Shown one piece after another: positions 1 to 64,000 of a DNA stretch of 64,000 nucleotides. Origin of the DNA: a virus. The stretch lies in the IMG/VR virus record IMGVR_UViG_3300029704_000004, one strand, 5' to 3'. Position numbers and translations under genes: made by a program. How positions within the stretch are numbered: position 1 is the stretch's first letter; every line of letters begins with the position of its first letter. The notes below the pieces were generated by a model. That model worked only from the letters and a program-made list of their open reading frames with translations, searched no databases and was not told the origin of the DNA.

Positions 1-3000
1 GCTTATGAAGAAAAAGCTAGAATTTATCGTAAACCTGATGAAGGTAAAGCTTATGAAGTTTCTACAAATTGGGAATATCATGGCGGAAAGATTACTGGTA
101 GTTATACTTACAACTATAAAGGTGAATTAATAATTGTAGTAGCCGAAAGTGATGCTGTTGATTTGAATAATAATAAAATTTATGTTCCTCTTAAAACTTG
201 GAATTTAAATACAGGTTCTACTGGTCTCGAACATGGTATTGAAGAAAGTATTCCAAAAGCTAAAGTTAATTATGATATTACTAATGGTTCTCTTAATTGT
301 GGAGTTTATACTTTCTTTATTCGTTATCAGATTGACGATTACAATTATACAAAATGGTTCCAAATTACTGATGATATTATTATTATAAACGATGAAGGAA
401 AAGATGTTCCTATTCATAATTTTCTTGATAGTAAATCTGCTCTTACTCGTTACAATACTGACGGTAATGGTAATCCTACTACAGAATTTGAACCTTTCTT
501 AGTAAACGGTAATGATAAATCTAATAAAGGAGTTTACTTTACTCTTGATATAGATAAGAGTTATAAATTTACTAAATATCAAATAGGTTATATTGTTAAG
601 CATAATGATGCTGTTGATGGTAGAATATTTAATACTTATTCTATTGATATAACTTCTTTAATGTTTAATACTAATACTTATATTGAAGAAGAAAGTGTTG
701 ATGAAATGCTTCGTGAACCAGTTCAACTTTATGATGTTAAGAATGTAATTAATTACAATAATAGAATTTATGTATCTAATTATAATGAAAACCTTAATGA
801 AGATTTAACTGGTAATAATAAAAATGTTCATGTTGATATTGAAACTAAAAACATTTCTGATTATAGCAAATCAGTTGTTACTACTAAACAGTTGATTATT
901 ACAACTAATTTTGCTATTGGAAATTCTACTTCTGTAAATGATGTTTGGGCTGCTGATAAATATACTATTAGTAAAAACGAAGACTTAATAGAATATGTTA
1001 TTAAACCAGAATATATAACAGAGTTTATTAGAAAGTTCTTTACTTCTGCAATTAAAGTATTTGGTTATGGAAGTACTATTAGTATTGACCATGACAATAT
1101 TGAGAACCTTCCTAATAATCCTAAGAATGAACCTTATATGACTAGAAGTAGATTCTCTTTATATATAGGTATTATTAGTGAAGGCACAAGTCAACAAGTT
1201 GCTATTTATGATTCTCATAGTCAGAAAGCTATTAATATAGATAGTATAGTTATTCGTAATGGTTATATTGTAATAACTATTAAAGGAAACAAATATCTAA
1301 TGAATAAGAGTACTGATTTTCAAGTTTTAATTGAACAGGATTTATTCTTTAGAAATGGTTCTACTATAACTCAACGTGCTTTTTATAATCAACCGTTACT
1401 TCATAATCCTCCATATACTTATACTATGGGATATGGAATGAATAGTTCTGCTTATGAAGCTACTACTATTAGTTCTAATAATCATACTTCTCCATTTAAT
1501 AATTTTAGAAGTTTAATTCCTGGTCAGATTTATAGTTTCTATATTCATTATATTAGAAAAGATGGTTCTGCTACTAATGGATTTATAGTTCAAAATGAAG
1601 TTGACGAAAAAAGTAATCAATCTATTTCAGACAAAGAAGCTGATACTGGAGCTAAGTTTGACGTAGTAGTAAATAATGTTGGTAATAAGCTTTTTAGAGT
1701 TCCTACTGTAGCTAACGATAATATACTTATATTTCCAAGATTTAAAGTTGATGTAATTCCTTCTAATTATATTGGATGGTTTGGTTCTTATGAGAAAGTT
1801 GAGGATATGGCTTATCCTTGTACAATTATTAATGGAGAATTAAATGGACATAGATTTACTGTTACTAATACAAACTTTGAGTATAAAGAAGATTCTATTC
1901 AAGGAAATAAATATTTCTTTATTAAATCTGATGAAATAGGAGATAATAATACTGAAAGTTTAACTAGTCATGTTAAACCTACTATTCATCCTAATATTTC
2001 TTTTGGAATTGTTCCTAAAGGTAATGTTGGCGATAAAATTGTAGTTTATAATGATAATAAAGATGTTTATAATAAATCTGTTAAAACTCTTTATAGAGTA
2101 ACAGATAATAATTATGAAACTGGATATAGCAAAGATAATCATAAATATACTCCTAGTTTTTATAATCAAGATAAGATAGTTACTTATAATAAAGAAATCA
2201 TTGCTAATCCTACTGCTTCATTTGTTTTAAATACTAATTCTCAAAAGTTGAACGGATATACTATTAGTATGGATGATAGTTATAGCTATAATAAATATCC
2301 TACTAATGCCTATTCTATTAAACAAGATTATAATGAAGGAGCAGTTTCTTTGACTAATGAAGAAGGTAAGTCTTTAGGAGTTTATTATAATAAAGTTCTT
2401 AGTCCTGACAGACTTAGAGATTTTCTCGAATTAAAGGAATGTTATAAGTCTGCTCCATTAAAGAGTTATACTAATTACAGTAAAGACTATATTGATTCTT
2501 TTGATAAGACTATTCGTAGAAGTGATGTAATTTCTGATGAAAGTCTTGTTAATGGTTTTAAGAATTTCAATGTTGAACAATATAAAATCATAACTGAAAA
2601 TAAAGGTAGTATTACTAATATTGTAGGTATTGGTCTTTATATGTTAGTTCATACTCAATATAGTTTATTTGTATTTGATAGAACTCCAAAACTTACACAA
2701 AAGAGTCAACTTGAAGTTCCAGATGTATTCGATATTGATTATCAAGAAGTTCTTCCAAGTAATGAAGGATTTGGTGGTCTTGCTAGAAAAGAAGAATCCA
2801 TTCTTAGTAAACATGGATATATTTGGTTTGATTCTGTAAATAAAGTTATATTCAAGTTTGAAAATGGTAAAGCTGAAATTCTTTCAACTAATATAAATAA
2901 CTTGATTAAATCTCTCGATATAGATTATGTTGTATTCGGAGAAGATTTGAAAACTAATAGATTGCTTATTTGTATTTGGTTAAATCAAACGATTGATGGA

Positions 3001-3234
3001 AATCTTCGTAATAACCAATACTATATAACTTTAAGTTATAACTTTAATCTTAATGATTATATAAGTCTTCATGATTATTCTTTTACTGCTAATTATAGAA
3101 CTTATAATAATAGTTATTTCTTTAACGAAAAAGTTGATAGAGCTAGACTATATGAGTTTGACGAATCTGAAACTGATTACAAAAATCTTGCTAGTGTTAA
3201 TAACGTTTTATATCCAACAATATATACTAAATAG
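1..3234 (+). CDS. large virion (tail-region) structural protein, 5' end outside window
   Basis: Frame 1 is open from nt 1 (AYEEKARIYRKPDEG...) into track ORF 163..3234, whose first codon is TTG, so the gene probably starts upstream of the window. No catalytic motif recognised. It sits upstream of the giant ejected-protein genes. Confidence 0.6.
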   Translation, partial: AYEEKARIYRKPDEGKAYEVSTNWEYHGGKITGSYTYNYKGELIIVVAESDAVDLNNNKIYVPLKTWNLNTGSTGLEHGIEESIPKAKVNYDITNGSLNCGVYTFFIRYQIDDYNYTKWFQITDDIIIINDEGKDVPIHNFLDSKSALTRYNTDGNGNPTTEFEPFLVNGNDKSNKGVYFTLDIDKSYKFTKYQIGYIVKHNDAVDGRIFNTYSIDITSLMFNTNTYIEEESVDEMLREPVQLYDVKNVINYNNRIYVSNYNENLNEDLTGNNKNVHVDIETKNISDYSKSVVTTKQLIITTNFAIGNSTSVNDVWAADKYTISKNEDLIEYVIKPEYITEFIRKFFTSAIKVFGYGSTISIDHDNIENLPNNPKNEPYMTRSRFSLYIGIISEGTSQQVAIYDSHSQKAINIDSIVIRNGYIVITIKGNKYLMNKSTDFQVLIEQDLFFRNGSTITQRAFYNQPLLHNPPYTYTMGYGMNSSAYEATTISSNNHTSPFNNFRSLIPGQIYSFYIHYIRKDGSATNGFIVQNEVDEKSNQSISDKEADTGAKFDVVVNNVGNKLFRVPTVANDNILIFPRFKVDVIPSNYIGWFGSYEKVEDMAYPCTIINGELNGHRFTVTNTNFEYKEDSIQGNKYFFIKSDEIGDNNTESLTSHVKPTIHPNISFGIVPKGNVGDKIVVYNDNKDVYNKSVKTLYRVTDNNYETGYSKDNHKYTPSFYNQDKIVTYNKEIIANPTASFVLNTNSQKLNGYTISMDDSYSYNKYPTNAYSIKQDYNEGAVSLTNEEGKSLGVYYNKVLSPDRLRDFLELKECYKSAPLKSYTNYSKDYIDSFDKTIRRSDVISDESLVNGFKNFNVEQYKIITENKGSITNIVGIGLYMLVHTQYSLFVFDRTPKLTQKSQLEVPDVFDIDYQEVLPSNEGFGGLARKEESILSKHGYIWFDSVNKVIFKFENGKAEILSTNINNLIKSLDIDYVVFGEDLKTNRLLICIWLNQTIDGNLRNNQYYITLSYNFNLNDYISLHDYSFTANYRTYNNSYFFNEKVDRARLYEFDESETDYKNLASVNNVLYPTIYTK

Positions 3235-3236
3235 AT

Positions 3237-5129
3237 ATGGGCTTACAAAGATTAATTAATGTAGGGGTTTCTAATATATATTATGAAGAAAATGGAAATA
3301 TCCGTTTAACTTATTATATAGATGGAGATGCTATGTCCGGAGCTGGACAAGTTAATATTAAAATAGAACTTGATAATGCTCAAGTTGCAAATAGTAATGT
3401 TGATGCATCATTTCCAGGTAGAACTTCCCTAAATACAACTGTTGGTTTGAGTTCTAGAGTTCCTGGTTCTACACATAATATTAAAATTACTGGTACAAAA
3501 AATGGAGTTGTTAGAACTGCTAGTAAAAGTAATACTTTTCCAGTTCAATCAGATTTAGATAAAATAGATATTAATTTTACTCATAGAGAAACTATCCCAG
3601 AAAAGATATTAACTGATACTTTTTCTTTCATTAATATTGGTAATTTCGGTGGAGTAAGATTTGCTATTGATGAAGATGTAACTGATAGTAGTACTAAATA
3701 CGAAACAAACTCTATACAGACTATACCAAATAATGATAATAAAAGCCACGTTATTAATTATAGGTATAAATGTGGAGATTTAGATGCTACTAAAAGTTAT
3801 ACTGTTGACCATAGTACAAGTGAACCTGAACATAGAGTTCCTTATGTTTATCCAAATCCTGTATTAACTCAAGTAGATAACAACCATTACGAAATAAGTA
3901 TTCATGATTTTACTAACGATGGTTCTAGATACGGAGTTACTGATACTAGTAAAATTAAAGTTCGAGTAACTTATAACAATAAATATATAGATTTTGATTA
4001 TGCCGATTTTACAGGTAATAAATTAAATGTAGAATTAAATTATAGTACTAAAATTACTTGTTTTGTTTATAATACTGAATACAGTACTGATAAATCAGAA
4101 GATGTAATTCTTAAATTTGTATATAAGATTCCTGAAGTTAAGATGTTAAAACCGATTATTAGTTGGAAATATATGAGAACTGGTAGACCAGGAGATAAAA
4201 GAAGAAAAGCAGGAATAATAATTACTGGTAATTTTGATGCTATTAAAAATTTGAATATTAAAGAATTTCCTAATATCGAATCTGATGGTACATTATATAC
4301 AATTTATACTAAAGACGGAAGTATACCAAATATAGATAATACAATAGAAAAATTAACAGAAGAGAAAACAATATTAGATACTAATAATGCTATTTATTAT
4401 TTTAGAAATGTATTTGTTTATAATGATAAAAAACGAAATCCTACATATTCAGATTCTTTAAGATTTGTATATAATGTTAGCGGAGAAGGAAATCCATTTT
4501 ATTTTGATTACGAAAAACCAAGTTTGGAATCTCCCAGTAATATTTGTAGTTATCTTGATGTTATTTATAATAATGATTATAATAATTCTAAGTCTCTAGA
4601 ATCAATTAATTATATTCTTAATTATTTTGATAATAGATATTCTTTAAATGCTAAAAATATTTATAACGTAGCTGAAGATGGTTTAAGACGTAGATATGCT
4701 GGTTACTATCTTGATGTTTACACAGATGAAACTCAAGCTATAAATCTTAAACTTAGTGATGGTTCTAATGATACTGATGAAAACAATAGAGATACTTTCA
4801 ATCATTATAATGATTATAAGTTTGCTAAGTTTGACAAAGGTAGTTGGAACTTTAATTACTTTAGAAATGGTTTTAATAGAGGTAATACTGAATTATCTGA
4901 AACTGAACTTGTAAGAGCTTGTAATTATATTTATTATAATCCAAGTACTAAGCAAAATGAAGTTCATGTTATTACTGAAGAAGATTTAAAGAAATCTCCA
5001 TTATATAAATCCGATAATAGAAGTTTAATTTATGGAAAGTATATTGTTACTAGATTTATATTTAATAATGATGATGCTGCTCATAGATTTAAACTTGAAA
5101 ATATAACATTTAATATTCAACCATATTAA
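3237..5129 (+). CDS. virion structural protein (function unassigned)
   Basis: 630-aa ORF starting 3 nt after the previous stop, same strand and same codon style. No motif recognised. Confidence 0.6.
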   Translation: MGLQRLINVGVSNIYYEENGNIRLTYYIDGDAMSGAGQVNIKIELDNAQVANSNVDASFPGRTSLNTTVGLSSRVPGSTHNIKITGTKNGVVRTASKSNTFPVQSDLDKIDINFTHRETIPEKILTDTFSFINIGNFGGVRFAIDEDVTDSSTKYETNSIQTIPNNDNKSHVINYRYKCGDLDATKSYTVDHSTSEPEHRVPYVYPNPVLTQVDNNHYEISIHDFTNDGSRYGVTDTSKIKVRVTYNNKYIDFDYADFTGNKLNVELNYSTKITCFVYNTEYSTDKSEDVILKFVYKIPEVKMLKPIISWKYMRTGRPGDKRRKAGIIITGNFDAIKNLNIKEFPNIESDGTLYTIYTKDGSIPNIDNTIEKLTEEKTILDTNNAIYYFRNVFVYNDKKRNPTYSDSLRFVYNVSGEGNPFYFDYEKPSLESPSNICSYLDVIYNNDYNNSKSLESINYILNYFDNRYSLNAKNIYNVAEDGLRRRYAGYYLDVYTDETQAINLKLSDGSNDTDENNRDTFNHYNDYKFAKFDKGSWNFNYFRNGFNRGNTELSETELVRACNYIYYNPSTKQNEVHVITEEDLKKSPLYKSDNRSLIYGKYIVTRFIFNNDDAAHRFKLENITFNIQPY

Positions 5130-5131
5130 TT

Positions 5132-8100
5132 ATGACAAAGAAGTGTAATAGATTAAGAGGTGAACGACCTAAAGCATTTTGGGGTGCTTTAGTTGGTGGT
5201 GCTATGAATTTAATTGGTAGTGCTATTAGTTCTAAATCTCAAGCTAGAGCTATCAGAAGACAAATTGAAGCTCAGAAAGAAGCTGCTCGAACTCAATTAG
5301 AGTTAGCTAATAATAGTAATCTTGCTAGTACGTTGAATAGTTATGTAACTGCTACAAGAAGTTATAATGATGAAGATGATTATAATTTAAAGTATCGTCT
5401 TGGTGGTAATAAACGTTTAGAAAGTAATAGAATTTATATTACTGATGGAGGCAATGCTACTAAGATTGGAAATGATACATACCTTTTACGGGGGGGTTCT
5501 CACGAGCAAACCAATGAGACTGGTCAAACAGGTATTGGTATCAATGTTGGTGGTAACGAAGTTGAAGCTGAGGGAGGTGAAGTTGCTCAGAAGAAGAATG
5601 GTGCTCTAAGAATCTTTAGTGCTCAACCTATTCTTGGTAATGGTATGAGTCCTGCTCAAGCTATTCTTAGAGGTTATAATAAAGATAAAGTATTTAATGC
5701 TCAACAAGCATTTAAGAGAAGAAATGGTCTTAAAGATGATGGAGGTAAAGCAAAATGGGGTATTGGATGGCTTGACAGTTTATTTGGAAACGATAATCCT
5801 AAAAAGAAAACTGTTCATTTTTATAAATCTCAAGCTACAGGTAAAGTATTTAAAACTAGACAAGAAGCTATAGCCGAAAATAATAAATATAAAACTAATT
5901 TAGGTTATAGAAGAACTATCAATAGAGAACGAGAATTTGAAGCTGCTAAAAACAAAAGCGGTAATGAACGAATACCTTATATTAAAGAAAAAGAAATTAA
6001 ATTAAGTAAGGCAGGTAAATTAACAGGAATAAAACTTACTACTAATCAATTAGATAGTATTGCTAAATATGCAAATAAAGTAGGACTTCCTATTAAAACT
6101 GCTTTAGGATTGGTTGGACAAGAAAGTGCTTTTGGAAACTATTTTGGTTATGCAAATAATGCTAAATTTCTAAATGAATATCATAAACAAGGAGAAATGA
6201 ATAGAGATATTTTTGGTATTCCTGCATATAATATAGTAAATTACGAAAGATTACTTCCTAATAAAATACCAACATTGGTAGATGATAATGCCATAAATGA
6301 TAAATACGCAAAAAGAGGTATAAATAAATTTGGATATTCTGCTGTAATCAATGGTGATGAATTAGATAAACTTAAAGTTCAACATGAAGCTTATCCAGGT
6401 CTTGCTAAAAAACGTGCAAAATTTTGGAAAGATATTAAAGTTCCAACTTTGGAATTGGCATTTAAAGCTTATAAAGACCATCCGAATTTATATAATGCTG
6501 GTAATCCTAATCAACAAAATTTAGTTAATAACAAAGCTAATGATGTTTGGGGAAGTCCAGAAATTCAAAAATGGTATAGAACATCTCCTTATGTAAAACA
6601 TCGTCTTGGTGGTCGTTGTAAACTTAGAAATGACGGTTTAACTTCTAAAGATAGAGGTTCTTCTAAACGTCTTTATCCTTCGGTATCATCTAAAGATTTT
6701 GCAGGTGGTGGTAGAAGTTATCCTATTCCAACTAAAGCTGATGCTGTTGATGCTTTAAGACTTGCTGGTCTTCATGGAAGAAGTGATGTTAGAAGTAAAG
6801 TATATAGTAAATATCCTAGTCTTCGTCCTAAAGCTAGAATTGGTGGCAGTTGGAAAGCTCCAGTTTATAATACTAATAAATATAGAGTTTCCAATCGTAT
6901 GAGAAGACAAATAGCAACTTGGGAAGGTTCTGATTTTGCAGGTCAAAATAGAAGATTCAAAGGTGATGCTATTGGTGCTAAAGAAAGAGAACTTAGACGA
7001 ATAATGGGAAGAACTTATAATTATCTTAATGATAATCAAAGAGATTCTCTTAATAGTATTTACTATAATAGTCGAGTTGATACTTTCAAAAATGCTTTTG
7101 GTAAATGGTTTAGAAATTTAAATAGTGCAGTAGATAGAGGTGATGAACGTGCGTTCAATAATAGTCTTGCTGGTATTAGACAAAGTATGACTGTTGGAGA
7201 AAATAGAAAAAGTATGAGTGGTTTAGCTAAACGTAGAGCTTGGGAAAGAAATTGGTTTGGCAATCCTATTCCAATGGATAGTAATGAAACTAAAGCTATT
7301 CTTAATCAACAAGCTGAAGCTAAAATGGTTCAACCTACAGATAATACTAGAGTTGTTATTCAGCCTGAGTATATTGAAATTCCTACTCCTGTCGGTCATG
7401 GTGTTGTTCCAGTAGATAATCCAGACCCTAATTTATTGCAAGGTAATATTAAAGATAATTTAATTAATATGGGAAATAAATTTAGATTAGGACAAAGATG
7501 TGGTGGAAGTACTAGAATGCGTAAAGCCTTAGGTGGTGAAAGCCGCCCCGTAAAAGGCATGAGACGTAAACTTGCTTGGGGTGATGTAACTTATCCTTAT
7601 CGTAGAAATAATAATTTTGATTATTGGGATATTATAGACCAAGAACAAAAAATTAATGATAAAGGTGGTATAAGTCCTTGGACAACATCTAATAAATACG
7701 ATGTTAAAGTTCCTTATGTAATTACTAAGAGTACTCCTACTATTCCTTATACAAGTCAAGTTAGTACTCCAACTTCTGGAGTTTCTGAAAATAAGACTAT
7801 TCCTACTTATACTGGTAATAAGTCGGGTATGATAATTCGTGATGCTGATTGGTATGGTCTTGGAGCTGATTTAGTTTCTAGTATTGGAGGAAGTATTCTT
7901 GGTTTGGGTGCTTATAAAAACTTAGATTTTGATTATAATCTTCCAAACTTTGTAGAGGAAAGTCCAGTTGCTCTTAATACTACTTATCATAATGAAGCTC
8001 AAAAGTCTAATGTTGAACGTAATCGTTTAAATAGTAGAAATAGTATTCTTAGAAATACTATGAGTGGTAGTACTGCTGTTGGTCGTATGCAAGGTGTTGA

Positions 8101-8680
8101 TACTAACGCTTTATATCAACTTAATCAACTTGCTGATGAAAAAACTAATAAAGAAACTGAACTTATGAATCAGAATCTTTTGAACGAACAACAAGTTAGA
8201 GCTAGAAACGCTGCTGCTAGAAATCAGTATTATAATACTGTTGCTAGTATTAAGAATGCTGCTATTCAAGCTAAGAATGAAGCTGAACTTGCTAAGGGAC
8301 AAATTCTTAGTGGAAGTCTTCAAGGTATTGGAAATAGTTTCCAAAACTTTATTAGTCAAGGTCGTCAAAATTATGATGATACTCAAGCTATGCTTATGGG
8401 AGTTGCAGCTTCTGATTATGCTACTCCATCTAGATTACTTGAACTTGGTGTTGATGTTGGTGATGATGCTGCTCTTGCAGGTATTTATCGTTCAGCTATG
8501 AATATTCCAAATCCAGGTGCTAGACCTAAGAGAGAAGACTATTCAGATAATACTGAATATAGTTATGCTCTTACTAGATGGGAGAATCAGAACAAAGCAT
8601 ACCAAAGAAGAAATAGTTATGCTGATTTAATTAAAGGTAGAATGAGTAAAAAGAATCTTATTAAATACGGTATTATTTAA
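5132..8680 (+). CDS. large virion or ejected protein with N-terminal hydrophobic segment; weak lysozyme/transglycosylase-like GQESAFG motif
   Basis: 1182-aa ORF. N-terminal AFWGALVGGAMNLIGSAISS. LGLVGQESAFGNY (E codon 6122-6124) only loosely resembles SLT catalytic motif I. Repeated basic R[LI]GG motifs. Carries two copies of the GC-rich motif. Confidence 0.6.
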   Translation: MTKKCNRLRGERPKAFWGALVGGAMNLIGSAISSKSQARAIRRQIEAQKEAARTQLELANNSNLASTLNSYVTATRSYNDEDDYNLKYRLGGNKRLESNRIYITDGGNATKIGNDTYLLRGGSHEQTNETGQTGIGINVGGNEVEAEGGEVAQKKNGALRIFSAQPILGNGMSPAQAILRGYNKDKVFNAQQAFKRRNGLKDDGGKAKWGIGWLDSLFGNDNPKKKTVHFYKSQATGKVFKTRQEAIAENNKYKTNLGYRRTINREREFEAAKNKSGNERIPYIKEKEIKLSKAGKLTGIKLTTNQLDSIAKYANKVGLPIKTALGLVGQESAFGNYFGYANNAKFLNEYHKQGEMNRDIFGIPAYNIVNYERLLPNKIPTLVDDNAINDKYAKRGINKFGYSAVINGDELDKLKVQHEAYPGLAKKRAKFWKDIKVPTLELAFKAYKDHPNLYNAGNPNQQNLVNNKANDVWGSPEIQKWYRTSPYVKHRLGGRCKLRNDGLTSKDRGSSKRLYPSVSSKDFAGGGRSYPIPTKADAVDALRLAGLHGRSDVRSKVYSKYPSLRPKARIGGSWKAPVYNTNKYRVSNRMRRQIATWEGSDFAGQNRRFKGDAIGAKERELRRIMGRTYNYLNDNQRDSLNSIYYNSRVDTFKNAFGKWFRNLNSAVDRGDERAFNNSLAGIRQSMTVGENRKSMSGLAKRRAWERNWFGNPIPMDSNETKAILNQQAEAKMVQPTDNTRVVIQPEYIEIPTPVGHGVVPVDNPDPNLLQGNIKDNLINMGNKFRLGQRCGGSTRMRKALGGESRPVKGMRRKLAWGDVTYPYRRNNNFDYWDIIDQEQKINDKGGISPWTTSNKYDVKVPYVITKSTPTIPYTSQVSTPTSGVSENKTIPTYTGNKSGMIIRDADWYGLGADLVSSIGGSILGLGAYKNLDFDYNLPNFVEESPVALNTTYHNEAQKSNVERNRLNSRNSILRNTMSGSTAVGRMQGVDTNALYQLNQLADEKTNKETELMNQNLLNEQQVRARNAAARNQYYNTVASIKNAAIQAKNEAELAKGQILSGSLQGIGNSFQNFISQGRQNYDDTQAMLMGVAASDYATPSRLLELGVDVGDDAALAGIYRSAMNIPNPGARPKREDYSDNTEYSYALTRWENQNKAYQRRNSYADLIKGRMSKKNLIKYGII
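5478..5500 (+). repeat. GC-rich 26-nt motif family, copy 1 (G-rich strand on +)
   Basis: CATACCTTTTACGGGGGGGTTCT, inside the CDS, translated YLLRGGS. Confidence 0.9.
7538..7561 (-). repeat. GC-rich motif family, copy 2 (G-rich strand on -)
   Basis: Plus strand reads GAAAGCCGCCCCGTAAAAGGCATG, inside the CDS, translated ESRPVKGM. Confidence 0.9.
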
Positions 8681-8692
8681 AATAAATAAATA

Positions 8693-8725
8693 GTTCTAGT
8701 GAAATTTTGTTCACTAGAACTTTTA
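8693..8725 (+). terminator. intrinsic terminator
   Basis: Perfect 11-bp stem GTTCTAGTGAA / TTCACTAGAAC with loop ATTTTG, followed by TTTTAT. Lies 13 nt after the stop at 8680. Confidence 0.8.
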
Positions 8726-8736
8726 TCGTATATTTG
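8706..8736 (+). promoter_or_regulatory. Bacteroidetes-type promoter (-33 TTTG, -7 TATATTTG)
   Basis: TTTG at 8706-8709 and TAnnTTTG match TATATTTG at 8729-8736 with a 19-nt spacer. About 28 nt upstream of the ATG at 8764. Confidence 0.6.
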
Positions 8737-8763
8737 CATTAGTAATAATAAAAATAAATAGAT

Positions 8764-11331
8764 ATGCCAAACGTAATAAATTATGGAAATCCTGTTCCAT
8801 TAAGAGCCCCTCATCGTAGAAATGTAGAAGCATTTACAAATGCTCTTAATAAAATTGATGAGAAAGCTAAAGAGAGTTTACAAACTCAGAACCAAATTAA
8901 AATGGCTTTAGCTAATTTAGATATTAATGCTGCTGAAGATAGTTGGAAAGCTGGTTATGTAAGAAATATTCAGAATCAACTTGATGATGCTGCTATGTAT
9001 GGAGATTATTCTCGTAGTCTTAATACTGCAAGAGAACTTGCTGGTCAAGTAGCTTCTGACCCTGCTGTTCTTGGAAGAGTTAGAGCACAAGCTGCATATA
9101 AAACTTTTATGGACAATCTTGATAAGAGACAAGATATTACTCAAGATGTTAAGAATTGGGCTAAAGATAACAATCCTTACCACTATCAAGACCAAGTAGA
9201 TAAAGAAGGACATATTATTGGTGGTACAAATTGGGAACCAAATAGAACTCCAGTTAGTACTGTTGATTTAAGTAATCTTATGACTAAAGCAAAACAATGG
9301 GTTGCTGTTCATAAAGGTAGTGGAGTTAGTGATATTAAATATGTTGATGCTGATGGTAATCTTACTTCTGACCCAGGTAAAAATTTTTATGGTTTAGCTT
9401 ATAAGAAATCTGGTAGTTGGGAATATGTTAGTGAGAAAGATTTAAATGATGCTCTTAAATCTGCTATTGATACAACTCCTGGTGCTAGAGCAAGTCTTCA
9501 ACAAGATTACGAAGTTGCGCTTTGGAAATATAATAAAATGACTCCTGAAGAAAAGAAGAAGAATATTGATTCTGATATTACTGAAAATGGTCTTCTTCTT
9601 AATCCTGAAGAATATCTTGCAAAGAGAGTTAAACCTGGTATTCATGCTATGAGTTATTATAATAGCGGTTCGGATATAGAAGTTGGTAACGGACAAGCTG
9701 CATATAGACAAGATGTTGCTGCACGTCAAGCTGCGGCTCAACAAGCTGCTGCATTAAATATGAATCTTGATGCTACAAACGAAGGTGCTGCTATTGATGT
9801 AGATGTTCCAGATATTATTGGTACAACTAAAGTAGGTCTTGATGAAACTCTTAATACTCTTAGAACTTTGTTTCCAAAACTTTCTAAAAGTAATGCTTTT
9901 CAAAGAGGAGTTAATCAAGGAAGATATAATGAACTTGCTAATCTTTGTCGTCATAGTATGACTAGTAACGACCCAGTTGTAAGACATCAAGCTAGACAAG
10001 CAATTACAGCTTTAAGAACTTATGGTAATCAATATAATCATTATGTTTCAGGTCTTAGTAAACCTGAACAAGATGCTGTGGCTTTTGATGCTGCTAGACG
10101 TGCTGGTTCTAGATTACCTGCAAATAATGAGTTTACTAGAGAATATAATCAACAGATTAATCATTTATTTGATAATGGAAAAATTAGAGAACTTGGTTAT
10201 AAATGTTATGATGATGAACAATACAATGCTATTTCTCAAGCAATGGGTTGTCATTCTGAATCAGATTGGAGAAGAAAAGGTTTTAGAATTACTTCTGTAA
10301 ATGGACAAAAGACTATTACTTTTGACAAGAACAATACTTGGCTTTCTAAACTTAGTGATAGTGTTGATTCTTCTATGGGATTTTGGAAAGGTATTGGCAG
10401 TAGTTTTAGTAATGCTTTTACTGGAGGTGGAGCTGGAATTATAGATATGTCTGATGGTTCACAAGTTCGTAATGCTAATTATACATTTAAAAATCTTGGA
10501 ACAATAAATGTTGCAGGTATTGATATTTTAAATCCAGCATCTAATAGTCCAGCACAAGCTGCTTCTTGGAGAGCTAATACGATAAACCAACGTAGAGGTT
10601 TTGGCAAAGTTCCAATTAACTCTAAGATGTATAGTTCTACTCTTGATAGAAATGCTTTATTTAATAAATATACAAGTGGACAAATCAATAAAGAAACTTA
10701 CGATGTTGGTCTTGCTAAAATTACTCATGATGAAGATAATCTTACTAATCCAAGTTTATTGATGAATGCAGCTCTGTATGTTGACGGTAAACGTATTCCA
10801 GAAGATGAAAAAGCTCAATATATTGAAGCTATAACTCAAGCTAAACAAGAGAACGTTCTTAATGTAACTGTTGGTAGAAATCATGGTTTAGCTCAAACTG
10901 TTACTGAATTTAATATTGGTAAAGCTGAGAATAGTACTCCACAAACTATTACAATGGTTGGAGCTAATGGTTCTACAGTTCTTCAAAGTTATGAAAGAAA
11001 TACTTCTACTTTAGCTAGAGATGAAGCTACTCAATTAAACATTAGCGGAACTTCTAAATCATTAGGTAATGGAGTTACTATTAGTAATGTTACAAATAAT
11101 AATGCTCTTTATACTAATGCTTATGGTAGACGAACTGTTATTAGTAGAAGTCAAGCTGAGAATATTTTAAGGCGAGAACTTAATCGCCAACAAATAGCTG
11201 ATGCTTTATATATGGGAGAAGGTGATAGTGTTATAAAAAAGGCTATCGTTAAATCATTAACTGAGTCTGGAAAACCAATTAATGATATTACTGTAGCACA
11301 AGAATTTAAATATATTAAAGATAATTATTAA
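8764..11331 (+). CDS. large virion or ejected protein (function unassigned)
   Basis: 855-aa ORF with its own promoter-like element. No motif recognised. Confidence 0.6.
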   Translation: MPNVINYGNPVPLRAPHRRNVEAFTNALNKIDEKAKESLQTQNQIKMALANLDINAAEDSWKAGYVRNIQNQLDDAAMYGDYSRSLNTARELAGQVASDPAVLGRVRAQAAYKTFMDNLDKRQDITQDVKNWAKDNNPYHYQDQVDKEGHIIGGTNWEPNRTPVSTVDLSNLMTKAKQWVAVHKGSGVSDIKYVDADGNLTSDPGKNFYGLAYKKSGSWEYVSEKDLNDALKSAIDTTPGARASLQQDYEVALWKYNKMTPEEKKKNIDSDITENGLLLNPEEYLAKRVKPGIHAMSYYNSGSDIEVGNGQAAYRQDVAARQAAAQQAAALNMNLDATNEGAAIDVDVPDIIGTTKVGLDETLNTLRTLFPKLSKSNAFQRGVNQGRYNELANLCRHSMTSNDPVVRHQARQAITALRTYGNQYNHYVSGLSKPEQDAVAFDAARRAGSRLPANNEFTREYNQQINHLFDNGKIRELGYKCYDDEQYNAISQAMGCHSESDWRRKGFRITSVNGQKTITFDKNNTWLSKLSDSVDSSMGFWKGIGSSFSNAFTGGGAGIIDMSDGSQVRNANYTFKNLGTINVAGIDILNPASNSPAQAASWRANTINQRRGFGKVPINSKMYSSTLDRNALFNKYTSGQINKETYDVGLAKITHDEDNLTNPSLLMNAALYVDGKRIPEDEKAQYIEAITQAKQENVLNVTVGRNHGLAQTVTEFNIGKAENSTPQTITMVGANGSTVLQSYERNTSTLARDEATQLNISGTSKSLGNGVTISNVTNNNALYTNAYGRRTVISRSQAENILRRELNRQQIADALYMGEGDSVIKKAIVKSLTESGKPINDITVAQEFKYIKDNY

Positions 11332-11332
11332 T

Positions 11333-14300
11333 ATGGATTTTGAAGAAATAAAAAATATGGCTACTAATGGTGTTAGTTATATAAATCCTAGCCCTAGTAG
11401 AAGTAAGAAGCATCCAAGTCCTAAAATACTTAATAGTTTAGACCCTATAAAGATTGCTGAATTAACAACTGGTTTTGCTGATAGAGAAATCAATGAAGGT
11501 CTTACTAGTGGTAAAGTTCTTACTAATCAAGCTGATAAAGCAGACCAACTTCGTCATTATGGAGTTACTCCAAATGCTAGTATCGTTGACGTAGATAAGG
11601 TTCTTGCTGAATCTCAAAGTAATCTTCGTAAGTTAGGTTCTGCTGTTAGTCAAGCAGTAGTTAGTGAAATTGGTCTCGGCACTGTAAGAGGTGCCGCAGA
11701 CCTTTTTGACCTTATAGGTAATGTAGTTACAGGAAATGCTGCTAATAATGATTATACTAACCCAGTTAGCGAAAAGATTCAAGAATGGCAAGATTATTTT
11801 AATACTGAAGTTGCTCCTATTTATGCTGACCCAAATTTAGATATAACTAATGGTGGTTTAACTAATTTTGGTTGGTGGGCAAGTAATATGCCAAGTATTA
11901 TGAGTTCTGTTACTTTATTACTTCCTAGTACAGCTGCAACTAAAGGTTTACAATGGTTAGCTAAAGCTTCTGCTGCAAGTAAACTTGGAACTGCTACTCG
12001 TAATGGAATTAAAGCTCTTGTTGGAATAGATAGAGCTCTTGGTAAAGAAGGTAGAACTCTGAATAAATTTCAACAAGGAGTTAAAACTCTTGTAGATGCT
12101 CCTATTAATGGTCTTGGTGCTAGAACTGGACAATTTGTAGAAACAGGTTTAAATGCTGCTTTAAGTAGAACTATGGAGAACTATCAAGAAGCACAAGGTG
12201 TATATAGTGATGTATTTAATACAGCTACTGATACACTTAATAAAATGACTCCACAAGAGTTTACAGAATTTGTCAATAAGAACCAAGACATTTATAATGA
12301 AGCTGGTGGTGATAATGCTAGTAAAGAAGATATTGCTAGAGTTATTGCTCAAAAGTCTGCTAATCAAGACTTCCTTACTAACTATGTAAATATTGGTTCT
12401 GATATTCTTCAATTATATGGTTTACGAAATATGTGGAAAGGTTTAAAGAATGGAGTTAGTTCTTCTACTTTAACTTCTGCTGCTCGTAATGCTAGACGAA
12501 CACTTGGTAAAACTCCTGAAGAAATAGCTGAAATGGAAGCTAAACAATCTTTTTTAAAGAAAGCTGGTCAAAAGATTATTGATAAAGCTTTAGATGAAAA
12601 GACTGTTATTGCTGGAGAACTTAGTGAAGGTCTTGAAGAAGCAGTTAACTATATTTCCCAAATGGAAGGTACTCATCTTGGTAATGTTTATCTTGGACTT
12701 GAAAGTGATTCAGCTTTTGATGATAGACTTCAAAAGTATATGCGAAGTGGAGGTCTTTGGGATAGTGTATTCTGGGGAGTAATGGGTGGTGTTGTATTTC
12801 ATCATTTAGGCAGTGGTTTTGGAAGAATTAGCCAAACTTTAAAAGATAGAGCTGATTCTAAAACTGACGAAAGAACTGGTGAAGGTAAATCAAAATCTAT
12901 GTTTAGTCTTAGTGAAACTTCTGAAATCAAAGCTCGTAAAGCTAATATTGAATCTTGGAACAATAGTATAGAAAACTATTGGAACCAAATGTCCCAAATT
13001 AAAGACGGAAATAATCCTTTTAGTGTTAGCAATGAAGATAAAACTTTCAATAACGATTTAGATAAAGAAGCTGCTGCTCAACGAGCTTATGATGAACTTC
13101 TTACTGGTATGACTTTAAATGCTGCTCATAATGGAAATCTTGGTATGCTTAGAAGTTATATGTCTAGTGATGATGTTCGTAAAGCTATGGTTGATAAAGG
13201 TGTAACTGATGAAGCTAATTCTAAAGTTGACCAACAGAAAGCTTTGGATAAAATGGATGAAGTTACTGCTAGTTATGAAGCTGAATTAAAGAAACTTGTC
13301 AATTTAAGTGAAGCAGTTAGAGTAACTAAACATACTGATGATATTCTTCCTATAGAGTTCTTGCAAAGTATTGCTACTAATAACGTTGTTAATAAACAAT
13401 ACAATGATAAGATTAATACTCAAATTGATGAACTTGATAAGCAAATAAATACTGCTTTTGATAATGAAGATATTAAAAATATTTTAGGTCAAGATTATAC
13501 TCCTGAACAATATCAAATTGCTGCAAGTACCGCTTTGCTTACTAATGAACTTCGTACACTTCAAGCTGAAAGAAGTCGTCTTCTTAGTGATAAAAAGAAG
13601 ATGAATAATATTAGTACTAAAGTTGCTGTTGATAATATCAATAAACTTATGAATAAGTATCAAGACATGATTGATACTAATAGTTTAAGATATGCTCTTC
13701 ATGAATCTTTACAAGGTGCTTATAATGATGAAGGTAAAGTACAAAGTTTTACTAATCAAGCTAGTACTACTCTTGCCAATATACTTAGTGGTAAAACAAA
13801 TAGCGGATTGTGGCTTACTGATGATGATATTGTTGAAGAATTAAAGAACTTTGCTAAGAAGTTCTCTGTTAGTCCTAGAATTGCAGAATTTGAAAATCCT
13901 ACTGATATAGTTAATCAAGTTAGAGAACATGGAACTTATCTCAGAAGGATTAATCAAAAACTTCAAGCTACTGATAAAATTGGAGTAAATGGAACTGATG
14001 GTACTCTTTCAGCTTTACTTGTTAATAAGACTGCTCTTGAATTAAGACGTGCTTATAATGAAAGTAAAATGGTTAATAACGCTGATGAACTTGCTACAGA
14101 GATTTCATTTATGAATAATACTATGAATGAAGGTCGTAAGAAAGCTATTGATTCAGCTTATGAAACTATTACTAAATTATCAGATAAGTACGGTAATGAT
14201 AAATTTGCTGCAAGAATAGGTGATGCTATTGGAGCTTATTATCAAAGAAGTAAAGATGATATTGATTCTATTCTTGATTTTATGAATGAAGATGATAAAT

Positions 14301-17300
14301 CTGCACTTAATGATGCTCTTGATGTTCTTAATCTTACTAAAGGAAAGAATTATCGTTTAGGAGAACAAATTCAAGGTTTCCTTAGTCTTCGTCAAGATAT
14401 ATTTGATAGTCAAGAAAGAGAAGAAAGTCATAATGTTAATAATCCAGATGATAGTAATAATGGTGCTGAACCAGAGAGTACAACTACTCCTCCCCCTAGC
14501 ACGCAAACGACCTCAAATCCTGCGTCACAAGCCACTCAACCTCAGCAGCCTATTAATCAATCGGCAAGCACCCCACAGTCGCCTATAGCGCAAGGAAACA
14601 CGCCTACAGGCAATTCGCAATCACAAAGTGCGCAGCCAACACTACGCAACGAAGTGGGTGAGCGGGTCACAGAATTTTTAAATAGTCATAGTTCTATAAA
14701 ACCAACTAATATAAAAGTAGATAAAAATGGTAATGTTTCTAGTGGTGAACTTACTATTGATAATAATGCTAGAACGGAAGATATATTTGCTTTTATGGGT
14801 AATGCAGATTTATTTGAAAATCCTGAACTCGCTAATATTCCTAGTGCTACTGTAGAAAGAAATCCAAGTTTTGAATATGATGATAATAGTAATCCTATTA
14901 TTATTCAAAAAGGAAAAATTGACGTACAATTAGCAACTGGTCAATCAAATAGTTCAATACCTTTTACGGGGGGGTCTTCTGGTTCTAATGCTAGTACATC
15001 TACACAAGATAATACTAGTACTAATCAACAAACTACTCAGCAACAAGCTCAACCAGCTACTCAACCTCAAGTTGTAGATAGAGCTGAACTTACTGCTAAT
15101 TTTATGGGAAAACTTAGAACTAGTGGTAAAGAAATTAAAGCAGGTAATTTAACTGCTGAAGAGTTTATTAAATCTCTTAAAGATGAAGGTATTGCTCTTG
15201 GAGCAAGTCAAGAAGATATTGACGGAGCTATAACCAGTGTAAAAGCTGTTATGAACAACCTTCTTGGAACTACTTTTGCTTCTAGTGTTGGTGAAGTTAT
15301 GCTTGCTAGTGCAGTAGAGGAATATAAACCAAGTTTATCTTTCGGAAATGAATATAAAGATGCTGCTAATAATATGCTTAAAAATTATGCTTTTGAAGTT
15401 AAACTCAGACAACATAACGGAAAGTATTATGGTAATCTTGAAGATTTACTCCGATATATAAACGAACATAGTCCTAGTAAGAATACTGCTGATTTCATTT
15501 ATAATAGTCTTAAAGAATATCTTAAAACTGAAGAAGCTAAAAAGCAATTTGTAATGCTTGATGCTGATTCAGTTGATGATGCTGAATTTATGACTAATGT
15601 TCGTAAGACTGCTGGTGAACGTAGAGCCGAAGCTATTAAAGCTGGTACTCTTAAACGAGTTAATATTCGTGAGCTTAGTGAAGTAGTTCCTCCTGATAGA
15701 ATTGATGCAAGTTTAGCAGAACTTGATAAAATTAAAGAAGGCGATAAACTTACTGTAAAGAAAGCAAACAAGCTTGCTACTAATACTGATGTTTTATTAG
15801 TTCAACATAATGGTACTACTGTTGGTTGGATGGGTATTCCTACTTTTGATGTATCAACAGGAAGATATATTCAAGTTAACGATTGTATCAAATATACTGT
15901 AGGTAGGTCTGCTGAATATGATGGTGCTGTTAAAGATTGGATTCTTTCTATAGCTGACCCAAAAGATGAAGATAGTAGAAAACTTAACGACCTTCTTTAT
16001 AAAATAGCATTTGATAAGAAATATGATGGTTCATTTGTTGAGAAGTTTAAGAATAATCCTAGAGTTCAGGAAGCTGTAAAGAATGATTTTATAGTTATCA
16101 ATAAAGATAAAGGTTTTACTTATGCTAAAGCTCTTGATGGTATGGTTAAATTATGGAGATATAATCCTAATGTATCTTCTTTTAATCCTATTCCTGAAAG
16201 TATTAAATTGTTCTTTGATAATCTTAGAACTAGTTATCAAACTAGTTTAGCTTTGATTAATAACAATCAAGAACTTACTGTTAGTAAAATAAGTAAAGGT
16301 GAACTTCTTAGACTTGCTCCGCATGGAACTCCTGGAGAAGCATTTAGATTTGCTCAACCTGCAAGTATTGCTATTAGTAGTAAAACTGATGCTAGAATAG
16401 CTTTAGCTAGAAATCTATCTCAAATTGAAGTTAGCGGTAAGCAAACTAATGATAATCTTGGTTTTAGAATGAACCAAACATTAATTGCTATCGATAATGG
16501 AAATGGTACTATAGATTATACTAATGCTTATCCTGTAAATTGGGGAGTTACTAACTATGAGAAAGATGGTAAACTTGTAAATATGCCACATAGTAAAGTT
16601 CTTGCTGATTTAACTAACGCTATTGAAGGGCAAATTATTGATAGACTTACTAATCTTCAGAAAGGTGATAGTTTAGCTAATTGGAATGAGTTTAGAAGTT
16701 TTCTTGATACTCTTCTTGATTATAACAATAATAGTACTCTATTTAAAACTAGTGGTGTTTTTCATCGTAACAATGGACTTACTTATATTAATGCTGGAAG
16801 TAAAGCTGTAGCACTTTATGCTTGTGATACTAAACGTACTGGTGCTCCTACACAACTTGTATTTATGGAACATGGTAAAAAAGTTAGTAGTTATAGCTTG
16901 TTAGATAATGGAGCTGAAGCTGGTAAAGCTCTTGTTCAATTCCTTAGAGAAAACGCTACTGTAAACTTTGCTCACGAACTTCTTAGTAGTGATAATAATA
17001 CTTCTATTCCTTTAAAAGGTTTTGTAAGTAGAAATGCTGACGGAAAACTTGTGATTAATATACCTGAGTATAATGGTAAAAATGGTTTTAATCGTGTTGA
17101 AGAATCATATAATGATTTTATGATTAAGAATGATTTACTTAGAGTAGATTTAGCTCAAGTTGATGGAAGTAACTATTCAAGATTTTCATCTAATATGAAA
17201 GCTAATAGCGTACTTGAATTTACTGTAGGTGATGAGGTGAAACAAGAAGAAGAAAAGCCACTAGAACCCCCCCGTAAAGAGAATGTATCCACCAATACCA

Positions 17301-18349
17301 CTGACCGAGTTAAATCTATTATTGAAAGTGATAGTAAAACTAAAGGTCTTGATATTGCAAAAGCTATTCTTCCTGAAGAAGCTGTAAATCTTCTTAATAA
17401 TGCAGGCAAATTAACTAGTATTTTACCAGAAAATGTTATCTTTGCAAATGACAGAATCGAAAAGTTTAGAGCTTCTGAAAAGAATAACAATATCAACGCT
17501 ATGTATGAAAAAGGAGATATTGTCGTTGGTGATGATTTCTTTAAAGAAACTAGTGGTCGTCAAGTAAGAATACTTATTCACGAAGGTCTTCATAAAAGAC
17601 TTCATGATTATGGTCCTTCTCAACACAGAAAGTTCCTCAATAATATGACTGAAATTTATGATGATTTTAGTAAAGCTATTGATGAAGACCTTAAAGATAT
17701 TGCTGATGGTAATATTAAAGCTGTTAGAGAAAGACGTAACTTTGAAGATACTTTAACTGACGAAGCTATAACAGATTGGCTTAAATACATAGACAGTTTC
17801 AAATTTAAAGAATATGTAGATAGAGGTCAACTTGATAGAGCTAAAGAAGAGTTTATCGTAGAATCTCTTACTAATGTAGAGTTCATTGATTATCTTAATA
17901 AAGTCAAAGTAGATGATGTTGGAGATAAATCTAGACATAGAACTGCTTGGCAAATGATTATGGACTTTATCAATAAATTGTTTAGACTTGATATAGCTGA
18001 AGGAAGTCTCAGAGAAAAAGAGTATAATGCATTTGCTAAAGCTTTAAGTATAGATAAAAATGCTGATACAAATGTTCAAACTGAGACAGAACCTACTATA
18101 GAAGAAACTCAAGATGAACAAGTTGAAGATGAAGTTGTCGAAGATGAAACTCCTACTCCTGGAGGCGATAAAGACATAAATAATGGTGTTGATTTAGATG
18201 ATGTTTATGATGATGATGATGATGTTAATCTATCCTCACGCTCAGAATATCCGTCCCTCTACTCGACAATCGAAAGCCTTCCAATGGAGCAACATTCGCA
18301 ATTTGCCACTTTGCTTGCGTCAGGTGACATTTCGATTACATGCAAATAA
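11333..18349 (+). CDS. giant virion or ejected protein with C-terminal zincin-like HExxH metallopeptidase motif
   Basis: 2338-aa ORF. RILIHEGLHKRLH places HEGLH at 17579-17593. P/Q/S/T-rich low-complexity linkers. Two motif copies. Adjacent to the RNAP gene. Confidence 0.65.
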   Translation: MDFEEIKNMATNGVSYINPSPSRSKKHPSPKILNSLDPIKIAELTTGFADREINEGLTSGKVLTNQADKADQLRHYGVTPNASIVDVDKVLAESQSNLRKLGSAVSQAVVSEIGLGTVRGAADLFDLIGNVVTGNAANNDYTNPVSEKIQEWQDYFNTEVAPIYADPNLDITNGGLTNFGWWASNMPSIMSSVTLLLPSTAATKGLQWLAKASAASKLGTATRNGIKALVGIDRALGKEGRTLNKFQQGVKTLVDAPINGLGARTGQFVETGLNAALSRTMENYQEAQGVYSDVFNTATDTLNKMTPQEFTEFVNKNQDIYNEAGGDNASKEDIARVIAQKSANQDFLTNYVNIGSDILQLYGLRNMWKGLKNGVSSSTLTSAARNARRTLGKTPEEIAEMEAKQSFLKKAGQKIIDKALDEKTVIAGELSEGLEEAVNYISQMEGTHLGNVYLGLESDSAFDDRLQKYMRSGGLWDSVFWGVMGGVVFHHLGSGFGRISQTLKDRADSKTDERTGEGKSKSMFSLSETSEIKARKANIESWNNSIENYWNQMSQIKDGNNPFSVSNEDKTFNNDLDKEAAAQRAYDELLTGMTLNAAHNGNLGMLRSYMSSDDVRKAMVDKGVTDEANSKVDQQKALDKMDEVTASYEAELKKLVNLSEAVRVTKHTDDILPIEFLQSIATNNVVNKQYNDKINTQIDELDKQINTAFDNEDIKNILGQDYTPEQYQIAASTALLTNELRTLQAERSRLLSDKKKMNNISTKVAVDNINKLMNKYQDMIDTNSLRYALHESLQGAYNDEGKVQSFTNQASTTLANILSGKTNSGLWLTDDDIVEELKNFAKKFSVSPRIAEFENPTDIVNQVREHGTYLRRINQKLQATDKIGVNGTDGTLSALLVNKTALELRRAYNESKMVNNADELATEISFMNNTMNEGRKKAIDSAYETITKLSDKYGNDKFAARIGDAIGAYYQRSKDDIDSILDFMNEDDKSALNDALDVLNLTKGKNYRLGEQIQGFLSLRQDIFDSQEREESHNVNNPDDSNNGAEPESTTTPPPSTQTTSNPASQATQPQQPINQSASTPQSPIAQGNTPTGNSQSQSAQPTLRNEVGERVTEFLNSHSSIKPTNIKVDKNGNVSSGELTIDNNARTEDIFAFMGNADLFENPELANIPSATVERNPSFEYDDNSNPIIIQKGKIDVQLATGQSNSSIPFTGGSSGSNASTSTQDNTSTNQQTTQQQAQPATQPQVVDRAELTANFMGKLRTSGKEIKAGNLTAEEFIKSLKDEGIALGASQEDIDGAITSVKAVMNNLLGTTFASSVGEVMLASAVEEYKPSLSFGNEYKDAANNMLKNYAFEVKLRQHNGKYYGNLEDLLRYINEHSPSKNTADFIYNSLKEYLKTEEAKKQFVMLDADSVDDAEFMTNVRKTAGERRAEAIKAGTLKRVNIRELSEVVPPDRIDASLAELDKIKEGDKLTVKKANKLATNTDVLLVQHNGTTVGWMGIPTFDVSTGRYIQVNDCIKYTVGRSAEYDGAVKDWILSIADPKDEDSRKLNDLLYKIAFDKKYDGSFVEKFKNNPRVQEAVKNDFIVINKDKGFTYAKALDGMVKLWRYNPNVSSFNPIPESIKLFFDNLRTSYQTSLALINNNQELTVSKISKGELLRLAPHGTPGEAFRFAQPASIAISSKTDARIALARNLSQIEVSGKQTNDNLGFRMNQTLIAIDNGNGTIDYTNAYPVNWGVTNYEKDGKLVNMPHSKVLADLTNAIEGQIIDRLTNLQKGDSLANWNEFRSFLDTLLDYNNNSTLFKTSGVFHRNNGLTYINAGSKAVALYACDTKRTGAPTQLVFMEHGKKVSSYSLLDNGAEAGKALVQFLRENATVNFAHELLSSDNNTSIPLKGFVSRNADGKLVINIPEYNGKNGFNRVEESYNDFMIKNDLLRVDLAQVDGSNYSRFSSNMKANSVLEFTVGDEVKQEEEKPLEPPRKENVSTNTTDRVKSIIESDSKTKGLDIAKAILPEEAVNLLNNAGKLTSILPENVIFANDRIEKFRASEKNNNINAMYEKGDIVVGDDFFKETSGRQVRILIHEGLHKRLHDYGPSQHRKFLNNMTEIYDDFSKAIDEDLKDIADGNIKAVRERRNFEDTLTDEAITDWLKYIDSFKFKEYVDRGQLDRAKEEFIVESLTNVEFIDYLNKVKVDDVGDKSRHRTAWQMIMDFINKLFRLDIAEGSLREKEYNAFAKALSIDKNADTNVQTETEPTIEETQDEQVEDEVVEDETPTPGGDKDINNGVDLDDVYDDDDDVNLSSRSEYPSLYSTIESLPMEQHSQFATLLASGDISITCK
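14956..14978 (+). repeat. GC-rich motif family, copy 3 (+)
   Basis: AATACCTTTTACGGGGGGGTCTT, translated IPFTGGSS. Confidence 0.9.
17261..17288 (-). repeat. GC-rich motif family, copy 4 (-), slightly divergent
   Basis: Plus strand reads CTAGAACCCCCCCGTAAAGAGAATGTAT, translated LEPPRKENV. Confidence 0.8.
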
Positions 18350-18358
18350 GATTAATCG

Positions 18359-18391
18359 CTCGCTGAGAAATAAGCCTCTCAGCGAGTTTTT
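18359..18391 (+). terminator. intrinsic terminator
   Basis: 10-bp stem CTCGCTGAGA / TCTCAGCGAG with loop AATAAGCC, then TTTTT. Starts 10 nt after the stop at 18349. Confidence 0.8.
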
Positions 18392-18421
18392 AAAATATTA
18401 AATAACTTAATATAGATAGTT

Positions 18422-21400
18422 ATGGCTAATAATTGTAGTTTAAAATTTAATGAAACTAAGGTTTACACCAACCTTAAAGCTGAAGTTGGAAACGATGATG
18501 TTTTATTTAACAGCTTAATGAGTGCAGTAATTGATGGTTCTAGACCATCTGGTTTTAACAAGGAATTTGAAACCTATTATGCTAATAATTATGGTTCTAT
18601 TCCTAATACAAATGATGAAAGTAAAGAAGTTGCTACTGCTATTCAAAATTTTTATAAGAATAGAAATTTTAATGTAAATGAGCATACAACTGATTCTGCT
18701 TTCATTTCTGATGTTAAGTCTAAAGGTTATACTAGTACTGCTGCTAAAACTTGTGGTATTAGAACTACTGGTAATTTGATGTTAGCATTCTATCATAACG
18801 ATTTAATTAAAGGTCGTCTTGAAGAACATGCTGAAGATAGAAAAGATAATCTCGCAAATAGAGTTATAAATCGTATGTTGGGAGCTGTAGCAACAAATAT
18901 TCTTGAAGCTAGAAAAGTAGAAGCTACAAAAGAAGAAATTGCTAAAGTTCGTAAACAACTTATGAATACTAAGAGTAATGATTTTGTTAAGCTTGAGGAT
19001 GAAGTTTCTAAAACTACTCCTCAACTTAGAAATCAATTTGCTACTCTTAAAGATATGCTTTCTGATAAAGTTAAATATTTTACTCAAGTTATTCAAACTG
19101 ATGATAGACTTGGCGAAATTCGTTTTAAGAAAGATGATGATTTAAGTCAGCAAGAAGCAGATTGGAGTGAAAGTTTCGATATAGAAGATGATGATGATTT
19201 AAATCTTAACAATGCTGCTGATAATGCAAGTAACAACGAAAAAGATACTACTACTGCTCGTTGGGAAGATAATGGAACTAAATCTGACTTTATGAAAGAT
19301 TTTAGTTTTGCTGTTCGTAGTTATCTTTCAACTATTCCTAAACTTAGTAGTACAGAAGTAAGTGCTGACGGTAAATATCAATATGATAAAAGTAATCCTC
19401 TTGGAATGGTAGATTATATGGATTTTAAAGTCGTAAACTCTGCAATTAGAGGAGATATTGAAACTACTAATATTGATGCTTTTTTAAAGAAACTTGAAGA
19501 TATTGCAAAATCTAATAAAGAATATGCTGGTCTTGCTTATTTAGCTAATGACCTTAAAAAGAAACCAGATTTTGCTTATAAATTATTTCAAGTTTATAGA
19601 AGAAGAACTATAAGAAAACAGCAAGTTCGTATTGATGATAATTCTGTTTCTCCTACTAGAAGTAATAATCGTGCAGATAAACTTGAAACTTTAAGAATTA
19701 ATTATCTTAATGATATTAAGTCAACTGCTCTTAATATCATGATTGAAGATACTAATGATATTCTTGGAGCAATTAAAACTAAAATAGATGATTATAAGAC
19801 ACTTCAAAAAACTAAAGGATTTGATTTAAATAAACAAGCATTAAGTGCTGATATTATCAATGCTATTGCTAGTCGTTTAAAGCAATATTATCCTTCTCTT
19901 GATAAAGCTGCTATTGAAAGATTCGCTAGACTTAATGGAAAAGTTGACGGTAAAACTCCAAATATTGCTAATAATCTTACTCAACTTTATGGTTATCTTG
20001 AGAATACTGCAAAGTATGCTAACGAAACTCTTAATAATAAGCGAAATCTTGATAATAGATTTAAAGAAGCTAACAAGATTAAAGATAAGAAAGCTAAGAA
20101 AGAAGCTCTAGATAGTGTTCGTGAAGCTTATAAACAAGGCTATCTTTCTACTAATACAAAAGCTTATGCTCTTGAATTAGCTAAATCTTTAGCTCCATAT
20201 TCTGTAGTTAATATTGATTCTAATTCTACTAATGCTCTTGGTAATCAGTCTGCTGACCAAATTAATGACAGTATGATTACTAATTTCCTTAATGCAGTTA
20301 AAGCAACTTTAACTGAACAGCAAAAAGATGGAAGCAAAGTTTCTACTGAACTTATTAATTATGGAAAGTATAAGTTCCAAGGAGTACAATACAATCTTAG
20401 TGGTATTCTTATGGAACATCGTGATGAGAATGGTGCTGTAATTAATTATGGTCTTTTCTACAAAGATAAAGACGGTAATATTCAAATCACTAATTATGCT
20501 AGAGATATGGTTAATATCTCTTTGTTCGATGGTGCAGGAAATCCTAATACTAAAGATAATGTTCTTTATTCAGGTATGTCTAAAGGAGATTATGTATATA
20601 CAGGATTTGCTCAATACTTTAATACAGAGCAAAATCCTAAGATGCTTATGGGTGATTACTTTATGCGTATTCCTTCTGATGCTCCAAAGAACTTTGTAGT
20701 TCATGCTCCTAGATATAAAGTTGATGGCTTATTCTCTAAGATGCACGCTATTAAAAATGCTAAAGGTGAAGTTATAGCTAAAGAAGTTAGTGTTGATGAT
20801 ATTAACGAAAATCATCCAATAGTACAACAGTTTAGAAATATATTCAAACAGGAACTGTTGGATATGGTAAACTTTATCAACATTGTATTTGAAGTTAAAG
20901 AAAATACAGAAACTCTTGAAGATGGTACAGTTGTTGACCAAAGAGGAAGAATTGTATTTAATAATGACAATACTCCAATGTTTAAAAAAGGTTGGGGATT
21001 AGATGCTGAATCTGCTCGTAGAGTATTTGCTAATTATCATATTGGTAAAGGACATAAACATTTTATTGAAAAGAAAGGTGATGGTTGGGCATTTAATGGA
21101 CTTCTTTTTAAAGATGATAGATTTGTTCTTACAGATTATAAAACTGGTACAACTACAAAGTATGGTGACGATTTATTAAAATACTTGTTTCCTTCTCTTT
21201 ACGGGGGGGCTAGAGATGGCTTTATTCCTTTCACTACTAACGCTAATGGTGAAGTAGAACTTAACCTTACAGCAGACCAAGAAGCTATGATTACTAGAAT
21301 GGTTAAAGGTTTTGTAACTGACTATTCTAATAATGCTATTACTCGTATGAGCGAATATAAAGACCTTGACATTAATAATCTTATTAATGAAAAGAATAGT

Positions 21401-24400
21401 ATTGATTTTGCTCTTAATCATAGACTTATGTATATTGCTTTTAATGATATATTTGAAGGTGATACTAAGTTTTATAAAGATACTCAGACTTTCTTGAAAA
21501 GAAGTAAAGAGTCTCAAGCTAGTGGTGTTCCTTATGGTTTTGTTGATACAAGTCTTGACCTTAGAGAAAATAGCACAATAATTCAAGGAGCTTTTCTTAA
21601 TACTCCTGAAGTTCAATCTAGACTTAAAGCTATCGGTCTTGATGTTCAACAAAAGACTAAGTTTAATGGTATTACTATTAAGAATACTGTTAGAACTAGT
21701 GAGGAATGTAAAGTTGCTAAAACTTATCCAGATGGTAAAGTTGAAGGAGAAGATGGTATTCTTGTAAAAGACTTAGTAAAGAATTCTAAACTTACTCTTG
21801 AGCAAGCTAGAGATTTGATGGGCGGTCCTATTATGTATGATAATAATGGTAAGCCAAAACTTAATGCTGACGGAAGTTATAGACGTAGTGGTGGTTTTAG
21901 TAATACTACTATTAACGATGCTCAATCTTATATTACTTTTGAAGAATGGATTCGTCGTATTGCTGGTAGAGGTCAACTTAATGATTATCTTCCTTTGATT
22001 GAAGCTATTCAAGATGAAAGTAAAGAGATTCCTGCTGACTTATTGAAGAAGTTTGTGCAAGTACAGAAGAACTTCTACTATGACCAATATTATGATGATA
22101 AACTTAATACTATTGCTCCTCGTCAAATTAAGAATGCTGAATTTGTTCTTGTTCCAAGATTTATTAGAGGAACTCAACTTGAACAAGTTTATGAAGCAAT
22201 GAAAGCTAATAAGATTGACCAGCTTAATACTGAGGAAACTAGTAAAGCAGGTAAAGCTAGAGTACTTACTATCTTTGATGAGAAGACTGGTGAAGTTACT
22301 GAAGAGCATCTTAAAGATTTCAACAATAAAGCTGAAGATTATCGTGAGGAATACGATTATAATCATCTTTATACTCAGCAAGAAACTCCTCAACACATGA
22401 ATGCTAAGAATAAAGCTGGTATTCAGATTATGAAGAAGATACTTGATAATATTGATAGTAATAGTCCTCTTCATGCGTATAAAGAAGATTTCTTCAATAT
22501 GTATGTTGCTAATATTAAAGATAGTTTTAATAAGCTTGTTGATGAATTAAAGATTTCTCTTGATGAAGATGGTAATATTAAATTTGATGAGAGTGGAAAT
22601 ATTACAGGAGTAGATATGCAAGTATTCTTTGATAAACTCAAAGATGAGTGTATGAGACTTGGTCTTGATAGTAATATGATGGACTTTGTTACCCTTAATG
22701 CTAGTATGCCTATAGCTGCTAATGGTTGTCCAAATCCTGTAATGCCTACTTATCTTAGTAATGTAGTTAATAAGCTTGAGAGTATTTCCCAAGCTATGTT
22801 TAATAGTGCTATTACTCGACAAGAACTTCCTGGTTTTCATGCTGCTCAGATTACTAATGTTGGTTTTAAAGCAACTAAAGACCAAGTTAGTTATTCTAAA
22901 GAATTAAAGTATCATCCAAATGGTGAACGCTATATTGAAATAATGCTTCCTGCTAGTAATTTTGGCTTTGCTAAAAATGCTGATGGTACTTATAAAAAGA
23001 GCAAAGAAGAACTTCTTAAAGAACTTCAAGATGCTGGTCTTGATACTCTTATTGGTTATCGTATTCCAACTGAGGGTAAACAATCTGTTTGTGTAATGAA
23101 AGTAGTTGGTTTTCTTGATGATGCTCAAGGTTCTACTATTGTTGTTCCTGATGATTGGGTTTCTCAAACTGGTTCTGACTTTGATATTGACTCTGTATAT
23201 GGTATTCAATATAATACTTATATTGGAAGAGATGGTAATATTAAAAGAGCTACTTGGAAAGATACTGTAACTGAAAATGATTGGCTTAATTATGTAAGAA
23301 GAGAAACAGGTCTTAGACTTTCTGGTATCGACAATGAAAAATTTGAAAATATTAAGGCTGATGCTAAAGCTTCCACAAAAGCTGAGGCTAGAGATGCTAG
23401 AAAAGCAGAAATAGCAGAAATTAAAAATAGATTTGATGAAATTGAATCAGAAGCTTATTTTAATCTTGATGACGATACTAAAGAAGTTATTAAACTTATT
23501 CACGAAAAGATTAATGAAGCTTATGGACCAAAACCATCTAAAGCCAAGTATCAAGAACAGCTTGAAGTTGAAATATCTACTCTTACTGGTAGATTAGAAG
23601 AGTTCAAAGATATTTATATTGAAGAAGAATTAGATGCTATAAAAGATTATATTGAAGCTAAAAAACAAATTCTTAATAATGTTATAAATGGATTTGAACT
23701 ATCTGATGATTTTGATTATAATGCTATTAAATCTGAAAAGATTAAGAGTGCTATAAAAGCTTATAAAGATGAACAATTACGTTTAGCTAAACAAATTGCT
23801 AGAAGTTCTAGACTTTTACAATTTGAAGCTTATAAGAAGAAGTTTGATAGTGATGTTATTGGTAACAATACTCGTGAAGCTCGTAATAATAGACTTCTTG
23901 ATGATATGATTCATATTCTGCAAGCTAATGAATCTCTTGAAGAGAACCTTTCTCGTTCTAATTTTGAGAGTATTATTGCAGCTCGTGATAAAGTCATGAA
24001 TCCAGTAGTTAAAGAAGTTCGTGAAGCTAGAAGTCCTTATGACTTTCTTGACCAAGCTGCTTATCAAGAAGATGTAATGAGTGGTGCTAAACTTAAAGCG
24101 TTTAGTGTTACTAGAGATACTTTCTGTTCTGTATGTAATACAGTTCATCCTCATATTACAGATAAATATACTATTAAAGTTGCATATAGTAAAGATAAGT
24201 ATAATCTTGAAGAACTTCAAAAGAGATTTGAGAAAGTAGAAGAAACTGATGAAGGTTATGTTGTTACACATAATACTCTTGGTTGGACAAATGATAATAA
24301 AAATGTAGATGGTTATATTCTTACTGCATACAGTTCTCAGACTACTGCTCATATTCTTGATGCTGTTAAGGAAGGTGCTATTCCAAATGTAAATGATTTT

Positions 24401-27400
24401 ACTTTTGCAGTATATAAAACTCTTGCTGATATTGGTAGTAATTATGATACTGCTGTAGGTTTTATTATGCAACCTGCTATTACAAAAATTGTAAATGCTT
24501 ATAATGCTAATAAATCTATTTATTCAGATAAACATAATAAACCAATAGAAGAAGCTATTAGGTCATTAGGCAAAGAGATTCTTAATACTTATCATATTAA
24601 TACTGATAAAATGAATCTTGGTGAAATAGTTGCTAGAGTTAATGGATTACTTGGTACTAAGTATAGTTTAGATAAACATAATGATATTATTTTATCGCCT
24701 GATGAGTTAGCAAAGAGATTGCTTAATGATAAAAACCGCCCCGTAAAAGTAAGTATATATCAACATGATTGGGGTGTTCTTTTTGCTTATAATGATTTAG
24801 CTAAACTTTCTGATAAAATTGGTTCTACTGCAAGGGTTTGTAATCCTGATAGATTTGGTGCTAAACAAAGTATTTTCGCTACTCGTAAAGTATTTAATGA
24901 TATTGCAGATTTAATTGAAGATGAAAATCCAGCTTTAGTTGTTGGAACTTCTTCTATTGTTAATAGTATCTATGCAGGTTATGACCCTACTAAAGGTTTA
25001 AGAAGCTATATTACTAGTAATGCTAAAAGTGCATATCCTAGTCTTAATGCTTTCTTAAAATATGCTAGTGCTCCTTCTATTCTTGTAAATAGAATGTTGT
25101 TTGATACAGAACAAGATAATTTTAGAATAGCTAATAGAGCTATTGAAGTTATAAACGGTAGTAATAATGTTACTGAGAAAGATTATAAAGGTTTTACTCA
25201 GTATATTCTTAATGCTGCTTATAAACAAACAGATGCTGTTGTAAACAACTATACTTATGATGTAGAGAAGAAACAAACTATAGTAAATAAAGAATTTGAT
25301 GAAACGGATGAAGCTCTCAGAATTATGGGTTATGGTTGTACTCCTGATTTTACTTTTAATGTTAAAGATGTAACTAATCCTACACAAGAAGAAGTAAATG
25401 CTTGGAGTAAACTTAGTCCTGCTCAAAAAATTAGTTGGCTTAAATCTAATAGTGTTGATGCTGGTATATTCAATTATATAAATACTAATTTATTTAATGA
25501 ATATGAAATGAATAGAGATGGTCAAAGTCGTCAAACTATTCGTTTTAACGAAGATGCCGTTGATAATGAAACTGCTTATAATCTTTTTGATACTGCATTT
25601 AGTTCAGATAATCCATTAGTTAAACTTGCTGCTATGGATATGGTTAAGTATGCTTTTGTCGCAGAAGGTTTTAAAATAGGTAGAGGTGCTATTAATAAAT
25701 GTATTAAAAATACTGCTCTTCGTGATGAAAACACTTTTGTTCAATTTAATGGTGCTAGAACTAGTATTATTGCTCAAATTAAAGCTCAAGTAGATAATGC
25801 AGTTTCTAGAACTGATTTAGTTGAACAATATCTTAGAAGTGACCCAGGAGTTAGTAATGTTCCTCATAAATTTATGAATAAAAAATATAGTTCTATGTTC
25901 GAAACTGTAACTAGAGGAATGTACGAATTTAGTTTGGACGATAAAGATAATGCTATCGAATTTGGATTTGCTAGAGAAAGTAATGCAGAGTTCGTTCCAA
26001 TACAATTTAATAATTATATTTATATTACTAAAAAAGAAGGTAACGAAAGCGTTACTAGACTATATAAAATTGTTTCTCCTGACCTTGGTTCTGGTATAGG
26101 TTTTGCTTATCCATTAAATGGTTTGGAAGCTGGTGAAGATAGAGAAGTTAGTATTAATAATGCTAATAATAGTGTTCCTCTTCCAAGTTATTATGAAGCA
26201 GTTATTGATAACTTGATGAACAGTGAAGTTGCTGATTATACATTAGATGAATTAAATGAATTGTATAAGAAGCATGTTGCTACAACAAAAGTCAATAAAG
26301 TCAAAGCTGTTACACATTTTGATATAATGTCAGATGCTAATAATGATAATGGTGGAGCTAAAGATGCTATTAATAAGATTATTAAAACTTTCAACAATTA
26401 TGAAGGTAATAGAATCTTTATTCAAAATATGTATCTTTATGGTAAAACTAAATATGATTCATTTACTCCTCCTATTCATGTTGAAGGTGAAACTATTTCT
26501 AATGGTGGTGAACCTATTAGTATTAATGGAAACTTCTTATTTAGACGTGCTACTAAAGTAAGTATTGAAAGTCATAATATTCGTACAGGAGAACATATTG
26601 AGGAAAAACCTCAACTTGTTGAAATAGTTAGGGAAACTCCTATGGCTAGTTCTCGTGAAGAGGTAACTCTTGGTTCTGCAAGTTCTAAACTTGAACAAAG
26701 TCTTAGAACTACAACTGATTCTTTTGAAAAGAATATAGTAAAAGAACTTAATCGTAGAAGTGGTCTTGGAGATATAGAAGCTGGAAAACTTATGCGTCAA
26801 CTTCGTGGAGAAGGATTTGAACAAAGTACTAAAGGCTATAAAGAGTTTAAAGATAGCGTATTCTATAGTGGTTATGCTTATCTTAAACATAAAGTTAATA
26901 GTACTCTTGGAAAGTTTAGTCAATTCTACAGAGATGAAAATGGTAATTACTTTGCTATCAATAGTCCTGAAGTAATCAATGTTATTAAGAATAATCCTGC
27001 TTTACAAAGACAGTTCCTTGAAACACTTGCTGATGCTAATGCTATTGTTGATAAATTTGGAATTATTAATCAGATTAAAGCTGATGAAATTGAGAATCCT
27101 ACTTTGAAATTCTACATTGATGAAATGCAGAAGATGATTAAGGAACTCAGTAATAGTTCTATTATTGATGATGCAGAAGTTAAGTTTGGACTTGATTATC
27201 TTCAGAAACTTAGTAATGACCCTAATATTCAAAATGGTCTTATTAGTATATACGATGGTTTCCATTCTAGTGGTTGGCTTGATGCTTGGTTTGGTGATTT
27301 ACAAGAACAAGGTAACAGTCTTGTTCAAGTAGTTACTAGAAAAGTAATGGCTGATATTCGTGCTAAAGAAAGTCAAGCAAAAGATTTTGCTGTAGCTTTT

Positions 27401-30400
27401 GGAAAACATTTTGAAGACATTAAAGCTAGAGCTGCTAAAGTTGGTGTTTCAGTTGACATCAATAAGATATTTGATAAGAACGGAAATATAGTTCGTAATT
27501 ATACAGATAAATTTGTTGAAGATATTAAAGAACTTAAACGTAATGTAGCTAAAGCTAGAGTTAATGTTCAAGAGAATCCAATGGAATATATTCAAGCTAA
27601 ACATAAACTTGATAAGTTCCTTCTTGACCACGTTAATCGTGAATATGTTGATAGTTATTATCAGAAGCTTTATGATGAAGATGAATTTATTATTAATAAT
27701 CATCCTCAAATTTATTCTGAGTATGTAAAACTTCGAGAAGCTATTAGACAGATTAATAGTCGTAGAATTGATGGCGTTTTAAGTAAAGAGTTTGAAGATA
27801 AACTTGTCGAACTCAGAACTAAGATTAATGATTTAACTAGTCAATTTATTGGTAATGAGTATAAGCCAGCTTACGAATATGGTTTTCCTGGTACTGAACA
27901 AGCTCCTGATGGTAGCATTATTGTAACTAATCAAGAAGTTTATGATAATGCTCGTAAACAGTCTCTTAATGATGCCGTTCAATTAGACCAATATCTTAGA
28001 AGAATTAAAGATATTAAGGAAGAATATACTGCTAAAGAGGAGAAAGAGGGTTTCCATGATATGCTTGATAAAATGCTTAATATTATTGATAATGCTGAAG
28101 TTAGAGATTCTAACGGTAAAGTCACTACTCCAGCTAGTCAGCTTGACACTAATAAAGAGTATAAGAAAGCTAAAGAATGGATTGCTAATAATGCTCATTG
28201 GTCAGTAGATGATGTTCTTAAAGTTAGAATTGAAGATGCTTATAAAAAACTTGGTATTACTAATTTCAAAGCTTCTAAAGCTAGAGCATTTATTAAAGAT
28301 AAACTAGCTAAAGGTGAACAGATTTATGATGAGTTTGGTAATATTGATGCTAGTAAGTTTACTAATACAGAGATTGCTGCAATTAAAGAAGACGTAGAAC
28401 GTAATTATGGTACAACTAATACCTCTTTATTCTCTGATAGAAATCTTATAAATTCAGCTGAACCAACTAATGAAGCTGCTCCTAGTGAGTTCTTTAAAAT
28501 GCTTAATAGTGGCGGTATGACTAATCCTGAGTATCAAGAGATTATCACTAAGATTAATAATATTACTCGTAAATATTATAATAGTGCTGCTAAAATAGTT
28601 GAAACTTCTAAGATGAGTATCGAAGATTTGAAATCTCTTGGAGACCTTTACGATGAATTAGATAAAACTAAGAAACATAAAGGAAAAGGCAGTTACGATG
28701 CTTATCAAGCATATAGTAAATATGCTAAAGAAAATGTAAACGAACAAGCTTATTATTCTGAAGAAGATGAAGCTAAGAAGCGAACTGAACCAGAGTTCTA
28801 TACTTTATGGAAGCGAGTTAATGCTAGATATGAAGTTCTTAGAGATAAGAAAGGTAAAATAGTTATTGATGAAACAACTGGTAAAGCTGTTTATGATTTA
28901 ACTAAAGCACCAACACCTAATCATTGGCTTTATACTACTATTGCTCCTAATGATGCTTATTGGGAAGATTTAAACAAACGTGACCCTAAAGAAGCAGCCA
29001 GACAAAAGAAAGAAGTTGAGGATAAAACTAAAGCTCAAGAGTTCCTTAGTAATACTCTTGAAACTATTAATACTCCTCAATATTATAAAGCTAAAAATGC
29101 TGCTCTTGCAAAAGGTATCGCTTATTATAAAGAATGGTATAATAACAATCATGTTTACAATCCATTTACTCATGCTTACGAAGCTCTTCCTATTTGGAAT
29201 AGAACAAGAGTTATTCCTAGTATAGATAATGGTGAGTATTCTCCTAATTGGACTCAGACTACTCTTACTCCTAAAGCTCATTATAAGAATCCAAATTATA
29301 TTGAAGGCTATACAGATAATGAAAATTATAAAACTGTTGAAACTGATGATAAAAATGGAACTACTCATGTTCCTGGTTATGATAATAATTTAGGACTTAA
29401 TGAGTACGAGCAAGAAGCTAAACAATATATTCAAGATACTCTCATGAGTTTTGCTAAAACTGAAACTGCAAAGAGAGCTATTGCTAGTGGAATGGCTCCT
29501 CATAGAGCTAAGAAAGCAGAACATGACGCTAAATGGGCTGCAAAGCAAGCTAAAGAGTTTATTGGATTTAGTGATATGCTTCCTAGCGGTAAAGATAGTT
29601 GGTATGAGAAGATTGATTACTCTGAAGATAGAACTATCGATATGCCTATGCTAATGACTCAACTTAAAAATAAGGAGAGTGTTGACTTGGATAATATTCG
29701 TAGTACTAAACCGAAGAGAGAAACTTATGCTAGTGATGAAGCTTATGAAAAAGATTTAGAAGCTTATCAAAAACGTATTGATGAAGCAATTAAGAAAAAC
29801 GAAGAAATACATCAAAAACTTCTTGATAGAGATTATATTGGTGCTATTCAAGATTTCATTAGTGCTGCCGGACATTATAATGCTATTCAAGACAATAAAC
29901 AATTATTGTTCTATACACATAGAATGTTAGGTAAGATGAAAGCTTATGATACTAATCTTGGTTGGAATAACTTACGTAAAGATAGTCAAACTAGTACAAG
30001 TGATGAAACTTCTTATATTGAGAAAGTTGATACTCGTCTTCAAGAACAATTTGATAACTGGGTTCGTAGATTAGTTTATGACCAATATAAAATTCCTCAG
30101 AATAAGTTAACTAGAACTGCTAGTATGCTTCAAAGTTTTACTAGTGCTAAATTTATGATGTTAAACATTACGGGTGGTATTGGTAACATAACTGTTGGTG
30201 AATCTGCTATTGCTGGAGAATATATAGCTAAAGAGTACTTCACTCCTACAGGTTGGTTAAAAGGAAAGAACATGTGGAGACATGCTATTCCAAGCTTTAT
30301 TAGAGGTATGGCTAACGAAGATAGTACAACACTTGCTGATGCTCTTGTTAAGTTTATGAATATTGTTGACTTTGATGAAGTTAATAATAGACCTACAGTA

Positions 30401-31831
30401 CATCTTGATGCTGATACTGTTCTTAATAAGATTAGAGACTTTATGTATAGTCCTAATAGTATGGGTGAGCATTTCATGCAGAATGGTGCTATGTTTAGTA
30501 TGTTCTTTGATAATAGAATGGTTAAAGTTCCAGACGCTGAAAGTAATGGAAGACTTGGTTATGAAGCTATGACTTGGGAACAATATAAAAATAAGTTCCA
30601 CGAATATGCTATGAGAAATATTATTGGAGGTAATGAAGAACTTCTTAATAAATATGAAACATTTAAAAAGGATATTCTTGCTGACGATAATAAAAAGAAA
30701 GAGTATGTTTGGAATCGTAGAGATATTAATACTGAGTTTGCTAATCTGTATCTTACAAAGGAACAGAAGAAACAATTTATCACTGAAAAAAAGAAGCTTG
30801 AGAAAGAAGCTAAAGTTAAGTTTGAAGAACTTCCTACAGTAATGGACCAAGTTGACCTTAAAGATGGAAGACTTGCTTTTAAAGAAGGAAGTATTCTTGC
30901 TGAACTTCAAGCTAAATCTAAAGATAAAGAAGTAGGTGATGGTTATATGTTCCTTGGATATATGAAAGGCAAAGTTATTTCAGTTAATAAGAAGATTCAC
31001 GGAGTATATGATAAACTTGGTGCTGCTCAACTCGAAAAACAATGGTGGGGTTCATTAGCTATGCAGTATCATAAACATATTTATCCTGGAGTTATGAAAC
31101 ATTATCGTAGAAAAGGTTATTTCAATGAAGAAAGAGGAACTAAAGAAATAGGTTGTGCTCCTGCTTTATTTGATTTCCTTACTACTCCTATCAGAAAACT
31201 TAGATACGAAAAAGAAATGTCTGATGGTCAAGTAGAAGTATTGGAAAGTCTTCAGGTACTTCTTAAAGGTTATGCTGAGTTTGCAATGAATTTACAAACT
31301 AATTGGCAGTTAATGCCGAAATGGCAAAGAGCAAGTATTGAACGTGCTGCTGGTGATGTAGTTGGTGCTCTTGGTGGCATTTGTACTGCTCTTGCTGTTC
31401 GTTGTATTTGGGACGATGATGATTTAAAAAATAGTCTTTGGGGTAATCTTATGCTTTATGAAGCTGATGAGTTAACTACTCAGTCAATGATGTATAATAT
31501 GTTGTTCTTACCACAACAGTTTGACCAATTATGGTCTAGTCCTATTGCAGGTGTAACTGCTGGTAAAGATATAATGGCTGCTTGTAATAATATCGCTGCT
31601 TATGTAATGGATGACGATTATGACCCTAATTATACTAGCGGTCGTTATGCAGGTCAAAACAAGATTATTGTTAAACTTGGTCGTCAAATTCCAATTTACA
31701 GAAGTCTTAATAACCTTGCTACTCTTGATAAAGCTAATAGTTATTATAAGACTGGTGATAATCTTCTTACTTTGATTAATGTAAAAGATTGGGCTAATGA
31801 TATTAGAGGTACTAGTAGTCTAGAACGTTAA
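18422..31831 (+). CDS. giant virion-associated two-barrel DNA-dependent RNA polymerase-like protein
   Basis: Uninterrupted 4469-aa ORF. QTGSDFDIDSVYG places DFDID at 23177-23191 (residues 1586-1590), a DxDxD metal-binding signature of two-barrel RNAPs. Size and position match the giant RNAP genes of crAss-like phages. Confidence 0.75.
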   Translation: MANNCSLKFNETKVYTNLKAEVGNDDVLFNSLMSAVIDGSRPSGFNKEFETYYANNYGSIPNTNDESKEVATAIQNFYKNRNFNVNEHTTDSAFISDVKSKGYTSTAAKTCGIRTTGNLMLAFYHNDLIKGRLEEHAEDRKDNLANRVINRMLGAVATNILEARKVEATKEEIAKVRKQLMNTKSNDFVKLEDEVSKTTPQLRNQFATLKDMLSDKVKYFTQVIQTDDRLGEIRFKKDDDLSQQEADWSESFDIEDDDDLNLNNAADNASNNEKDTTTARWEDNGTKSDFMKDFSFAVRSYLSTIPKLSSTEVSADGKYQYDKSNPLGMVDYMDFKVVNSAIRGDIETTNIDAFLKKLEDIAKSNKEYAGLAYLANDLKKKPDFAYKLFQVYRRRTIRKQQVRIDDNSVSPTRSNNRADKLETLRINYLNDIKSTALNIMIEDTNDILGAIKTKIDDYKTLQKTKGFDLNKQALSADIINAIASRLKQYYPSLDKAAIERFARLNGKVDGKTPNIANNLTQLYGYLENTAKYANETLNNKRNLDNRFKEANKIKDKKAKKEALDSVREAYKQGYLSTNTKAYALELAKSLAPYSVVNIDSNSTNALGNQSADQINDSMITNFLNAVKATLTEQQKDGSKVSTELINYGKYKFQGVQYNLSGILMEHRDENGAVINYGLFYKDKDGNIQITNYARDMVNISLFDGAGNPNTKDNVLYSGMSKGDYVYTGFAQYFNTEQNPKMLMGDYFMRIPSDAPKNFVVHAPRYKVDGLFSKMHAIKNAKGEVIAKEVSVDDINENHPIVQQFRNIFKQELLDMVNFINIVFEVKENTETLEDGTVVDQRGRIVFNNDNTPMFKKGWGLDAESARRVFANYHIGKGHKHFIEKKGDGWAFNGLLFKDDRFVLTDYKTGTTTKYGDDLLKYLFPSLYGGARDGFIPFTTNANGEVELNLTADQEAMITRMVKGFVTDYSNNAITRMSEYKDLDINNLINEKNSIDFALNHRLMYIAFNDIFEGDTKFYKDTQTFLKRSKESQASGVPYGFVDTSLDLRENSTIIQGAFLNTPEVQSRLKAIGLDVQQKTKFNGITIKNTVRTSEECKVAKTYPDGKVEGEDGILVKDLVKNSKLTLEQARDLMGGPIMYDNNGKPKLNADGSYRRSGGFSNTTINDAQSYITFEEWIRRIAGRGQLNDYLPLIEAIQDESKEIPADLLKKFVQVQKNFYYDQYYDDKLNTIAPRQIKNAEFVLVPRFIRGTQLEQVYEAMKANKIDQLNTEETSKAGKARVLTIFDEKTGEVTEEHLKDFNNKAEDYREEYDYNHLYTQQETPQHMNAKNKAGIQIMKKILDNIDSNSPLHAYKEDFFNMYVANIKDSFNKLVDELKISLDEDGNIKFDESGNITGVDMQVFFDKLKDECMRLGLDSNMMDFVTLNASMPIAANGCPNPVMPTYLSNVVNKLESISQAMFNSAITRQELPGFHAAQITNVGFKATKDQVSYSKELKYHPNGERYIEIMLPASNFGFAKNADGTYKKSKEELLKELQDAGLDTLIGYRIPTEGKQSVCVMKVVGFLDDAQGSTIVVPDDWVSQTGSDFDIDSVYGIQYNTYIGRDGNIKRATWKDTVTENDWLNYVRRETGLRLSGIDNEKFENIKADAKASTKAEARDARKAEIAEIKNRFDEIESEAYFNLDDDTKEVIKLIHEKINEAYGPKPSKAKYQEQLEVEISTLTGRLEEFKDIYIEEELDAIKDYIEAKKQILNNVINGFELSDDFDYNAIKSEKIKSAIKAYKDEQLRLAKQIARSSRLLQFEAYKKKFDSDVIGNNTREARNNRLLDDMIHILQANESLEENLSRSNFESIIAARDKVMNPVVKEVREARSPYDFLDQAAYQEDVMSGAKLKAFSVTRDTFCSVCNTVHPHITDKYTIKVAYSKDKYNLEELQKRFEKVEETDEGYVVTHNTLGWTNDNKNVDGYILTAYSSQTTAHILDAVKEGAIPNVNDFTFAVYKTLADIGSNYDTAVGFIMQPAITKIVNAYNANKSIYSDKHNKPIEEAIRSLGKEILNTYHINTDKMNLGEIVARVNGLLGTKYSLDKHNDIILSPDELAKRLLNDKNRPVKVSIYQHDWGVLFAYNDLAKLSDKIGSTARVCNPDRFGAKQSIFATRKVFNDIADLIEDENPALVVGTSSIVNSIYAGYDPTKGLRSYITSNAKSAYPSLNAFLKYASAPSILVNRMLFDTEQDNFRIANRAIEVINGSNNVTEKDYKGFTQYILNAAYKQTDAVVNNYTYDVEKKQTIVNKEFDETDEALRIMGYGCTPDFTFNVKDVTNPTQEEVNAWSKLSPAQKISWLKSNSVDAGIFNYINTNLFNEYEMNRDGQSRQTIRFNEDAVDNETAYNLFDTAFSSDNPLVKLAAMDMVKYAFVAEGFKIGRGAINKCIKNTALRDENTFVQFNGARTSIIAQIKAQVDNAVSRTDLVEQYLRSDPGVSNVPHKFMNKKYSSMFETVTRGMYEFSLDDKDNAIEFGFARESNAEFVPIQFNNYIYITKKEGNESVTRLYKIVSPDLGSGIGFAYPLNGLEAGEDREVSINNANNSVPLPSYYEAVIDNLMNSEVADYTLDELNELYKKHVATTKVNKVKAVTHFDIMSDANNDNGGAKDAINKIIKTFNNYEGNRIFIQNMYLYGKTKYDSFTPPIHVEGETISNGGEPISINGNFLFRRATKVSIESHNIRTGEHIEEKPQLVEIVRETPMASSREEVTLGSASSKLEQSLRTTTDSFEKNIVKELNRRSGLGDIEAGKLMRQLRGEGFEQSTKGYKEFKDSVFYSGYAYLKHKVNSTLGKFSQFYRDENGNYFAINSPEVINVIKNNPALQRQFLETLADANAIVDKFGIINQIKADEIENPTLKFYIDEMQKMIKELSNSSIIDDAEVKFGLDYLQKLSNDPNIQNGLISIYDGFHSSGWLDAWFGDLQEQGNSLVQVVTRKVMADIRAKESQAKDFAVAFGKHFEDIKARAAKVGVSVDINKIFDKNGNIVRNYTDKFVEDIKELKRNVAKARVNVQENPMEYIQAKHKLDKFLLDHVNREYVDSYYQKLYDEDEFIINNHPQIYSEYVKLREAIRQINSRRIDGVLSKEFEDKLVELRTKINDLTSQFIGNEYKPAYEYGFPGTEQAPDGSIIVTNQEVYDNARKQSLNDAVQLDQYLRRIKDIKEEYTAKEEKEGFHDMLDKMLNIIDNAEVRDSNGKVTTPASQLDTNKEYKKAKEWIANNAHWSVDDVLKVRIEDAYKKLGITNFKASKARAFIKDKLAKGEQIYDEFGNIDASKFTNTEIAAIKEDVERNYGTTNTSLFSDRNLINSAEPTNEAAPSEFFKMLNSGGMTNPEYQEIITKINNITRKYYNSAAKIVETSKMSIEDLKSLGDLYDELDKTKKHKGKGSYDAYQAYSKYAKENVNEQAYYSEEDEAKKRTEPEFYTLWKRVNARYEVLRDKKGKIVIDETTGKAVYDLTKAPTPNHWLYTTIAPNDAYWEDLNKRDPKEAARQKKEVEDKTKAQEFLSNTLETINTPQYYKAKNAALAKGIAYYKEWYNNNHVYNPFTHAYEALPIWNRTRVIPSIDNGEYSPNWTQTTLTPKAHYKNPNYIEGYTDNENYKTVETDDKNGTTHVPGYDNNLGLNEYEQEAKQYIQDTLMSFAKTETAKRAIASGMAPHRAKKAEHDAKWAAKQAKEFIGFSDMLPSGKDSWYEKIDYSEDRTIDMPMLMTQLKNKESVDLDNIRSTKPKRETYASDEAYEKDLEAYQKRIDEAIKKNEEIHQKLLDRDYIGAIQDFISAAGHYNAIQDNKQLLFYTHRMLGKMKAYDTNLGWNNLRKDSQTSTSDETSYIEKVDTRLQEQFDNWVRRLVYDQYKIPQNKLTRTASMLQSFTSAKFMMLNITGGIGNITVGESAIAGEYIAKEYFTPTGWLKGKNMWRHAIPSFIRGMANEDSTTLADALVKFMNIVDFDEVNNRPTVHLDADTVLNKIRDFMYSPNSMGEHFMQNGAMFSMFFDNRMVKVPDAESNGRLGYEAMTWEQYKNKFHEYAMRNIIGGNEELLNKYETFKKDILADDNKKKEYVWNRRDINTEFANLYLTKEQKKQFITEKKKLEKEAKVKFEELPTVMDQVDLKDGRLAFKEGSILAELQAKSKDKEVGDGYMFLGYMKGKVISVNKKIHGVYDKLGAAQLEKQWWGSLAMQYHKHIYPGVMKHYRRKGYFNEERGTKEIGCAPALFDFLTTPIRKLRYEKEMSDGQVEVLESLQVLLKGYAEFAMNLQTNWQLMPKWQRASIERAAGDVVGALGGICTALAVRCIWDDDDLKNSLWGNLMLYEADELTTQSMMYNMLFLPQQFDQLWSSPIAGVTAGKDIMAACNNIAAYVMDDDYDPNYTSGRYAGQNKIIVKLGRQIPIYRSLNNLATLDKANSYYKTGDNLLTLINVKDWANDIRGTSSLER
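21193..21215 (+). repeat. GC-rich motif family, copy 5 (+), slightly divergent
   Basis: TTCTCTTTACGGGGGGGCTAGAG, translated SLYGGARD. Confidence 0.85.
24733..24756 (-). repeat. GC-rich motif family, copy 6 (-)
   Basis: Plus strand reads AAACCGCCCCGTAAAAGTAAGTAT, translated KNRPVKVSI. Confidence 0.85.
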
Positions 31832-31844
31832 ACATTAAATGGTT

Positions 31845-31870
31845 ATAGCCGCCCCGTAAAAGGAATGTAT
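31845..31870 (-). repeat. GC-rich motif family, copy 7 (-), intergenic
   Basis: Plus strand reads ATAGCCGCCCCGTAAAAGGAATGTAT, starting 14 nt after the RNAP stop codon. Confidence 0.9.
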
Positions 31871-31945
31871 GGTTCATAAGCATTAAATAAGTTTAATCGT
31901 AGTAAATTAATTGCCTTCAACTGTTGGAGATATAAATATTATTTG

Positions 31946-31953
31946 TATCTTTG
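31946..31953 (+). promoter_or_regulatory. Bacteroidetes-type -7 box TATCTTTG upstream of the tRNA
   Basis: Matches TAnnTTTG. The context GTATCTTTGCAT resembles GTATATTTGCAT at 8728. Lies in the loop of a 10-bp inverted repeat (31914-31923 / 31957-31966), about 74 nt upstream of the tRNA. Confidence 0.5.
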
Positions 31954-32026
31954 CATCAGTTGAAGGTTTTCTTGTTCTAAGCAAAATGGTTTTAAAGTTT
32001 TAATTAAAATGTATGCGAAACTTTAT

Positions 32027-32097
32027 TGCTCTATGGTGTAATGGTAGCACTACAGATTTTGGTTCTGTCAGTGGTGGTTCGAATCCGCCTAGAGTAA
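32027..32097 (+). tRNA. tRNA-Gln (anticodon UUG)
   Basis: Hand-folded cloverleaf. Acceptor TGCTCTA/TAGAGTA (one G-U pair). D arm GTGT-AATGGTA-GCAC. Anticodon arm ACAGA-TTTTGGT-TCTGT with TTG at 32059-32061. Variable loop CAGT. T arm GGTGG-TTCGAAT-CCGCC. U1-A72 is typical of bacterial tRNA-Gln. No encoded CCA. Confidence 0.8.
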
Positions 32098-32251
32098 CAT
32101 ATCTTTATTCTGTTGTTTAACAGATATTATTTTATTCATAATTAAAGTTTTAATGTATAAAGTTAAGTGATGGCTGATAATGTAATCCAATGCTGAACTA
32201 GCGAGTTCATTCTATTCTCATTTTTAAATAAATAAATTAACGGGAAATGAA

Positions 32252-32289
32252 GCAGTAAGTAATCGTGATGATTATTTACTGCTTTTTTT
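32252..32289 (+). terminator. intrinsic terminator
   Basis: 13-bp stem GCAGTAAGTAATC / GATTATTTACTGC (one G-U pair) with loop GTGAT, followed by TTTTTTT. Confidence 0.8.
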
Positions 32290-32556
32290 GTACTCAACAA
32301 AATGTGTTGAAACGTGTCGCCTAATGGATAAAAAAAAGAGTAACCTAACCTCACGGTCAAGCTACTCAAGTCAATGCTAAATTTTTAATCTGTGAACTAC
32401 AGCCGCTGCTGTAATAAATAACAAACAACATTATAAACGAATTTAAATCATTATAGTATATAATATGATATTATAGCAAGTATCAAATTTAATATTTCAA
32501 TTTCTTCTGTAAGCGGCTAATTAATTCAAGTAATATAATTAATCGAATCATATATG

Positions 32557-32707
32557 AAAGTCGCTCAGACGTTAAATAAACTGGGTTGTGGGCGTTTCCC
32601 ACGAGTGGCATAGTTTACTATCTCGTATGCCTGGAGACCGAAATAAGACGAGCAAGTATAATGATTAATTGAACTAGACTCAATTTATTTAGCGTCTAAG
32701 CTACTTT
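32557..32707 (+). ncRNA. candidate structured RNA domain closed by a 22-bp long-range helix
   Basis: 32557-32580 pairs with 32684-32707 (5 + 3 + 14 bp, two 1x1 mismatches, one U-G that is valid only on the plus strand). It encloses 103 nt of GC-richer sequence with local hairpins (GTGGG-CGTTT-CCCAC at 32588-32602, GGCAT/ATGCC). No credible ORF. Class unknown. Confidence 0.3.
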
Positions 32708-32794
32708 AGTGTTACGGCTGAACAATTATTCAGGAGATTAGAATCACCCTCGTATAGAGGATTTCAAAATGTAGGATGTGCCATATAGCTCAAC

Positions 32795-33052
32795 TTAATT
32801 AAAAGGAGCTTTAATTATATTACCATTTGCATCAAGATAAATAACACTGTCTGTAGAATAACCATCATTAGTGGTATCAACATCATTGATTTCATAATAA
32901 TCATCATTAATTCCACATGAATCTGTTGTATCTACAGGTTCTGTATTATTAGTATCTTTTCTATTGTTATATGAACATGCTACAAGAATAGATACTATAA
33001 TCGTTAATACAACGATAATATTTCTTCTATGTTTATTATAATTCTCATTCAT
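32795..33052 (-). CDS. small putative lipoprotein
   Basis: 85 aa. The N-terminal hydrophobic stretch ends in the lipobox-like LVAC (IIVVLTIIVSILVAC). Confidence 0.55.
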   Translation of the reverse strand: MNENYNKHRRNIIVVLTIIVSILVACSYNNRKDTNNTEPVDTTDSCGINDDYYEINDVDTTNDGYSTDSVIYLDANGNIIKAPFN

Positions 33053-33063
33053 TTTATTTAAAT

Positions 33064-33096
33064 AAAAACTCCTAGTACTTTCACAAGCACTAGGAG
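33064..33096 (-). terminator. intrinsic terminator (minus strand) with conserved TTTCACAAG-type loop
   Basis: 8-bp stem CTCCTAGT / ACTAGGAG. The plus-strand A5 run at 33064-33068 gives a U-run after the stem on the minus-strand RNA. Confidence 0.65.
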
Positions 33097-33142
33097 CAAC
33101 CGTTTAATTTTAAATTTTAGAAATATGAATATAATAATCAGT

Positions 33143-33412
33143 TTATAAATATAAATCTACATATCTTTGAATAACATTAACATGAGTACTACCAGTAAAC
33201 TTAAATGTTACTTCATCGTCTCTACTAAATACAACAAATGGATAATCAAAAGCACTATATTGATGAAGTATTCTTTTTGGAACATCATTAAAATCTTTGA
33301 TTTCAAGAGTTATATTTTTCTTCGATTTGGCTAGTACTGTCTGTACATTATTAATAAGAATTGTACAACCAAGACAATTCTTAGTCGTTATTATCAGGAT
33401 TTTTCTTTTCAT
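33143..33412 (-). CDS. thioredoxin/glutaredoxin-like small protein (CxxC)
   Basis: MKRKILIITTKNCLGCT... has the CxxC positioned as in a thioredoxin fold. The track start at 33445 is less likely than the internal ATG at 33412. Confidence 0.45.
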   Translation of the reverse strand: MKRKILIITTKNCLGCTILINNVQTVLAKSKKNITLEIKDFNDVPKRILHQYSAFDYPFVVFSRDDEVTFKFTGSTHVNVIQRYVDLYL

Positions 33413-33668
33413 CAATCTGATTGATTTTACTGTAATATTCACCATTCATAGTAAATGTTACATTTTCATTTTCAAGCATTATACGATAAGTTCTTTCAAG
33501 ATTCTTCAAATCTCTAAGAAGAAGAGAAAGATTACCATACGTTACTTTACTAATCTTTGGGTTGTTAGCTGCATTAGCAAGATGTTTCTTAACCTTGTCA
33601 ATTTCTACTACTGTTTCTGCATGACGATTAATCGTACGAGCTACCCAATTCTTTGTCATTTCTACCAT
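33381..33668 (-). CDS. hypothetical protein
   Basis: 95-aa ORF in the operon, with a non-repetitive charged composition. Confidence 0.5.
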   Translation of the reverse strand: MVEMTKNWVARTINRHAETVVEIDKVKKHLANAANNPKISKVTYGNLSLLLRDLKNLERTYRIMLENENVTFTMNGEYYSKINQIDEKKNPDNND

Positions 33669-33698
33669 AGTTATTTAAATTTTAAAATTAATAATTAA

Positions 33699-34298
33699 TT
33701 ATTTACTAGAACCTTTACCGAAACCTTTATCTCCTCTATCTGTTGTTCCAAGGTCTTCAAGAGTTCTAACTATATCCCAACAGATTTGTCTATGATGAGG
33801 AACTTTCATTTGTCCAATAACATCACCAACATTTGGTACACCAATAGCATCTGGTTTAAGTTTACGAAATACAATAAGTATTTCTCCTCTGTATGATTCA
33901 TCTATTGTACTAGGAGTGTTTTGATGAACAAGTTCAGTCTTTGTAAATCTACTGTTTGGGACAATGCTAATTTCATCACGATATTCAGTAGCTACATGAA
34001 TACCTGTATGACATACAATTCTTCCATCTAATTTAAACTCAATAGAAGTACAAATAACATCACAACCTGCATCTGTAGCATGACCATTACCATTATGGTC
34101 TTCGTCCATAAAATGAGCATATCCAGGAAGTTTAGCAGCTTCACTTTCAAGCCAAATTTTAACTGGAACAAAATCAATAGCTTGACGAAGAGCTTCTTTA
34201 AGTTCTTTTTCTGCCATTAATCTGTTGTCTGGAGTTTCTTTAAAAGCATTTGCATAATTAATAAATGCATCTGCAATACGATTACTTAATTGACTCAT
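33699..34298 (-). CDS. dut: dUTP diphosphatase (dUTPase)
   Basis: ATDAGCDVIC (AGxD-type motif) and STIDESYRGEILIVF (dUTPase motif GxIDxxYRGE). Confidence 0.75.
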   Translation of the reverse strand: MSQLSNRIADAFINYANAFKETPDNRLMAEKELKEALRQAIDFVPVKIWLESEAAKLPGYAHFMDEDHNGNGHATDAGCDVICTSIEFKLDGRIVCHTGIHVATEYRDEISIVPNSRFTKTELVHQNTPSTIDESYRGEILIVFRKLKPDAIGVPNVGDVIGQMKVPHHRQICWDIVRTLEDLGTTDRGDKGFGKGSSK

Positions 34299-34301
34299 AA
34301 T

Positions 34302-34778
34302 TTAATCATTTATATTATTACGTTGTTCTAAAATATCTTTTCTAAGCTTTTTAATACTACCACGATAAATATAATTATGATTTATAATATAAGTATTTTT
34401 AGGAAGCATATTATTAGGAATCTTATCATAAAGACGACCTATTACATCTAGTTCTACTAAACGTTTTATTCCTTTACTTATGTTACTTTTATCACAATTA
34501 TAATATGCAGCAATATCTTTATTACTTAAAGATATATGATTAACACCATAAGGTATATTCTTAGCTATATACCTAACTACTTTACGGACATAAGTATTTT
34601 CTTTATCCATTATTTCAAGTAGCGCATCATCTATAATTGCTTTATGTTCCATATAATATATGGTTTTACAATATTCAGTACCATCATCAGCCTTATCTTT
34701 AATTTTAAGACCTTTGAAGTCTAGAGAATAGTTATAATCAATACTATCTCTAGAAAGTTTATTAATTACATTATCCAT
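34302..34778 (-). CDS. winged-helix DNA-binding protein, putative transcriptional regulator
   Basis: IAAYYNCDKSNISKGIKRLVELDVIGRL resembles a MarR/wHTH recognition helix plus wing. An operator-like repeat field lies directly upstream. Confidence 0.5.
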   Translation of the reverse strand: MDNVINKLSRDSIDYNYSLDFKGLKIKDKADDGTEYCKTIYYMEHKAIIDDALLEIMDKENTYVRKVVRYIAKNIPYGVNHISLSNKDIAAYYNCDKSNISKGIKRLVELDVIGRLYDKIPNNMLPKNTYIINHNYIYRGSIKKLRKDILEQRNNIND

Positions 34779-34791
34779 ATCAATATCTTTT

Positions 34792-34885
34792 GTTTACTAG
34801 CTGTCGGCTAAGATACAAAAAAGTGGTGAAATATAACCACTTTTTCACAAAAATAGTTATATATAACCACTTTTAGCTAGTAAAC
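34792..34885. promoter_or_regulatory. operator-like repeat field in the leader of the wHTH gene
   Basis: 11-bp inverted repeat GTTTACTAGCT (34792-34802) / AGCTAGTAAAC (34875-34885). It brackets two direct copies of ATATAACCACTTTT (34831-34844 and 34861-34874, 30 bp apart) and one inverted copy AAAAAGTGGT (34818-34827). Confidence 0.5.
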
Positions 34886-34957
34886 TAATTGATTACCAGG
34901 TAGTTAGCTCCTATAATATATATATTATATATTAATGTTAGCTTTTATACCCTGCTA

Positions 34958-34965
34958 CAAAGATA
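34958..34965 (-). promoter_or_regulatory. Bacteroidetes-type -7 box (minus strand TATCTTTG)
   Basis: Minus strand reads ATGCTTATCTTTGTAGCAGG, an extended match to the boxes at 47798 and 59616. Confidence 0.6.
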
Positions 34966-35022
34966 AGCATTATTATCTATATCTCCAAGAGTTTTACTAG
35001 TTTTAATACTAGTTTAAGTATT

Positions 35023-35047
35023 CATGCCTTTTACGGGGGGGCTAGAG
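35023..35047 (+). repeat. GC-rich motif family, copy 8a (+), left arm of intergenic hairpin pair
   Basis: CATGCCTTTTACGGGGGGGCTAGAG. Confidence 0.9.
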
Positions 35048-35091
35048 TGGTTCTAACATAATAACATGTATCATTAAACCATCTAGTTGTT

Positions 35092-35118
35092 GTACCCCCC
35101 CCCGTAAAAGGTATGTAT
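35092..35118 (-). repeat. GC-rich motif family, copy 8b (-), right arm of hairpin pair, C9 run
   Basis: Plus strand reads GTACCCCCCCCCGTAAAAGGTATGTAT and abuts the stop codon (35118-35120) of the upstream minus-strand gene. Confidence 0.9.
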
Positions 35119-35399
35119 CAAATATTAATCAAATCTTTATCTAGTGCATTTATCCATTCTTTAGCATCTTCTTTATTATCAAATACTAAAGCTTCTGGAA
35201 CATTAGGAACACCTTTATTTTCATCAATCATAATAGTGTAATTTACAACACTTTGATTATTATCAGCATAACTAGTAACTGCACTAATTGTACCAATAAA
35301 GAATGTACCACTAATATAACTGAATGCTAGTACCTCATCACCAACTTTGTAATGAGGCACTTTAAATTGATTTTCTTTTCCACTAAAATTAACTTGCAT
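35118..35399 (-). CDS. hypothetical small protein (KVGD, SH3/KOW-like pattern)
   Basis: 93-aa ORF. VPHYKVGDEVLAF resembles other small proteins in this arm. Confidence 0.55.
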   Translation of the reverse strand: MQVNFSGKENQFKVPHYKVGDEVLAFSYISGTFFIGTISAVTSYADNNQSVVNYTIMIDENKGVPNVPEALVFDNKEDAKEWINALDKDLINI

Positions 35400-36441
35400 A
35401 GGCTATTGCTTCATTAAGAGCTTTATTCATATTATTATTTGCTGAACCCCAAACAAGACTATTCATACGTTTCTCACCTTCAAGGTTTGCAACATTACAA
35501 TAGAATCCTGTAATTGCATTATAAGCACCCCAGGCAGTACCACAAATATCTTTTTGACCAATACCGTCAATATAATAATCCATCATATTATAAAGTTGAT
35601 TAGACTTTCTTGTACTAATCTCTACAGCATCAATCAAATGATAATCACGACTAATGAGACGTTTATAACCATGATTAGGGTCAACTTCATTAAGTTTAGC
35701 TATTTCAGCAGGAGTAAGTTGAAGTTTACAAATGTATTCAGCAACTTGGTCATCAGTCATTTTAATAGTAGCAAGATGACGATAAAGCTCTTGAGCATCA
35801 ATAGCATGAGAACAAGCAATCTTTAAAACTTGAGCACCAAGTTCAAGTTTCTCTTTTACAGATTTAGTATGACGAAGACGAATATGACAAGCAGCTTTAT
35901 CAAGAGCGCCATTAAGCATATTAGTACAAATAACTCTGACAGGAGTAATCATAATATCTACAGATGAGTTACCTGCATGTCCATTGCTGAACACAAGATA
36001 ATTATCTATAACATCATCTTTACCTACAGAAGTTTGTACTGGAAGCTTAGCACTAACATATACTTTTTCACCCATATTAAGACAAGCAGCTTTATCCCAA
36101 ATAGCTTTACCTTCTCCAATAGCATTATTAAAGAAATTGAAAGCGTCCATATTCTGAACTATTTCATACTTATCTTTAACAATACCCAATGGCATATTAA
36201 TATCTGTTCGATAAGTTGCAAAAGCATTAGGACACTCACGATAAATACTACCATCGTGAACAAAACTATCTTCTTCTACTTCATTATTACTACCAATTCT
36301 AAAAGGCATTTTACTTACAAGTTCACACTTTTGAACAGTCCAATCAAGTTTAGCACTTTTCATTACATCTTGTGCAGTTGCACAATCACTTACATCAGTA
36401 CCAAGTACCCATGGAAGTCCACCACGATTAAATTTACTCAT
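35389..36441 (-). CDS. DUF932-like phage/plasmid-associated protein
   Basis: 350 aa. N-terminal GGLPWVLGTDVSDCATAQDVMKSAKLDWTVQKCEL resembles the DUF932 / TIGR03299 family from memory only. Confidence 0.45.
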   Translation of the reverse strand: MSKFNRGGLPWVLGTDVSDCATAQDVMKSAKLDWTVQKCELVSKMPFRIGSNNEVEEDSFVHDGSIYRECPNAFATYRTDINMPLGIVKDKYEIVQNMDAFNFFNNAIGEGKAIWDKAACLNMGEKVYVSAKLPVQTSVGKDDVIDNYLVFSNGHAGNSSVDIMITPVRVICTNMLNGALDKAACHIRLRHTKSVKEKLELGAQVLKIACSHAIDAQELYRHLATIKMTDDQVAEYICKLQLTPAEIAKLNEVDPNHGYKRLISRDYHLIDAVEISTRKSNQLYNMMDYYIDGIGQKDICGTAWGAYNAITGFYCNVANLEGEKRMNSLVWGSANNNMNKALNEAIAYAS

Positions 36442-36481
36442 AACTCAGCGTTATTAAATTGTTAAACATTAAATTAAATTA

Positions 36482-36760
36482 TCAACCAACAGTAGGAAGA
36501 GGATTACCATCTTCATCTGTATATGTTTTATCTTCACCTTTATAATTAGGATTCAAATCTTTAAGATTCCATGTATCACGTAGTACATTCTGAACAAGAA
36601 CTTCTACACTAACTATATGTTTCTTTAGTTCTTCTCCATTATATTTAATATATGAAGCACTACTTGTAGCATCAGATAAATCTTCTGCTAGAATATTAAT
36701 ATTAAGAAAAGTATTAGCTTTTACTTTAATATCTGTTTTAATTAAATATACATTATACAT
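36482..36760 (-). CDS. hypothetical protein
   Basis: ATG at 36760 lies 1 nt after the upstream stop. The track start at 36805 would overlap the upstream gene by 44 nt. Confidence 0.5.
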   Translation of the reverse strand: MYNVYLIKTDIKVKANTFLNINILAEDLSDATSSASYIKYNGEELKKHIVSVEVLVQNVLRDTWNLKDLNPNYKGEDKTYTDEDGNPLPTVG

Positions 36761-36761
36761 A

Positions 36762-37061
36762 TTATTTATTATTAAATTTATTAAGAAGTTGTCTATTTTC
36801 TTCAAGTTTTCTATAATAGTTATTATTTATATCTTGAGCAACATCAAGTATTTCTTTAACTACTTTTACTTTATTTGTTTCACTTTCAGCATCTCTATAT
36901 TTATCATAAAGAACAACAAACTTATCACAATATTTACTTATATGTTCAGTGCTTTCCAAAAGGGCATCAAAGCTTTTCATTTGGGAACGCACAAACATTA
37001 AAGTTTGTACTAGTATTAAAATTAATACTAGTACTACAATACTTAAAACTAATATAACCAT
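36762..37061 (-). CDS. small membrane-anchored protein
   Basis: N-terminal MVILVLSIVVLVLILILVQTLMFV followed by a charged helical tail. Confidence 0.5.
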   Translation of the reverse strand: MVILVLSIVVLVLILILVQTLMFVRSQMKSFDALLESTEHISKYCDKFVVLYDKYRDAESETNKVKVVKEILDVAQDINNNYYRKLEENRQLLNKFNNK

Positions 37062-37062
37062 T

Positions 37063-37827
37063 TTACTTAATAGTTAAATTATCATTCTCAACAACTTTAG
37101 CGATATTAGAAGTACAACCTTCATCTGTAAGTTTAACTTTCATAGCTTTCTTATCAACAGAAGGTTTAAAACTCCAACCATCTTTAGATACATCACCCAT
37201 CTTAGCGAGAAGATTATAACCATCACCTTGAAGAAGATTACTCATAGATACAGGAATAGTTACATTTATAATAACATCATCCATATCTTCAATATCAACT
37301 TCAGCATTAGTTATTTCTCCTTCTATTTGAGCGTTATGAAGTGCGGCATCAAGAATAGCGTTAGCATCAATACTATCAGCTTGATGGAGAGTATTAGTAT
37401 AAATGCCATTAACAACAGTAGTTTTAAGAACATCAACAAGATTCTCAATCTTCTTATCGTCAAGTTCTACAGTTGTACTCTTTCTTATACCAACTTTACC
37501 AGTACCCCAATCAATCCACTTCTTACCTTTCTTGTCTTCTGTACCATAATTTCTAATAGCAAATAAAACAAGATTAGTAAGACCTATAATTGTATTATCT
37601 TTAGACTTCTTGAGTTTAGCAAGTCTATCAGTCTCAGACTTAATAGCAAGAAGGTCAGCTTTGAGCTTATTGATATAATTAGTAATACTTTTAACTTTAT
37701 TAGTCATTTCTTGACCATTAAGCTCAAGTTTTTTTTCCATTTCTGGAGTTATTTCTCCACCTGCTTCTTCAATTTCATCATAAAGAGCATACAATTCTCT
37801 ATCAATATCAAAAATACTTTTTCCCAT
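37063..37827 (-). CDS. Gp157-like protein (Siphovirus Gp157 family pattern)
   Basis: N-terminus IFDIDRELYALYDEIEEAGGEITPEMEKKLELNGQEMTNKVKSITNYINKLKADLLAIKSETDRLAKLKKS has the layout typical of that family. Confidence 0.45.
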   Translation of the reverse strand: MGKSIFDIDRELYALYDEIEEAGGEITPEMEKKLELNGQEMTNKVKSITNYINKLKADLLAIKSETDRLAKLKKSKDNTIIGLTNLVLFAIRNYGTEDKKGKKWIDWGTGKVGIRKSTTVELDDKKIENLVDVLKTTVVNGIYTNTLHQADSIDANAILDAALHNAQIEGEITNAEVDIEDMDDVIINVTIPVSMSNLLQGDGYNLLAKMGDVSKDGWSFKPSVDKKAMKVKLTDEGCTSNIAKVVENDNLTIK

Positions 37828-37828
37828 G

Positions 37829-38026
37829 TTATTTCTTATTATTTACATAAACATATTCTCTATCGAGAAATCTACTATCACTACTTACAAATGTAGAATT
37901 AATCTTTCCACATTCTGTACAACGAGAAACAATGTTGATACCGACAACAGTATCAGTATCAACATCTTTAACTTCAACTTCTTTAAGAACTTCATATTTA
38001 TGAAGTCCAATAAAACACTTTGCCAT
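37829..38026 (-). CDS. small Cys-containing protein, possible zinc ribbon
   Basis: 65 aa with CFIGLH ... CTECG. Confidence 0.45.
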   Translation of the reverse strand: MAKCFIGLHKYEVLKEVEVKDVDTDTVVGINIVSRCTECGKINSTFVSSDSRFLDREYVYVNNKK

Positions 38027-38027
38027 A

Positions 38028-38213
38028 TTACTTAATAGTTATAGAACAATTAACATTATGAGTAGGTTCATCATCCTTAGCATAATAATTACGTTTTACT
38101 TCAACGTTAATATTAACATCAGGATTAGCAATCTCAAAATCTTTGATTGCAGAAAGAATAGAAGATTTCAAATTTTCACCAGCTTCTTTTGTAACTTTAA
38201 TTGTCTTTTCCAT
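38028..38213 (-). CDS. hypothetical small protein
   Basis: 61-aa ORF abutting its neighbours. Confidence 0.45.
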   Translation of the reverse strand: MEKTIKVTKEAGENLKSSILSAIKDFEIANPDVNINVEVKRNYYAKDDEPTHNVNCSITIK

Positions 38214-38441
38214 AATTTTATAAGTTTAAATGAGTTTCTACATTATTTACTACACACAAAGGACATTCATCAGTTAGCATATACTTAACTTCATCAGAAT
38301 TATAGCCATTACTAAGTAACCACATTTCTGCAATTTGATTAGTATCTATATTAGAATCTTTATCAACATCTGCGTCAAAGTCAGTAATATCAGCAACTTC
38401 AATTTGTCCTATATTATAATTTAATATATTTATTCACATAA

Positions 38442-39443
38442 TTATTCAGGATATACTTGTTTAAGTAATTGTTTGGCTAATTCACCCATCATAGGATGAA
38501 CTTTACCACTAACTTGATTACTACGTAAAGCAATCCAATGCTCCCAATCATCAACAAAAGCAGTATGAACTACTTGTGTCTTAGTATTAAGAGGAAGAAT
38601 TTCTCTAGCTTGTTGCGCAGTCCAACCAAGTTCAATACATTTACAATATACAAGATTTGCTATTTGAAGACCATAAAGAAACCAATCTATAGCTGTCCAA
38701 CCTTCACAATAATGCCCTTGAAGATAATTATCATTAAATATTTCTTCATCTCCATAAAATCCTGTATTATAACATTGTCCATCAGCATCAGAATCTGGAA
38801 TCCAAGGAAGCTTAGCAACACTTATGTTATTACCAAATTTATTAGCATTATAACGACAATAACGAGTAGATTCTTCTACAATACTATTAACTCTATGACG
38901 ATTAAGTTCACGACTAGCACCAATATCTGTTATAAAACAAACAGTAGTTCTTGGCATATAGTAAGGACAATTAGGAGTTGTATCTATAAACTCAAGAGTA
39001 TCAATAGCATAATTTTCTATTATTACTCTAAGATTTGTAGTAACATAAAGATAACCATCATGATTATTAGTTCTACTATATTTATTATGCTCATATACCC
39101 CTTCCCACATAGCAACAGCTCTAGGCATGAAAGTAGGAAATTTAAGATGAACTGTTGCATGTTCACAACAACTTAAATGAAGACTTGTCAAATCTACATC
39201 ACCATAAGCGTTTTGAGCAAGTATTCGTTCAAATCGGTTCTTAGGATTTATTTTACTATACCCAAAGAAATCATTTCCTTTGAAAATAGTTCTAAGAAGA
39301 AAATCATAAGCATCTTCATCTTTATTTTTTGGAGTAGATTGATAAGCAACACGAGTACATTTAGCTATATGTTTAAAAATAGCATCAAGTGTATAACCAT
39401 CTTGTTTCCAAACTTCAACACTAGGATTTACAACTTTAATCAT
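38442..39443 (-). CDS. thyX: FAD-dependent thymidylate synthase ThyX
   Basis: ELNRHRVNSIVEESTRY matches the ThyX signature RHRxxSxxxxSxRY. Confidence 0.8.
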   Translation of the reverse strand: MIKVVNPSVEVWKQDGYTLDAIFKHIAKCTRVAYQSTPKNKDEDAYDFLLRTIFKGNDFFGYSKINPKNRFERILAQNAYGDVDLTSLHLSCCEHATVHLKFPTFMPRAVAMWEGVYEHNKYSRTNNHDGYLYVTTNLRVIIENYAIDTLEFIDTTPNCPYYMPRTTVCFITDIGASRELNRHRVNSIVEESTRYCRYNANKFGNNISVAKLPWIPDSDADGQCYNTGFYGDEEIFNDNYLQGHYCEGWTAIDWFLYGLQIANLVYCKCIELGWTAQQAREILPLNTKTQVVHTAFVDDWEHWIALRSNQVSGKVHPMMGELAKQLLKQVYPE

Positions 39444-39448
39444 ATTAT

Positions 39449-40099
39449 TTACTTTTTACGTTTAACAAAATCTTTTCCAGCTTCATAATCTTCGTGAGAT
39501 ATAGCAACTATATTCTCTTTATGTTCACTAGTAACAGGAATTTCTTTATCATCAGCAGATAAATTATATACATATCCATCTTTATCTTTACAAAGATGTT
39601 CAAAACCATAAGCAGATATAATTTCATTAGTTACATCTTTCTTACTGGTTTCTTCGATAAGAATAAGTTTATCTGTTTTAACAAGAGTAGAAATATCAAT
39701 GAAAGTTGACTCTACCCGCCCCGTAGAAGGTATTGTAGGTTCATGTCCATTATCACTAGCTTGCCAAGCTAATAACATATTACAATAATTACCTAAATCT
39801 TGAATAGTATCAAACATACTTTCATCTTCAACATTAGGATTACTGTAACCTTGAAAATCATCTTCAATAAGATGAACCAAACGATTAGCTTTATCATACA
39901 TTCTAGCTAGACCATATCTATAGCCTAGTTTATCACAACCTTTATTGAAAGCATTACCATAATCAGCATTCTTCTTAGCCATAAGACTAAGCATTTTGTT
40001 TTGTTGGTCACGTAATGCAACAACTTCAGGAGTTACAAGATGCTCTGGAACTACTCCATTAAGCACCGCTTTCCAATACTTTAAATCACTTTCTGTCAT
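39449..40099 (-). CDS. DUF1599-like (nucleotide-modification-associated) protein with C-terminal extension
   Basis: KNADYGNAFNKGCDKLGYRYGLARMYDKANRLVHL resembles the DUF1599 core. Carries motif copy 9. Confidence 0.45.
   Translation of the reverse strand: MTESDLKYWKAVLNGVVPEHLVTPEVVALRDQQNKMLSLMAKKNADYGNAFNKGCDKLGYRYGLARMYDKANRLVHLIEDDFQGYSNPNVEDESMFDTIQDLGNYCNMLLAWQASDNGHEPTIPSTGRVESTFIDISTLVKTDKLILIEETSKKDVTNEIISAYGFEHLCKDKDGYVYNLSADDKEIPVTSEHKENIVAISHEDYEAGKDFVKRKK
39710..39735 (-). repeat. GC-rich motif family, copy 9 (-), divergent
   Basis: Plus strand reads CTCTACCCGCCCCGTAGAAGGTATTG. Translated on the minus strand as IPSTGRVES. Confidence 0.8.
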
Positions 40100-40104
40100 A
40101 ATTG

Positions 40105-40590
40105 TTATTTTATATAAGTAGGATTTGTTATGAGACCTTTATCTAAACACCATTTAAAAGCATTTCTAATAGCTTGTTCTGGAGTAATACCAGTAATAAC
40201 ATGAAGACTATCTGATTCTGATACATGTATCCAATCAATAGCATATTCACCTTCAAATTGATAAAGAGTAGGAATATAACCATGGTCTTTTTCACATACT
40301 ACAAAATTATCAGCTTTTTCTTCTATTGTAATACATGGAAGTTGAATAAACAATAGTAATTCGTCGGCAGCTTCAAAATCAGTTTTTAAATGTATATGAA
40401 GTCTTCCTATACGGTCTCCTACAATATCTGTTATAGGAAACATTTCTCTTTCTAGTAATTCATTAGGAATTTCATGAGCCATTCCTTCATAAATACTAAC
40501 TGAATAATGAGAATCTTTTGGGTCTGTTTCTTCAAGCACAACTAAAGCATTATGAGAAACAGCAGTATCAATAGCATTTTTTAATTTCAT
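40105..40590 (-). CDS. hypothetical protein
   Basis: 161-aa ORF in the operon. Confidence 0.55.
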   Translation of the reverse strand: MKLKNAIDTAVSHNALVVLEETDPKDSHYSVSIYEGMAHEIPNELLEREMFPITDIVGDRIGRLHIHLKTDFEAADELLLFIQLPCITIEEKADNFVVCEKDHGYIPTLYQFEGEYAIDWIHVSESDSLHVITGITPEQAIRNAFKWCLDKGLITNPTYIK

Positions 40591-40594
40591 AATT

Positions 40595-40873
40595 TTACTT
40601 TTTAAATGTTTTACAATAAGTACATTTATGTACTCGTTTATTAATTAACCAACCATATTCTTTAGCAATAGAATCAAGTTCATCAATATCTAATGAAAGA
40701 AATGGTTTGTCTTTTCCTTTTCTATGTAATAAAGTACCACATTTATCACATTTTAAAGTATATCCTACTCCATTTTGTACATAAGCCATATTCTGTAATA
40801 TTTTAAATTCTCGTATAACGTATTGAAATTTGGGTCGTGTATAATTGTTCCACAATTTACCAAAATGTCTCAT
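40595..40873 (-). CDS. small zinc-ribbon protein
   Basis: CDKCG ... CTYC pairs of cysteines. Confidence 0.5.
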   Translation of the reverse strand: MRHFGKLWNNYTRPKFQYVIREFKILQNMAYVQNGVGYTLKCDKCGTLLHRKGKDKPFLSLDIDELDSIAKEYGWLINKRVHKCTYCKTFKK

Positions 40874-41012
40874 ATAAAGCTAAAAAGTGACAAATTTTGA
40901 AACTTCGATACACGTACCGGATTGGATGCCCAGGGCACTTGAGATAAATATAATATTTCAAATTCTCGTGTAAGGCGTTCAAATTCAATTTGTTACAGAG
41001 ATATAAGCAGAC

Positions 41013-41039
41013 ATGAGAAAGCCGCTCACGTAGCAAGGA
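41013..41039 (-). repeat. degenerate motif copy (-), partner of copy 10
   Basis: ATGAGAAAGCCGCTCACGTAGCAAGG compared with consensus GAAAGCCGCCCCGTAAAAGG. Its GAAAGCCGC pairs with GCGGCTTTC of copy 10. Confidence 0.55.
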
Positions 41040-41055
41040 AAGTAGGTCTAAGCGT

Positions 41056-41083
41056 ACATACCTTTTACGGGGCGGCTTTCATG
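41056..41083 (+). repeat. GC-rich motif family, copy 10 (+), intergenic
   Basis: ACATACCTTTTACGGGGCGGCTTTCATG. Confidence 0.9.
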
Positions 41084-41091
41084 CTAGATGA

Positions 41092-41448
41092 TTATATGTT
41101 TAGTTGATATACTTCACCATCAACTTGATTATCTACAAGTTTAAGTTCAACATTAGTATCTTCAACTATAGAATTAAGAATAGAATCTTCGATAACTTCT
41201 TTAGGAATAGAAAATTTTGACCTACTATAATTATCTCTTTCAACTCTATAAAACTTGCCATCAGTATTACTCATACTAATAGCTAGAAAATAATCATTTC
41301 GTTTAATAGTTTCATTCCATCGTTTAAGAAACTTATAAAACATTCTAAACTTTATTTCTCTACTATATAATCTTCTAAACTTTGGTGAATACCAAGTTTT
41401 ATGTTTATCTAATTCTTCTTTTACATTATCATAAGCGTTTAAATTCAT
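41092..41448 (-). CDS. hypothetical protein
   Basis: 118-aa ORF. Confidence 0.55.
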   Translation of the reverse strand: MNLNAYDNVKEELDKHKTWYSPKFRRLYSREIKFRMFYKFLKRWNETIKRNDYFLAISMSNTDGKFYRVERDNYSRSKFSIPKEVIEDSILNSIVEDTNVELKLVDNQVDGEVYQLNI

Positions 41449-41456
41449 TATTGTAT

Positions 41457-42656
41457 CTACTTTTGAATATCAACTAACTTGCAATGAAAGGGTACATTCT
41501 TGATGCCCGACCTTTCGCGAAACTCACAAGTTGCAAGTTTACCAATAAAATCTTCTTTATGTTTAAGAATATATTCTTGTCTTGAATGGTCAAAATTACC
41601 AGTAGCTTCAAACAGTTCATCATTAATGTCATTTTGTAGAACAAACTTACAAAGATTAGTTCTAACTCCTTCAGGAACAACATCAACAATTTTAAACTTT
41701 GCATCATCAATTCGTTTATATTTAAGCATAGCTAAATTACGAGCACCAAATTGATAAGCAGAATTAACATCACGAACAATAAGACCTTCAAAACCAAGAC
41801 TTATAAACTTATCTCTGAATCTTGTAGCATCAGTAATATTACTAATATTAACATCAGGTAATAATATTAATTTACTCTTGTTATTAATATGCTGTTCGTA
41901 AGTATCAAAAGTATAACATAATCTACTTATATTATCAATCTTAAACTTACGTCTAGCTTCATAACTCATATTATCAATAGCAATATCATAACACCAATAC
42001 TGAAGAAGTAGATGTTGAGGAAGCTTTTCATTCTTAACAAAACTATTAATATCATTTACTTTATAACCAGGAATATAAAGTTCACCATCAAGGCAAGCTC
42101 CTTCTTCAATCATAGCATCAAGTAAATCATCTTTAATAGCTGGAAGAATTACTTCATCCATCCAAGTAAGTTTAGGAGTCCAATCAGTACCTTCTCTAGA
42201 ACGATAAGTAAGTCTAACAGGATTAAACATATCATTAGTTTGTTCAGCACCAACAATACATCTAACACCATTAATTTTATACTGACCTAAATAACTACGT
42301 TTATCAAAAGGTTTATTATCTTTAAGTACTTTTGCAAGCATTGGAAGAACAAAACCTTCATCAGTAGTATTATTCTTTGGGAGATAAGTATTAAGAAAGT
42401 TAAGAAGATTAACATCACCTTCTATTTTTAAAGGAGCATTATCTTTAAGTTCAGAAGCTTCTTTATATCCTTCTTTACGTTTAGCTTTAATACGAGATTC
42501 TATTTCGTTACCTCTACTAAGTTTAGCTTTAATTATTTCACTATGTTTATGTCCTCCTACAGCACCATAATGAATTATATATTCATTATTTTGACCATAT
42601 TCATGAATACCCCATGAAATAGGGTCACCTTTAGCATTTCTTTTAAATAGTATCAT
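41457..42656 (-). CDS. ATP-dependent DNA ligase
   Basis: Motif I YKINGVRCIV (KxDGxR-type adenylation lysine), GFEGLIVRD (motif IV-like) and AMLKYKR (motif V-like). Confidence 0.75.
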   Translation of the reverse strand: MILFKRNAKGDPISWGIHEYGQNNEYIIHYGAVGGHKHSEIIKAKLSRGNEIESRIKAKRKEGYKEASELKDNAPLKIEGDVNLLNFLNTYLPKNNTTDEGFVLPMLAKVLKDNKPFDKRSYLGQYKINGVRCIVGAEQTNDMFNPVRLTYRSREGTDWTPKLTWMDEVILPAIKDDLLDAMIEEGACLDGELYIPGYKVNDINSFVKNEKLPQHLLLQYWCYDIAIDNMSYEARRKFKIDNISRLCYTFDTYEQHINNKSKLILLPDVNISNITDATRFRDKFISLGFEGLIVRDVNSAYQFGARNLAMLKYKRIDDAKFKIVDVVPEGVRTNLCKFVLQNDINDELFEATGNFDHSRQEYILKHKEDFIGKLATCEFRERSGIKNVPFHCKLVDIQK

Positions 42657-43150
42657 AACTTAATCTTTAATTTACTAATAAGTTTAGCTCTAGCTTGAGC
42701 ATTTAATTGAGCAGCAGATGGAGCTTTTTCTTTCTTAGGTTTTTCAAAACCTTCGATAGTTCCTTCTTTAGCTTTCTTTCTAGTAGTACGAGTAGTCTTC
42801 TTTAAACCTTTCTTCTTATCATATACGATAGGAGGATTATCTTCTTCATATTTAAGATTACGTTTATGTAAAGCTACAAGTTTAGAAACATATTCGTCTT
42901 TCTTATTTTCATCAATCCAACCTTGTTGAAGAGCATAATCAATTCCAATAAGAGTTCGAGTAGCTTCATATTTATAAGGAGTACCTATAGTTTGCATCAT
43001 TCTCATATCATCTTTAATACGAGAACAATCAAGACGAACACAAGCTTTAGCAACAAATTCATCAGCACCGCAAGTACTAACATCTTTAATAGCCATAGCT
43101 TTAACTTGTTCATCTACTACCATTGTATATTTTTTTGGGAAGTTAATCAT
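42653..43150 (-). CDS. hypothetical protein with basic C-terminal tail
   Basis: 165-aa ORF with 4-nt overlaps to both neighbours. Confidence 0.55.
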   Translation of the reverse strand: MINFPKKYTMVVDEQVKAMAIKDVSTCGADEFVAKACVRLDCSRIKDDMRMMQTIGTPYKYEATRTLIGIDYALQQGWIDENKKDEYVSKLVALHKRNLKYEEDNPPIVYDKKKGLKKTTRTTRKKAKEGTIEGFEKPKKEKAPSAAQLNAQARAKLISKLKIKL

Positions 43151-43629
43151 GAGCGTCTAGCAATAAGTTTAAATATTACAACTCTTTTTGGTTTACCAAG
43201 TCTTCCGTGCGCATATTGAGCCATAGCTCCAATATTATCAGTTTCATAAGTTTGATAACATTTTGTTTTTGTCTTACAAGTATGAGTATCATAATCATAG
43301 TGTAAAGGAATATGAACCCTATCCCTATAAGGTATTAAAGAATCTATATTTTCATAGTCCTCAGTACCTTTATGAAAGTCAACTTCACCATAAGCAAAAA
43401 CATTATCAGAACTCAAATTAAAAGATAAATCACCTCTATGTATAATAAAAGCTTTGCCATCATCAAGCAAAGCTTCTTCTTTTTCTGTAATTGGAGACAT
43501 AAGAATACGAACTTGTTCAGTTGATCTTCCTTCTTTATTAGTCGTATTAGTATGGTAAATCACAGTCTGATAATCTTTTGAAATAGGCATCGGAATTACC
43601 TTTAGTTTTTCTGTATCGTAACTCGACAT
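43147..43629 (-). CDS. hypothetical protein (start uncertain)
   Basis: The track start overlaps the primase gene by 83 nt. The internal ATG at 43500 (MSPITEKEE) would avoid the overlap. Confidence 0.45.
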   Translation of the reverse strand: MSSYDTEKLKVIPMPISKDYQTVIYHTNTTNKEGRSTEQVRILMSPITEKEEALLDDGKAFIIHRGDLSFNLSSDNVFAYGEVDFHKGTEDYENIDSLIPYRDRVHIPLHYDYDTHTCKTKTKCYQTYETDNIGAMAQYAHGRLGKPKRVVIFKLIARRS

Positions 43630-44770
43630 ATCTAAGAGTATCTTTTATAAAATTATCTATTTCATCGTTACTATATTTATAATGCAAATCTGCAAAATCC
43701 TTACATTCATAATTGTCAAGACCAAACTCACCACGAGTAATGAACAAATAAGGAATATTATAAGTACTTAAAAGATAATCAGCACCATCACGACCAGTTC
43801 TATCAAAATCTAATAAACTAACAATTAGTCCATCATCAGCTAAACGATTCTTTAACCAATCATATTCGTTAGCTTTTAATCTATAATTTTCACTAGGAAG
43901 ATTAACTACACCTATTGTTAAAGCCTTTCTATCCCCCCCGTAAAAGGTATGATTAACTAAATGATTACCTAGACTTAATCTATCTTTACTTGATTTAGTA
44001 ATTATAATATAATCATAATTATCTAATTCAAGATTAGGAAGACCTTCAAGTACATTACAATTAGTTATAAATTTCCTTTCTTTTGTTCTATCTCTAAGTG
44101 GGAAATAAAGTTTTATAAGATATATTCCTTGTCTATTTCTACCCAACATATAAGCATAACATGGGTCTTTAGTAGTATATCCATATCTAGGAGTAGGATT
44201 ACTACTTCTATCTATATAATACTGTTCAACAGGAATAACAAAATGAGTATTAAGATAAGCAAGATTTACACCAAGTTTATTCCAATAAGCTTTATCTCTA
44301 CTATTCCAACTACGTGGAACAATTTCAATAATAGCTTTTCTGGATTTACTTTTAATAAGAGCATTTCTAATAGATTCATCTATCTCATAATGATTAACTC
44401 GATTATCTATATCATCACTAAACACACTATAAATATGTTTAAGAATAAAATAGAAATCTTGTTTATTATCAGTACTAATAGGTCTTTCATAAACAATACT
44501 AAGAACGTAAGCTACTACATCATACACATCACCAAAGAAGCAGCCATTAAAATCTCGAACTTTAAGTCTTCCTTTCATATTGTATGCAATACCCATACTA
44601 CTATCAGTATCATCATCTCTAAATACAGACTTAATAAGATGATTATGTTTAACACAATCATCTACAACATTGATAGGAATATCTAGATATTTTGCAACAA
44701 TATCTTCTTGACTTATTCGAGACTCTATAAAAGCCTTTGTAAGTTTAGTAGTATTAATTGTACGTTTCAT
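43547..44770 (-). CDS. DNA primase (Toprim-type)
   Basis: 407 aa. IIITKSSKDRLSL and LLDFDRTGRDGADYL resemble Toprim E / DxD elements. Position in the replication module. Carries motif copy 11. Confidence 0.5.
   Translation of the reverse strand: MKRTINTTKLTKAFIESRISQEDIVAKYLDIPINVVDDCVKHNHLIKSVFRDDDTDSSMGIAYNMKGRLKVRDFNGCFFGDVYDVVAYVLSIVYERPISTDNKQDFYFILKHIYSVFSDDIDNRVNHYEIDESIRNALIKSKSRKAIIEIVPRSWNSRDKAYWNKLGVNLAYLNTHFVIPVEQYYIDRSSNPTPRYGYTTKDPCYAYMLGRNRQGIYLIKLYFPLRDRTKERKFITNCNVLEGLPNLELDNYDYIIITKSSKDRLSLGNHLVNHTFYGGDRKALTIGVVNLPSENYRLKANEYDWLKNRLADDGLIVSLLDFDRTGRDGADYLLSTYNIPYLFITRGEFGLDNYECKDFADLHYKYSNDEIDNFIKDTLRYVELRYRKTKGNSDAYFKRLSDCDLPY
43928..43952 (-). repeat. GC-rich motif family, copy 11 (-)
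   Basis: Plus strand reads TCTATCCCCCCCGTAAAAGGTATGA. Translated on the minus strand as HTFYGGDRK. Confidence 0.9.
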
Positions 44771-44781
44771 ATTGTATAAAT

Positions 44782-44820
44782 AAAAAGGGATAGCGACACG
44801 AAGTATCGCATCACTATCCC
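44782..44820 (-). terminator. intrinsic terminator (minus strand)
   Basis: 13-bp stem 44787-44799 / 44808-44820 that is fully paired only on the minus-strand RNA (three G-U pairs). The A5 run at 44782-44786 gives the U-run. Confidence 0.75.
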
Positions 44821-44859
44821 TAGAACATTAAATCCATTAGAAGAATAATAACAATTTGC

Positions 44860-45828
44860 TTAGAATGGCATGTCAGTTTGACTAGTTGGGTCAAAACTAC
44901 CAACACCAGCCATCATGTCGTTACCAGCTGTAGGAGGAACAATAGCAGCACCACCAGGCATACCAGGAATACCAGGAGCACCGATAGTTGGAGCTTTAGG
45001 TTCAGTATCCTTTGGAGTAATTGATTCCTTAACCTTATCTACAGTCAAAATAACTGGAGGAAGAATCTGATTATCTTTCATCTTAACAATCTCGACAAAA
45101 CCATTGCCAACAAATGAAGGGAAAGACAAATCTTTACTCTTGTCAACATCTACCCAAGAACCTTTACGATTACGAATTGCACGAAGAAGTTTAATCCAAC
45201 AATTAATGAACTTACCATTAGCGTCCTTAAAGCAAGGCTTAGCAACTGCACCATCAGCAAGATTAAACTGACCATTAAGCATAGCAGCAGCGTTGTCAAA
45301 CATCTTACGATAACCATCGAGAACTGCCTGAGCATCTACTGCTTCATACTCAACATTACCATTCTCATCTTCTGTGAAATCAACAAAATCAAGAGTAAGT
45401 GCATCTTCCTCTTCAATAGTCATTTCACGACCCTTGAAATAGAACACATCAAGAATATGCTTAATAGTATTAAGTACATTATCTACTTGCCATGCTTTAT
45501 CTCCATTAGGAATAGTATCAACATTACTCTCAATAGGGAATAATGTCTTAACTGCATAACGACGTTCCTTTGCATCAGTATGATTACTTGCGAATGTAAA
45601 TACCAAACGAGGCATCTTCAAACCAGCAAAAGAATTACCATCTGCACTCTGAGACCATTCAACAGATACAGAATCAAGATGAGCCATAAATAAACCATTC
45701 TGAGCAGCATCTTTCTCATGGAACTTCAAACGGCTTACTGCCTGAGTGTTGTTATTAATACCTCTACGATTTACTTTCTTTGCAGCACCCTGCGCATTAG
45801 CTGCTGCACTATTAACCTTTTCTGTCAT
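44860..45828 (-). CDS. ssb: single-stranded DNA-binding protein
   Basis: The C-terminus ...DPTSQTDMPF matches the acidic D-x-PF SSB tail, preceded by a Gly/Pro-rich linker. Codon usage is GC-richer (highly-expressed style). Own terminator. Confidence 0.55.
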   Translation of the reverse strand: MTEKVNSAAANAQGAAKKVNRRGINNNTQAVSRLKFHEKDAAQNGLFMAHLDSVSVEWSQSADGNSFAGLKMPRLVFTFASNHTDAKERRYAVKTLFPIESNVDTIPNGDKAWQVDNVLNTIKHILDVFYFKGREMTIEEEDALTLDFVDFTEDENGNVEYEAVDAQAVLDGYRKMFDNAAAMLNGQFNLADGAVAKPCFKDANGKFINCWIKLLRAIRNRKGSWVDVDKSKDLSFPSFVGNGFVEIVKMKDNQILPPVILTVDKVKESITPKDTEPKAPTIGAPGIPGMPGGAAIVPPTAGNDMMAGVGSFDPTSQTDMPF

Positions 45829-45865
45829 AACTTAATTAAGTTTTAAAACGTTTATAAAATTGACT

Positions 45866-45896
45866 AAAAAAGGGAGAAGATTATTATTCTTCTCCC
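45866..45896 (-). terminator. intrinsic terminator (minus strand)
   Basis: 9-bp stem GGGAGAAGA / TCTTCTCCC with loop TTATTAT. The plus-strand A6 run gives the U-run on the minus RNA. Confidence 0.75.
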
Positions 45897-45928
45897 TCAT
45901 AAATAAGATTTTTATTTAATGAATGAAA

Positions 45929-46753
45929 TTACTCTGCATCTGGTTCTGCATCCTCAGCGTCACCTTTCTTACCGGTACGAGAAGGAACTTCATCCTTATA
46001 CTCGCCAAGAGCATAGAATGTAATATCTACATCGTCCTTACCATTATTGTACTTAGAAACAATAGGGTTCTTGATATCTACATCAAATATACGCTTCATA
46101 GAAGTCTTGTCCTCAAGGTCTGACTTCAACTGCTCCCAGTTGTTAGTATCAGAGAATGAAAGCTTCAAACCAGTACCAGTTGCAGTACCACTTGCAGCAA
46201 GCTTACAACCACTTACAGACTGCATCTGTGGAGAAGGCATATCATCTACCTTGAAAGCAGCCTTAATTTCCTCATCGGTAGCAGTCTCAGCAAGTTCATA
46301 AGCAGCAATCAACTTATCACGATTATTCTTGATAACCTCATCTACATGCTCATCGAAGTACTTCTTCTTCTCTTCCTTTGTAAGACGAACATTAACCATA
46401 ATAGGCTCACCTGTCTTCTTAAACATTGGAACACCCTTAGCAATATACCAAGTTGTAATAGCTGCTACACAAGCAGAAGTACCCTCTGGAGTATCAAGGT
46501 CAAAACCATTGTTCTGAGCAAACTCAACGATTGCATCAACACGATTAATTACAGCTTTCTCTACATCTGCTGCATCATTAGCAAACATAATGTTGTCACC
46601 AGGCAAAAGACCAAGAGCCTTAGAAACTGCTCCTGAAATATTGAAACCGCCCTTTGTACTAGAAGCAACCAAAACTGGCTCTGTGATAACTGAGCTAACC
46701 TTAACACCACTTGCAACTACATTAATACCGAATGATAAACCGTTAATCTTCAT
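45929..46753 (-). CDS. abundant-type hypothetical protein with acidic C-terminus
   Basis: 274 aa, GC-richer codon usage, tail GDAEDAEPDAE, flanked by its own terminator. Confidence 0.6.
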   Translation of the reverse strand: MKINGLSFGINVVASGVKVSSVITEPVLVASSTKGGFNISGAVSKALGLLPGDNIMFANDAADVEKAVINRVDAIVEFAQNNGFDLDTPEGTSACVAAITTWYIAKGVPMFKKTGEPIMVNVRLTKEEKKKYFDEHVDEVIKNNRDKLIAAYELAETATDEEIKAAFKVDDMPSPQMQSVSGCKLAASGTATGTGLKLSFSDTNNWEQLKSDLEDKTSMKRIFDVDIKNPIVSKYNNGKDDVDITFYALGEYKDEVPSRTGKKGDAEDAEPDAE

Positions 46754-46824
46754 AACTTTAAATATTTAAATTGTTAATAATAAATTATAGTATAATACTA
46801 TTTAATAAACTCTATTTTAAATCC

Positions 46825-47772
46825 TTATTCTGTAGGAGTAACATCTTCTGTTAAATCTTCTACGTTTACAAAGTTGTCAACATTAGGATTTGTATTGTTA
46901 ACTACTTCGGATAATTCATCATCAGACATACAACCCATTAAAATATCGCCAGCTATTTCTCTAGCTCCATAGAAAAAGGCTCTATGTCCAATCATTATTC
47001 TAGTGTACTTTTTAAAAGTATCTTTAGTAAACAAGTCAGCTTGTGCAGCTTCAACATAAGAGAAATGACCAGTTGCATGAGTTTCAATTACTTTGCCATA
47101 TATCTTCTTATATCTTGTAAACTTGTACTCAGTCACAAAATCAATAGGTTTAGCTGCTGTTCTAACTACAGGATAATTACCTTCTTGAGCTACTTTAGTA
47201 GCTTGAATTGTATTAATACACTTAACACATTTACTAGATATTTGAAATTCATCATAAATATTACCTTTCAAATCTATATAATATCTAAGTGGATAAACAC
47301 CAATAACATCATCAGTAGTTTTACTTTCAGCTTCTTTCTGATTTCGACATTTAACACAATAATCTGGGAGATGTGTTTCATCGTAAACACTATTACCATC
47401 AGTATATTTATACTGAGGTACATAATCTTTTGTTATTTCCCAGACTATACCTGCCCTTGATAACAGTGCTTTAGCGATGTGAACGTCAAGACCAGTTTTT
47501 CCATTAATAACATGAATATGTTCTATACAAGTACTAAATGGTAAGCGTAAGTCTTGTGCTCGCATTAAAATTGCAAGACCTTCATTCACACTTTTAACTC
47601 CACCTTTATCAGTAGCAATAATCTTCTTTAGAAATACTTCTGCATTTGCAAGTTGTTTCTCATCTAGAAGATTTAGAACTCTGATACCTGTATTAACATC
47701 ATCATGTCTAACAGATAAACCATGACTTTCTTCGGTTTTTGTTTCAACTTCATTCATTATTTCAAAGAGCAA
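46825..47772 (-). CDS. RecT-like single-strand annealing protein
   Basis: NEGLAILMRAQDLRLPFSTCIEHIHVINGKTGLDVHIAKALLSRAGI resembles the RecT core pattern. Next to the SSB gene. Confidence 0.45.
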   Translation of the reverse strand: MLFEIMNEVETKTEESHGLSVRHDDVNTGIRVLNLLDEKQLANAEVFLKKIIATDKGGVKSVNEGLAILMRAQDLRLPFSTCIEHIHVINGKTGLDVHIAKALLSRAGIVWEITKDYVPQYKYTDGNSVYDETHLPDYCVKCRNQKEAESKTTDDVIGVYPLRYYIDLKGNIYDEFQISSKCVKCINTIQATKVAQEGNYPVVRTAAKPIDFVTEYKFTRYKKIYGKVIETHATGHFSYVEAAQADLFTKDTFKKYTRIMIGHRAFFYGAREIAGDILMGCMSDDELSEVVNNTNPNVDNFVNVEDLTEDVTPTE

Positions 47773-47797
47773 TTATATTTGTTTCTTATTTACGCTG

Positions 47798-47805
47798 CAA
47801 AGATA
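47798..47805 (-). promoter_or_regulatory. Bacteroidetes-type -7 box (minus strand TATCTTTG)
   Basis: Minus strand reads ATGCTTATCTTTGCAGCG, 26 nt upstream of the ATG at 47772. Confidence 0.6.
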
Positions 47806-47816
47806 AGCATAATTTT

Positions 47817-49229
47817 TCAATCTACAATACAATAATCATAATTATTATCACTTTTAACTTCAATTTCAGTTTTATTAAGAATTAGATGATTTGCGCCATT
47901 AACACGCTCATCTAGTTTTTTCTCCTCTAAAGAGCCTTTATAATATAAGGTGTATAATTGTACCTCCTTTGCGAATTGAACCTTTGAGAGCCTATATAAG
48001 TAGGTCTCCATGGTATCACACAACGGCGACGTAATTACAACAACGTCTACATTTACGGCTAAATCCTTATCGGGAGAAGCATTTGTAGACAAAACGTGAA
48101 TAGCACCTTTGTTCATCAACTTTTGAGCTAAATTTTTCTGAGATTTTACACCAAGCATTTTTGGTTTTCCCTTATTAACTCCACTCTTAATTAGAACTTC
48201 ATTTCCATTATCATCAATAGCAGGAATATTTTCTACTTTATCGTGATAATTATAACAAGTATTATAATGAGTATTATCATTAATATATTTAGTTACTTCA
48301 TTTGCAAAGTCACCATGTTTATTAATAATAAGAATATTCTTATCTGCATTGTCTTCAACAATCTTTAAAATATAACTAAGTTTCTCATCAGAAGAAGCAA
48401 GAGCAAGACTTCTACTTCTAATAATTTCGTATATTCCACTAGCACGTTCTTTAAGGGCATTTGGAGAATAAAGTTCGTCTATTTCAATATTAAATTGAAT
48501 AGTCATATCAAGATTCTCATTCCAACCATTTTGACGAGCTATGTTATAACATACAGCCATACTAGAACTATTAGTATTACTATTACCTAGACGAGCCATC
48601 TTAATTGTTTCAAAGTCACCAAAGATAGCTATAGCAGTAGATATTTCTTTATTATAATAGTCAAGTTTCTTTTTAAGATTACTATCTTCATCTATAATCA
48701 AAGGAACTAATACTTCTTTTACGGGGCGGCTAGAACGGATTTCATCTACACTAGCTTGATTATAATAACCAACTCTAGGAATTAGATTATTAATTTGTTC
48801 TAACTTACCAGTAAGTAGAGTTGATGATAATACCAACTTAAACTTTGCTTTGTCTAGCAGACCTACATAACAATAAAGACATTCTTTAGGATTATAAATA
48901 ACCACTAAAGTAGGATTTAGATGACTAAATATATCTGTAGCTTCACTAACAGTTAAAATTTTAATCAATCCTCTAGTAATAAAATTACTATAAACATTAG
49001 AATGAACAGGTTCGCTCTTATGTAATAGATAATCTTTAACTTTGTCTTTATCTACAAAGTCTGCAACTACAATATCAGTCTCTATTGTAGGACTTTTATT
49101 ATACATTGCAGGAAGTATCATCAATAAAGGTCTAAGAACATCTAAAGGAGCAGGAATTATAAAAGTTCCAATTCCTTTATTCATTCTCCATTGATAAACA
49201 CTTTTTTCATGCAATTCTTCTTCTGTCAT
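47817..49229 (-). CDS. SF2 helicase-like protein (C-terminal helicase domain pattern, no Walker A seen)
   Basis: NILIINKHGDFANEVTKYIN ... LMNKGAIHVLSTNASPDKDLAVNVDVVVITSP ... YLYRLSKV resembles helicase motifs IV-VI. No GxxxxGK[ST] found. Carries motif copy 12. Confidence 0.4.
   Translation of the reverse strand: MTEEELHEKSVYQWRMNKGIGTFIIPAPLDVLRPLLMILPAMYNKSPTIETDIVVADFVDKDKVKDYLLHKSEPVHSNVYSNFITRGLIKILTVSEATDIFSHLNPTLVVIYNPKECLYCYVGLLDKAKFKLVLSSTLLTGKLEQINNLIPRVGYYNQASVDEIRSSRPVKEVLVPLIIDEDSNLKKKLDYYNKEISTAIAIFGDFETIKMARLGNSNTNSSSMAVCYNIARQNGWNENLDMTIQFNIEIDELYSPNALKERASGIYEIIRSRSLALASSDEKLSYILKIVEDNADKNILIINKHGDFANEVTKYINDNTHYNTCYNYHDKVENIPAIDDNGNEVLIKSGVNKGKPKMLGVKSQKNLAQKLMNKGAIHVLSTNASPDKDLAVNVDVVVITSPLCDTMETYLYRLSKVQFAKEVQLYTLYYKGSLEEKKLDERVNGANHLILNKTEIEVKSDNNYDYCIVD
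48711..48736 (+). repeat. GC-rich motif family, copy 12 (+)
   Basis: TACTTCTTTTACGGGGCGGCTAGAAC. Translated on the minus strand as SSRPVKEV. Confidence 0.9.
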
Positions 49230-50290
49230 TGTTCTTCTTCATTATCAAATAAATCATTATATAATCCAAAATTCTTCTTTAACAAAGATTTTCCACTGAG
49301 AGTTTTATTCTTTGAATTACCTTTCTGATTAGGACTTATTCCGAGCTTAATAGGATTAATAATCTTATAAGCTTCTTCATAATAATAAGCATAATCTATA
49401 TTACGCTCACTAATATCTTTATCATCAAGTAAATTAAGAATTTGTACTGGTTTTCCACTAGCTAAAACACTACGAGCACCAGTAGTTACGTGTTCTTTCA
49501 TAATCACAACTCCTTTAGTAGAAACATAAAATCTAACATGACGTTGACTATGTATATCTACTACTTTTCCGTCAACTACTTTTTGATAAACAACTTCAAA
49601 TTGTCTACCTACATTTTGAGTTTTACAGAAATCAAGAATATCTTTATGATTACGAAGCGTTTCCATTACAGATTTACCATGAGCAAAATACTCAAATACA
49701 GCAGTAGCTACAACTGGCATATCATATCCTTTTTTAAGGTCTTTGATATACTGTTTTGGGTCTAGTGCTCCTTTATACTCAATTTTATCGTTACTTTGAA
49801 TATCAAAATAGTTATTCACATTTAAGCTAACAAGCATCTTGTAATGTTCATCATCAGCAGACATCTTATTAGTTTCATTCCATTCTTTACAAATTTGATT
49901 ATAAACATCAACTTTGTCATAAGGAAGTTTTATAACGATACCATCAGTATTTGCACTAACTACATGTATTCCTGCTAATTCAAGAGATTCACAAAGAGTC
50001 ATTGTCATTAACTGACCATTAATTGTAACTCTCATTTGTGCAAGTCTATCATAAAGCCAGAAATTTTCATAGCCATACTTTCCGTAAATAGCATTGATTA
50101 CAATCTTCAATGCTTCTGCTGCAAGTTTATTATGAACTCCTGGTACTACAAAACCATCTTTATCGTCTGTATGTTTACATTTAACACGAGTTTGTTTAAA
50201 GTAATCTACCATTTTTGCAAACACCTTACGATTAAGATGTGCAGGTACTACTTCATAACTTATCATTATACTCGGATAATATGATGTATA
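49226..50290 (-). CDS. family B DNA polymerase, exon 2
   Basis: Begins YTSYYPSIM (second half of motif A DxxSLYPS). LKIVINAIYGKYG is motif B (KxxxNSxYG). VSANTDGIVI is motif C (DTD-like). Confidence 0.8.
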   Translation of the reverse strand, partial: YTSYYPSIMISYEVVPAHLNRKVFAKMVDYFKQTRVKCKHTDDKDGFVVPGVHNKLAAEALKIVINAIYGKYGYENFWLYDRLAQMRVTINGQLMTMTLCESLELAGIHVVSANTDGIVIKLPYDKVDVYNQICKEWNETNKMSADDEHYKMLVSLNVNNYFDIQSNDKIEYKGALDPKQYIKDLKKGYDMPVVATAVFEYFAHGKSVMETLRNHKDILDFCKTQNVGRQFEVVYQKVVDGKVVDIHSQRHVRFYVSTKGVVIMKEHVTTGARSVLASGKPVQILNLLDDKDISERNIDYAYYYEEAYKIINPIKLGISPNQKGNSKNKTLSGKSLLKKNFGLYNDLFDNEEEQ

Positions 50291-51381
50291 CAAATTTGTT
50301 AATCTACATATTTCTATGTAGTTCAGACTATATCTTCATTGCGCACCATAATAGTTCTTTCTCTACCCTTACCACTAGTAATAACATTTCCAGCATCATC
50401 AAGATAATGCCAAATATATCCTTTACCAGTCTTTTTAGAACCATTACAACAACCTAATAATGTGGATTTTGCAAGTCCACTAGCTTTACAAGCTTCATCG
50501 CTATTTTCATATTCAGCAATCTTATGACCATCATATCTATCAAATTGACCAATACGATTAAATTTAAGTTTCCTCATCTTTTCACGGAACTCTTTAGTTT
50601 TATGAGTTTCGTGAGATTGAGTAGCCCAAGCTAAACGTTGACTATCAGAATGATAAGTATCTTTAATCATAAGATTATATAGTTTAGACAAACCATAAGA
50701 CTTTTGATAATCTCTTTCTTTTTCAAATAGATTTTCATTAGTCTCTTCAAGTATGCTAACTTTGAATTTATCTATACCATATTTATTATAATCAGCTTGT
50801 AATCTTTTATTAGGATGATTACCTAGTCTAAGATTACTATAATGTTTTACTACACGTTTATAAATATCTTTAGAAGAACCAATATAATTTTGATTATTTA
50901 TTTCACAAGTGATACAATAAATACCACTTTTATCTTTTAAATGAGTAAAATAACCATAATATACATTTTGATTACTTCTAACTTTACCATAACCGTTAAA
51001 CCCATCAGGAGTAGCATTTTTATGTTTTCTACTTACCTTAATCTTAGACACATCAAATACTAACTTTAATTTCGACAAATCTTTCATAATCTTTATAATT
51101 TAAATTATTAATAAAACACTGTGAAACAAAGGTAATATCTTTTGGGTAATAACACAATGCAAGGTGCTTCGATTTAAATAAATTTAAACCTACGTCTTAC
51201 GACTAGTCGTTGAACCTTCTTCCTTATTAGGAAGCTCGGCTGCGGATTGTCCAATATTATCTTCTTTTACTATACTCTCAGTCTTTCTCTGAGACCAACA
51301 TCTGCATTACTGCGATGATTAGTGAGATAATCTCTAAGGAGTTCCCCGTCAATTCACCTTGTTTAATCACGACTTACATCA
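50291..51381 (-). mobile_element. group I intron carrying a GIY-YIG homing endonuclease gene
   Basis: 1091 nt split polB motif A. Exon 1 ends ...CACGAU and pairs with the intron's GUCGUG (51368-51373), a P1 helix with a U-G pair at the splice site. The intron's last nucleotide is G (50291). Splicing restores the frame HHD|YTSYYPS. The 51088-51381 segment is GC-richer and structured. Confidence 0.7.
50323..51087 (-). CDS. GIY-YIG homing endonuclease (intron-encoded)
   Basis: SGIYCITCEINNQNYIGSSKDIYKRVVKHYSNL gives GIY-N10-YIG plus conserved R and H. The C-terminal ACKASGLAKSTLLGCCNGSKKTGKGYIWHY resembles NUMOD/IENR1-type DNA-binding modules. Confidence 0.8.
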   Translation of the reverse strand: MKDLSKLKLVFDVSKIKVSRKHKNATPDGFNGYGKVRSNQNVYYGYFTHLKDKSGIYCITCEINNQNYIGSSKDIYKRVVKHYSNLRLGNHPNKRLQADYNKYGIDKFKVSILEETNENLFEKERDYQKSYGLSKLYNLMIKDTYHSDSQRLAWATQSHETHKTKEFREKMRKLKFNRIGQFDRYDGHKIAEYENSDEACKASGLAKSTLLGCCNGSKKTGKGYIWHYLDDAGNVITSGKGRERTIMVRNEDIV

Positions 51382-52590
51382 ATCGTGATGAACATAAACA
51401 TATTTATCAGTACTTTTAAGTATTACAGGCTTGTCTTGAGTATGAATACCACCAGTTGCTAGAGTATACGTTGTACCATAAAATTCTATTTCACGTACAA
51501 AACTATCTTTATTAGTTCTATATATAACAACTTTCTTCATTTCTTCAAGTAAATCTTGAAGTTGTTTAGTCTTAAACTTAATATGAGGAAATATTATTTT
51601 ATTAAAACTAAGAGCAGTTCTTTGTGTACGAAGATTTTTAAAAGCATCTTCATGCAAACCACTACGTTCAGCATAAAACTTATTTAATAGTTTATCTGCA
51701 ATATTACTTCTAGCACTACATAAGAAGTTTATTCTATAAGCGTGACCAAGACTATATCTAAGTATAACTTCATCAGGCTTTTGTCTTACCATTTCACAAC
51801 AAAGAAATACATCATTCTTATTATAATGTAACATAGGTTCAACATACTTAGGAAGAAGATACCTATTAAAATCAGCAGTAATCAAATGATTTAATTGTTC
51901 ATTAGTCATACCTCTATAAGCATCTCTTTTTCTATATATATCACCTTCTTCATCATCAATAGGAGGAAGTTTAAAATCAAGAAGATTATACCATTTAAGA
52001 TTAATACTAACTTGTTTTAAACTTTTACCATACTTCTTACGTTCACCAGTGTCTTTATCTATATTCACTCCAGCAGAATTAAGAGCAAATATCTTAAACA
52101 AATCTACAGTTACATAATGAACTCTATACTTACGAATAAGATTTAACAGTTTATCTTGCCATAAAGCATCTTTATCATCTTGTAATGATATAATTTTATC
52201 ATTCACTTCTTTAAGAAATGAACAAAGTTGTTTTGTATTATCAAAACGATTCCAATACATTAGAAATGCTTTAATCAATATATCATCATATCCTTGATTG
52301 TTATAACCATATAAATCATATCTGTCAACAGAACCATCTTCATGTTCTACAGGTCTCATTTTTTCAAAGAAATCTATAATACTCAACATTTGAGAATCAT
52401 CTGTATCACTAACATAAAATATCCAGCTTTTTACACTATCAAGTCTAGATGTTATTTCTTCAACTGTTAAACTATCAGTAAGAGCACCTTTACAATCTGC
52501 AAATTTATCAAGATAATCTTTTAAATCTACAAAAGTAAACGAAATCATATTCTCAAAGACTTCCAAGTCCACACATAAACTATGTATCAT
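51382..52590 (-). CDS. family B DNA polymerase, exon 1 (3'-5' exonuclease domain)
   Basis: ExoI VDLEVF, ExoII YNNQGYDDILI, ExoIII YNKNDVFL. Ends ...YVYVHHD (the D of motif A). The track end at 51379 includes an in-intron TGA. Confidence 0.8.
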
Positions 52591-53149
52591 TTAATATATT
52601 AACTATTTCCATTCCATTATAATTATTATCTTTATTAGCACTAATCCATTTAATTAGACGATTACAAAATTCTTTGTATTTACTATCATCTATGAATTTA
52701 ATAAAAGGAGAGTAATTTGTACTATAAACAAAAGGAGCAACATGATATAGTTTATCTTTACCTTTAGTAATATCAAAACCAAAATCAGTAGCAGCTCTAC
52801 CGAGAACCATTATCTTTTTAATATTATTTATTCTTATATCAGCAAATGTATGTAGCATACATCTACGAACTATACTTTCGTTTATAGGACATTTATCATC
52901 AAGCTTACAACGAATAAGTGGAACAATAAAGGGGACTAGTTGCTCTAGCCCCCCCGTAAAAGGTGTAATAACCTCATTTATTATCTCAACATACTTACTA
53001 AATGTCATTCCTCTATTCTTATAAGCATTGTAATCAACATTTGGTACAACAATAATCATACCAGACATTGGATTACCAACACCACTAAGACATTTACACT
53101 TAGTATTAAACATACCTAAAGGACAACCTTCACATACTTTAGGAATCAT
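52580..53149 (-). CDS. uracil-DNA glycosylase-like protein (family 4-like, divergent)
   Basis: N-terminal CEGCPL as in family 4 UDGs, and position next to polB. The canonical GExPG motif is not seen. Carries motif copy 13. Confidence 0.35.
   Translation of the reverse strand: MIPKVCEGCPLGMFNTKCKCLSGVGNPMSGMIIVVPNVDYNAYKNRGMTFSKYVEIINEVITPFTGGLEQLVPFIVPLIRCKLDDKCPINESIVRRCMLHTFADIRINNIKKIMVLGRAATDFGFDITKGKDKLYHVAPFVYSTNYSPFIKFIDDSKYKEFCNRLIKWISANKDNNYNGMEIVNILNDT
52943..52967 (-). repeat. GC-rich motif family, copy 13 (-)
   Basis: Plus strand reads CTCTAGCCCCCCCGTAAAAGGTGTA. Translated on the minus strand as TPFTGGLEQ. The adjacent GGGGACTAG (52931-52939) can pair with CTAGCCCC. Confidence 0.9.
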
Positions 53150-53194
53150 AATTACTTAGTATCTAAAATTAATCACTTTTTCATAATTAATTAA

Positions 53195-53587
53195 TTAATC
53201 TTTACTAGGTTCAACATAATCTTCTACTTTCTCATAATGCCCAACAGCATAATTATCATGTATAGAAGCAATAAACATGAATATATTATCACGTTTGCCC
53301 CAAGTTTTATCTAGTTTACGTTTGTAACCATAAACAATAACTGTACCATCAACGCTAGCTTCAAGTTTAGCAACTTTATAATACTGACGTTTAACACCCC
53401 AAGCATTATTAGATTCAGTTACATAAACATCACCAACTTTAATAGGACAATTAACAAGAATATCAGCAGTTGCTGCTTCGTTAAGAGCATTCATACGATT
53501 CTGATAATCTTTCTTTATTTCATCTTCTTTATTAATGTAACATTGTACACGTTCTTTAAAAGAAGGAATATTACTTGTATTACACAT
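53195..53587 (-). CDS. hypothetical protein, paralog family with 56318..56626
   Basis: KKDYQNRMNALNEAATADILVNCPIKVGDVYV compared with RKDYNNRIKNLTNKFFKDNNIPLKVGDRVMV. Confidence 0.55.
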   Translation of the reverse strand: MCNTSNIPSFKERVQCYINKEDEIKKDYQNRMNALNEAATADILVNCPIKVGDVYVTESNNAWGVKRQYYKVAKLEASVDGTVIVYGYKRKLDKTWGKRDNIFMFIASIHDNYAVGHYEKVEDYVEPSKD

Positions 53588-53616
53588 AGTTTATTTAATA
53601 TTTTAAATTCTAATTT

Positions 53617-53643
53617 ACATACCTTTTACGGGGCGGCTTTATG
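53617..53643 (+). repeat. GC-rich motif family, copy 14 (+), intergenic
   Basis: ACATACCTTTTACGGGGCGGCTTTATG. Confidence 0.9.
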
Positions 53644-53654
53644 ATTAATCATGC

Positions 53655-53670
53655 CACACCCATAAAGGGC
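53655..53670 (-). repeat. degenerate motif copy (-), partner of copy 14
   Basis: CACACCCATAAAGGGC compared with CCGCCCCGTAAAAGG. CATAAAG pairs with CTTTATG of copy 14. Confidence 0.4.
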
Positions 53671-53706
53671 TTAAATCACAAATAAATACGCATTATGCGA
53701 ATTTCG

Positions 53707-54024
53707 CTAGCGTACACGTAGAGTAATTGACCATTCTGCCAGGTCGAAATCGAAAGGTGTGTTAACATTCTCAGGTATTATAGTTATAAGTTTATGAACT
53801 TCATTATCAGCTTTAATAACTGCTTTAGCACCAACTACAACACCATAAAGTTTATTAATTCTACCTTTATTCTCAAGCTTTACAGAATCATTAACTTCAA
53901 GGTTAGAATTTCTAAGAACTACATCAGCTATTACATTTTCGTAATATTTAATTTGTTCTTTACAATCTTCTATTCCTTTAAGAAATTTTCTATAATCTAA
54001 AGGATTTAAATTAACTTCATCCAT
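53707..54024 (-). CDS. hypothetical small protein
   Basis: 105-aa ORF with an 8-nt overlap to the helicase gene. Confidence 0.55.
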   Translation of the reverse strand: MDEVNLNPLDYRKFLKGIEDCKEQIKYYENVIADVVLRNSNLEVNDSVKLENKGRINKLYGVVVGAKAVIKADNEVHKLITIIPENVNTPFDFDLAEWSITLRVR

Positions 54025-55495
54025 ATCTTAAAATTACTTTTTCTTTAGCTCTACTGACTGCAACATAAAGTCGTCGATTAATATCTTTTGCATTATTGTA
54101 AGGATGACCGTTTTTATCGTATACAATATCATTAATATCAATCATACTAACATTATATGTTGACCCTTGTGATTTGTGGCTCGTTAACGAGAAACCATAA
54201 TCTAAATTACGATAATGAAGTACTGTTCCATCAGCTTTTGCTATATTGATTAGTATCAAACAACTTTCACGAAATTCAAAGTACTTCTTCCATTTAGCAG
54301 CACGTTGTTGTTTAGGTGCATTTTTAGCTTGTTCTATTAAGTCATTACATAGCTGACAATATTTCTTAATAGAATATCTATCTCTATGGTCTAGAACAAA
54401 CAAAGGAGAAGTAACTTGTCCACCATGAACAGCTTGAAACTTAACCATAAAACCCTTAATATCGTACTTAGGATGAGTATAATTAGCAATATCTCTTACA
54501 ATATAATCTTCACTATTTCTTATAATAGTCTCTTTAAATTCATTTACAAGAGTTATATAAGAAGTAATTAAATCATTTTTTGTAATAACAGATTTTTCAC
54601 TATCTTTAATTATAGCTTCTCTAATAAACTTATTCCAAGCAGAAACAGCTATATTAGTATAAGCTATAACTTTGACATAATCTGTATTTTTAGTTATTGC
54701 TTCATCACTGAACTGAAGTTCAACTTGATGTTGAAATTCAGCACTATTACAAACCATAAAACCTTTAGTCGTTGTAGAATCAAATTCACTTTTATGTGTA
54801 CTTATATAATTAAGAAACGTAAAAGTATTATGTTCTACATCGTTTCTAAGCATGCTACAAATTTTTCTTATAGGATTATCTTCATCTTGTCTTACAATTT
54901 GAGTTAATCTATAAGTTGTAACATTCTTAAAAGCAGAAGGTTCAAGTTCATTTACAGGAGGCACTTGGTCTACGTCACCAAGTAGTAGAAGTTTACAACA
55001 ATTATTAACCAATGCTTTACACATATAATTAAATAAATCTTTATTTATCATAGAAGCTTCATCAACTACATAAAGATTATAATCTTCAACTTTTATTCTA
55101 CCTTGACGACTGAATTGAATATCTCGTTCGTTGAATTTGTCAATATTATAATCAGGTCTCATTCCATAGTCTGATTGAATAGTATTAACATTAACTGGTA
55201 ATCCTGCAAGAGAATCACGTATTACTCTACAAGCTTTATGACTTGGAGCACTTACACCAATTTGTGAAAAACTAATATTACAATTCTTTAAAATAGTTTT
55301 TAAAAGGAATGTTTTTCCAACACCACCTGCACCAACTAGAGCACGCTTAAAATCATTACGATTAAAGGGCTTATTAATAAATTCAATAAGCCCTTGATAA
55401 GCTTTTTGCTGGTCTTTTGTAAGACCAGCAATTTCAGCTCTATTTTTATCAGTCCTATTCAAAGGACCTCCAACTAATGTATCTTCATTGTGCAT
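54017..55495 (-). CDS. SF1 DNA helicase (Dda/RecD-like)
   Basis: Walker A LVGAGGVGKTFLL, Walker B LYVVDEASMI, LTSHKSQGSTY (motif V) and LYVAVSRAKEKV (motif VI). Confidence 0.8.
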   Translation of the reverse strand: MHNEDTLVGGPLNRTDKNRAEIAGLTKDQQKAYQGLIEFINKPFNRNDFKRALVGAGGVGKTFLLKTILKNCNISFSQIGVSAPSHKACRVIRDSLAGLPVNVNTIQSDYGMRPDYNIDKFNERDIQFSRQGRIKVEDYNLYVVDEASMINKDLFNYMCKALVNNCCKLLLLGDVDQVPPVNELEPSAFKNVTTYRLTQIVRQDEDNPIRKICSMLRNDVEHNTFTFLNYISTHKSEFDSTTTKGFMVCNSAEFQHQVELQFSDEAITKNTDYVKVIAYTNIAVSAWNKFIREAIIKDSEKSVITKNDLITSYITLVNEFKETIIRNSEDYIVRDIANYTHPKYDIKGFMVKFQAVHGGQVTSPLFVLDHRDRYSIKKYCQLCNDLIEQAKNAPKQQRAAKWKKYFEFRESCLILINIAKADGTVLHYRNLDYGFSLTSHKSQGSTYNVSMIDINDIVYDKNGHPYNNAKDINRRLYVAVSRAKEKVILRYG

Positions 55496-55996
55496 TTATT
55501 CATCCTCATTATCTTGTTTTAAATTATAATATAAATTATGTGATTTCAAAGAACGAAAATCAGCATATAATACTCCTACACGTCGAACAATTCTAACAAT
55601 TATAGTCCAGTTCCTACAAAATGGAACATATTGTTCTTTATTTAGTTTCTTAAATAATCTATCAGTTTCGTTTCTTATCAAACATGTATATTTACCATTA
55701 TCTTGACCACATATAGTAAACACTCTATCAGCTTCATGTAAATCAAATGATTCAGGAGTAAACTCTAAAGTTATATCATTAGTTCCTATATCAGTTATAT
55801 CTACACCACTTTTAAGTTTATGTTTATATACAAAATTAGGAATAACAACATAAAACTTTCCGTTATCATACCGACATTTAGTTTCTATACGTTTAGTCAA
55901 GACTTTATCTTGTTTAAGAGCAGGTGCTCTAGTCTTATGTTTAACCTTAATCTTAAAATTAAGGTTAACTTTTAATTTACTAAAATCTGTAACCAT
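55496..55996 (-). CDS. hypothetical protein
   Basis: 166-aa ORF abutting the helicase start. Confidence 0.55.
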   Translation of the reverse strand: MVTDFSKLKVNLNFKIKVKHKTRAPALKQDKVLTKRIETKCRYDNGKFYVVIPNFVYKHKLKSGVDITDIGTNDITLEFTPESFDLHEADRVFTICGQDNGKYTCLIRNETDRLFKKLNKEQYVPFCRNWTIIVRIVRRVGVLYADFRSLKSHNLYYNLKQDNEDE

Positions 55997-56265
55997 TACT
56001 TTTTCTTATTAGAAAGTTTATGTTCCTTCTTGATTTTCTTAGCCTCTCTAGCACTTACACCAGCATCTTCAAATTTAAGATTAGAAGCTTTAACAGTTCT
56101 ACTGTGATTAAGAATATAACCACAATAATGAACTAGAAAATCAATTCTACCCCACATGTGAATACCAATTACAGCATTTGTTGGAACAATGATATGATTA
56201 CCATTGATTTCAGCAATACGTGATACACACTTTAAATCCTTTCTTTCATCATGTTTCTTTGCCAT
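55996..56265 (-). CDS. hypothetical small basic protein
   Basis: 89 aa with a Lys-rich C-terminal tail. Confidence 0.5.
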   Translation of the reverse strand: MAKKHDERKDLKCVSRIAEINGNHIIVPTNAVIGIHMWGRIDFLVHYCGYILNHSRTVKASNLKFEDAGVSAREAKKIKKEHKLSNKKK

Positions 56266-56317
56266 TTTACAAAAAGTTTAATTAATTAATACTATTATTA
56301 TTTCATCAATAAGATGA

Positions 56318-56626
56318 TTATATTTTCTTTATATTAGTAAGAGATGCGAAATATTTTAAGTCTTTATTTTCATCAAGTTCAATTTTTATCATAGGAATAT
56401 ACTTATAATAACGAAAATATTTGCAAGGTTCATCATGAAGACTTACAATAGTTCCTACTTTACCATTAACAACCATAACTCTATCTCCTACTTTAAGAGG
56501 AATATTGTTATCTTTAAAGAACTTATTAGTTAAATTCTTAATTCTATTATTATAATCTTTTCGAGCAGTATCTGCTTCTTTAATAAAATAAGAAACAGTT
56601 TCTTCTTTAATATCTTTTATTTCCAT
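56318..56626 (-). CDS. hypothetical protein, paralog of 53195..53587
   Basis: Shares the KDYxNRxxxL ... KVGD pattern. Confidence 0.55.
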   Translation of the reverse strand: MEIKDIKEETVSYFIKEADTARKDYNNRIKNLTNKFFKDNNIPLKVGDRVMVVNGKVGTIVSLHDEPCKYFRYYKYIPMIKIELDENKDLKYFASLTNIKKI

Positions 56627-56713
56627 AATTATTATACTTTAATTATTAATATTAGAAGTTCTGCTTGGTTTCGCACCATAAGCCGTATTACTACACTTAG
56701 CAGAACTTAATTA

Positions 56714-56742
56714 TTCTAGCCTCCCCGTAGAGAAGTTAGCAT
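56714..56742 (-). repeat. GC-rich motif family, copy 15 (-), divergent; supplies the stop codon of 56716..57057
   Basis: Plus strand reads TTCTAGCCTCCCCGTAGAGAAGTTAGCAT. On the minus strand this is CTA CGG GGA GGC TAG, giving ...LRGG-stop. Confidence 0.8.
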
Positions 56743-57057
56743 ACAATCATTTTCCTTTTCTAACTTATCACATACATTAAGTATGAAATTAATACCAGCA
56801 TGTCTAACAGCAATTATATCTTTAATTACAGTAGTCATATCATGCTGAGTTAATTTCATAAGAAAATATATAGTTCTAAAACCTCTACGAGTATTAAGAG
56901 GAAAGTTATAAGGAATAATATAACCTTTACATTTTGAAGAATGTTTGTAAAAGTCTTTCTTATCAACATAACCATTACATTGTACAACTTCTCCAAAATC
57001 AGGCACACAACAATGTCTTGTATCAAACTGATAAAGACAACTATTACATAGTATCAT
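56716..57057 (-). CDS. Cys-rich hypothetical protein
   Basis: 113 aa with N-terminal CNSC ... HCC ... C pattern. Ends in LRGG, encoded by the motif. Confidence 0.55.
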   Translation of the reverse strand: MILCNSCLYQFDTRHCCVPDFGEVVQCNGYVDKKDFYKHSSKCKGYIIPYNFPLNTRRGFRTIYFLMKLTQHDMTTVIKDIIAVRHAGINFILNVCDKLEKENDCMLTSLRGG

Positions 57058-57230
57058 AGTCTACCCTTTCTTCTTCTAATAGCTTTAGCTCTACGTTCTC
57101 TACGTTGAGTTTTACCATCAGGAACACTACTACTACAAATTAAACCTGGATGTTCATCAGCTTTAACTATTATACGTTGTGTATTATAATAGTTTCTAAC
57201 ATTACCTACATATAAATCTTCGTCGCCCAT
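57054..57230 (-). CDS. small basic protein (below the ORF-track length cut-off)
   Basis: 58 aa, MGDEDLYVGNVRNYYNTQRIIVKADEHPGL...RRRKGRL. Its TGA overlaps the next ATG (ATGA coupling). Confidence 0.45.
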   Translation of the reverse strand: MGDEDLYVGNVRNYYNTQRIIVKADEHPGLICSSSVPDGKTQRRERRAKAIRRRKGRL

Positions 57231-57234
57231 AATT

Positions 57235-57402
57235 TTATACTTTAAAATCTCTTTCTATTTTAACATTACTATTATGATGAAGACTAGCAAAACGTAAATG
57301 ACGTTGAATAGCAGTTTTAATACCAAGTCTTATAGTCATTTCATTATACTTATCATCTTCATCATCAACTTTAACAGTTATATTATATTTATACAAACTC
57401 AT
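57235..57402 (-). CDS. small protein (below the ORF-track length cut-off)
   Basis: 55 aa, MSLYKYNITVKVDDEDDKYNEM... Its ATG overlaps the upstream TGA (ATGA coupling). Confidence 0.45.
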   Translation of the reverse strand: MSLYKYNITVKVDDEDDKYNEMTIRLGIKTAIQRHLRFASLHHNSNVKIERDFKV

Positions 57403-58190
57403 ACTTTAAATATATTATCGAGAATGTCTCTAAAATTAGGATTATCTATTACATACTGTACATCAGCTTCATTTTTAAACATAATATTACCAAAATACAT
57501 ATCTGTATCAGAATTAATATGAACAATTTGATAACTATCATCTGTTGTTTTAGTTTTATCATAAGCTATCATATAACCACATTCATTACTATTAGCGTTA
57601 TAATTCCAATCACCATTAAAGTATCTAGCAATATTCATAAGATTAGCTAAAGAAACTATTTTCTTATGACTTGATGTATTTATAGCAATAGATGGAATAA
57701 CATATTCACAAGCAACAATAGGTTTTAATTTATACATTTCTTCTATTGTTAACCATTTACGTTTAAAACGAATAATACCTTTATCTAAATCGCTATTATC
57801 TTTATCAATTACATAACCATTAGGTAAATCAAATTCTACAGATTTTAATTTACTAGGATTATCATCTCTAAATAAAGGTTCAATCTTGTAATACTTATCT
57901 TTAGAATTATCTTTAGAATCATCTTTAGGAATTTCTACAAATACTACAGACTTTTTGTCAAGTCTTCTAAGACTTGAACATTCACCAAAGATATTAATTC
58001 TTTTATATCTAGATAAAGCATCATCATTTCTATCACCAGCAGATATATTACTACTAGAACAAATAGTAGCAAGAGAACAATCACAACAAGAGTTACTTTC
58101 TCTTACTTCATATAATTTGTTCATATACTCAATCTTAGTATCAATATCAAATGCTTTACCTCTTTCACTGTTACTTCTATTCGATGGCAT
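57399..58190 (-). CDS. hypothetical protein
   Basis: 263-aa ORF, no motif recognised. Confidence 0.6.
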   Translation of the reverse strand: MPSNRSNSERGKAFDIDTKIEYMNKLYEVRESNSCCDCSLATICSSSNISAGDRNDDALSRYKRINIFGECSSLRRLDKKSVVFVEIPKDDSKDNSKDKYYKIEPLFRDDNPSKLKSVEFDLPNGYVIDKDNSDLDKGIIRFKRKWLTIEEMYKLKPIVACEYVIPSIAINTSSHKKIVSLANLMNIARYFNGDWNYNANSNECGYMIAYDKTKTTDDSYQIVHINSDTDMYFGNIMFKNEADVQYVIDNPNFRDILDNIFKV

Positions 58191-58443
58191 AATTAATTCT
58201 TATTTTAAATGGTTTATTAATACCGTCATAAGAAACAATTGTATGATATATTATATCATGTTTCTTATGTTTAAATTTATTATATAGAATTTCAGCTATA
58301 GCACTTATAGTAAAATAATCAATAGCGTTAGTATTAAAACTAGCTTTAATTTCATTACGTAAAAGTATTATAGCTTCAGTGTCTTTATTCCTAAGTTGAG
58401 ATTGAGTTACAATTATCATTTTATTTAATATTTTATTTTGCAA
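58177..58443 (-). CDS. hypothetical small protein
   Basis: 88-aa ORF with a 14-nt overlap to the next gene. Confidence 0.5.
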   Translation of the reverse strand: MQNKILNKMIIVTQSQLRNKDTEAIILLRNEIKASFNTNAIDYFTISAIAEILYNKFKHKKHDIIYHTIVSYDGINKPFKIRINYAIE

Positions 58444-58532
58444 TATGAAGCCCTCAAATTAATTTGCCAATAAATTTATCAGCTAAATTAATTGAGAGCT
58501 GTAAAACCTAGGAAAATACGCAAAAATCGAAT

Positions 58533-58667
58533 TTACTCATAAATACCGGACTGCTCAAGCATAATTGCCTGGTCAGCCTGCATATCAGAGTAAATATCAT
58601 CAAGTACATCATCACTAAGAATAATAGTACTTGGAGTATCAGGAACTTTAGTTCTATCTTTATTCAT
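58533..58667 (-). CDS. small acidic protein (below the ORF-track length cut-off)
   Basis: 44 aa, MNKDRTKVPDTPSTIILSDDVLDDIYSDMQADQ... The ATG lies 2 nt after the upstream stop. Confidence 0.35.
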   Translation of the reverse strand: MNKDRTKVPDTPSTIILSDDVLDDIYSDMQADQAIMLEQSGIYE

Positions 58668-58669
58668 AG

Positions 58670-58840
58670 TTAACTTGCTTTTTCAAGATGAACACTAGCA
58701 CAATCAAATTGTACTTTAGTACCCAATTTACCTTTAAGACAAAGGTCTTTTACAGCACATTGAGTACACTTAACACCATTATCTATAATATTATATATGT
58801 CACCGGCAATTACAATACCAGTTATAGTATTTTCATTCAT
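58670..58840 (-). CDS. small Cys-containing protein (below the ORF-track length cut-off)
   Basis: 56 aa, MNENTITGIVIAGDIYNIIDNGVKCTQCAVKDLCLKGKLG... Confidence 0.35.
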   Translation of the reverse strand: MNENTITGIVIAGDIYNIIDNGVKCTQCAVKDLCLKGKLGTKVQFDCASVHLEKAS

Positions 58841-58860
58841 AATTATAAGTATTAAATATT

Positions 58861-58896
58861 AAAAAACCACTACTACTTTCACAAGTAATAGTGGTT
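58861..58896 (-). terminator. intrinsic terminator (minus strand) with conserved TTTCACAAG-type loop
   Basis: 13-bp stem 58865-58877 / 58884-58896 (one G-U pair on the minus RNA) with loop TTCACA. A6 run at 58861-58866. Confidence 0.65.
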
Positions 58897-58989
58897 GGGA
58901 ATCCATTAAAATCAAAAATATGGAAAAATAACTTATACACTTATAAGTTCTTCTTTTAGTGAAATATCTACTACATAACCATAGCAATA

Positions 58990-59412
58990 TTATATAAAGA
59001 ACAGAATAATATTACTTAAAATAAGAGCAACAATAATAGCAAATAATATACGTGCTTCTTTATTGCGTGCTCTAATAGTTTTCTCAAGAGAATCAATTCT
59101 ACCATAAAGAGCTTTATTGTGCTCTTCAAAAGTAGAAATACTCTTATTTTTATTATCTATTGTTGCATTAAGAGCAGCAATAGTTTTTTCTTGATTACTT
59201 TGAATTTCTTCACTCTTATCAAGAGAATCTTTAAGAATTTCAATTCTCTTTTCATTAGTAAGTTGAAGTTTCTTGTATGTATCAATAGTCTTACTTGACT
59301 TACGTTCAGTGTCATCTTTACGAAGAATAATACTTACAAGTTCTTCAACATTCTTTTTACTAAGTTTAGTTCTACGACGCTTATCAGCAGAACTTAATTC
59401 TTTTTCTTTCAT
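58990..59412 (-). CDS. coiled-coil protein with C-terminal transmembrane anchor
   Basis: 140 aa. Heptad-rich charged body, ending in ILFAIIVALILSNIILFFI. Confidence 0.55.
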   Translation of the reverse strand: MKEKELSSADKRRRTKLSKKNVEELVSIILRKDDTERKSSKTIDTYKKLQLTNEKRIEILKDSLDKSEEIQSNQEKTIAALNATIDNKNKSISTFEEHNKALYGRIDSLEKTIRARNKEARILFAIIVALILSNIILFFI

Positions 59413-59432
59413 AATTCTCTTATATTTAAAAA

Positions 59433-59582
59433 TTAATAATCAAAGTCAATATCATCGCCAAAGCCAGAACCATCACCATCCTCAGCTTTTATTTCTCCAT
59501 ATAAATCATAATCATCAATATCATTATTTATACAGAAGGCATCAACTTCTTGGGCATTTAAATCAAATTCATTATCTGTCAT
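59433..59582 (-). CDS. small highly acidic protein
   Basis: The track ORF starts at a TTG inside the promoter. The ATG at 59582 (MTDNEFDLNAQEVDAF...) is the likely start. Confidence 0.45.
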   Translation of the reverse strand: MTDNEFDLNAQEVDAFCINNDIDDYDLYGEIKAEDGDGSGFGDDIDFDY

Positions 59583-59615
59583 AACACTTAATAGTTTATT
59601 TATTAATATTTGCTG

Positions 59616-59623
59616 CAAAGATA
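59616..59623 (-). promoter_or_regulatory. Bacteroidetes-type -7 box (minus strand TATCTTTG)
   Basis: Minus strand reads CATTATCTTTGCAGCAAAT, 33 nt upstream of the ATG at 59582. Confidence 0.55.
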
Positions 59624-59656
59624 ATGAATTTGATTAATATTCCAATATTCTTTAAC

Positions 59657-59854
59657 TTATATTGCGATAGGTTTACTGTTACTAACACTAAAAGGATAAA
59701 TATTAATAAGTTTACCCTTATAACCATACATTTGAAAACGCTTCTTAGCTAGCTTTCTAGCATGATTAAGACCCATACTTGTACTAATCATTAAAGAACC
59801 ATCTCTACGTTCTTTAACTCTATTACTAATAAAATAATATTTTGTTACACACAT
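59657..59854 (-). CDS. hypothetical small basic protein
   Basis: 65-aa ORF preceded by AGGAGAAC-type RBS context. Confidence 0.5.
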   Translation of the reverse strand: MCVTKYYFISNRVKERRDGSLMISTSMGLNHARKLAKKRFQMYGYKGKLINIYPFSVSNSKPIAI

Positions 59855-59892
59855 AATAAGTTCTCCTTATTTAATTAATTAATTAATAAATA

Positions 59893-59920
59893 GTAGTAGC
59901 ACTATTTCTAGTACTACTAC
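59893..59920 (-). terminator. intrinsic terminator (minus strand)
   Basis: 10-bp stem GTAGTAGCAC / GTACTACTAC (one G-U pair on the minus RNA), with T-rich sequence after it on the minus strand. Lies 10 nt after the stop at 59930. Confidence 0.55.
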
Positions 59921-59929
59921 TTATAAAGA

Positions 59930-60472
59930 TTAGTCAAACATGATATGTTTAGCCAACTCGAATACCATTTGCTTACCAAACTCTCCAAGACGAATATCAA
60001 ATACATGATTGTAATAAGAATCATGCTTAACAACAGTTGGAGTAGCATTATCACTAAATGGATTACGATATTCTTGTCCTTCAGCAACAGCTTCCTGAAC
60101 AATGTTAATAGTTGCACCACTAAGAATCACACCAATTCTCTTAGGTGATTCAAGAAGCGCATTACCAGCAAATGCTACATCTGGAATTTCACGAAGAGTA
60201 GCAATCAAACTAAAGTTACTTACAAAGATAACATTTACAAGACCAATTACATACTCACTTGTAATATCGGCATCAGCTGGAACACCATCTTTACCAGGAG
60301 TCTTACCAAGGTTAGGATTAGCTACATAACCCTTAACAGGTTTGTCAAGAGTAATTGCAACTCTTGCATAGTTAGTCATTTCAGTAGTATTAATATTACG
60401 AATAGTAACATCCTTTACTACGTTATTTGCACCATTGTTTACTAACTCACTAATAACTTTCTTTGAATCCAT
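59930..60472 (-). CDS. abundant-type hypothetical protein, possible paralog of 62865..63410
   Basis: 180 aa with GC-richer codon usage. ILSGATINIVQEAVAEGQEYRNPFSD compared with LLGSVITFTSELQASGTEYQLSDGS. Confidence 0.6.
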   Translation of the reverse strand: MDSKKVISELVNNGANNVVKDVTIRNINTTEMTNYARVAITLDKPVKGYVANPNLGKTPGKDGVPADADITSEYVIGLVNVIFVSNFSLIATLREIPDVAFAGNALLESPKRIGVILSGATINIVQEAVAEGQEYRNPFSDNATPTVVKHDSYYNHVFDIRLGEFGKQMVFELAKHIMFD

Positions 60473-60518
60473 AATTCTTTAATTTAAAATGTTTATAATG
60501 TTAATTAATACGAATAAT

Positions 60519-60836
60519 TTATTTATATACTTTACCACTAGTTAAACTTTCATTTATTTCTCTACTATAGAAATTATCTCCATCTATATTAGATAAATCA
60601 ATATGTTTACTAAATGCTAAAGAATCTATTGAATCTTTATATTTCATACCTTTTACGGGGCGGCTAGAACTATTATCTGGTTCTACCATATTAATATTAT
60701 GATTATTATAATTAATATTATTTTCATCATATATTAATATTCCATTAAGATAAATAATATAACTAAATATACTTAATAATAAAATAATAATAAGTATCAG
60801 CAATAGTTTATTTTCTGTTTTCTTTTCCATAATCAA
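60519..60836 (-). CDS. small membrane protein (N-terminal TM)
   Basis: LLLILIIILLLSIFSYIIYL. Carries motif copy 16 (SSRPVKGMK). Confidence 0.55.
   Translation of the reverse strand: MIMEKKTENKLLLILIIILLLSIFSYIIYLNGILIYDENNINYNNHNINMVEPDNSSSRPVKGMKYKDSIDSLAFSKHIDLSNIDGDNFYSREINESLTSGKVYK
60644..60670 (+). repeat. GC-rich motif family, copy 16 (+), full consensus
   Basis: TCATACCTTTTACGGGGCGGCTAGAAC. Confidence 0.9.
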
Positions 60837-60853
60837 ATAAATTAATTAAATAA

Positions 60854-60883
60854 ACTAGTACTATCTTCACAGACCGTACTAGT
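60854..60883 (-). terminator. hairpin or terminator (minus strand) with CTTCACAG loop
   Basis: 8-bp stem ACTAGTAC / GTACTAGT, followed by T-rich sequence on the minus strand. Confidence 0.5.
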
Positions 60884-60918
60884 AGCAACAGAACTTTATT
60901 TTGGAAATGGGAAGTCTT

Positions 60919-61071
60919 TTATTCATCTTTATCAACGTTATTAATTATAACAATACCACTTATAAAAAGTAGTACAATCCCAATTACATTTATAAAACTT
61001 ATATGGTCATCAGCACCATGACTTATAAGTATTAAAGATAAGAACAGAATTGGTACTGCAATTATCTTCAT
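60919..61071 (-). CDS. small two-TM membrane protein (below the ORF-track length cut-off)
   Basis: 50 aa, MKIIAVPILFLSLILISHGADDHISFINVIGIVLLFISGIVIINNVDKDE. Confidence 0.4.
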   Translation of the reverse strand: MKIIAVPILFLSLILISHGADDHISFINVIGIVLLFISGIVIINNVDKDE

Positions 61072-61094
61072 TATGTATTTTATTAAATCTATCT

Positions 61095-61340
61095 TCATAG
61101 TTCTTCTACAATTTTAATATTAATATTATCAACGTTGTAAATATCAATTAAATCACGTTTAATAATATCACAATCATCAACAACAATAGAATAATCTTCA
61201 AGAGTACCAAATATTCTTTTATCTTTAGTATCATTATCGATAGTATTATCTTTATTAATAGCACTTATATCTTTGACTATATTAATAAGAAATAAAATAT
61301 CTCTTTTAGTGATACCTATAGTATTATCTTTCCAAATCAT
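61095..61340 (-). CDS. hypothetical small acidic protein
   Basis: 81-aa ORF. Confidence 0.5.
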   Translation of the reverse strand: MIWKDNTIGITKRDILFLINIVKDISAINKDNTIDNDTKDKRIFGTLEDYSIVVDDCDIIKRDLIDIYNVDNINIKIVEEL

Positions 61341-61646
61341 AACATTAATATATATTGAGATTAAACATTCAGTAACTAAAGACTTATTAAATCAAGTATA
61401 GTAATATCCAGTAAATCAGGTCAAGAGAGTAAGAATTGGACTTAAAGTCTTGTAAACAAGAGATAAAGGAGATAAAATAGATGATTAGATAAGTCGGATG
61501 AGCAACAGTAATAATAGTTGGAAGAGTAATATGATTAATAATAAGGTTAAAGTGAAAGGAAGATGAGAATAAGGAATTGTTGTAGGAATAGTTATAGCAA
61601 ATATTCTACATATACTTCCATTCACTTCAACTTTATAACAAACTCT

Positions 61647-61865
61647 TTAAATAACTCTTACTTTAACTCCAACTATATTTTCATATAATAAAGTTAATCC
61701 TTTACCATCTTCATCCATAAATGCTATACCTATGTCTCCATAAGCTACTTTATCATAACAATTATAAATCATATTATTGGTTTCAATTAATATATGAACC
61801 AATTCATCTTCTTTAAGATAATCATTATAATCTTTAACTATCTTTTGTACTAAATGTTTATTCAT
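61647..61865 (-). CDS. small protein, member of a 72-74-aa paralog trio
   Basis: Same length and pattern as 62152..62376 and 62434..62652. C-terminal YENIVGVKV compared with FDDIIGIQF and YDKIVEINV. Confidence 0.5.
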   Translation of the reverse strand: MNKHLVQKIVKDYNDYLKEDELVHILIETNNMIYNCYDKVAYGDIGIAFMDEDGKGLTLLYENIVGVKVRVI

Positions 61866-61941
61866 ATCTTTATTTGTTTAATTATTAACTCTTATTGGTG
61901 TAACAATGGCTCAAGTCTCGTTTCACTCAACTTTCGGCTTA

Positions 61942-62005
61942 ATTTATATATAAATAAATATATAATAACTGCGTTATTATATTATATATTTATTTATATA
62001 TAAAT
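61942..62005. repeat. AT-only imperfect palindrome (about 28-bp arms)
   Basis: Left arm 61942-61969, loop TGC, right arm 61973-62005 with a 5-nt TATAT bulge. Confidence 0.8.
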
Positions 62006-62044
62006 ATACGTGCGTGCGTATGCGTGTACGTGCGTGCGCGTGTA
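62004..62044. repeat. 41-nt perfectly alternating purine-pyrimidine tract (potential Z-DNA)
   Basis: ATATACGTGCGTGCGTATGCGTGTACGTGCGTGCGCGTGTA. ACGTGCGTGCG occurs twice, at 62008 and 62028. Confidence 0.85.
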
Positions 62045-62054
62045 ATTCTTAATG

Positions 62055-62150
62055 TTACACCAAATCACTATGATTTATATAATTATAAGGATATTCATAA
62101 TCATTAATATTATCATAAATATCCTCATAATCAATAGTATCTACACTCAT
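62055..62150 (-). CDS. tiny acidic Tyr-rich peptide (tentative)
   Basis: ATG at 62150 lies 1 nt after the stop of 62152..62376 (MSVDTIDYEDIYDNINDYEYPYNYINHSDLV). The longer track ORF to 62261 lies inside the upstream gene. Confidence 0.3.
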   Translation of the reverse strand: MSVDTIDYEDIYDNINDYEYPYNYINHSDLV

Positions 62151-62151
62151 G

Positions 62152-62376
62152 TTATTTTTGAAACTGAATACCAATAATATCATCAAAATTAATAGTTTCA
62201 CCATAAACGCCGCTATAAGTCCAAGACAAAACACTAATATTATCACCATCAATATTATCAATGATAGCTTTATTAACTACATATTCACCTTCACCTTTAT
62301 TAACTCTAATAGTAAGACTTTTATCATTAAAAGCCTTATAAGCTACAAGAATAGCTAAAATCATTGTTTTATCCAT
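62152..62376 (-). CDS. small protein, paralog trio member
   Basis: 74 aa. Its upstream leader AGGAGAACTATATTATG is shared with 62434..62652. Confidence 0.5.
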   Translation of the reverse strand: MDKTMILAILVAYKAFNDKSLTIRVNKGEGEYVVNKAIIDNIDGDNISVLSWTYSGVYGETINFDDIIGIQFQK

Positions 62377-62433
62377 AATATAGTTCTCCTATACTTTAAA
62401 AATTAATACTAAAATAATGAGCAGTTTTAATAC

Positions 62434-62652
62434 TTACTCAGGTACATTTCTAACATTGATTTCAACAATCTTATCATAAGCAACATAAGGTGCATATTTA
62501 TCATTACTAAAATATACACCTTTTGTATCAAAATCATTTACTTCAACATTATTATAAACATTACCATTATTTGTAACAATAGTAACATTAACACTATCAT
62601 CCTTTATAGGCATAATAGCTTCGCAAATATTCATCGCTAAATAATTATTCAT
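62434..62652 (-). CDS. small protein, paralog trio member
   Basis: 72 aa with the same leader AGGAGAACTATATTATG. Confidence 0.5.
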   Translation of the reverse strand: MNNYLAMNICEAIMPIKDDSVNVTIVTNNGNVYNNVEVNDFDTKGVYFSNDKYAPYVAYDKIVEINVRNVPE

Positions 62653-62734
62653 AATATAGTTCTCCTATTTTAAATTAATAATAAGAAAAGTCTTAAAAGT
62701 CTTATAAGGAATTTTACTAACTTTTCACTGTCGG

Positions 62735-62804
62735 GTCTTGTTTTTTTCTTGATGACCAAGTCTTGTTCTTTTCTTGATGAGCACTCTCATTTTTTTCTTG
62801 ATGA
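62735..62804. repeat. iteron-like direct repeats, cluster 1 (2.7 copies of GTCTTGTTTTTTTCTTGATGA)
   Basis: 62735-62755, 62760-62780, and a partial copy at 62790-62804. Confidence 0.8.
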
Positions 62805-62833
62805 GTTGCAAGAGTAAGAACAAAACTAACAAG

Positions 62834-62856
62834 GAGTAGAGCACTAAGCTCTACTC
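62834..62856 (-). terminator. hairpin or terminator after 62865..63410
   Basis: 9-bp stem GAGTAGAGC / GCTCTACTC with loop ACTAA. Only an interrupted T-rich tail follows on the minus strand. Confidence 0.45.
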
Positions 62857-62864
62857 TAGGTTAA

Positions 62865-63410
62865 CTACTTGTTCTCAACAGGCTTTTCAGCAACAACTTC
62901 AGTAACTTCAGCAGCAACAGTCTTGCTTGCATTAACTGCTGCAAGAACCATCGTAGGAGTCTTTGGTGCATCAAAGATGATAGCTTGATTCAAATCACAA
63001 GGCTCGATAGCTTTGATTTGATTATCATATCGTTCTCCTTTAGTCACTGCTTTAGAACCATCACTGAGTTGATATTCAGTGCCAGAAGCTTGTAATTCAC
63101 TAGTGAATGTAATCACACTGCCAAGTAGCAAATCTCTTGCTACTTCTTGGCTCATTTCATAAGGATTAATACCTGAAATGAAGTAAGAATGCAGAGGAGC
63201 AACTTCATTCACAAAATGAACGAATTGCTTCAAGGTAAACTTGATAAAGTTCACTTTAGCTTTCTCAAATGTGATTGCACCAGTTGTGGTATCAACATTA
63301 CGTTTGAAACCATCAAACATAGCATTTGTAAATATCTTGATATTCACAACACCATCAACATTAGACAACTCAACACGATTGATAACTGCTTTAATCTGTA
63401 ACATAATCAT
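62865..63410 (-). CDS. abundant-type hypothetical protein, possible paralog of 59930..60472
   Basis: 181 aa with GC-richer codon usage and an Ala/Val/Glu-rich tail. Confidence 0.6.
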   Translation of the reverse strand: MIMLQIKAVINRVELSNVDGVVNIKIFTNAMFDGFKRNVDTTTGAITFEKAKVNFIKFTLKQFVHFVNEVAPLHSYFISGINPYEMSQEVARDLLLGSVITFTSELQASGTEYQLSDGSKAVTKGERYDNQIKAIEPCDLNQAIIFDAPKTPTMVLAAVNASKTVAAEVTEVVAEKPVENK

Positions 63411-63473
63411 AAAAATTTAAATAATTATAATCAGTTGGTACACGACCAACAGCAGAAGTCCTTCTCCTGCCAA

Positions 63474-63519
63474 GTCTTGTTTTTTTCTTGATGAATTGTT
63501 CTTGTTTTTTCTTGATTGA
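63474..63519. repeat. iteron-like direct repeats, cluster 2
   Basis: 63474-63494 is identical to 62735-62755. 63498-63519 is a variant, GTTCTTGTTTTTTCTTGATTGA. Confidence 0.8.
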
Positions 63520-63542
63520 GAGAAGCATGCTTTCCTTTAGCT

Positions 63543-63560
63543 CCTTGACGGGGGAGTTCA
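63543..63560 (+). repeat. degenerate GC-rich motif relative
   Basis: CCTTGACGGGGGAGTTCA compared with CCTTTTACGGGGGGGTTCT (copy 1). Confidence 0.4.
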
Positions 63561-63600
63561 ATTCGTTATCTTAACGGCGGGGGTTGCTAGTAATACTCCC

Positions 63601-64000
63601 TCCCTCACAATTATTTATATCATATACTATATAGGTCTTTTTTATTACCTTTATCTTTTATTTTATTTCTATTTTATTCTTAGTTTTTATTTCTATTTTA
63701 TTTTTATGTTTATTTCATACGTCTCTATTACTTTTTATTTTCTTTTAAGTTTATAGTCAACTATATTTATATAATTGTGTCTATTTTATGTTTATTTTTA
63801 TTCTATTTTATTTATTATTTACTATACTTACTATATACTCCACTTTTTCTTTCATATCTTTACGTTCAATTTTATTTCTTATTTTATTTTCATTATTAGC
63901 TTTTCTCTTATTCTTATTTCATGTTTATCTCTATCTTTTCTACTATTTCATCTTTATTTCTATTTCTTTTTATTACTCTTTATTAATTTTTAGTTTTATC
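63601..64000. repeat. G-depleted, T-rich degenerate repeat field
   Basis: By my hand count about 14 G in 400 nt. TTTATTTCTATTTTATT occurs at 63662 and 63686 (24 bp apart), with degenerate copies near 63786, 63868 and 63950. The single track ORF is an all-F/L/I/Y artefact. Confidence 0.7.

Follow-up and report, generated by a model that had tools for sequence, protein, structure and literature searches.

The DNA analysed here (the window, 64,000 nt) belongs to a crAss-like phage that is about 96% identical to cr8_1 (Intestiviridae). A hairpin element is situated between two transcription units of its minus strand, and the features at this locus are as follows.

34302–34778, minus strand: gene for a RepL-like winged-helix protein, downstream of the hairpin (33% identity over 90 aa, E 7e-11, to a p-crAssphage-like protein)
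34958–34965, minus strand: TATCTTTG, a match to the Bacteroidetes −7 promoter, 58 nt downstream of the hairpin in the transcript sense
35023–35118, no strand assigned: hairpin element of two inverted motif copies and an inner stem-loop, recognised from sequence and from RNA and DNA folds, and kept in relatives
35027–35041, plus strand: motif copy CCTTTTACGGGGGGG, antisense to the genes, forming the second hairpin arm
35042–35086, no strand assigned: inner stem CTAGAGTGGTT / AACCATCTAG with an apical mini-hairpin
35097–35111, minus strand: motif copy in the gene sense, reading as the exact reverse complement of CCTTTTACGGGGGGG on the plus strand, with a G-run of 9 nt
35118–35399, minus strand: small ORF (93 aa, no family match), last gene of the DUF932 unit, its stop codon adjoining the element
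35389–36441, minus strand: DUF932 protein gene (Pfam DUF932, E 4e-41), used as anchor for homologous spacers (44 related loci)

The original prediction of a complete inverted motif pair at 35023–35118 was borne out by two perfect inverted 15-mers (CCTTTTACGGGGGGG). The copies face each other as proposed, but the gap of about 44 nt given for them does not hold: the 15-nt cores are 55 nt apart, and the full 26-nt arms, which add flanking pairs to the 15 perfect ones in the manner of MITE-type terminal inverted repeats, are 24 nt apart. The inner arms CTAGAGTGGTT (35042–35052) and AACCATCTAG (35077–35086) are paired with one bulge. The C-run is 9 nt long (35095–35103), as claimed; the corresponding G-runs in the hairpins of relatives vary from 6 to 9. 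The element was also correctly placed at a stop codon, since the TGA of the minus-strand ORF 35118–35399 occupies 35118–35120 and is directly followed by TACATA, the 5′ flank of the 35097–35111 copy.

The Bacteroidetes −7 promoter has the consensus TAnnTTTG. The minus-strand octamer TATCTTTG, expected about 60 nt from the element, was found at 58 nt, and the homologous hairpins of cr8_1 and cr271_1 are followed by an identical octamer. The gene beyond it had been described as a wHTH regulator. It does encode a winged-helix protein, although RepL-like is a better description than regulator: its p-crAssphage-like homologue matches Pfam RepL at 1e-8, and its own Pfam HTH matches are below threshold. 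In cr8_1 this gene is replaced by an unrelated one while the motif is the same, so the adjacent RepL-like protein was judged an unlikely reader of the motif.

Folding of both strands, as RNA and as DNA, predicted the long interrupted stem that had been anticipated. The RNA folds have energies of −43.3 and −44.8 kcal/mol (z −6.0 and −6.25; 0 of 200 shuffles matched the hairpin energy), and the DNA folds −23.9 and −24.8 kcal/mol (z −6.1 and −6.8). The lower stem is about 19 bp and the upper stem about 10 bp. Rfam covariance models found a tRNA as their sole match in the window, leaving the hairpin without a family, and gave no match in the p-crAssphage-like genome LMMB and, for the cr8_1 composite region, nothing better than noise; ARAGORN likewise gave no match, and a tRNA-like or other known RNA family was rejected for the hairpin. 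The GenBank record of cr8_1 is cut inside the homologue of this element, a caution that G-run hairpins break assemblies.

A bidirectional terminator was among the functions first proposed, and the GC-rich stem directly past a stop codon fits a Rho-independent terminator of the ordinary kind. That reading failed on several counts and is now highly improbable: a T/U-run follows the stem on neither strand, no plus-strand gene at 35023–35118 is in need of termination, and the terminator scan made no call at the element. Between 30 and 46 kb the scan returned 13 terminator-like sites against 4.1 expected, with canonical hairpin and T-run sites at 44821–44786, 33097–33068, 32367–32338, 45898–45870 and 32249–32285.

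A different role in RNA is possible, although rather unlikely. The transcript would carry an intercistronic stem-loop, an interrupted helix of 26–30 bp after the stop codon, acting as a site for RNase III-type processing, a barrier against 3′ exonucleases, or a signal for factor-dependent termination or ribosome stalling, and it would shield the DUF932 unit from the promoter that serves the RepL-like/dUTPase genes. The strong fold and the start of the sense copy directly past the stop codon agree with this, as does the intercistronic position of at least about 20 bp of double-stranded RNA, a feature of RNase III sites. In five genomes the inverted pairs lie in short intercistronic spacers, just past stops or before starts, and the distance between their arms, which ranges from 27 to 212 nt, fits a hairpin better than a rigid protein dimer. 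On the other side, the stem has no T-run, and canonical terminators are used elsewhere. The RNase III hairpins of T7 are intercistronic elements of long operons, with stems of about 20–30 bp, internal loops and sequence common among sites; all are local, intergenic and in one orientation, with no solo half-sites in genes. The crAss hairpin is likewise an intercistronic stem of similar length with internal loops, but its motif also occurs as solo copies inside genes and in both orientations.

Comparison with relatives, using the DUF932 gene as anchor, recovered the inverted pair in the homologous spacer at 39 of 44 loci, and it is also present in cr271_1 and ctcc615, so that three genera are represented. 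The five loci without a recognisable pair are the most divergent (≤56% identity). The inner sequence is unrelated among the types designated A, B, L190, L210 and L217, and pairing is nevertheless retained. Double compensatory changes affect three type-A pairs and one type-B pair, the inner stem of cr8_1 shows a U-A to C-G double change, and in the sense transcript G.U occurs in about 15 pair columns compared with 5 for A.C. The retained pairing of replaced sequences and the excess of G.U over A.C favour selection on an RNA fold, which would be secondary if the motif is primarily a DNA signal. Within types, however, covariation is limited, and the motif in any case constrains the arms, and the sense and antisense variants of crAss002 would give C.A rather than G.U in sense RNA.

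The same comparison bears on the suggestion that the element is a mobile unit of MITE, REP or Correia type, with the solo copies as single-end remnants. Its 96-bp length, its arms of about 26 bp and the many repeats of the motif resemble such units. The proposed search for empty sites found none among the 44 anchored loci, and the same site is occupied in three genera. No target-site duplication was seen either: the flanks, ending in TATTCATG on one side and beginning with TATGTATC on the other, are parts of the palindrome and not a direct duplication. The window holds one such unit only, and the other two pairs of cr8_1 have unrelated interiors and the opposite arrangement. With solo positions that are kept down to 39% protein identity and a motif that is absent from host genomes, mobility was largely refuted and is extremely unlikely. 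REP, BIME and REPIN sequences and Correia (nemis) elements are short repeats with inverted doublets that form hairpins at gene 3′ ends, with alternating orientation and orientation-dependent sequence flavours, and Neisseria Correia elements have terminal inverted repeats of about 26 bp that are cut by RNase III. All are strictly extragenic and mobile through RAYT or another transposase, vary in presence by strain and leave target duplications. The crAss inverted doublets similarly form hairpins near gene 3′ ends, but they stay at the same places from genus to genus, ORFs contain 11 of the 16 copies of the window, no duplication is seen, and the annotations of the five annotated genomes name neither a RAYT (IS200/IS605-like) nor any other transposase. 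What occupies the spacer is a double site that is fixed and non-mobile, two copies face to face in non-coding DNA.

The motif is dispersed through the whole window. Allowing up to three mismatches, the 15-mer occurs 16 times, against 0.08 expected. Besides the two hairpin arms, the following copies were located.

5482–5496, plus strand: solo copy, sense, in ORF 5132–8680
7543–7557, minus strand: solo copy, antisense, in ORF 5132–8680
14960–14974, plus strand: solo copy, sense, in ORF 11333–18349
17267–17281, minus strand: solo copy, antisense, in ORF 11333–18349
21195–21209, plus strand: solo copy, sense, in the 4469-aa ORF 18422–31831
24736–24750, minus strand: solo copy, antisense, in ORF 18422–31831
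31849–31863, minus strand: solo copy, antisense, 18 nt past the stop of the giant ORF; position kept in cr271_1 and ctcc615
39716–39730, minus strand: solo copy, sense, in ORF 39449–40099
41061–41075, plus strand: solo copy, antisense, intergenic, 17 nt past a stop codon
43933–43947, minus strand: solo copy, sense, in the primase gene; position kept in cr271_1
48715–48729, plus strand: solo copy, antisense, in the SNF2-type helicase gene; position kept in cr271_1 and ctcc615
52949–52963, minus strand: solo copy, sense, in the uracil-DNA glycosylase (UDG) gene; core kept to 39% protein identity
53622–53636, plus strand: solo copy, antisense, intergenic, 35 nt ahead of the next start codon
56720–56734, minus strand: degenerate copy CTTCTCTACGGGGAGGCTAGA (15.8 bits, against 26–49 bits for the others)
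60649–60663, plus strand: solo copy, antisense, in ORF 60519–60836

In this genome the consensus of the motif reads tACATa-CCTTTTACGGGGSGG-CTaga, a strand-asymmetric sequence with a conserved span of about 20 nt and about 34 bits. Of the 19 ACGGGG hexamers in the window (3.5 expected), 17 lie within motif copies. The 11 copies inside ORFs use all three frames and both orientations, and the codons that the motif forces are the rarest (ACG, 1.8% of Thr codons; GGG, 1.9% of Gly codons). Orientation relative to genes is balanced, with 7 sense and 9 antisense copies in the window and 12 and 14 in cr8_1. The pair at 35023–35118 is the only inverted pair in the window, and no copy overlaps a TAnnTTTG promoter.

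An RNA stem-loop does not explain the 11 intragenic copies. The best local pairing partners of these solos are no better than background, so the idea that they are halves of local hairpins was rejected; in their two orientations they represent different RNAs, and neighbouring sense and antisense copies would give only about 12–14 bp with a mismatch. A general module of motif plus downstream hairpin was also rejected, since the raw significance of its folding energy disappeared once the G-run was excluded and composition controlled.

crAss002 and a p-crAssphage-like genome are among the five Intestiviridae lineages in which related motifs were found, with the family-wide core YYYYYY-TAY-GGGGG. 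Every Intestiviridae genome examined carries a lineage-specific variant (TCTTCTACGGGGGAGCT, CCTTCTACGGGGGwGsT, CTCCTTTAYGGGGGAA, CATCCTCYACGGGGRGT), and the signal is common to at least three subfamilies. Copy numbers range from 17 to 29 per genome: 26 in cr8_1 (92.6 kb), 19 in ctcc615, 29 in crAss002 and 29 in LMMB, while in cr271_1 all 17 ACGGGG hexamers are motif copies. The UDG (46) and DUF932 (44) locus sets were fetched by protein, independent of the motif; at the UDG loci, YTACGGGG is kept in 45 of 46, down to 39% identity. These comparisons indicate that the solo copies are selected at the nucleotide level inside genes, at positions that are old and fixed. The original view of the hairpin as the full-length version of the solo copies is not supported, given their ancient, fixed positions and their want of a local partner above background.

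A search of 596 Gb of genomes with a motif 18-mer gave 17 scattered single matches, which is the chance level in bacterial genomes, and an origin from the host or a host repeat was rejected. The identity profile between the window and cr8_1 showed no association of motif sites with mosaic or recombination breakpoints, and the motif was rejected as such a breakpoint. A mini-hairpin between the Y-run and the G-run of the motif strand (Y5-[UACG]-G5) is predicted in four lineages but not in that of the window (−1.6 versus −1.9 kcal/mol for shuffles), and it was rejected as a conserved RNA structure. In two lineages sense and antisense copies differ at one position (Fisher 0.004 and 0.009), which could reflect a role linked to transcription. 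No published description of the signal was found by text-string search of 8 million papers, and it goes unmentioned in the paper on the crAss002 genome.

The copies are spaced at about one per 3.5–5 kb, irrespective of coding. In all five genomes the gaps are more even than under random placement (CV 0.42–0.63 versus about 0.93; P from <0.0002 to 0.046), an evenness regardless of gene boundaries that an RNA stem-loop does not account for. Orientation tends to alternate along the genome: the giant ORFs each have a sense copy and then an antisense copy, and successive copies change orientation in 24 of 29 steps in crAss002 (P 2.7e-4), 20 of 26 in cr8_1 (P 4.7e-3) and 20 of 29 in LMMB (P 0.03). 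Alternation is not significant in cr271_1 (12/17) or ctcc615 (12/19); the sum over the five genomes is 88 of 120, the sites sharing ancestry and the genomes being non-independent. All 12 pairs less than 250 nt apart are inverted. Periodograms, signed or unsigned, gave no significant peak and a strict periodic lattice was rejected, although gaps of 3.0–3.9 kb are over-frequent. The alternation and the inverted close pairs could result from loss of direct repeats by deletion, and the even spacing and alternating polarity point to a DNA-tracking process.

Duplex binding by a single phage protein (a global repressor, roadblock or architectural protein), with solo copies as single sites and the hairpin as a bivalent inverted site, is an unlikely alternative whose appeal lies in the motif itself. 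It is asymmetric, carries about 34 bits and has many copies per genome; single and inverted forms coexist, and the private variant of each lineage suggests concerted evolution with a recognising protein. An even distribution would fit a chromatin-like role, and the protein-binding or cruciform site of the original prediction is still tenable. The C1 operators of phage P1 (monovalent and bivalent) and the stoperators of mycobacteriophage L5 are asymmetric sites of 13–17 bp with 14–30 copies per genome; P1 has single and inverted double sites, and in both systems the sites co-evolve with their binding protein. These sites overlap promoters or are located in short intergenic gaps, and stoperators have one orientation relative to transcription. 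The crAss motif is similarly asymmetric and multicopy, in single and inverted forms, but half of its copies lie in ORFs, none lies on a promoter, and its orientation is balanced and alternating. Stoperator-like bias relative to transcription is absent, duplex binding does not predict alternation, and the two sites of a pair stand at variable distances. The nearest candidate protein, the RepL-like one, is exchanged in cr8_1, and virion IHF/HU-like proteins occur also in crAss001, which has no motif.

crAss001 shares virion, vRNAP and IHF genes with the motif-bearing phages, and no homologues of PolB, RecT, the SNF2 helicase, the SSB-like protein, DUF932 or ligase were detectable in it. This one negative genome weakly links the motif to the replication–recombination module. 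It also bears on the motif as a promoter or start signal of the virion RNA polymerase, which would be a small DNA hairpin of the kind found in the early promoters of N4. The promoter specificity of crAss vRNAP is unknown and the enzyme transcribed only single-stranded DNA in vitro (preprint 10.1101/2020.03.07.982082), and the mini-hairpin is possible on the motif strand in four lineages. This was rejected as very unlikely: copies occur equally in early, middle and late regions and on both strands, the mini-hairpin is not predicted in the lineage of the window, and crAss001 has the vRNAP without the motif.

The best explanation, advanced tentatively, is that the motif is a strand-polar DNA signal for a replication–recombination module of PolB/RecT type, and the hairpin a two-way double site. 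The mechanism we infer is that the signal would be read on DNA, a single strand at a time, by a DNA-tracking enzyme of this module. Because such a reader tracks DNA one strand at a time, a copy in each facing would be needed within a few kb everywhere. The element at 35023–35118 would provide the two polarities together, in the one spacer nearby; its folding would be partly a by-product of two opposed copies placed side by side, and the folded form may have a further use in RNA, as a stem-loop where the operons meet.

The leading specific candidate within this class is a phage-private Chi-like site, which would tame a helicase-nuclease and seed RecT-type recombination; taken by itself, it is a doubtful proposal. 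Like Chi, the motif is strand-specific, over-represented, evenly dispersed and independent of coding, but its conserved span of about 20 nt exceeds the 5–8 nt typical of such sites, which are recognised by a helicase-nuclease and are frequent in the host as well, whereas the motif 18-mer is at chance level in 596 Gb of genomes. Chi (E. coli GCTGGTGG, read by RecBCD) and KOPS (read by FtsK) are host-owned sequences of 5–8 nt whose distribution is skewed with replication direction. The crAss signal resembles both in being G-rich, strand-asymmetric and dispersed irrespective of coding, and for Chi and KOPS orientation matters and the function depends on coverage of the genome. It differs in its length, in being phage-private with lineage variants, in its alternation and in its absence from bacterial genomes. 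The motif-bearing phages also encode a Gam-like nuclease inhibitor, an observation that counts against the Chi-like reading.

Other members of the same class would be a site-specific nick signal or a priming signal. T5, phiKMV-like phages and tf have single-strand interruptions at several places, strand-specific nicks with a phage-specific consensus of up to about 20 nt; these affect one strand only and are not evenly spaced. The crAss signal is likewise phage-specific, about 20 nt long and present at multiple places, but occurs on both strands and evenly spaced. We know of no nick shown in crAss-like phages.

crAss-like phages are the most abundant human gut viruses, and their replication, recombination and persistence are poorly understood. 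The motif, a cis-acting signal of at least three subfamilies, is present in p-crAssphage-like genomes as well as in the cultured crAss002, and it overrides codon choice inside essential genes. It is usable as a lineage signature for contig classification, and because crAss002 grows in culture the question of its function is directly testable. A broader proposal, speculative and improbable as it stands, is that the crAss-like phages of the Intestiviridae have a genome-wide ‘self’ code of their own, a Chi-like polar signal of about 20 nt placed every 3.5–5 kb in alternating orientation and read by their own helicase-nuclease/RecT machinery. If so, the code would allow the phage to tell its own DNA from that of the host and to rescue breaks from host defences, and paired copies such as that at 35023–35118 would be its two-way sites.

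The window belongs to a crAss-like phage with about 96% identity to the uncultured phage cr8_1 (MT774384.1; Crassvirales, Intestiviridae, Obtuvirinae, Fohxhuevirus). Plus strand genes for giant virion and ejected proteins occupy nt 1–31831, and the minus strand genes of the replication-recombination module occupy nt 32795–64000. In the direction of transcription, the order around the hairpin is DUF932 gene, small ORF, hairpin (35023–35118), a 58-nt spacer, TATCTTTG, an AT-rich stretch, the AAAAGTGGT/ACCACTTTT palindrome with a repeat, gene 34302–34778 and dUTPase.

Features of the hairpin and its surroundings
35389–36441, minus strand: DUF932 gene (Pfam 4e-41)
35118–35399, minus strand: small ORF
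35118–35120, minus strand: stop codon of the small ORF
35097–35111, read on the plus strand: exact reverse complement of CCTTTTACGGGGGGG
35095–35103: C-run of 9 nt
35077–35086: inner arm AACCATCTAG
35042–35052: inner arm CTAGAGTGGTT
35027–35041, plus strand: motif core CCTTTTACGGGGGGG
34958–34965, minus strand: promoter-like octamer TATCTTTG, 58 nt from the hairpin
32027–32098, plus strand: tRNA-Gln, anticodon TTG

The octamer fits the Bacteroidetes −7 consensus, TAnnTTTG. Given the position of the stop codon, the 5′ flank of the motif (TACATA) follows immediately after TGA. The original prediction had described the inverted 15-mer pair, the 9-nt C-run, the adjoining stop codon and the nearby octamer correctly, and was imprecise only in placing the copies about 44 nt apart: the cores are separated by 55 nt, and the 26-nt arms by 24 nt. 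The proposed folding was borne out, with a long interrupted stem predicted on both strands, as RNA (−43.3 and −44.8 kcal/mol; z −6.0 and −6.25) and as DNA (−23.9 and −24.8 kcal/mol; z −6.1 and −6.8). Close relatives differ in the length of the sense-arm G/C-run (35095–35103), which ranges between 6 and 9 nt. The ends of the cr8_1 GenBank record fall exactly within this run, with a 55-nt terminal overlap, and probably represent an assembly break at a homopolymer hairpin, not a physical end.

The gene downstream had been called a wHTH regulator. HTH matches of its product are below threshold only, while it shows 33% identity (E 7e-11) to a p-crAssphage-like protein that itself matches Pfam RepL at 1e-8, so RepL-like is the better label. 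An unrelated gene takes its place in cr8_1, yet the same hairpin and motif are present. The palindrome AAAAGTGGT...ACCACTTTT, together with a third copy of AACCACTTTT, occupies 34812–34880, after the TATCTTTG promoter and ahead of the RepL-like gene, and resembles operator or iteron repeats; ahead of its different gene, cr8_1 carries a palindrome of another sequence (TTGGGTAAC...GTTACCCAA).

Elsewhere in the window, the tRNA-Gln has its own TATCTTTG octamer upstream, about 85 nt past a motif copy at 31849; its anticodon is ordinary, so it is not a suppressor. Compared with cr8_1, an insertion of about 1.09 kb (50290–51381) splits the DNA polymerase (PolB) gene into ORFs 51379–52590 and 49226–50293. 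It bears ORF 50323–51087 (minus strand), with a GIY-YIG endonuclease domain (Pfam E 4e-9), and is probably an intron or a free-standing homing endonuclease. At window position 41448–41457, cr8_1 has an additional small ORF and a putative HNH endonuclease (record 85628–86299), both missing from the window, making this a second homing-type presence/absence between 96%-identical genomes.

Relatives were picked via the neighbouring DUF932 protein (44 loci), so that their selection was independent of the motif. The homologous spacer carries an inverted pair in 39 of them, and the remaining five rank as the most divergent loci (≤56% identity). Motif copies form the arms in every case; the interiors are unrelated among at least five types: A (window-like), B (21 distinct sequences), L190, L210-like and L217. 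The same site is occupied in other genera, by a degenerate sense copy and a perfect antisense copy followed by TATCTTTG in cr271_1, and by a pair (16640/16536) at the 3′ end of the DUF932 gene in ctcc615. Two more pairs in cr8_1 (37722/37793 and 41886/41925) have unrelated interiors and the reverse arrangement, with TACATA ends toward the loop. No target-site duplication was found in the sequence flanking 35023–35118. This conservation of position, the missing duplication and the dissimilar cr8_1 pairs exclude the suggested MITE. The idea of a bidirectional terminator was not supported either: the hairpin has no T-run and was not called by a terminator scan that detected canonical hairpin-plus-T-run structures nearby (44821–44786, 33097–33068, 32367–32338, 45898–45870 and 32249–32285).

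Double compensatory changes occur in 3 of 35 predicted pairs in the type A alignment (for example, inner stem U-A to C-G in cr8_1) and in 1 of 22 in type B. One-sided changes on the sense-transcript strand gave G.U in about 15 pair columns versus A.C in about 5 (hand count from the type A and B tables). This is modest evidence that the fold may have a role at the RNA level, weakened because the motif itself constrains both lower arms. For the hairpin itself, the main rival is an RNA stem-loop between cistrons that would serve processing, stabilisation or termination. It would best explain the conserved inner pairing and the siting at stop and start codons, but accounts for neither the solo (unpaired) intragenic copies nor the even spacing; we find it rather doubtful.

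Allowing up to three mismatches, the 15-mer occurs 16 times in the window (0.08 expected). A weight matrix places these 16 copies at 26–49 bits, cleanly apart from all else, with one degenerate copy at 56720. Eleven of the 16 are within ORFs, where they occupy every reading frame and run both with and against the gene, and no intragenic window copy has a local inverted partner above background. Among 46 uracil-DNA-glycosylase (UDG) loci fetched by protein, ...YTACGGGG... is retained at the same codons in 45, down to 39% protein identity, and the distant loci have no other ACGGGG in 3.5 kb. Since ACG and GGG are rare in this genome (1.8% of Thr and 1.9% of Gly codons), this site is maintained as nucleotide sequence. 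Of the 19 ACGGGG hexamers in the window (3.5 expected), 17 are within motif copies. Solo copies had been taken for partial versions of the hairpin, a view contradicted by the lack of local partners and the persistence of the UDG copy; they are the same signal as the hairpin arms, not remnants. At 63542–63590 (plus strand), near the divergent intergenic region towards the window's right end, are two sequences with weak resemblance to the motif, CTCCTTGACGGGGGAG and TCTTAACGGCGGGGG.

Motif variants and copies in the comparison genomes
cr8_1, Fohxhuevirus (Obtuvirinae): CCTTTTACGGGGSGGCT, 26 copies
cr271_1, Hacihdavirus (Obtuvirinae): TCTTCTACGGGGGAGCT, 17 copies, being every ACGGGG in the genome
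ctcc615, Wotdevirus (Obtuvirinae): CCTTCTACGGGGGwGsT, 19 copies
crAss002, Churivirinae, cultured on B. xylanisolvens: CTCCTTTAYGGGGGAA, 29 copies
CrAssphage LMMB, Carjivirus, p-crAssphage-like: CATCCTCYACGGGGRGT, 29 copies

Motif positions common to several genera are in UDG (sense), primase (sense) and SNF2 helicase (antisense), in pairs within giant ORFs, and right after the stop codon of the largest ORF. The G-run motif was not found in crAss001 (Steigviridae), where tblastn also detected no PolB, RecT, SNF2 helicase, SSB-like protein, DUF932 or ligase, all common to the motif-bearing genomes; virion, vRNAP and IHF-like genes are common to both. This is a weak pointer to a tie with the replication-recombination module, crAss001 being a single negative genome. 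A small palindrome-like sequence, CTCCTTCTGGAG, is mildly over-represented in crAss001, and CTTCTGGAG has 13 copies in 44 kb. A host-repeat origin was rejected, as the 17 scattered single matches of the 18-mer across 596 Gb of bacterial and archaeal genomes are no more than chance would give. A literature search with motif strings returned nothing relevant, and the crAss002 genome paper does not mention the motif. A preprint on the crAss vRNAP describes early promoters without a common motif, and middle and late genes with host-type promoters (10.1101/2020.03.07.982082).

After merging close pairs into loci, each of the five genomes showed gaps between loci that were much more even than under random placement (CV 0.42–0.63 versus about 0.93; P 0.0004 for cr8_1, 0.046 for cr271_1, 0.0002 for ctcc615, 0.006 for crAss002 and <0.0002 for LMMB). 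There is no strict lattice in these five Intestiviridae genomes, nor was long-range periodicity detected. Neighbour distances of 3.0–3.9 kb, a range chosen post hoc, are over-frequent (22 of 91; about 8.5 expected), and same-orientation neighbours are frequently about 7 kb apart. Orientation alternates in 24 of 29 steps in crAss002 (P 2.7e-4), 20 of 26 in cr8_1 (P 4.7e-3) and 20 of 29 in LMMB (P 0.03), and non-significantly in cr271_1 (12 of 17) and ctcc615 (12 of 19), these tests not being independent given common ancestry. All 12 pairs less than 250 nt apart are inverted and none direct. Sense and antisense counts are balanced (12:14, 10:7, 10:9, 15:14 and 16:13), and intergenic DNA holds about half of the copies despite dense coding. 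Deletion between direct repeats might, as a by-product, have produced both the alternation and the exclusively inverted close pairs; that would weaken the argument from polarity.

Variants differ by orientation at one position in cr8_1 (sense GGGGGGG, antisense GGGGCGG, with G against C after GGGG; Fisher 0.004) and crAss002 (sense TAC, antisense TAT; Fisher 0.009), with no such difference in three other lineages. Operators of the P1 C1 or stoperator kind, bound by a protein regardless of orientation, would account for lineage-specific variants but not for locations in ORFs, absence from promoters or alternation, and we consider them unlikely. In some lineages, overlapping GCGNAGC units that form GC-rich runs, or hairpins with a GNRA cap (e.g., AGCGGAGCGAAGCGAAGCGG and GGAC-GAAA-GTCC), come after several mostly sense copies, some within ORFs: around 5673, 28370, 45150, 58935, 94531 and 96729 in LMMB, 4215, 47845 and 86217 in crAss002, and 62561 in cr8_1. 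Neither type had an Rfam match.

Coverage that is even irrespective of gene boundaries, combined with polarity sensitivity, suggests a signal that would be read on DNA by something travelling along it, each genome region then requiring a copy in each direction. Such a need would oblige ORFs of 7–13 kb, which offer no spacer, to bear copies at a cost in codon choice, and would often place two opposed copies in one spacer. We favour this class of signal tentatively; it includes Chi-like sites, priming signals and nicks of the strand-specific kind seen in T5, phiKMV and tf. Chi of E. coli is G-rich, strand-polar and independent of coding, and occurs about once per 4.5 kb. It is the closest analogue among known mechanisms, although the present signal would be phage-private and much longer; taken singly, we consider the Chi-like version unlikely.

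The hairpin is a double site belonging to a genomic signal that spans the family and has, as far as we found, no previous description. Its function is inferred, and with crAss002 in culture is open to direct testing.

Follow-up and report, generated by a model that had tools for sequence, protein, structure and literature searches.

The crAss-like phages rank among the most abundant human gut viruses, and, to our knowledge, neither replication origins nor promoters of the injected RNA polymerase have been established for them so far. The primary origin of phage T7 consists of the promoters phi1.1A/B and a 61-bp AT-rich region, and the T4 origins oriF/ori(34) combine a middle promoter with an unwinding element. 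In plasmid pT181, the initiator enhances the extrusion of a cruciform at IR-II, and in pMV158 the nick site TACTACG lies in a hairpin loop. Coliphage N4 carries three similar hairpin promoters, with stems of 5-7 bp, at its genome end. Z-DNA-forming tracts in supercoiled plasmids were reportedly studied by Peck and Wang in 1983, and Arbiol et al. are said to have described in 2010 the PeSLs, 'mobile regulatory cassettes' of T4-type phages. Among the crAss-like phages, the virion RNA polymerase of phi14:2 uses denatured or single-stranded DNA templates only, and the early promoters of this phage share no motif (bioRxiv 10.1101/2020.03.07.982082). In Carjivirus communis, two origins lying ~2.6 kb apart have been predicted at the head of the replication arm, where nanopore coverage was highest (PMC10983915). 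Furthermore, Z-DNA and cruciform transitions compete for superhelical energy (Zhabinskaya and Benham, 2013; PMC3834812). No description of Z-DNA-prone tracts, or of palindromes such as the one reported below, was found for crAss-like phages in the literature searched.

The window analyzed here (the whole stretch of 64,000 nt, from a viral contig of IMG/VR) belongs to a crAss-like phage (Crassvirales, Obtuvirinae, Fohxhuevirus) related to cr8_1. The 3 kb around the element (60500-63500) were 83.8% identical to this uncultured phage (Crassvirales; Intestiviridae; Obtuvirinae; Fohxhuevirus), and a complete relative of 94,079 nt (G001) had 46% of the window's sampled words in common. The GC content of the window is ~30%, and its two gene arms converge near 32 kb, with a tRNA-Gln alongside. 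In cr8_1, the arm bearing the element runs from the divergent gene switch through ~20 small unknown genes to helicases, uracil-DNA glycosylase, DNA polymerase, RecT, primase and ligase. The element is a cassette at the head of this replication-gene arm, where it separates the fourth gene from the fifth. In the ORF map, a 189-nt spacer (61866-62054) separates a 31-aa ORF and a 72-aa gene, both on the minus strand. When read on that strand, the cassette consists of the stop of the 31-aa ORF, ~15 nt, a C-rich tract, an A-U palindrome, a 27-nt hairpin, a 44-nt leader and the ATG. Its features and the flanking genes are the following:

61866..62063, minus strand, whole single-copy intergenic cassette, bounded by the stop region of the 31-aa ORF and the start codon of the 72-aa gene
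62055..62150, minus strand, upstream 31-aa acidic ORF (MSVDTIDYEDIYDNINDYEYPYNYINHSDLV), annotated as a CDS in cr8_1
62053..62063, no strand, right copy of the outer 11-bp inverted repeat TTGGTGTAACA, overlapping the stop codon of the 31-aa ORF
62004..62044, no strand, unbroken purine-pyrimidine (CG/TG/TA) tract of 41 nt, Z-DNA-prone and of hypervariable length among relatives
61942..62005, no strand, AT-only palindrome, with arms at 61942-61967 and 61980-62005 and a spacer at 61968-61979
61910..61936, minus (gene-sense) strand, small hairpin CGA-AAGU-UGA-GU-GAA-AC-GAG-ACUU-GAG (RNAalifold consensus)
61866..61909, minus strand, leader and ribosome-binding region of the 72-aa gene, including the left copy of the outer repeat (61895-61905)
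61647..61865, minus strand, downstream 72-aa gene, a variable cassette gene (ORF map)

No tRNA or tmRNA was detected at the cassette, and the neighboring small proteins gave no significant Pfam or PHROG match.

The tract at 62004-62044 is the sole alternating run of at least 16 nt in the 64-kb window. No alternating run of 24 nt appeared in 100 dinucleotide shuffles, and the longest run in simulated windows reached 13-18 nt at most. The unbroken alternation over 41 nt that an earlier note on this DNA had pointed out is therefore real and far beyond chance. The 20-nt internal repeat was also found as that note had it, with ACGTGCGTGCG present at 62008 and 62028, 20 nt apart, although it was not retained in all of the alleles described below. 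The GC content of the tract is 56%. The tract had also been called the most GC-dense stretch of the minus arm, which held at the 30-nt scale, where it was the top of that arm and tied for the highest value of the whole window (0.67), but not at the 60-nt scale, where other stretches surpassed it. Unbroken alternation over at least ~12 bp, mainly in CG and CA/TG steps, is the mark of a Z-DNA-forming sequence, and the tract has both.

The palindrome, described previously as imperfect, with arms of about 28 bp made only of A and T, is indeed restricted to these two bases, but its arms are perfect (100% complementary) and 26 nt long each, with a 12-nt spacer, ACTGCGTTATTA, between them. An alternative pairing consists of ~23 bp, a 5-nt bulge, a 5-bp tip and a 3-nt loop. 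The center reads AAC-TGC-GTT on the plus strand, that is, AAC-GCA-GTT on the gene-sense strand. This is the longest inverted repeat in the window and the only perfect stem of at least 14 nt in the 64 kb, while the longest perfect stem was of 9-12 nt in 20 Markov-1 simulations of the window. Its DNA fold z-score was -5.15. By sequence criteria (long perfect arms, short spacer, AT-richness) it is a predicted cruciform-forming palindrome. It is also the least stable 60-bp duplex both of the window and of G001 (~+3.9 SD), as expected of an AT-rich unwinding element.

The B-Z transition of the tract was estimated to occur near sigma -0.033 to -0.041, and the extrusion of the cruciform near sigma -0.023 to -0.034, in both cases for domains of at least 5 kb. 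These thresholds are calculated estimates that use textbook energy parameters. Both fall within the bacterial sigma range, and the supercoil-sensitive combination of Z-DNA and cruciform proposed in the earlier note is consistent with them at the level of a textbook-energy estimate. Since the two transitions would draw on the same superhelical energy, they must interact. The tract resembles the d(CG)n/d(CA)n Z-DNA tracts of plasmids in its unbroken alternation of 36-41 bp, rich in CG and CA/TG, and in its position beside an extrusion-prone inverted repeat. Nevertheless, those tracts are engineered or incidental, whereas that of the window is natural and its design has been kept across diverged lineages.

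To describe the variation of the cassette, viral and metagenome contigs were scanned for its pattern, and ~16 independent cassette-bearing genomes were obtained. The cassette was present once per genome. These near-identical genomes carried 13 alleles of the tract, ranging from 23 to 53 nt and all of them 100% alternating from anchor to anchor; the differences were transitions and even-length indels, and neither a transversion nor an odd-length indel was found in the 13 alleles. The core TGTACGTGCG is common to many tracts and absent from 3 of the 13 alleles. The flanks of the cassette were nearly invariant (95-100% identical among close relatives), and the tract could be used in practice as a strain-level length marker. 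About half of the close relatives had a single uncompensated bulge or mismatch in the palindrome, which would penalize a DNA cruciform more than an RNA hairpin.

The leader was conserved up to the ATG, beyond which the coding sequence diverged to ~55-75%; the 72-aa gene was 55-80% identical to its relatives, versus 95-100% for the flanking DNA, and in other relatives its place was taken by a different gene. On one side, gene replacements started directly beyond the tract, and on the other they began at the start codon, so that the cassette is a mosaic joint, retained as a unit while the genes on either side are swapped. The proposal that the region is a recombination hotspot fits these junctions, which lie exactly at both cassette edges. 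The cassette is similar to the PeSLs of T4-type phages, which are likewise conserved intergenic stem-loop cassettes, lie on either side of small early genes that are exchanged rapidly, and serve as joints for recombination. However, PeSLs are multi-copy and have a recognizable early promoter, whereas this cassette is single-copy and lacks one. The conservation of the cassette among close relatives was discarded as an argument, because most of the backbone is also 95-100% identical and such conservation says little; the argument rests on the distant lineages.

An alignment based on the helicase (A2) provided 80 loci, with a helicase identity from 99% down to 44%. In 1.5 Mb from relatives, GC-rich alternating tracts (18-53 nt, 50-70% GC) were found solely upstream of the helicase, in the early arm. 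The design, a GC-rich alternating tract beside an AT palindrome, was present in a group with 65% helicase identity and in lineages with 45-52%. Two arrangements were observed in the 65% group, in which the end of the 31-aa ORF is also retained upstream of the cassette. Type A has the same layout as the window (C-rich tract, AT palindrome with the same tip, small hairpin, leader), and its palindrome arms differ from those of the window and are still complementary, as in a change from A-T to G-C at the base. In type B, the polarity of the tract is reversed and a (TA)n palindrome follows, with a covarying GC hairpin before the tract; this arrangement was also found in a lineage with 52% identity (L075). 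In the type B loci L046:3969-4060 and L075:3970-4063, a conserved hairpin lies between two alternating tracts, with covarying stems (GCCTTTAC-TAAA-GTAAAGGC vs GCCAATACC-TAAA-GGTATTGGC), and the first of the two tracts contains a 12-bp perfect palindrome, ACGTGCGCACGT.

The lineages with 45-55% identity had alternating tracts and/or AT palindromes centered on AC-GTA-GT or its complement. The center AC-GYA-GT was found, in either orientation, in L064, L070, L094, L108 and L111, and the hairpin tip of the window and its relatives reads ACTACGT or ACTGCGT on one strand. The order tract, palindrome, genes was constant. Across lineages, the features retained were thus the alternation, the high GC content of the tract, its location next to an AT palindrome, the order with respect to the arm and the center of the palindrome; sequence, length and strand were not retained. 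No alternating tract was found in many related lineages among the 80 helicase loci, and neither an alternating tract nor a long palindrome was found in Carjivirus (first 12 kb), cr271_1 or phi14:2 (early region). Phage ctcc615 (Wotdevirus) has AT palindromes only, at the switch. Its AT-only palindrome cluster, with stems of up to 28 nt, is located at the divergent switch (L031:13243-13372), and a 22-bp perfect hairpin lies between small genes ~3.5 kb into the arm (L031:9756-9814); there was no alternating tract at either site.

The comparison with relatives that the earlier note had suggested as a check showed that the design, not the letters, is kept across diverged phages. This argues, at the level of sequence comparison, that the element is under selection, since its design is conserved while its letters change. 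For the same reason, the cassette probably signals, through DNA structure, the start of replication or transcription. Moreover, the flip of tract polarity, the occurrence of the palindrome center in both orientations and the placement in control regions outside operons in several lineages point to a property of the duplex DNA. Overall, the feature fits best among the known structure-dependent initiation and control elements, as a variant with a putative function. A single copy is the usual state of an origin or of a control site that is unique, and it is unusual for a generic promoter or terminator.

Among the known systems close to the cassette are the two predicted origins of Carjivirus communis, which belongs to the same family and in which the genomic neighborhood and the spacing from the switch to the second site are the same. 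Those origins are predictions supported by coverage only. Furthermore, unlike the phage of the window, Carjivirus has RepL genes, and its first 12 kb lack both an alternating tract and a long palindrome. PF05732 (RepL) matched Carjivirus communis BK010471.1 twice (28826-29206 and 96279-96650), and gave no match in G001, cr8_1, cr271_1 or ctcc615. PF01719, the family cited for RepL in PMC10983915, corresponds to Rep_OBD in the Pfam copy searched and had no match in Carjivirus. No match to PF01719 (Rep_OBD, HUH) was found in G001, cr8_1 and three relatives, while the control genome was detected. Hence, no initiator gene was recognized: RepL and Rep_OBD were absent, and the neighboring genes had no significant Pfam or PHROG matches. 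Like the origins of T7 and T4, the cassette places a readily unwound AT-rich block, in one or few copies and with a defined direction, in the transcribed early/replication region of a phage with its own polymerase, primase and helicases. In contrast to them, it has no recognized promoter, its AT block is a perfect palindrome coupled to a GC-rich tract, and it is a candidate origin only. A supercoil-extruded hairpin with a short, conserved, G/C-containing tip would also make it a candidate relative of the rolling-circle double-strand origins of pT181 and pMV158, but its arms are much longer and consist only of A and T, and no HUH/Rep_OBD gene was found here or in the relatives.

The position of the element relative to GC skew was variable. 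In G001, the cumulative skew reaches its minimum at the divergent gene switch (~71 kb), and the element follows at ~73.4 kb, ~2.4 kb inside the arm, with a skew between switch and element as negative as in the rest of the arm. In five other loci (L064, L079, L107, L108 and L111, of which L108/L111 represent the G002 lineage), the divergent control region itself holds the element. There, it was at or within ~0.2 kb of the skew minimum in L107, L108 and L064 and ~0.3-0.4 kb from it in L079 and L111, so that element and minimum coincide in L107 and L108, nearly coincide in L064, L079 and L111 and are apart in the phage of the window. The origin proposed in the earlier note thus does not agree with the skew inflection of this phage, and yet it is plausible given that the equivalent elements of distant relatives sit at the switch. 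In the G002 lineage, with 45% helicase identity, at least three iteron-like ACACGCACGTAYA boxes with a spacing of 27-33 nt (L117:171-252) lie upstream of AT palindromes of 14 bp and 26 bp, near the skew minimum (~0.3 kb in the sister contig L111).

A T-rich unstable repeat field and a set of 21-nt repeats near the switch are at least as origin-like as the element. The 21-nt word TCATCAAGAAAAAAACAAGAC occurs four times on the minus strand, in 62735-62804 and at 63474-63494, against a chance expectation of 0.02 copies; three copies are in tandem upstream of the gene at 62434-62652 and one is upstream of the gene at 62865-63410. Near the strand switch, these repeats could serve as operators, as early promoters or as a set of iterons.

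Contigs from relatives frequently stopped at these palindromes. Seven IMG/VR contigs begin or end inside AT palindromes or tracts (L037, L059, L070, L095, L097, L108 and L109), and a contig end was located at most 10 kb upstream of the helicase in 34 of the 80 loci. The ends of the 'linear' G002 genome (L117 and L118) overlap by ~70 nt with one mismatch, which indicates that the contig ends are assembly breaks at palindromes and not physical termini. The idea that the element marks a pac site or the physical ends of the genome was rejected for this reason. A protelomerase target (telRL) was also rejected, as PF16684 (ResT/TelK) was absent and the contig end at the palindrome center is an assembly break. 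The palindromes thus explain the recurrent assembly breaks in crAss-like genomes.

Two smaller inverted repeats accompany the palindrome. The small hairpin, located ~45-70 nt upstream of the ATG, showed changes on both sides in four of its seven pairs (RNAalifold, 19 sequences). In 16 distinct sequences, 98.2% of the cells were paired, versus 19-39% with slid partners, and the covariation score and the count of both-side changes exceeded those of all 500 shuffles. The covariation comes mostly from one deep split and from one independent event in cr8_1, and it is therefore considered suggestive. Two of the pairs are G-U and workable on the sense strand only. A covariance model of this hairpin gave a single hit in each genome and no further hit in 1.7 Mb; a multi-copy promoter motif was discarded accordingly, the model having detected no copy in distant relatives either. 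The copies of the outer inverted repeat TTGGTGTAACA (61895-61905 and 62053-62063) bracket the whole element, but a functional stem was rejected in view of four kinds of uncompensated change in the close group, and judging from these sequences the 11-bp repeat is probably without a structural role.

As regards the promoter role put forward in the earlier note, the cassette contains no host-type promoter. The Bacteroidota -7 box TAnnTTTG, with or without TTTG at -33, was not found on either strand of 61866-62063, and the phage's own TATCTTTGCAG boxes are located outside this interval. No intrinsic terminator was found on the sense strand of the cassette, where the hairpin is AU-only and followed by UUAAGCC, and terminator-like sites were detected on the antisense (plus) strand only. 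Searches against Rfam at gathering and permissive thresholds matched only a tRNA elsewhere, with the best local scores at 22-26 bits versus cut-offs of 90-112.

These observations bear on whether the cassette works as RNA, as a promoter of another kind, or not at all. Perfect RNA duplexes of more than 22 bp are classic substrates of RNase III, and RNase III-type cuts separate the T7 early genes. The 26-bp A-U hairpin would be such a substrate, and it could be a processing or stability site in a polycistronic early mRNA, with the small GA-rich hairpin as a leader operator or stabilizer and the tract as a hitch-hiking microsatellite. The location between co-directional genes, lacking both a host-type promoter and a sense-strand terminator, agrees with such an RNA-level element, as do the fixed orientation of the cassette and its end at a start codon, the four covarying pairs of seven and the two sense-only G-U pairs of the small hairpin, and the tolerance of the long stem to single bulges. 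However, the tract swaps strand polarity between relatives while keeping its alternation and GC content, the palindrome center occurs in both orientations, several lineages have the palindrome in the divergent region between promoters, outside any operon, and no Rfam family was matched. An action through RNA is regarded as rather unlikely, but it is kept as a strong competitor of the reading preferred below. Transcription could instead start from the DNA hairpins themselves, extruded by supercoiling and read as single strands by the injected virion RNA polymerase, which would transcribe from gene 5 onward as in N4. The crAss-like virion polymerase gp66 requires a denatured or single-stranded template and its early promoters have no linear consensus; in addition, both hairpins of the cassette have 3-nt loops closed by C-G (the DNA hairpins of N4, which need negative supercoiling, have 3-nt loops as well), the small one lies ~45-70 nt upstream of the ATG, and tract, palindrome and genes keep a constant order. 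Nevertheless, N4 has several short-stemmed promoters and an unrelated polymerase, while there is a single element with a 26-bp stem here. One copy per genome is not what an early region in need of several promoters would have, the element comes only after the first four genes of the arm, and the G-U pairs of the small hairpin become C-A mismatches on the template strand. The early non-coding regions of phi14:2, considered as a characterized analogue, were rejected because they have no comparable tract or long palindrome. A promoter of the N4 type is considered very unlikely.

It is also conceivable that the cassette has no dedicated function and that a slippage-prone CG/TG microsatellite and an AT palindrome simply persist in a conserved linker, as a mere homology patch for the exchange of small genes. 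The extreme length polymorphism of the tract would be expected, slippage in 2-nt steps together with transitions would keep the alternation automatically, the common TGTACGTG core is missing from some alleles, the mosaic junctions are at both edges and many related lineages have no tract. What speaks against this is that a tract of 50-67% GC has been kept in genomes of ~29% GC at 45-65% helicase identity, invariably beside the AT palindrome and, with respect to the arm, on its upstream side, that the symmetry and center of the palindrome were conserved through changes on both arms, and that not one of the 13 alleles has a transversion or an odd-length indel. The absence of any dedicated function is considered quite unlikely.

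The reading preferred here, which we put forward tentatively as a serious possibility somewhat short of probable, is that the core of the cassette is a supercoil-responsive site of the origin type, for unwinding and hairpin extrusion, that acts mainly on DNA itself. Negative supercoiling, introduced by gyrase or arising in the wake of transcription of the four upstream genes, would cause the AT-only palindrome to melt or to extrude as a cruciform, presenting the conserved hairpin tip AC-GYA-GT. The abutting tract would flip to Z-DNA and absorb or buffer torsion, or else a phage protein would bind it at several sites in a row (core TGTACGTGCG). Synthesis toward the replication arm would then be started by a phage enzyme with a requirement for single-stranded or hairpin DNA (an initiator, a primase or the ssDNA-dependent virion RNA polymerase). 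We infer that these structures form in vivo, that such an enzyme uses them and that the product is DNA rather than RNA. Possibly, the tract consists of protein sites in an array, and its alternation is a by-product of their tandem growth.

A more specific version of the preferred reading, which we consider doubtful, is that Z-DNA and cruciform form one coupled module, a torsion-operated start site for replication or early transcription, in which selection would keep alternation, palindromy and the 7-nt tip rather than the sequence, and the length of the tract would tune the threshold. If true, this would be a natural and conserved use of left-handed DNA in a bacteriophage and a rare case in which evolution visibly preserves the potential for Z-DNA and cruciform together. 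As a single-copy element of conserved structure, the cassette offers a clonable candidate of ~200 bp for a replication origin or for a promoter of the injected polymerase.

Additionally, several features were observed in the vicinity of the cassette and further along the arm. The first gene of the arm (181 aa) is directly followed, on the minus strand, by a terminator-like hairpin, GAGTAGAGC-TTAG-TGCTCTACTC (62834-62856), and then by a weak -7-like box, TAGTTTTG, at 62828. One gene downstream of the cassette there is a gene-free block of 306 nt (61341-61646), purine-rich on the plus strand, with an inverted repeat at 61541-61562 and 61615-61636; this block and the cassette together bring to mind phi14:2, for which two early intergenic regions with high transcription have been reported. 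At 59553-59643 and 59623 (minus strand), a 61-aa acidic protein is preceded by a host-type -7 box, TATCTTTGCAG; an inverted repeat of 25 nt overlaps this box and would pair the leader with the gene start. Finally, the DNA polymerase region (49226-52590, minus strand) consists of three separate ORFs of 355, 254 and 403 aa, which suggests that the gene is interrupted by an intervening element, read through a recoded stop or split.
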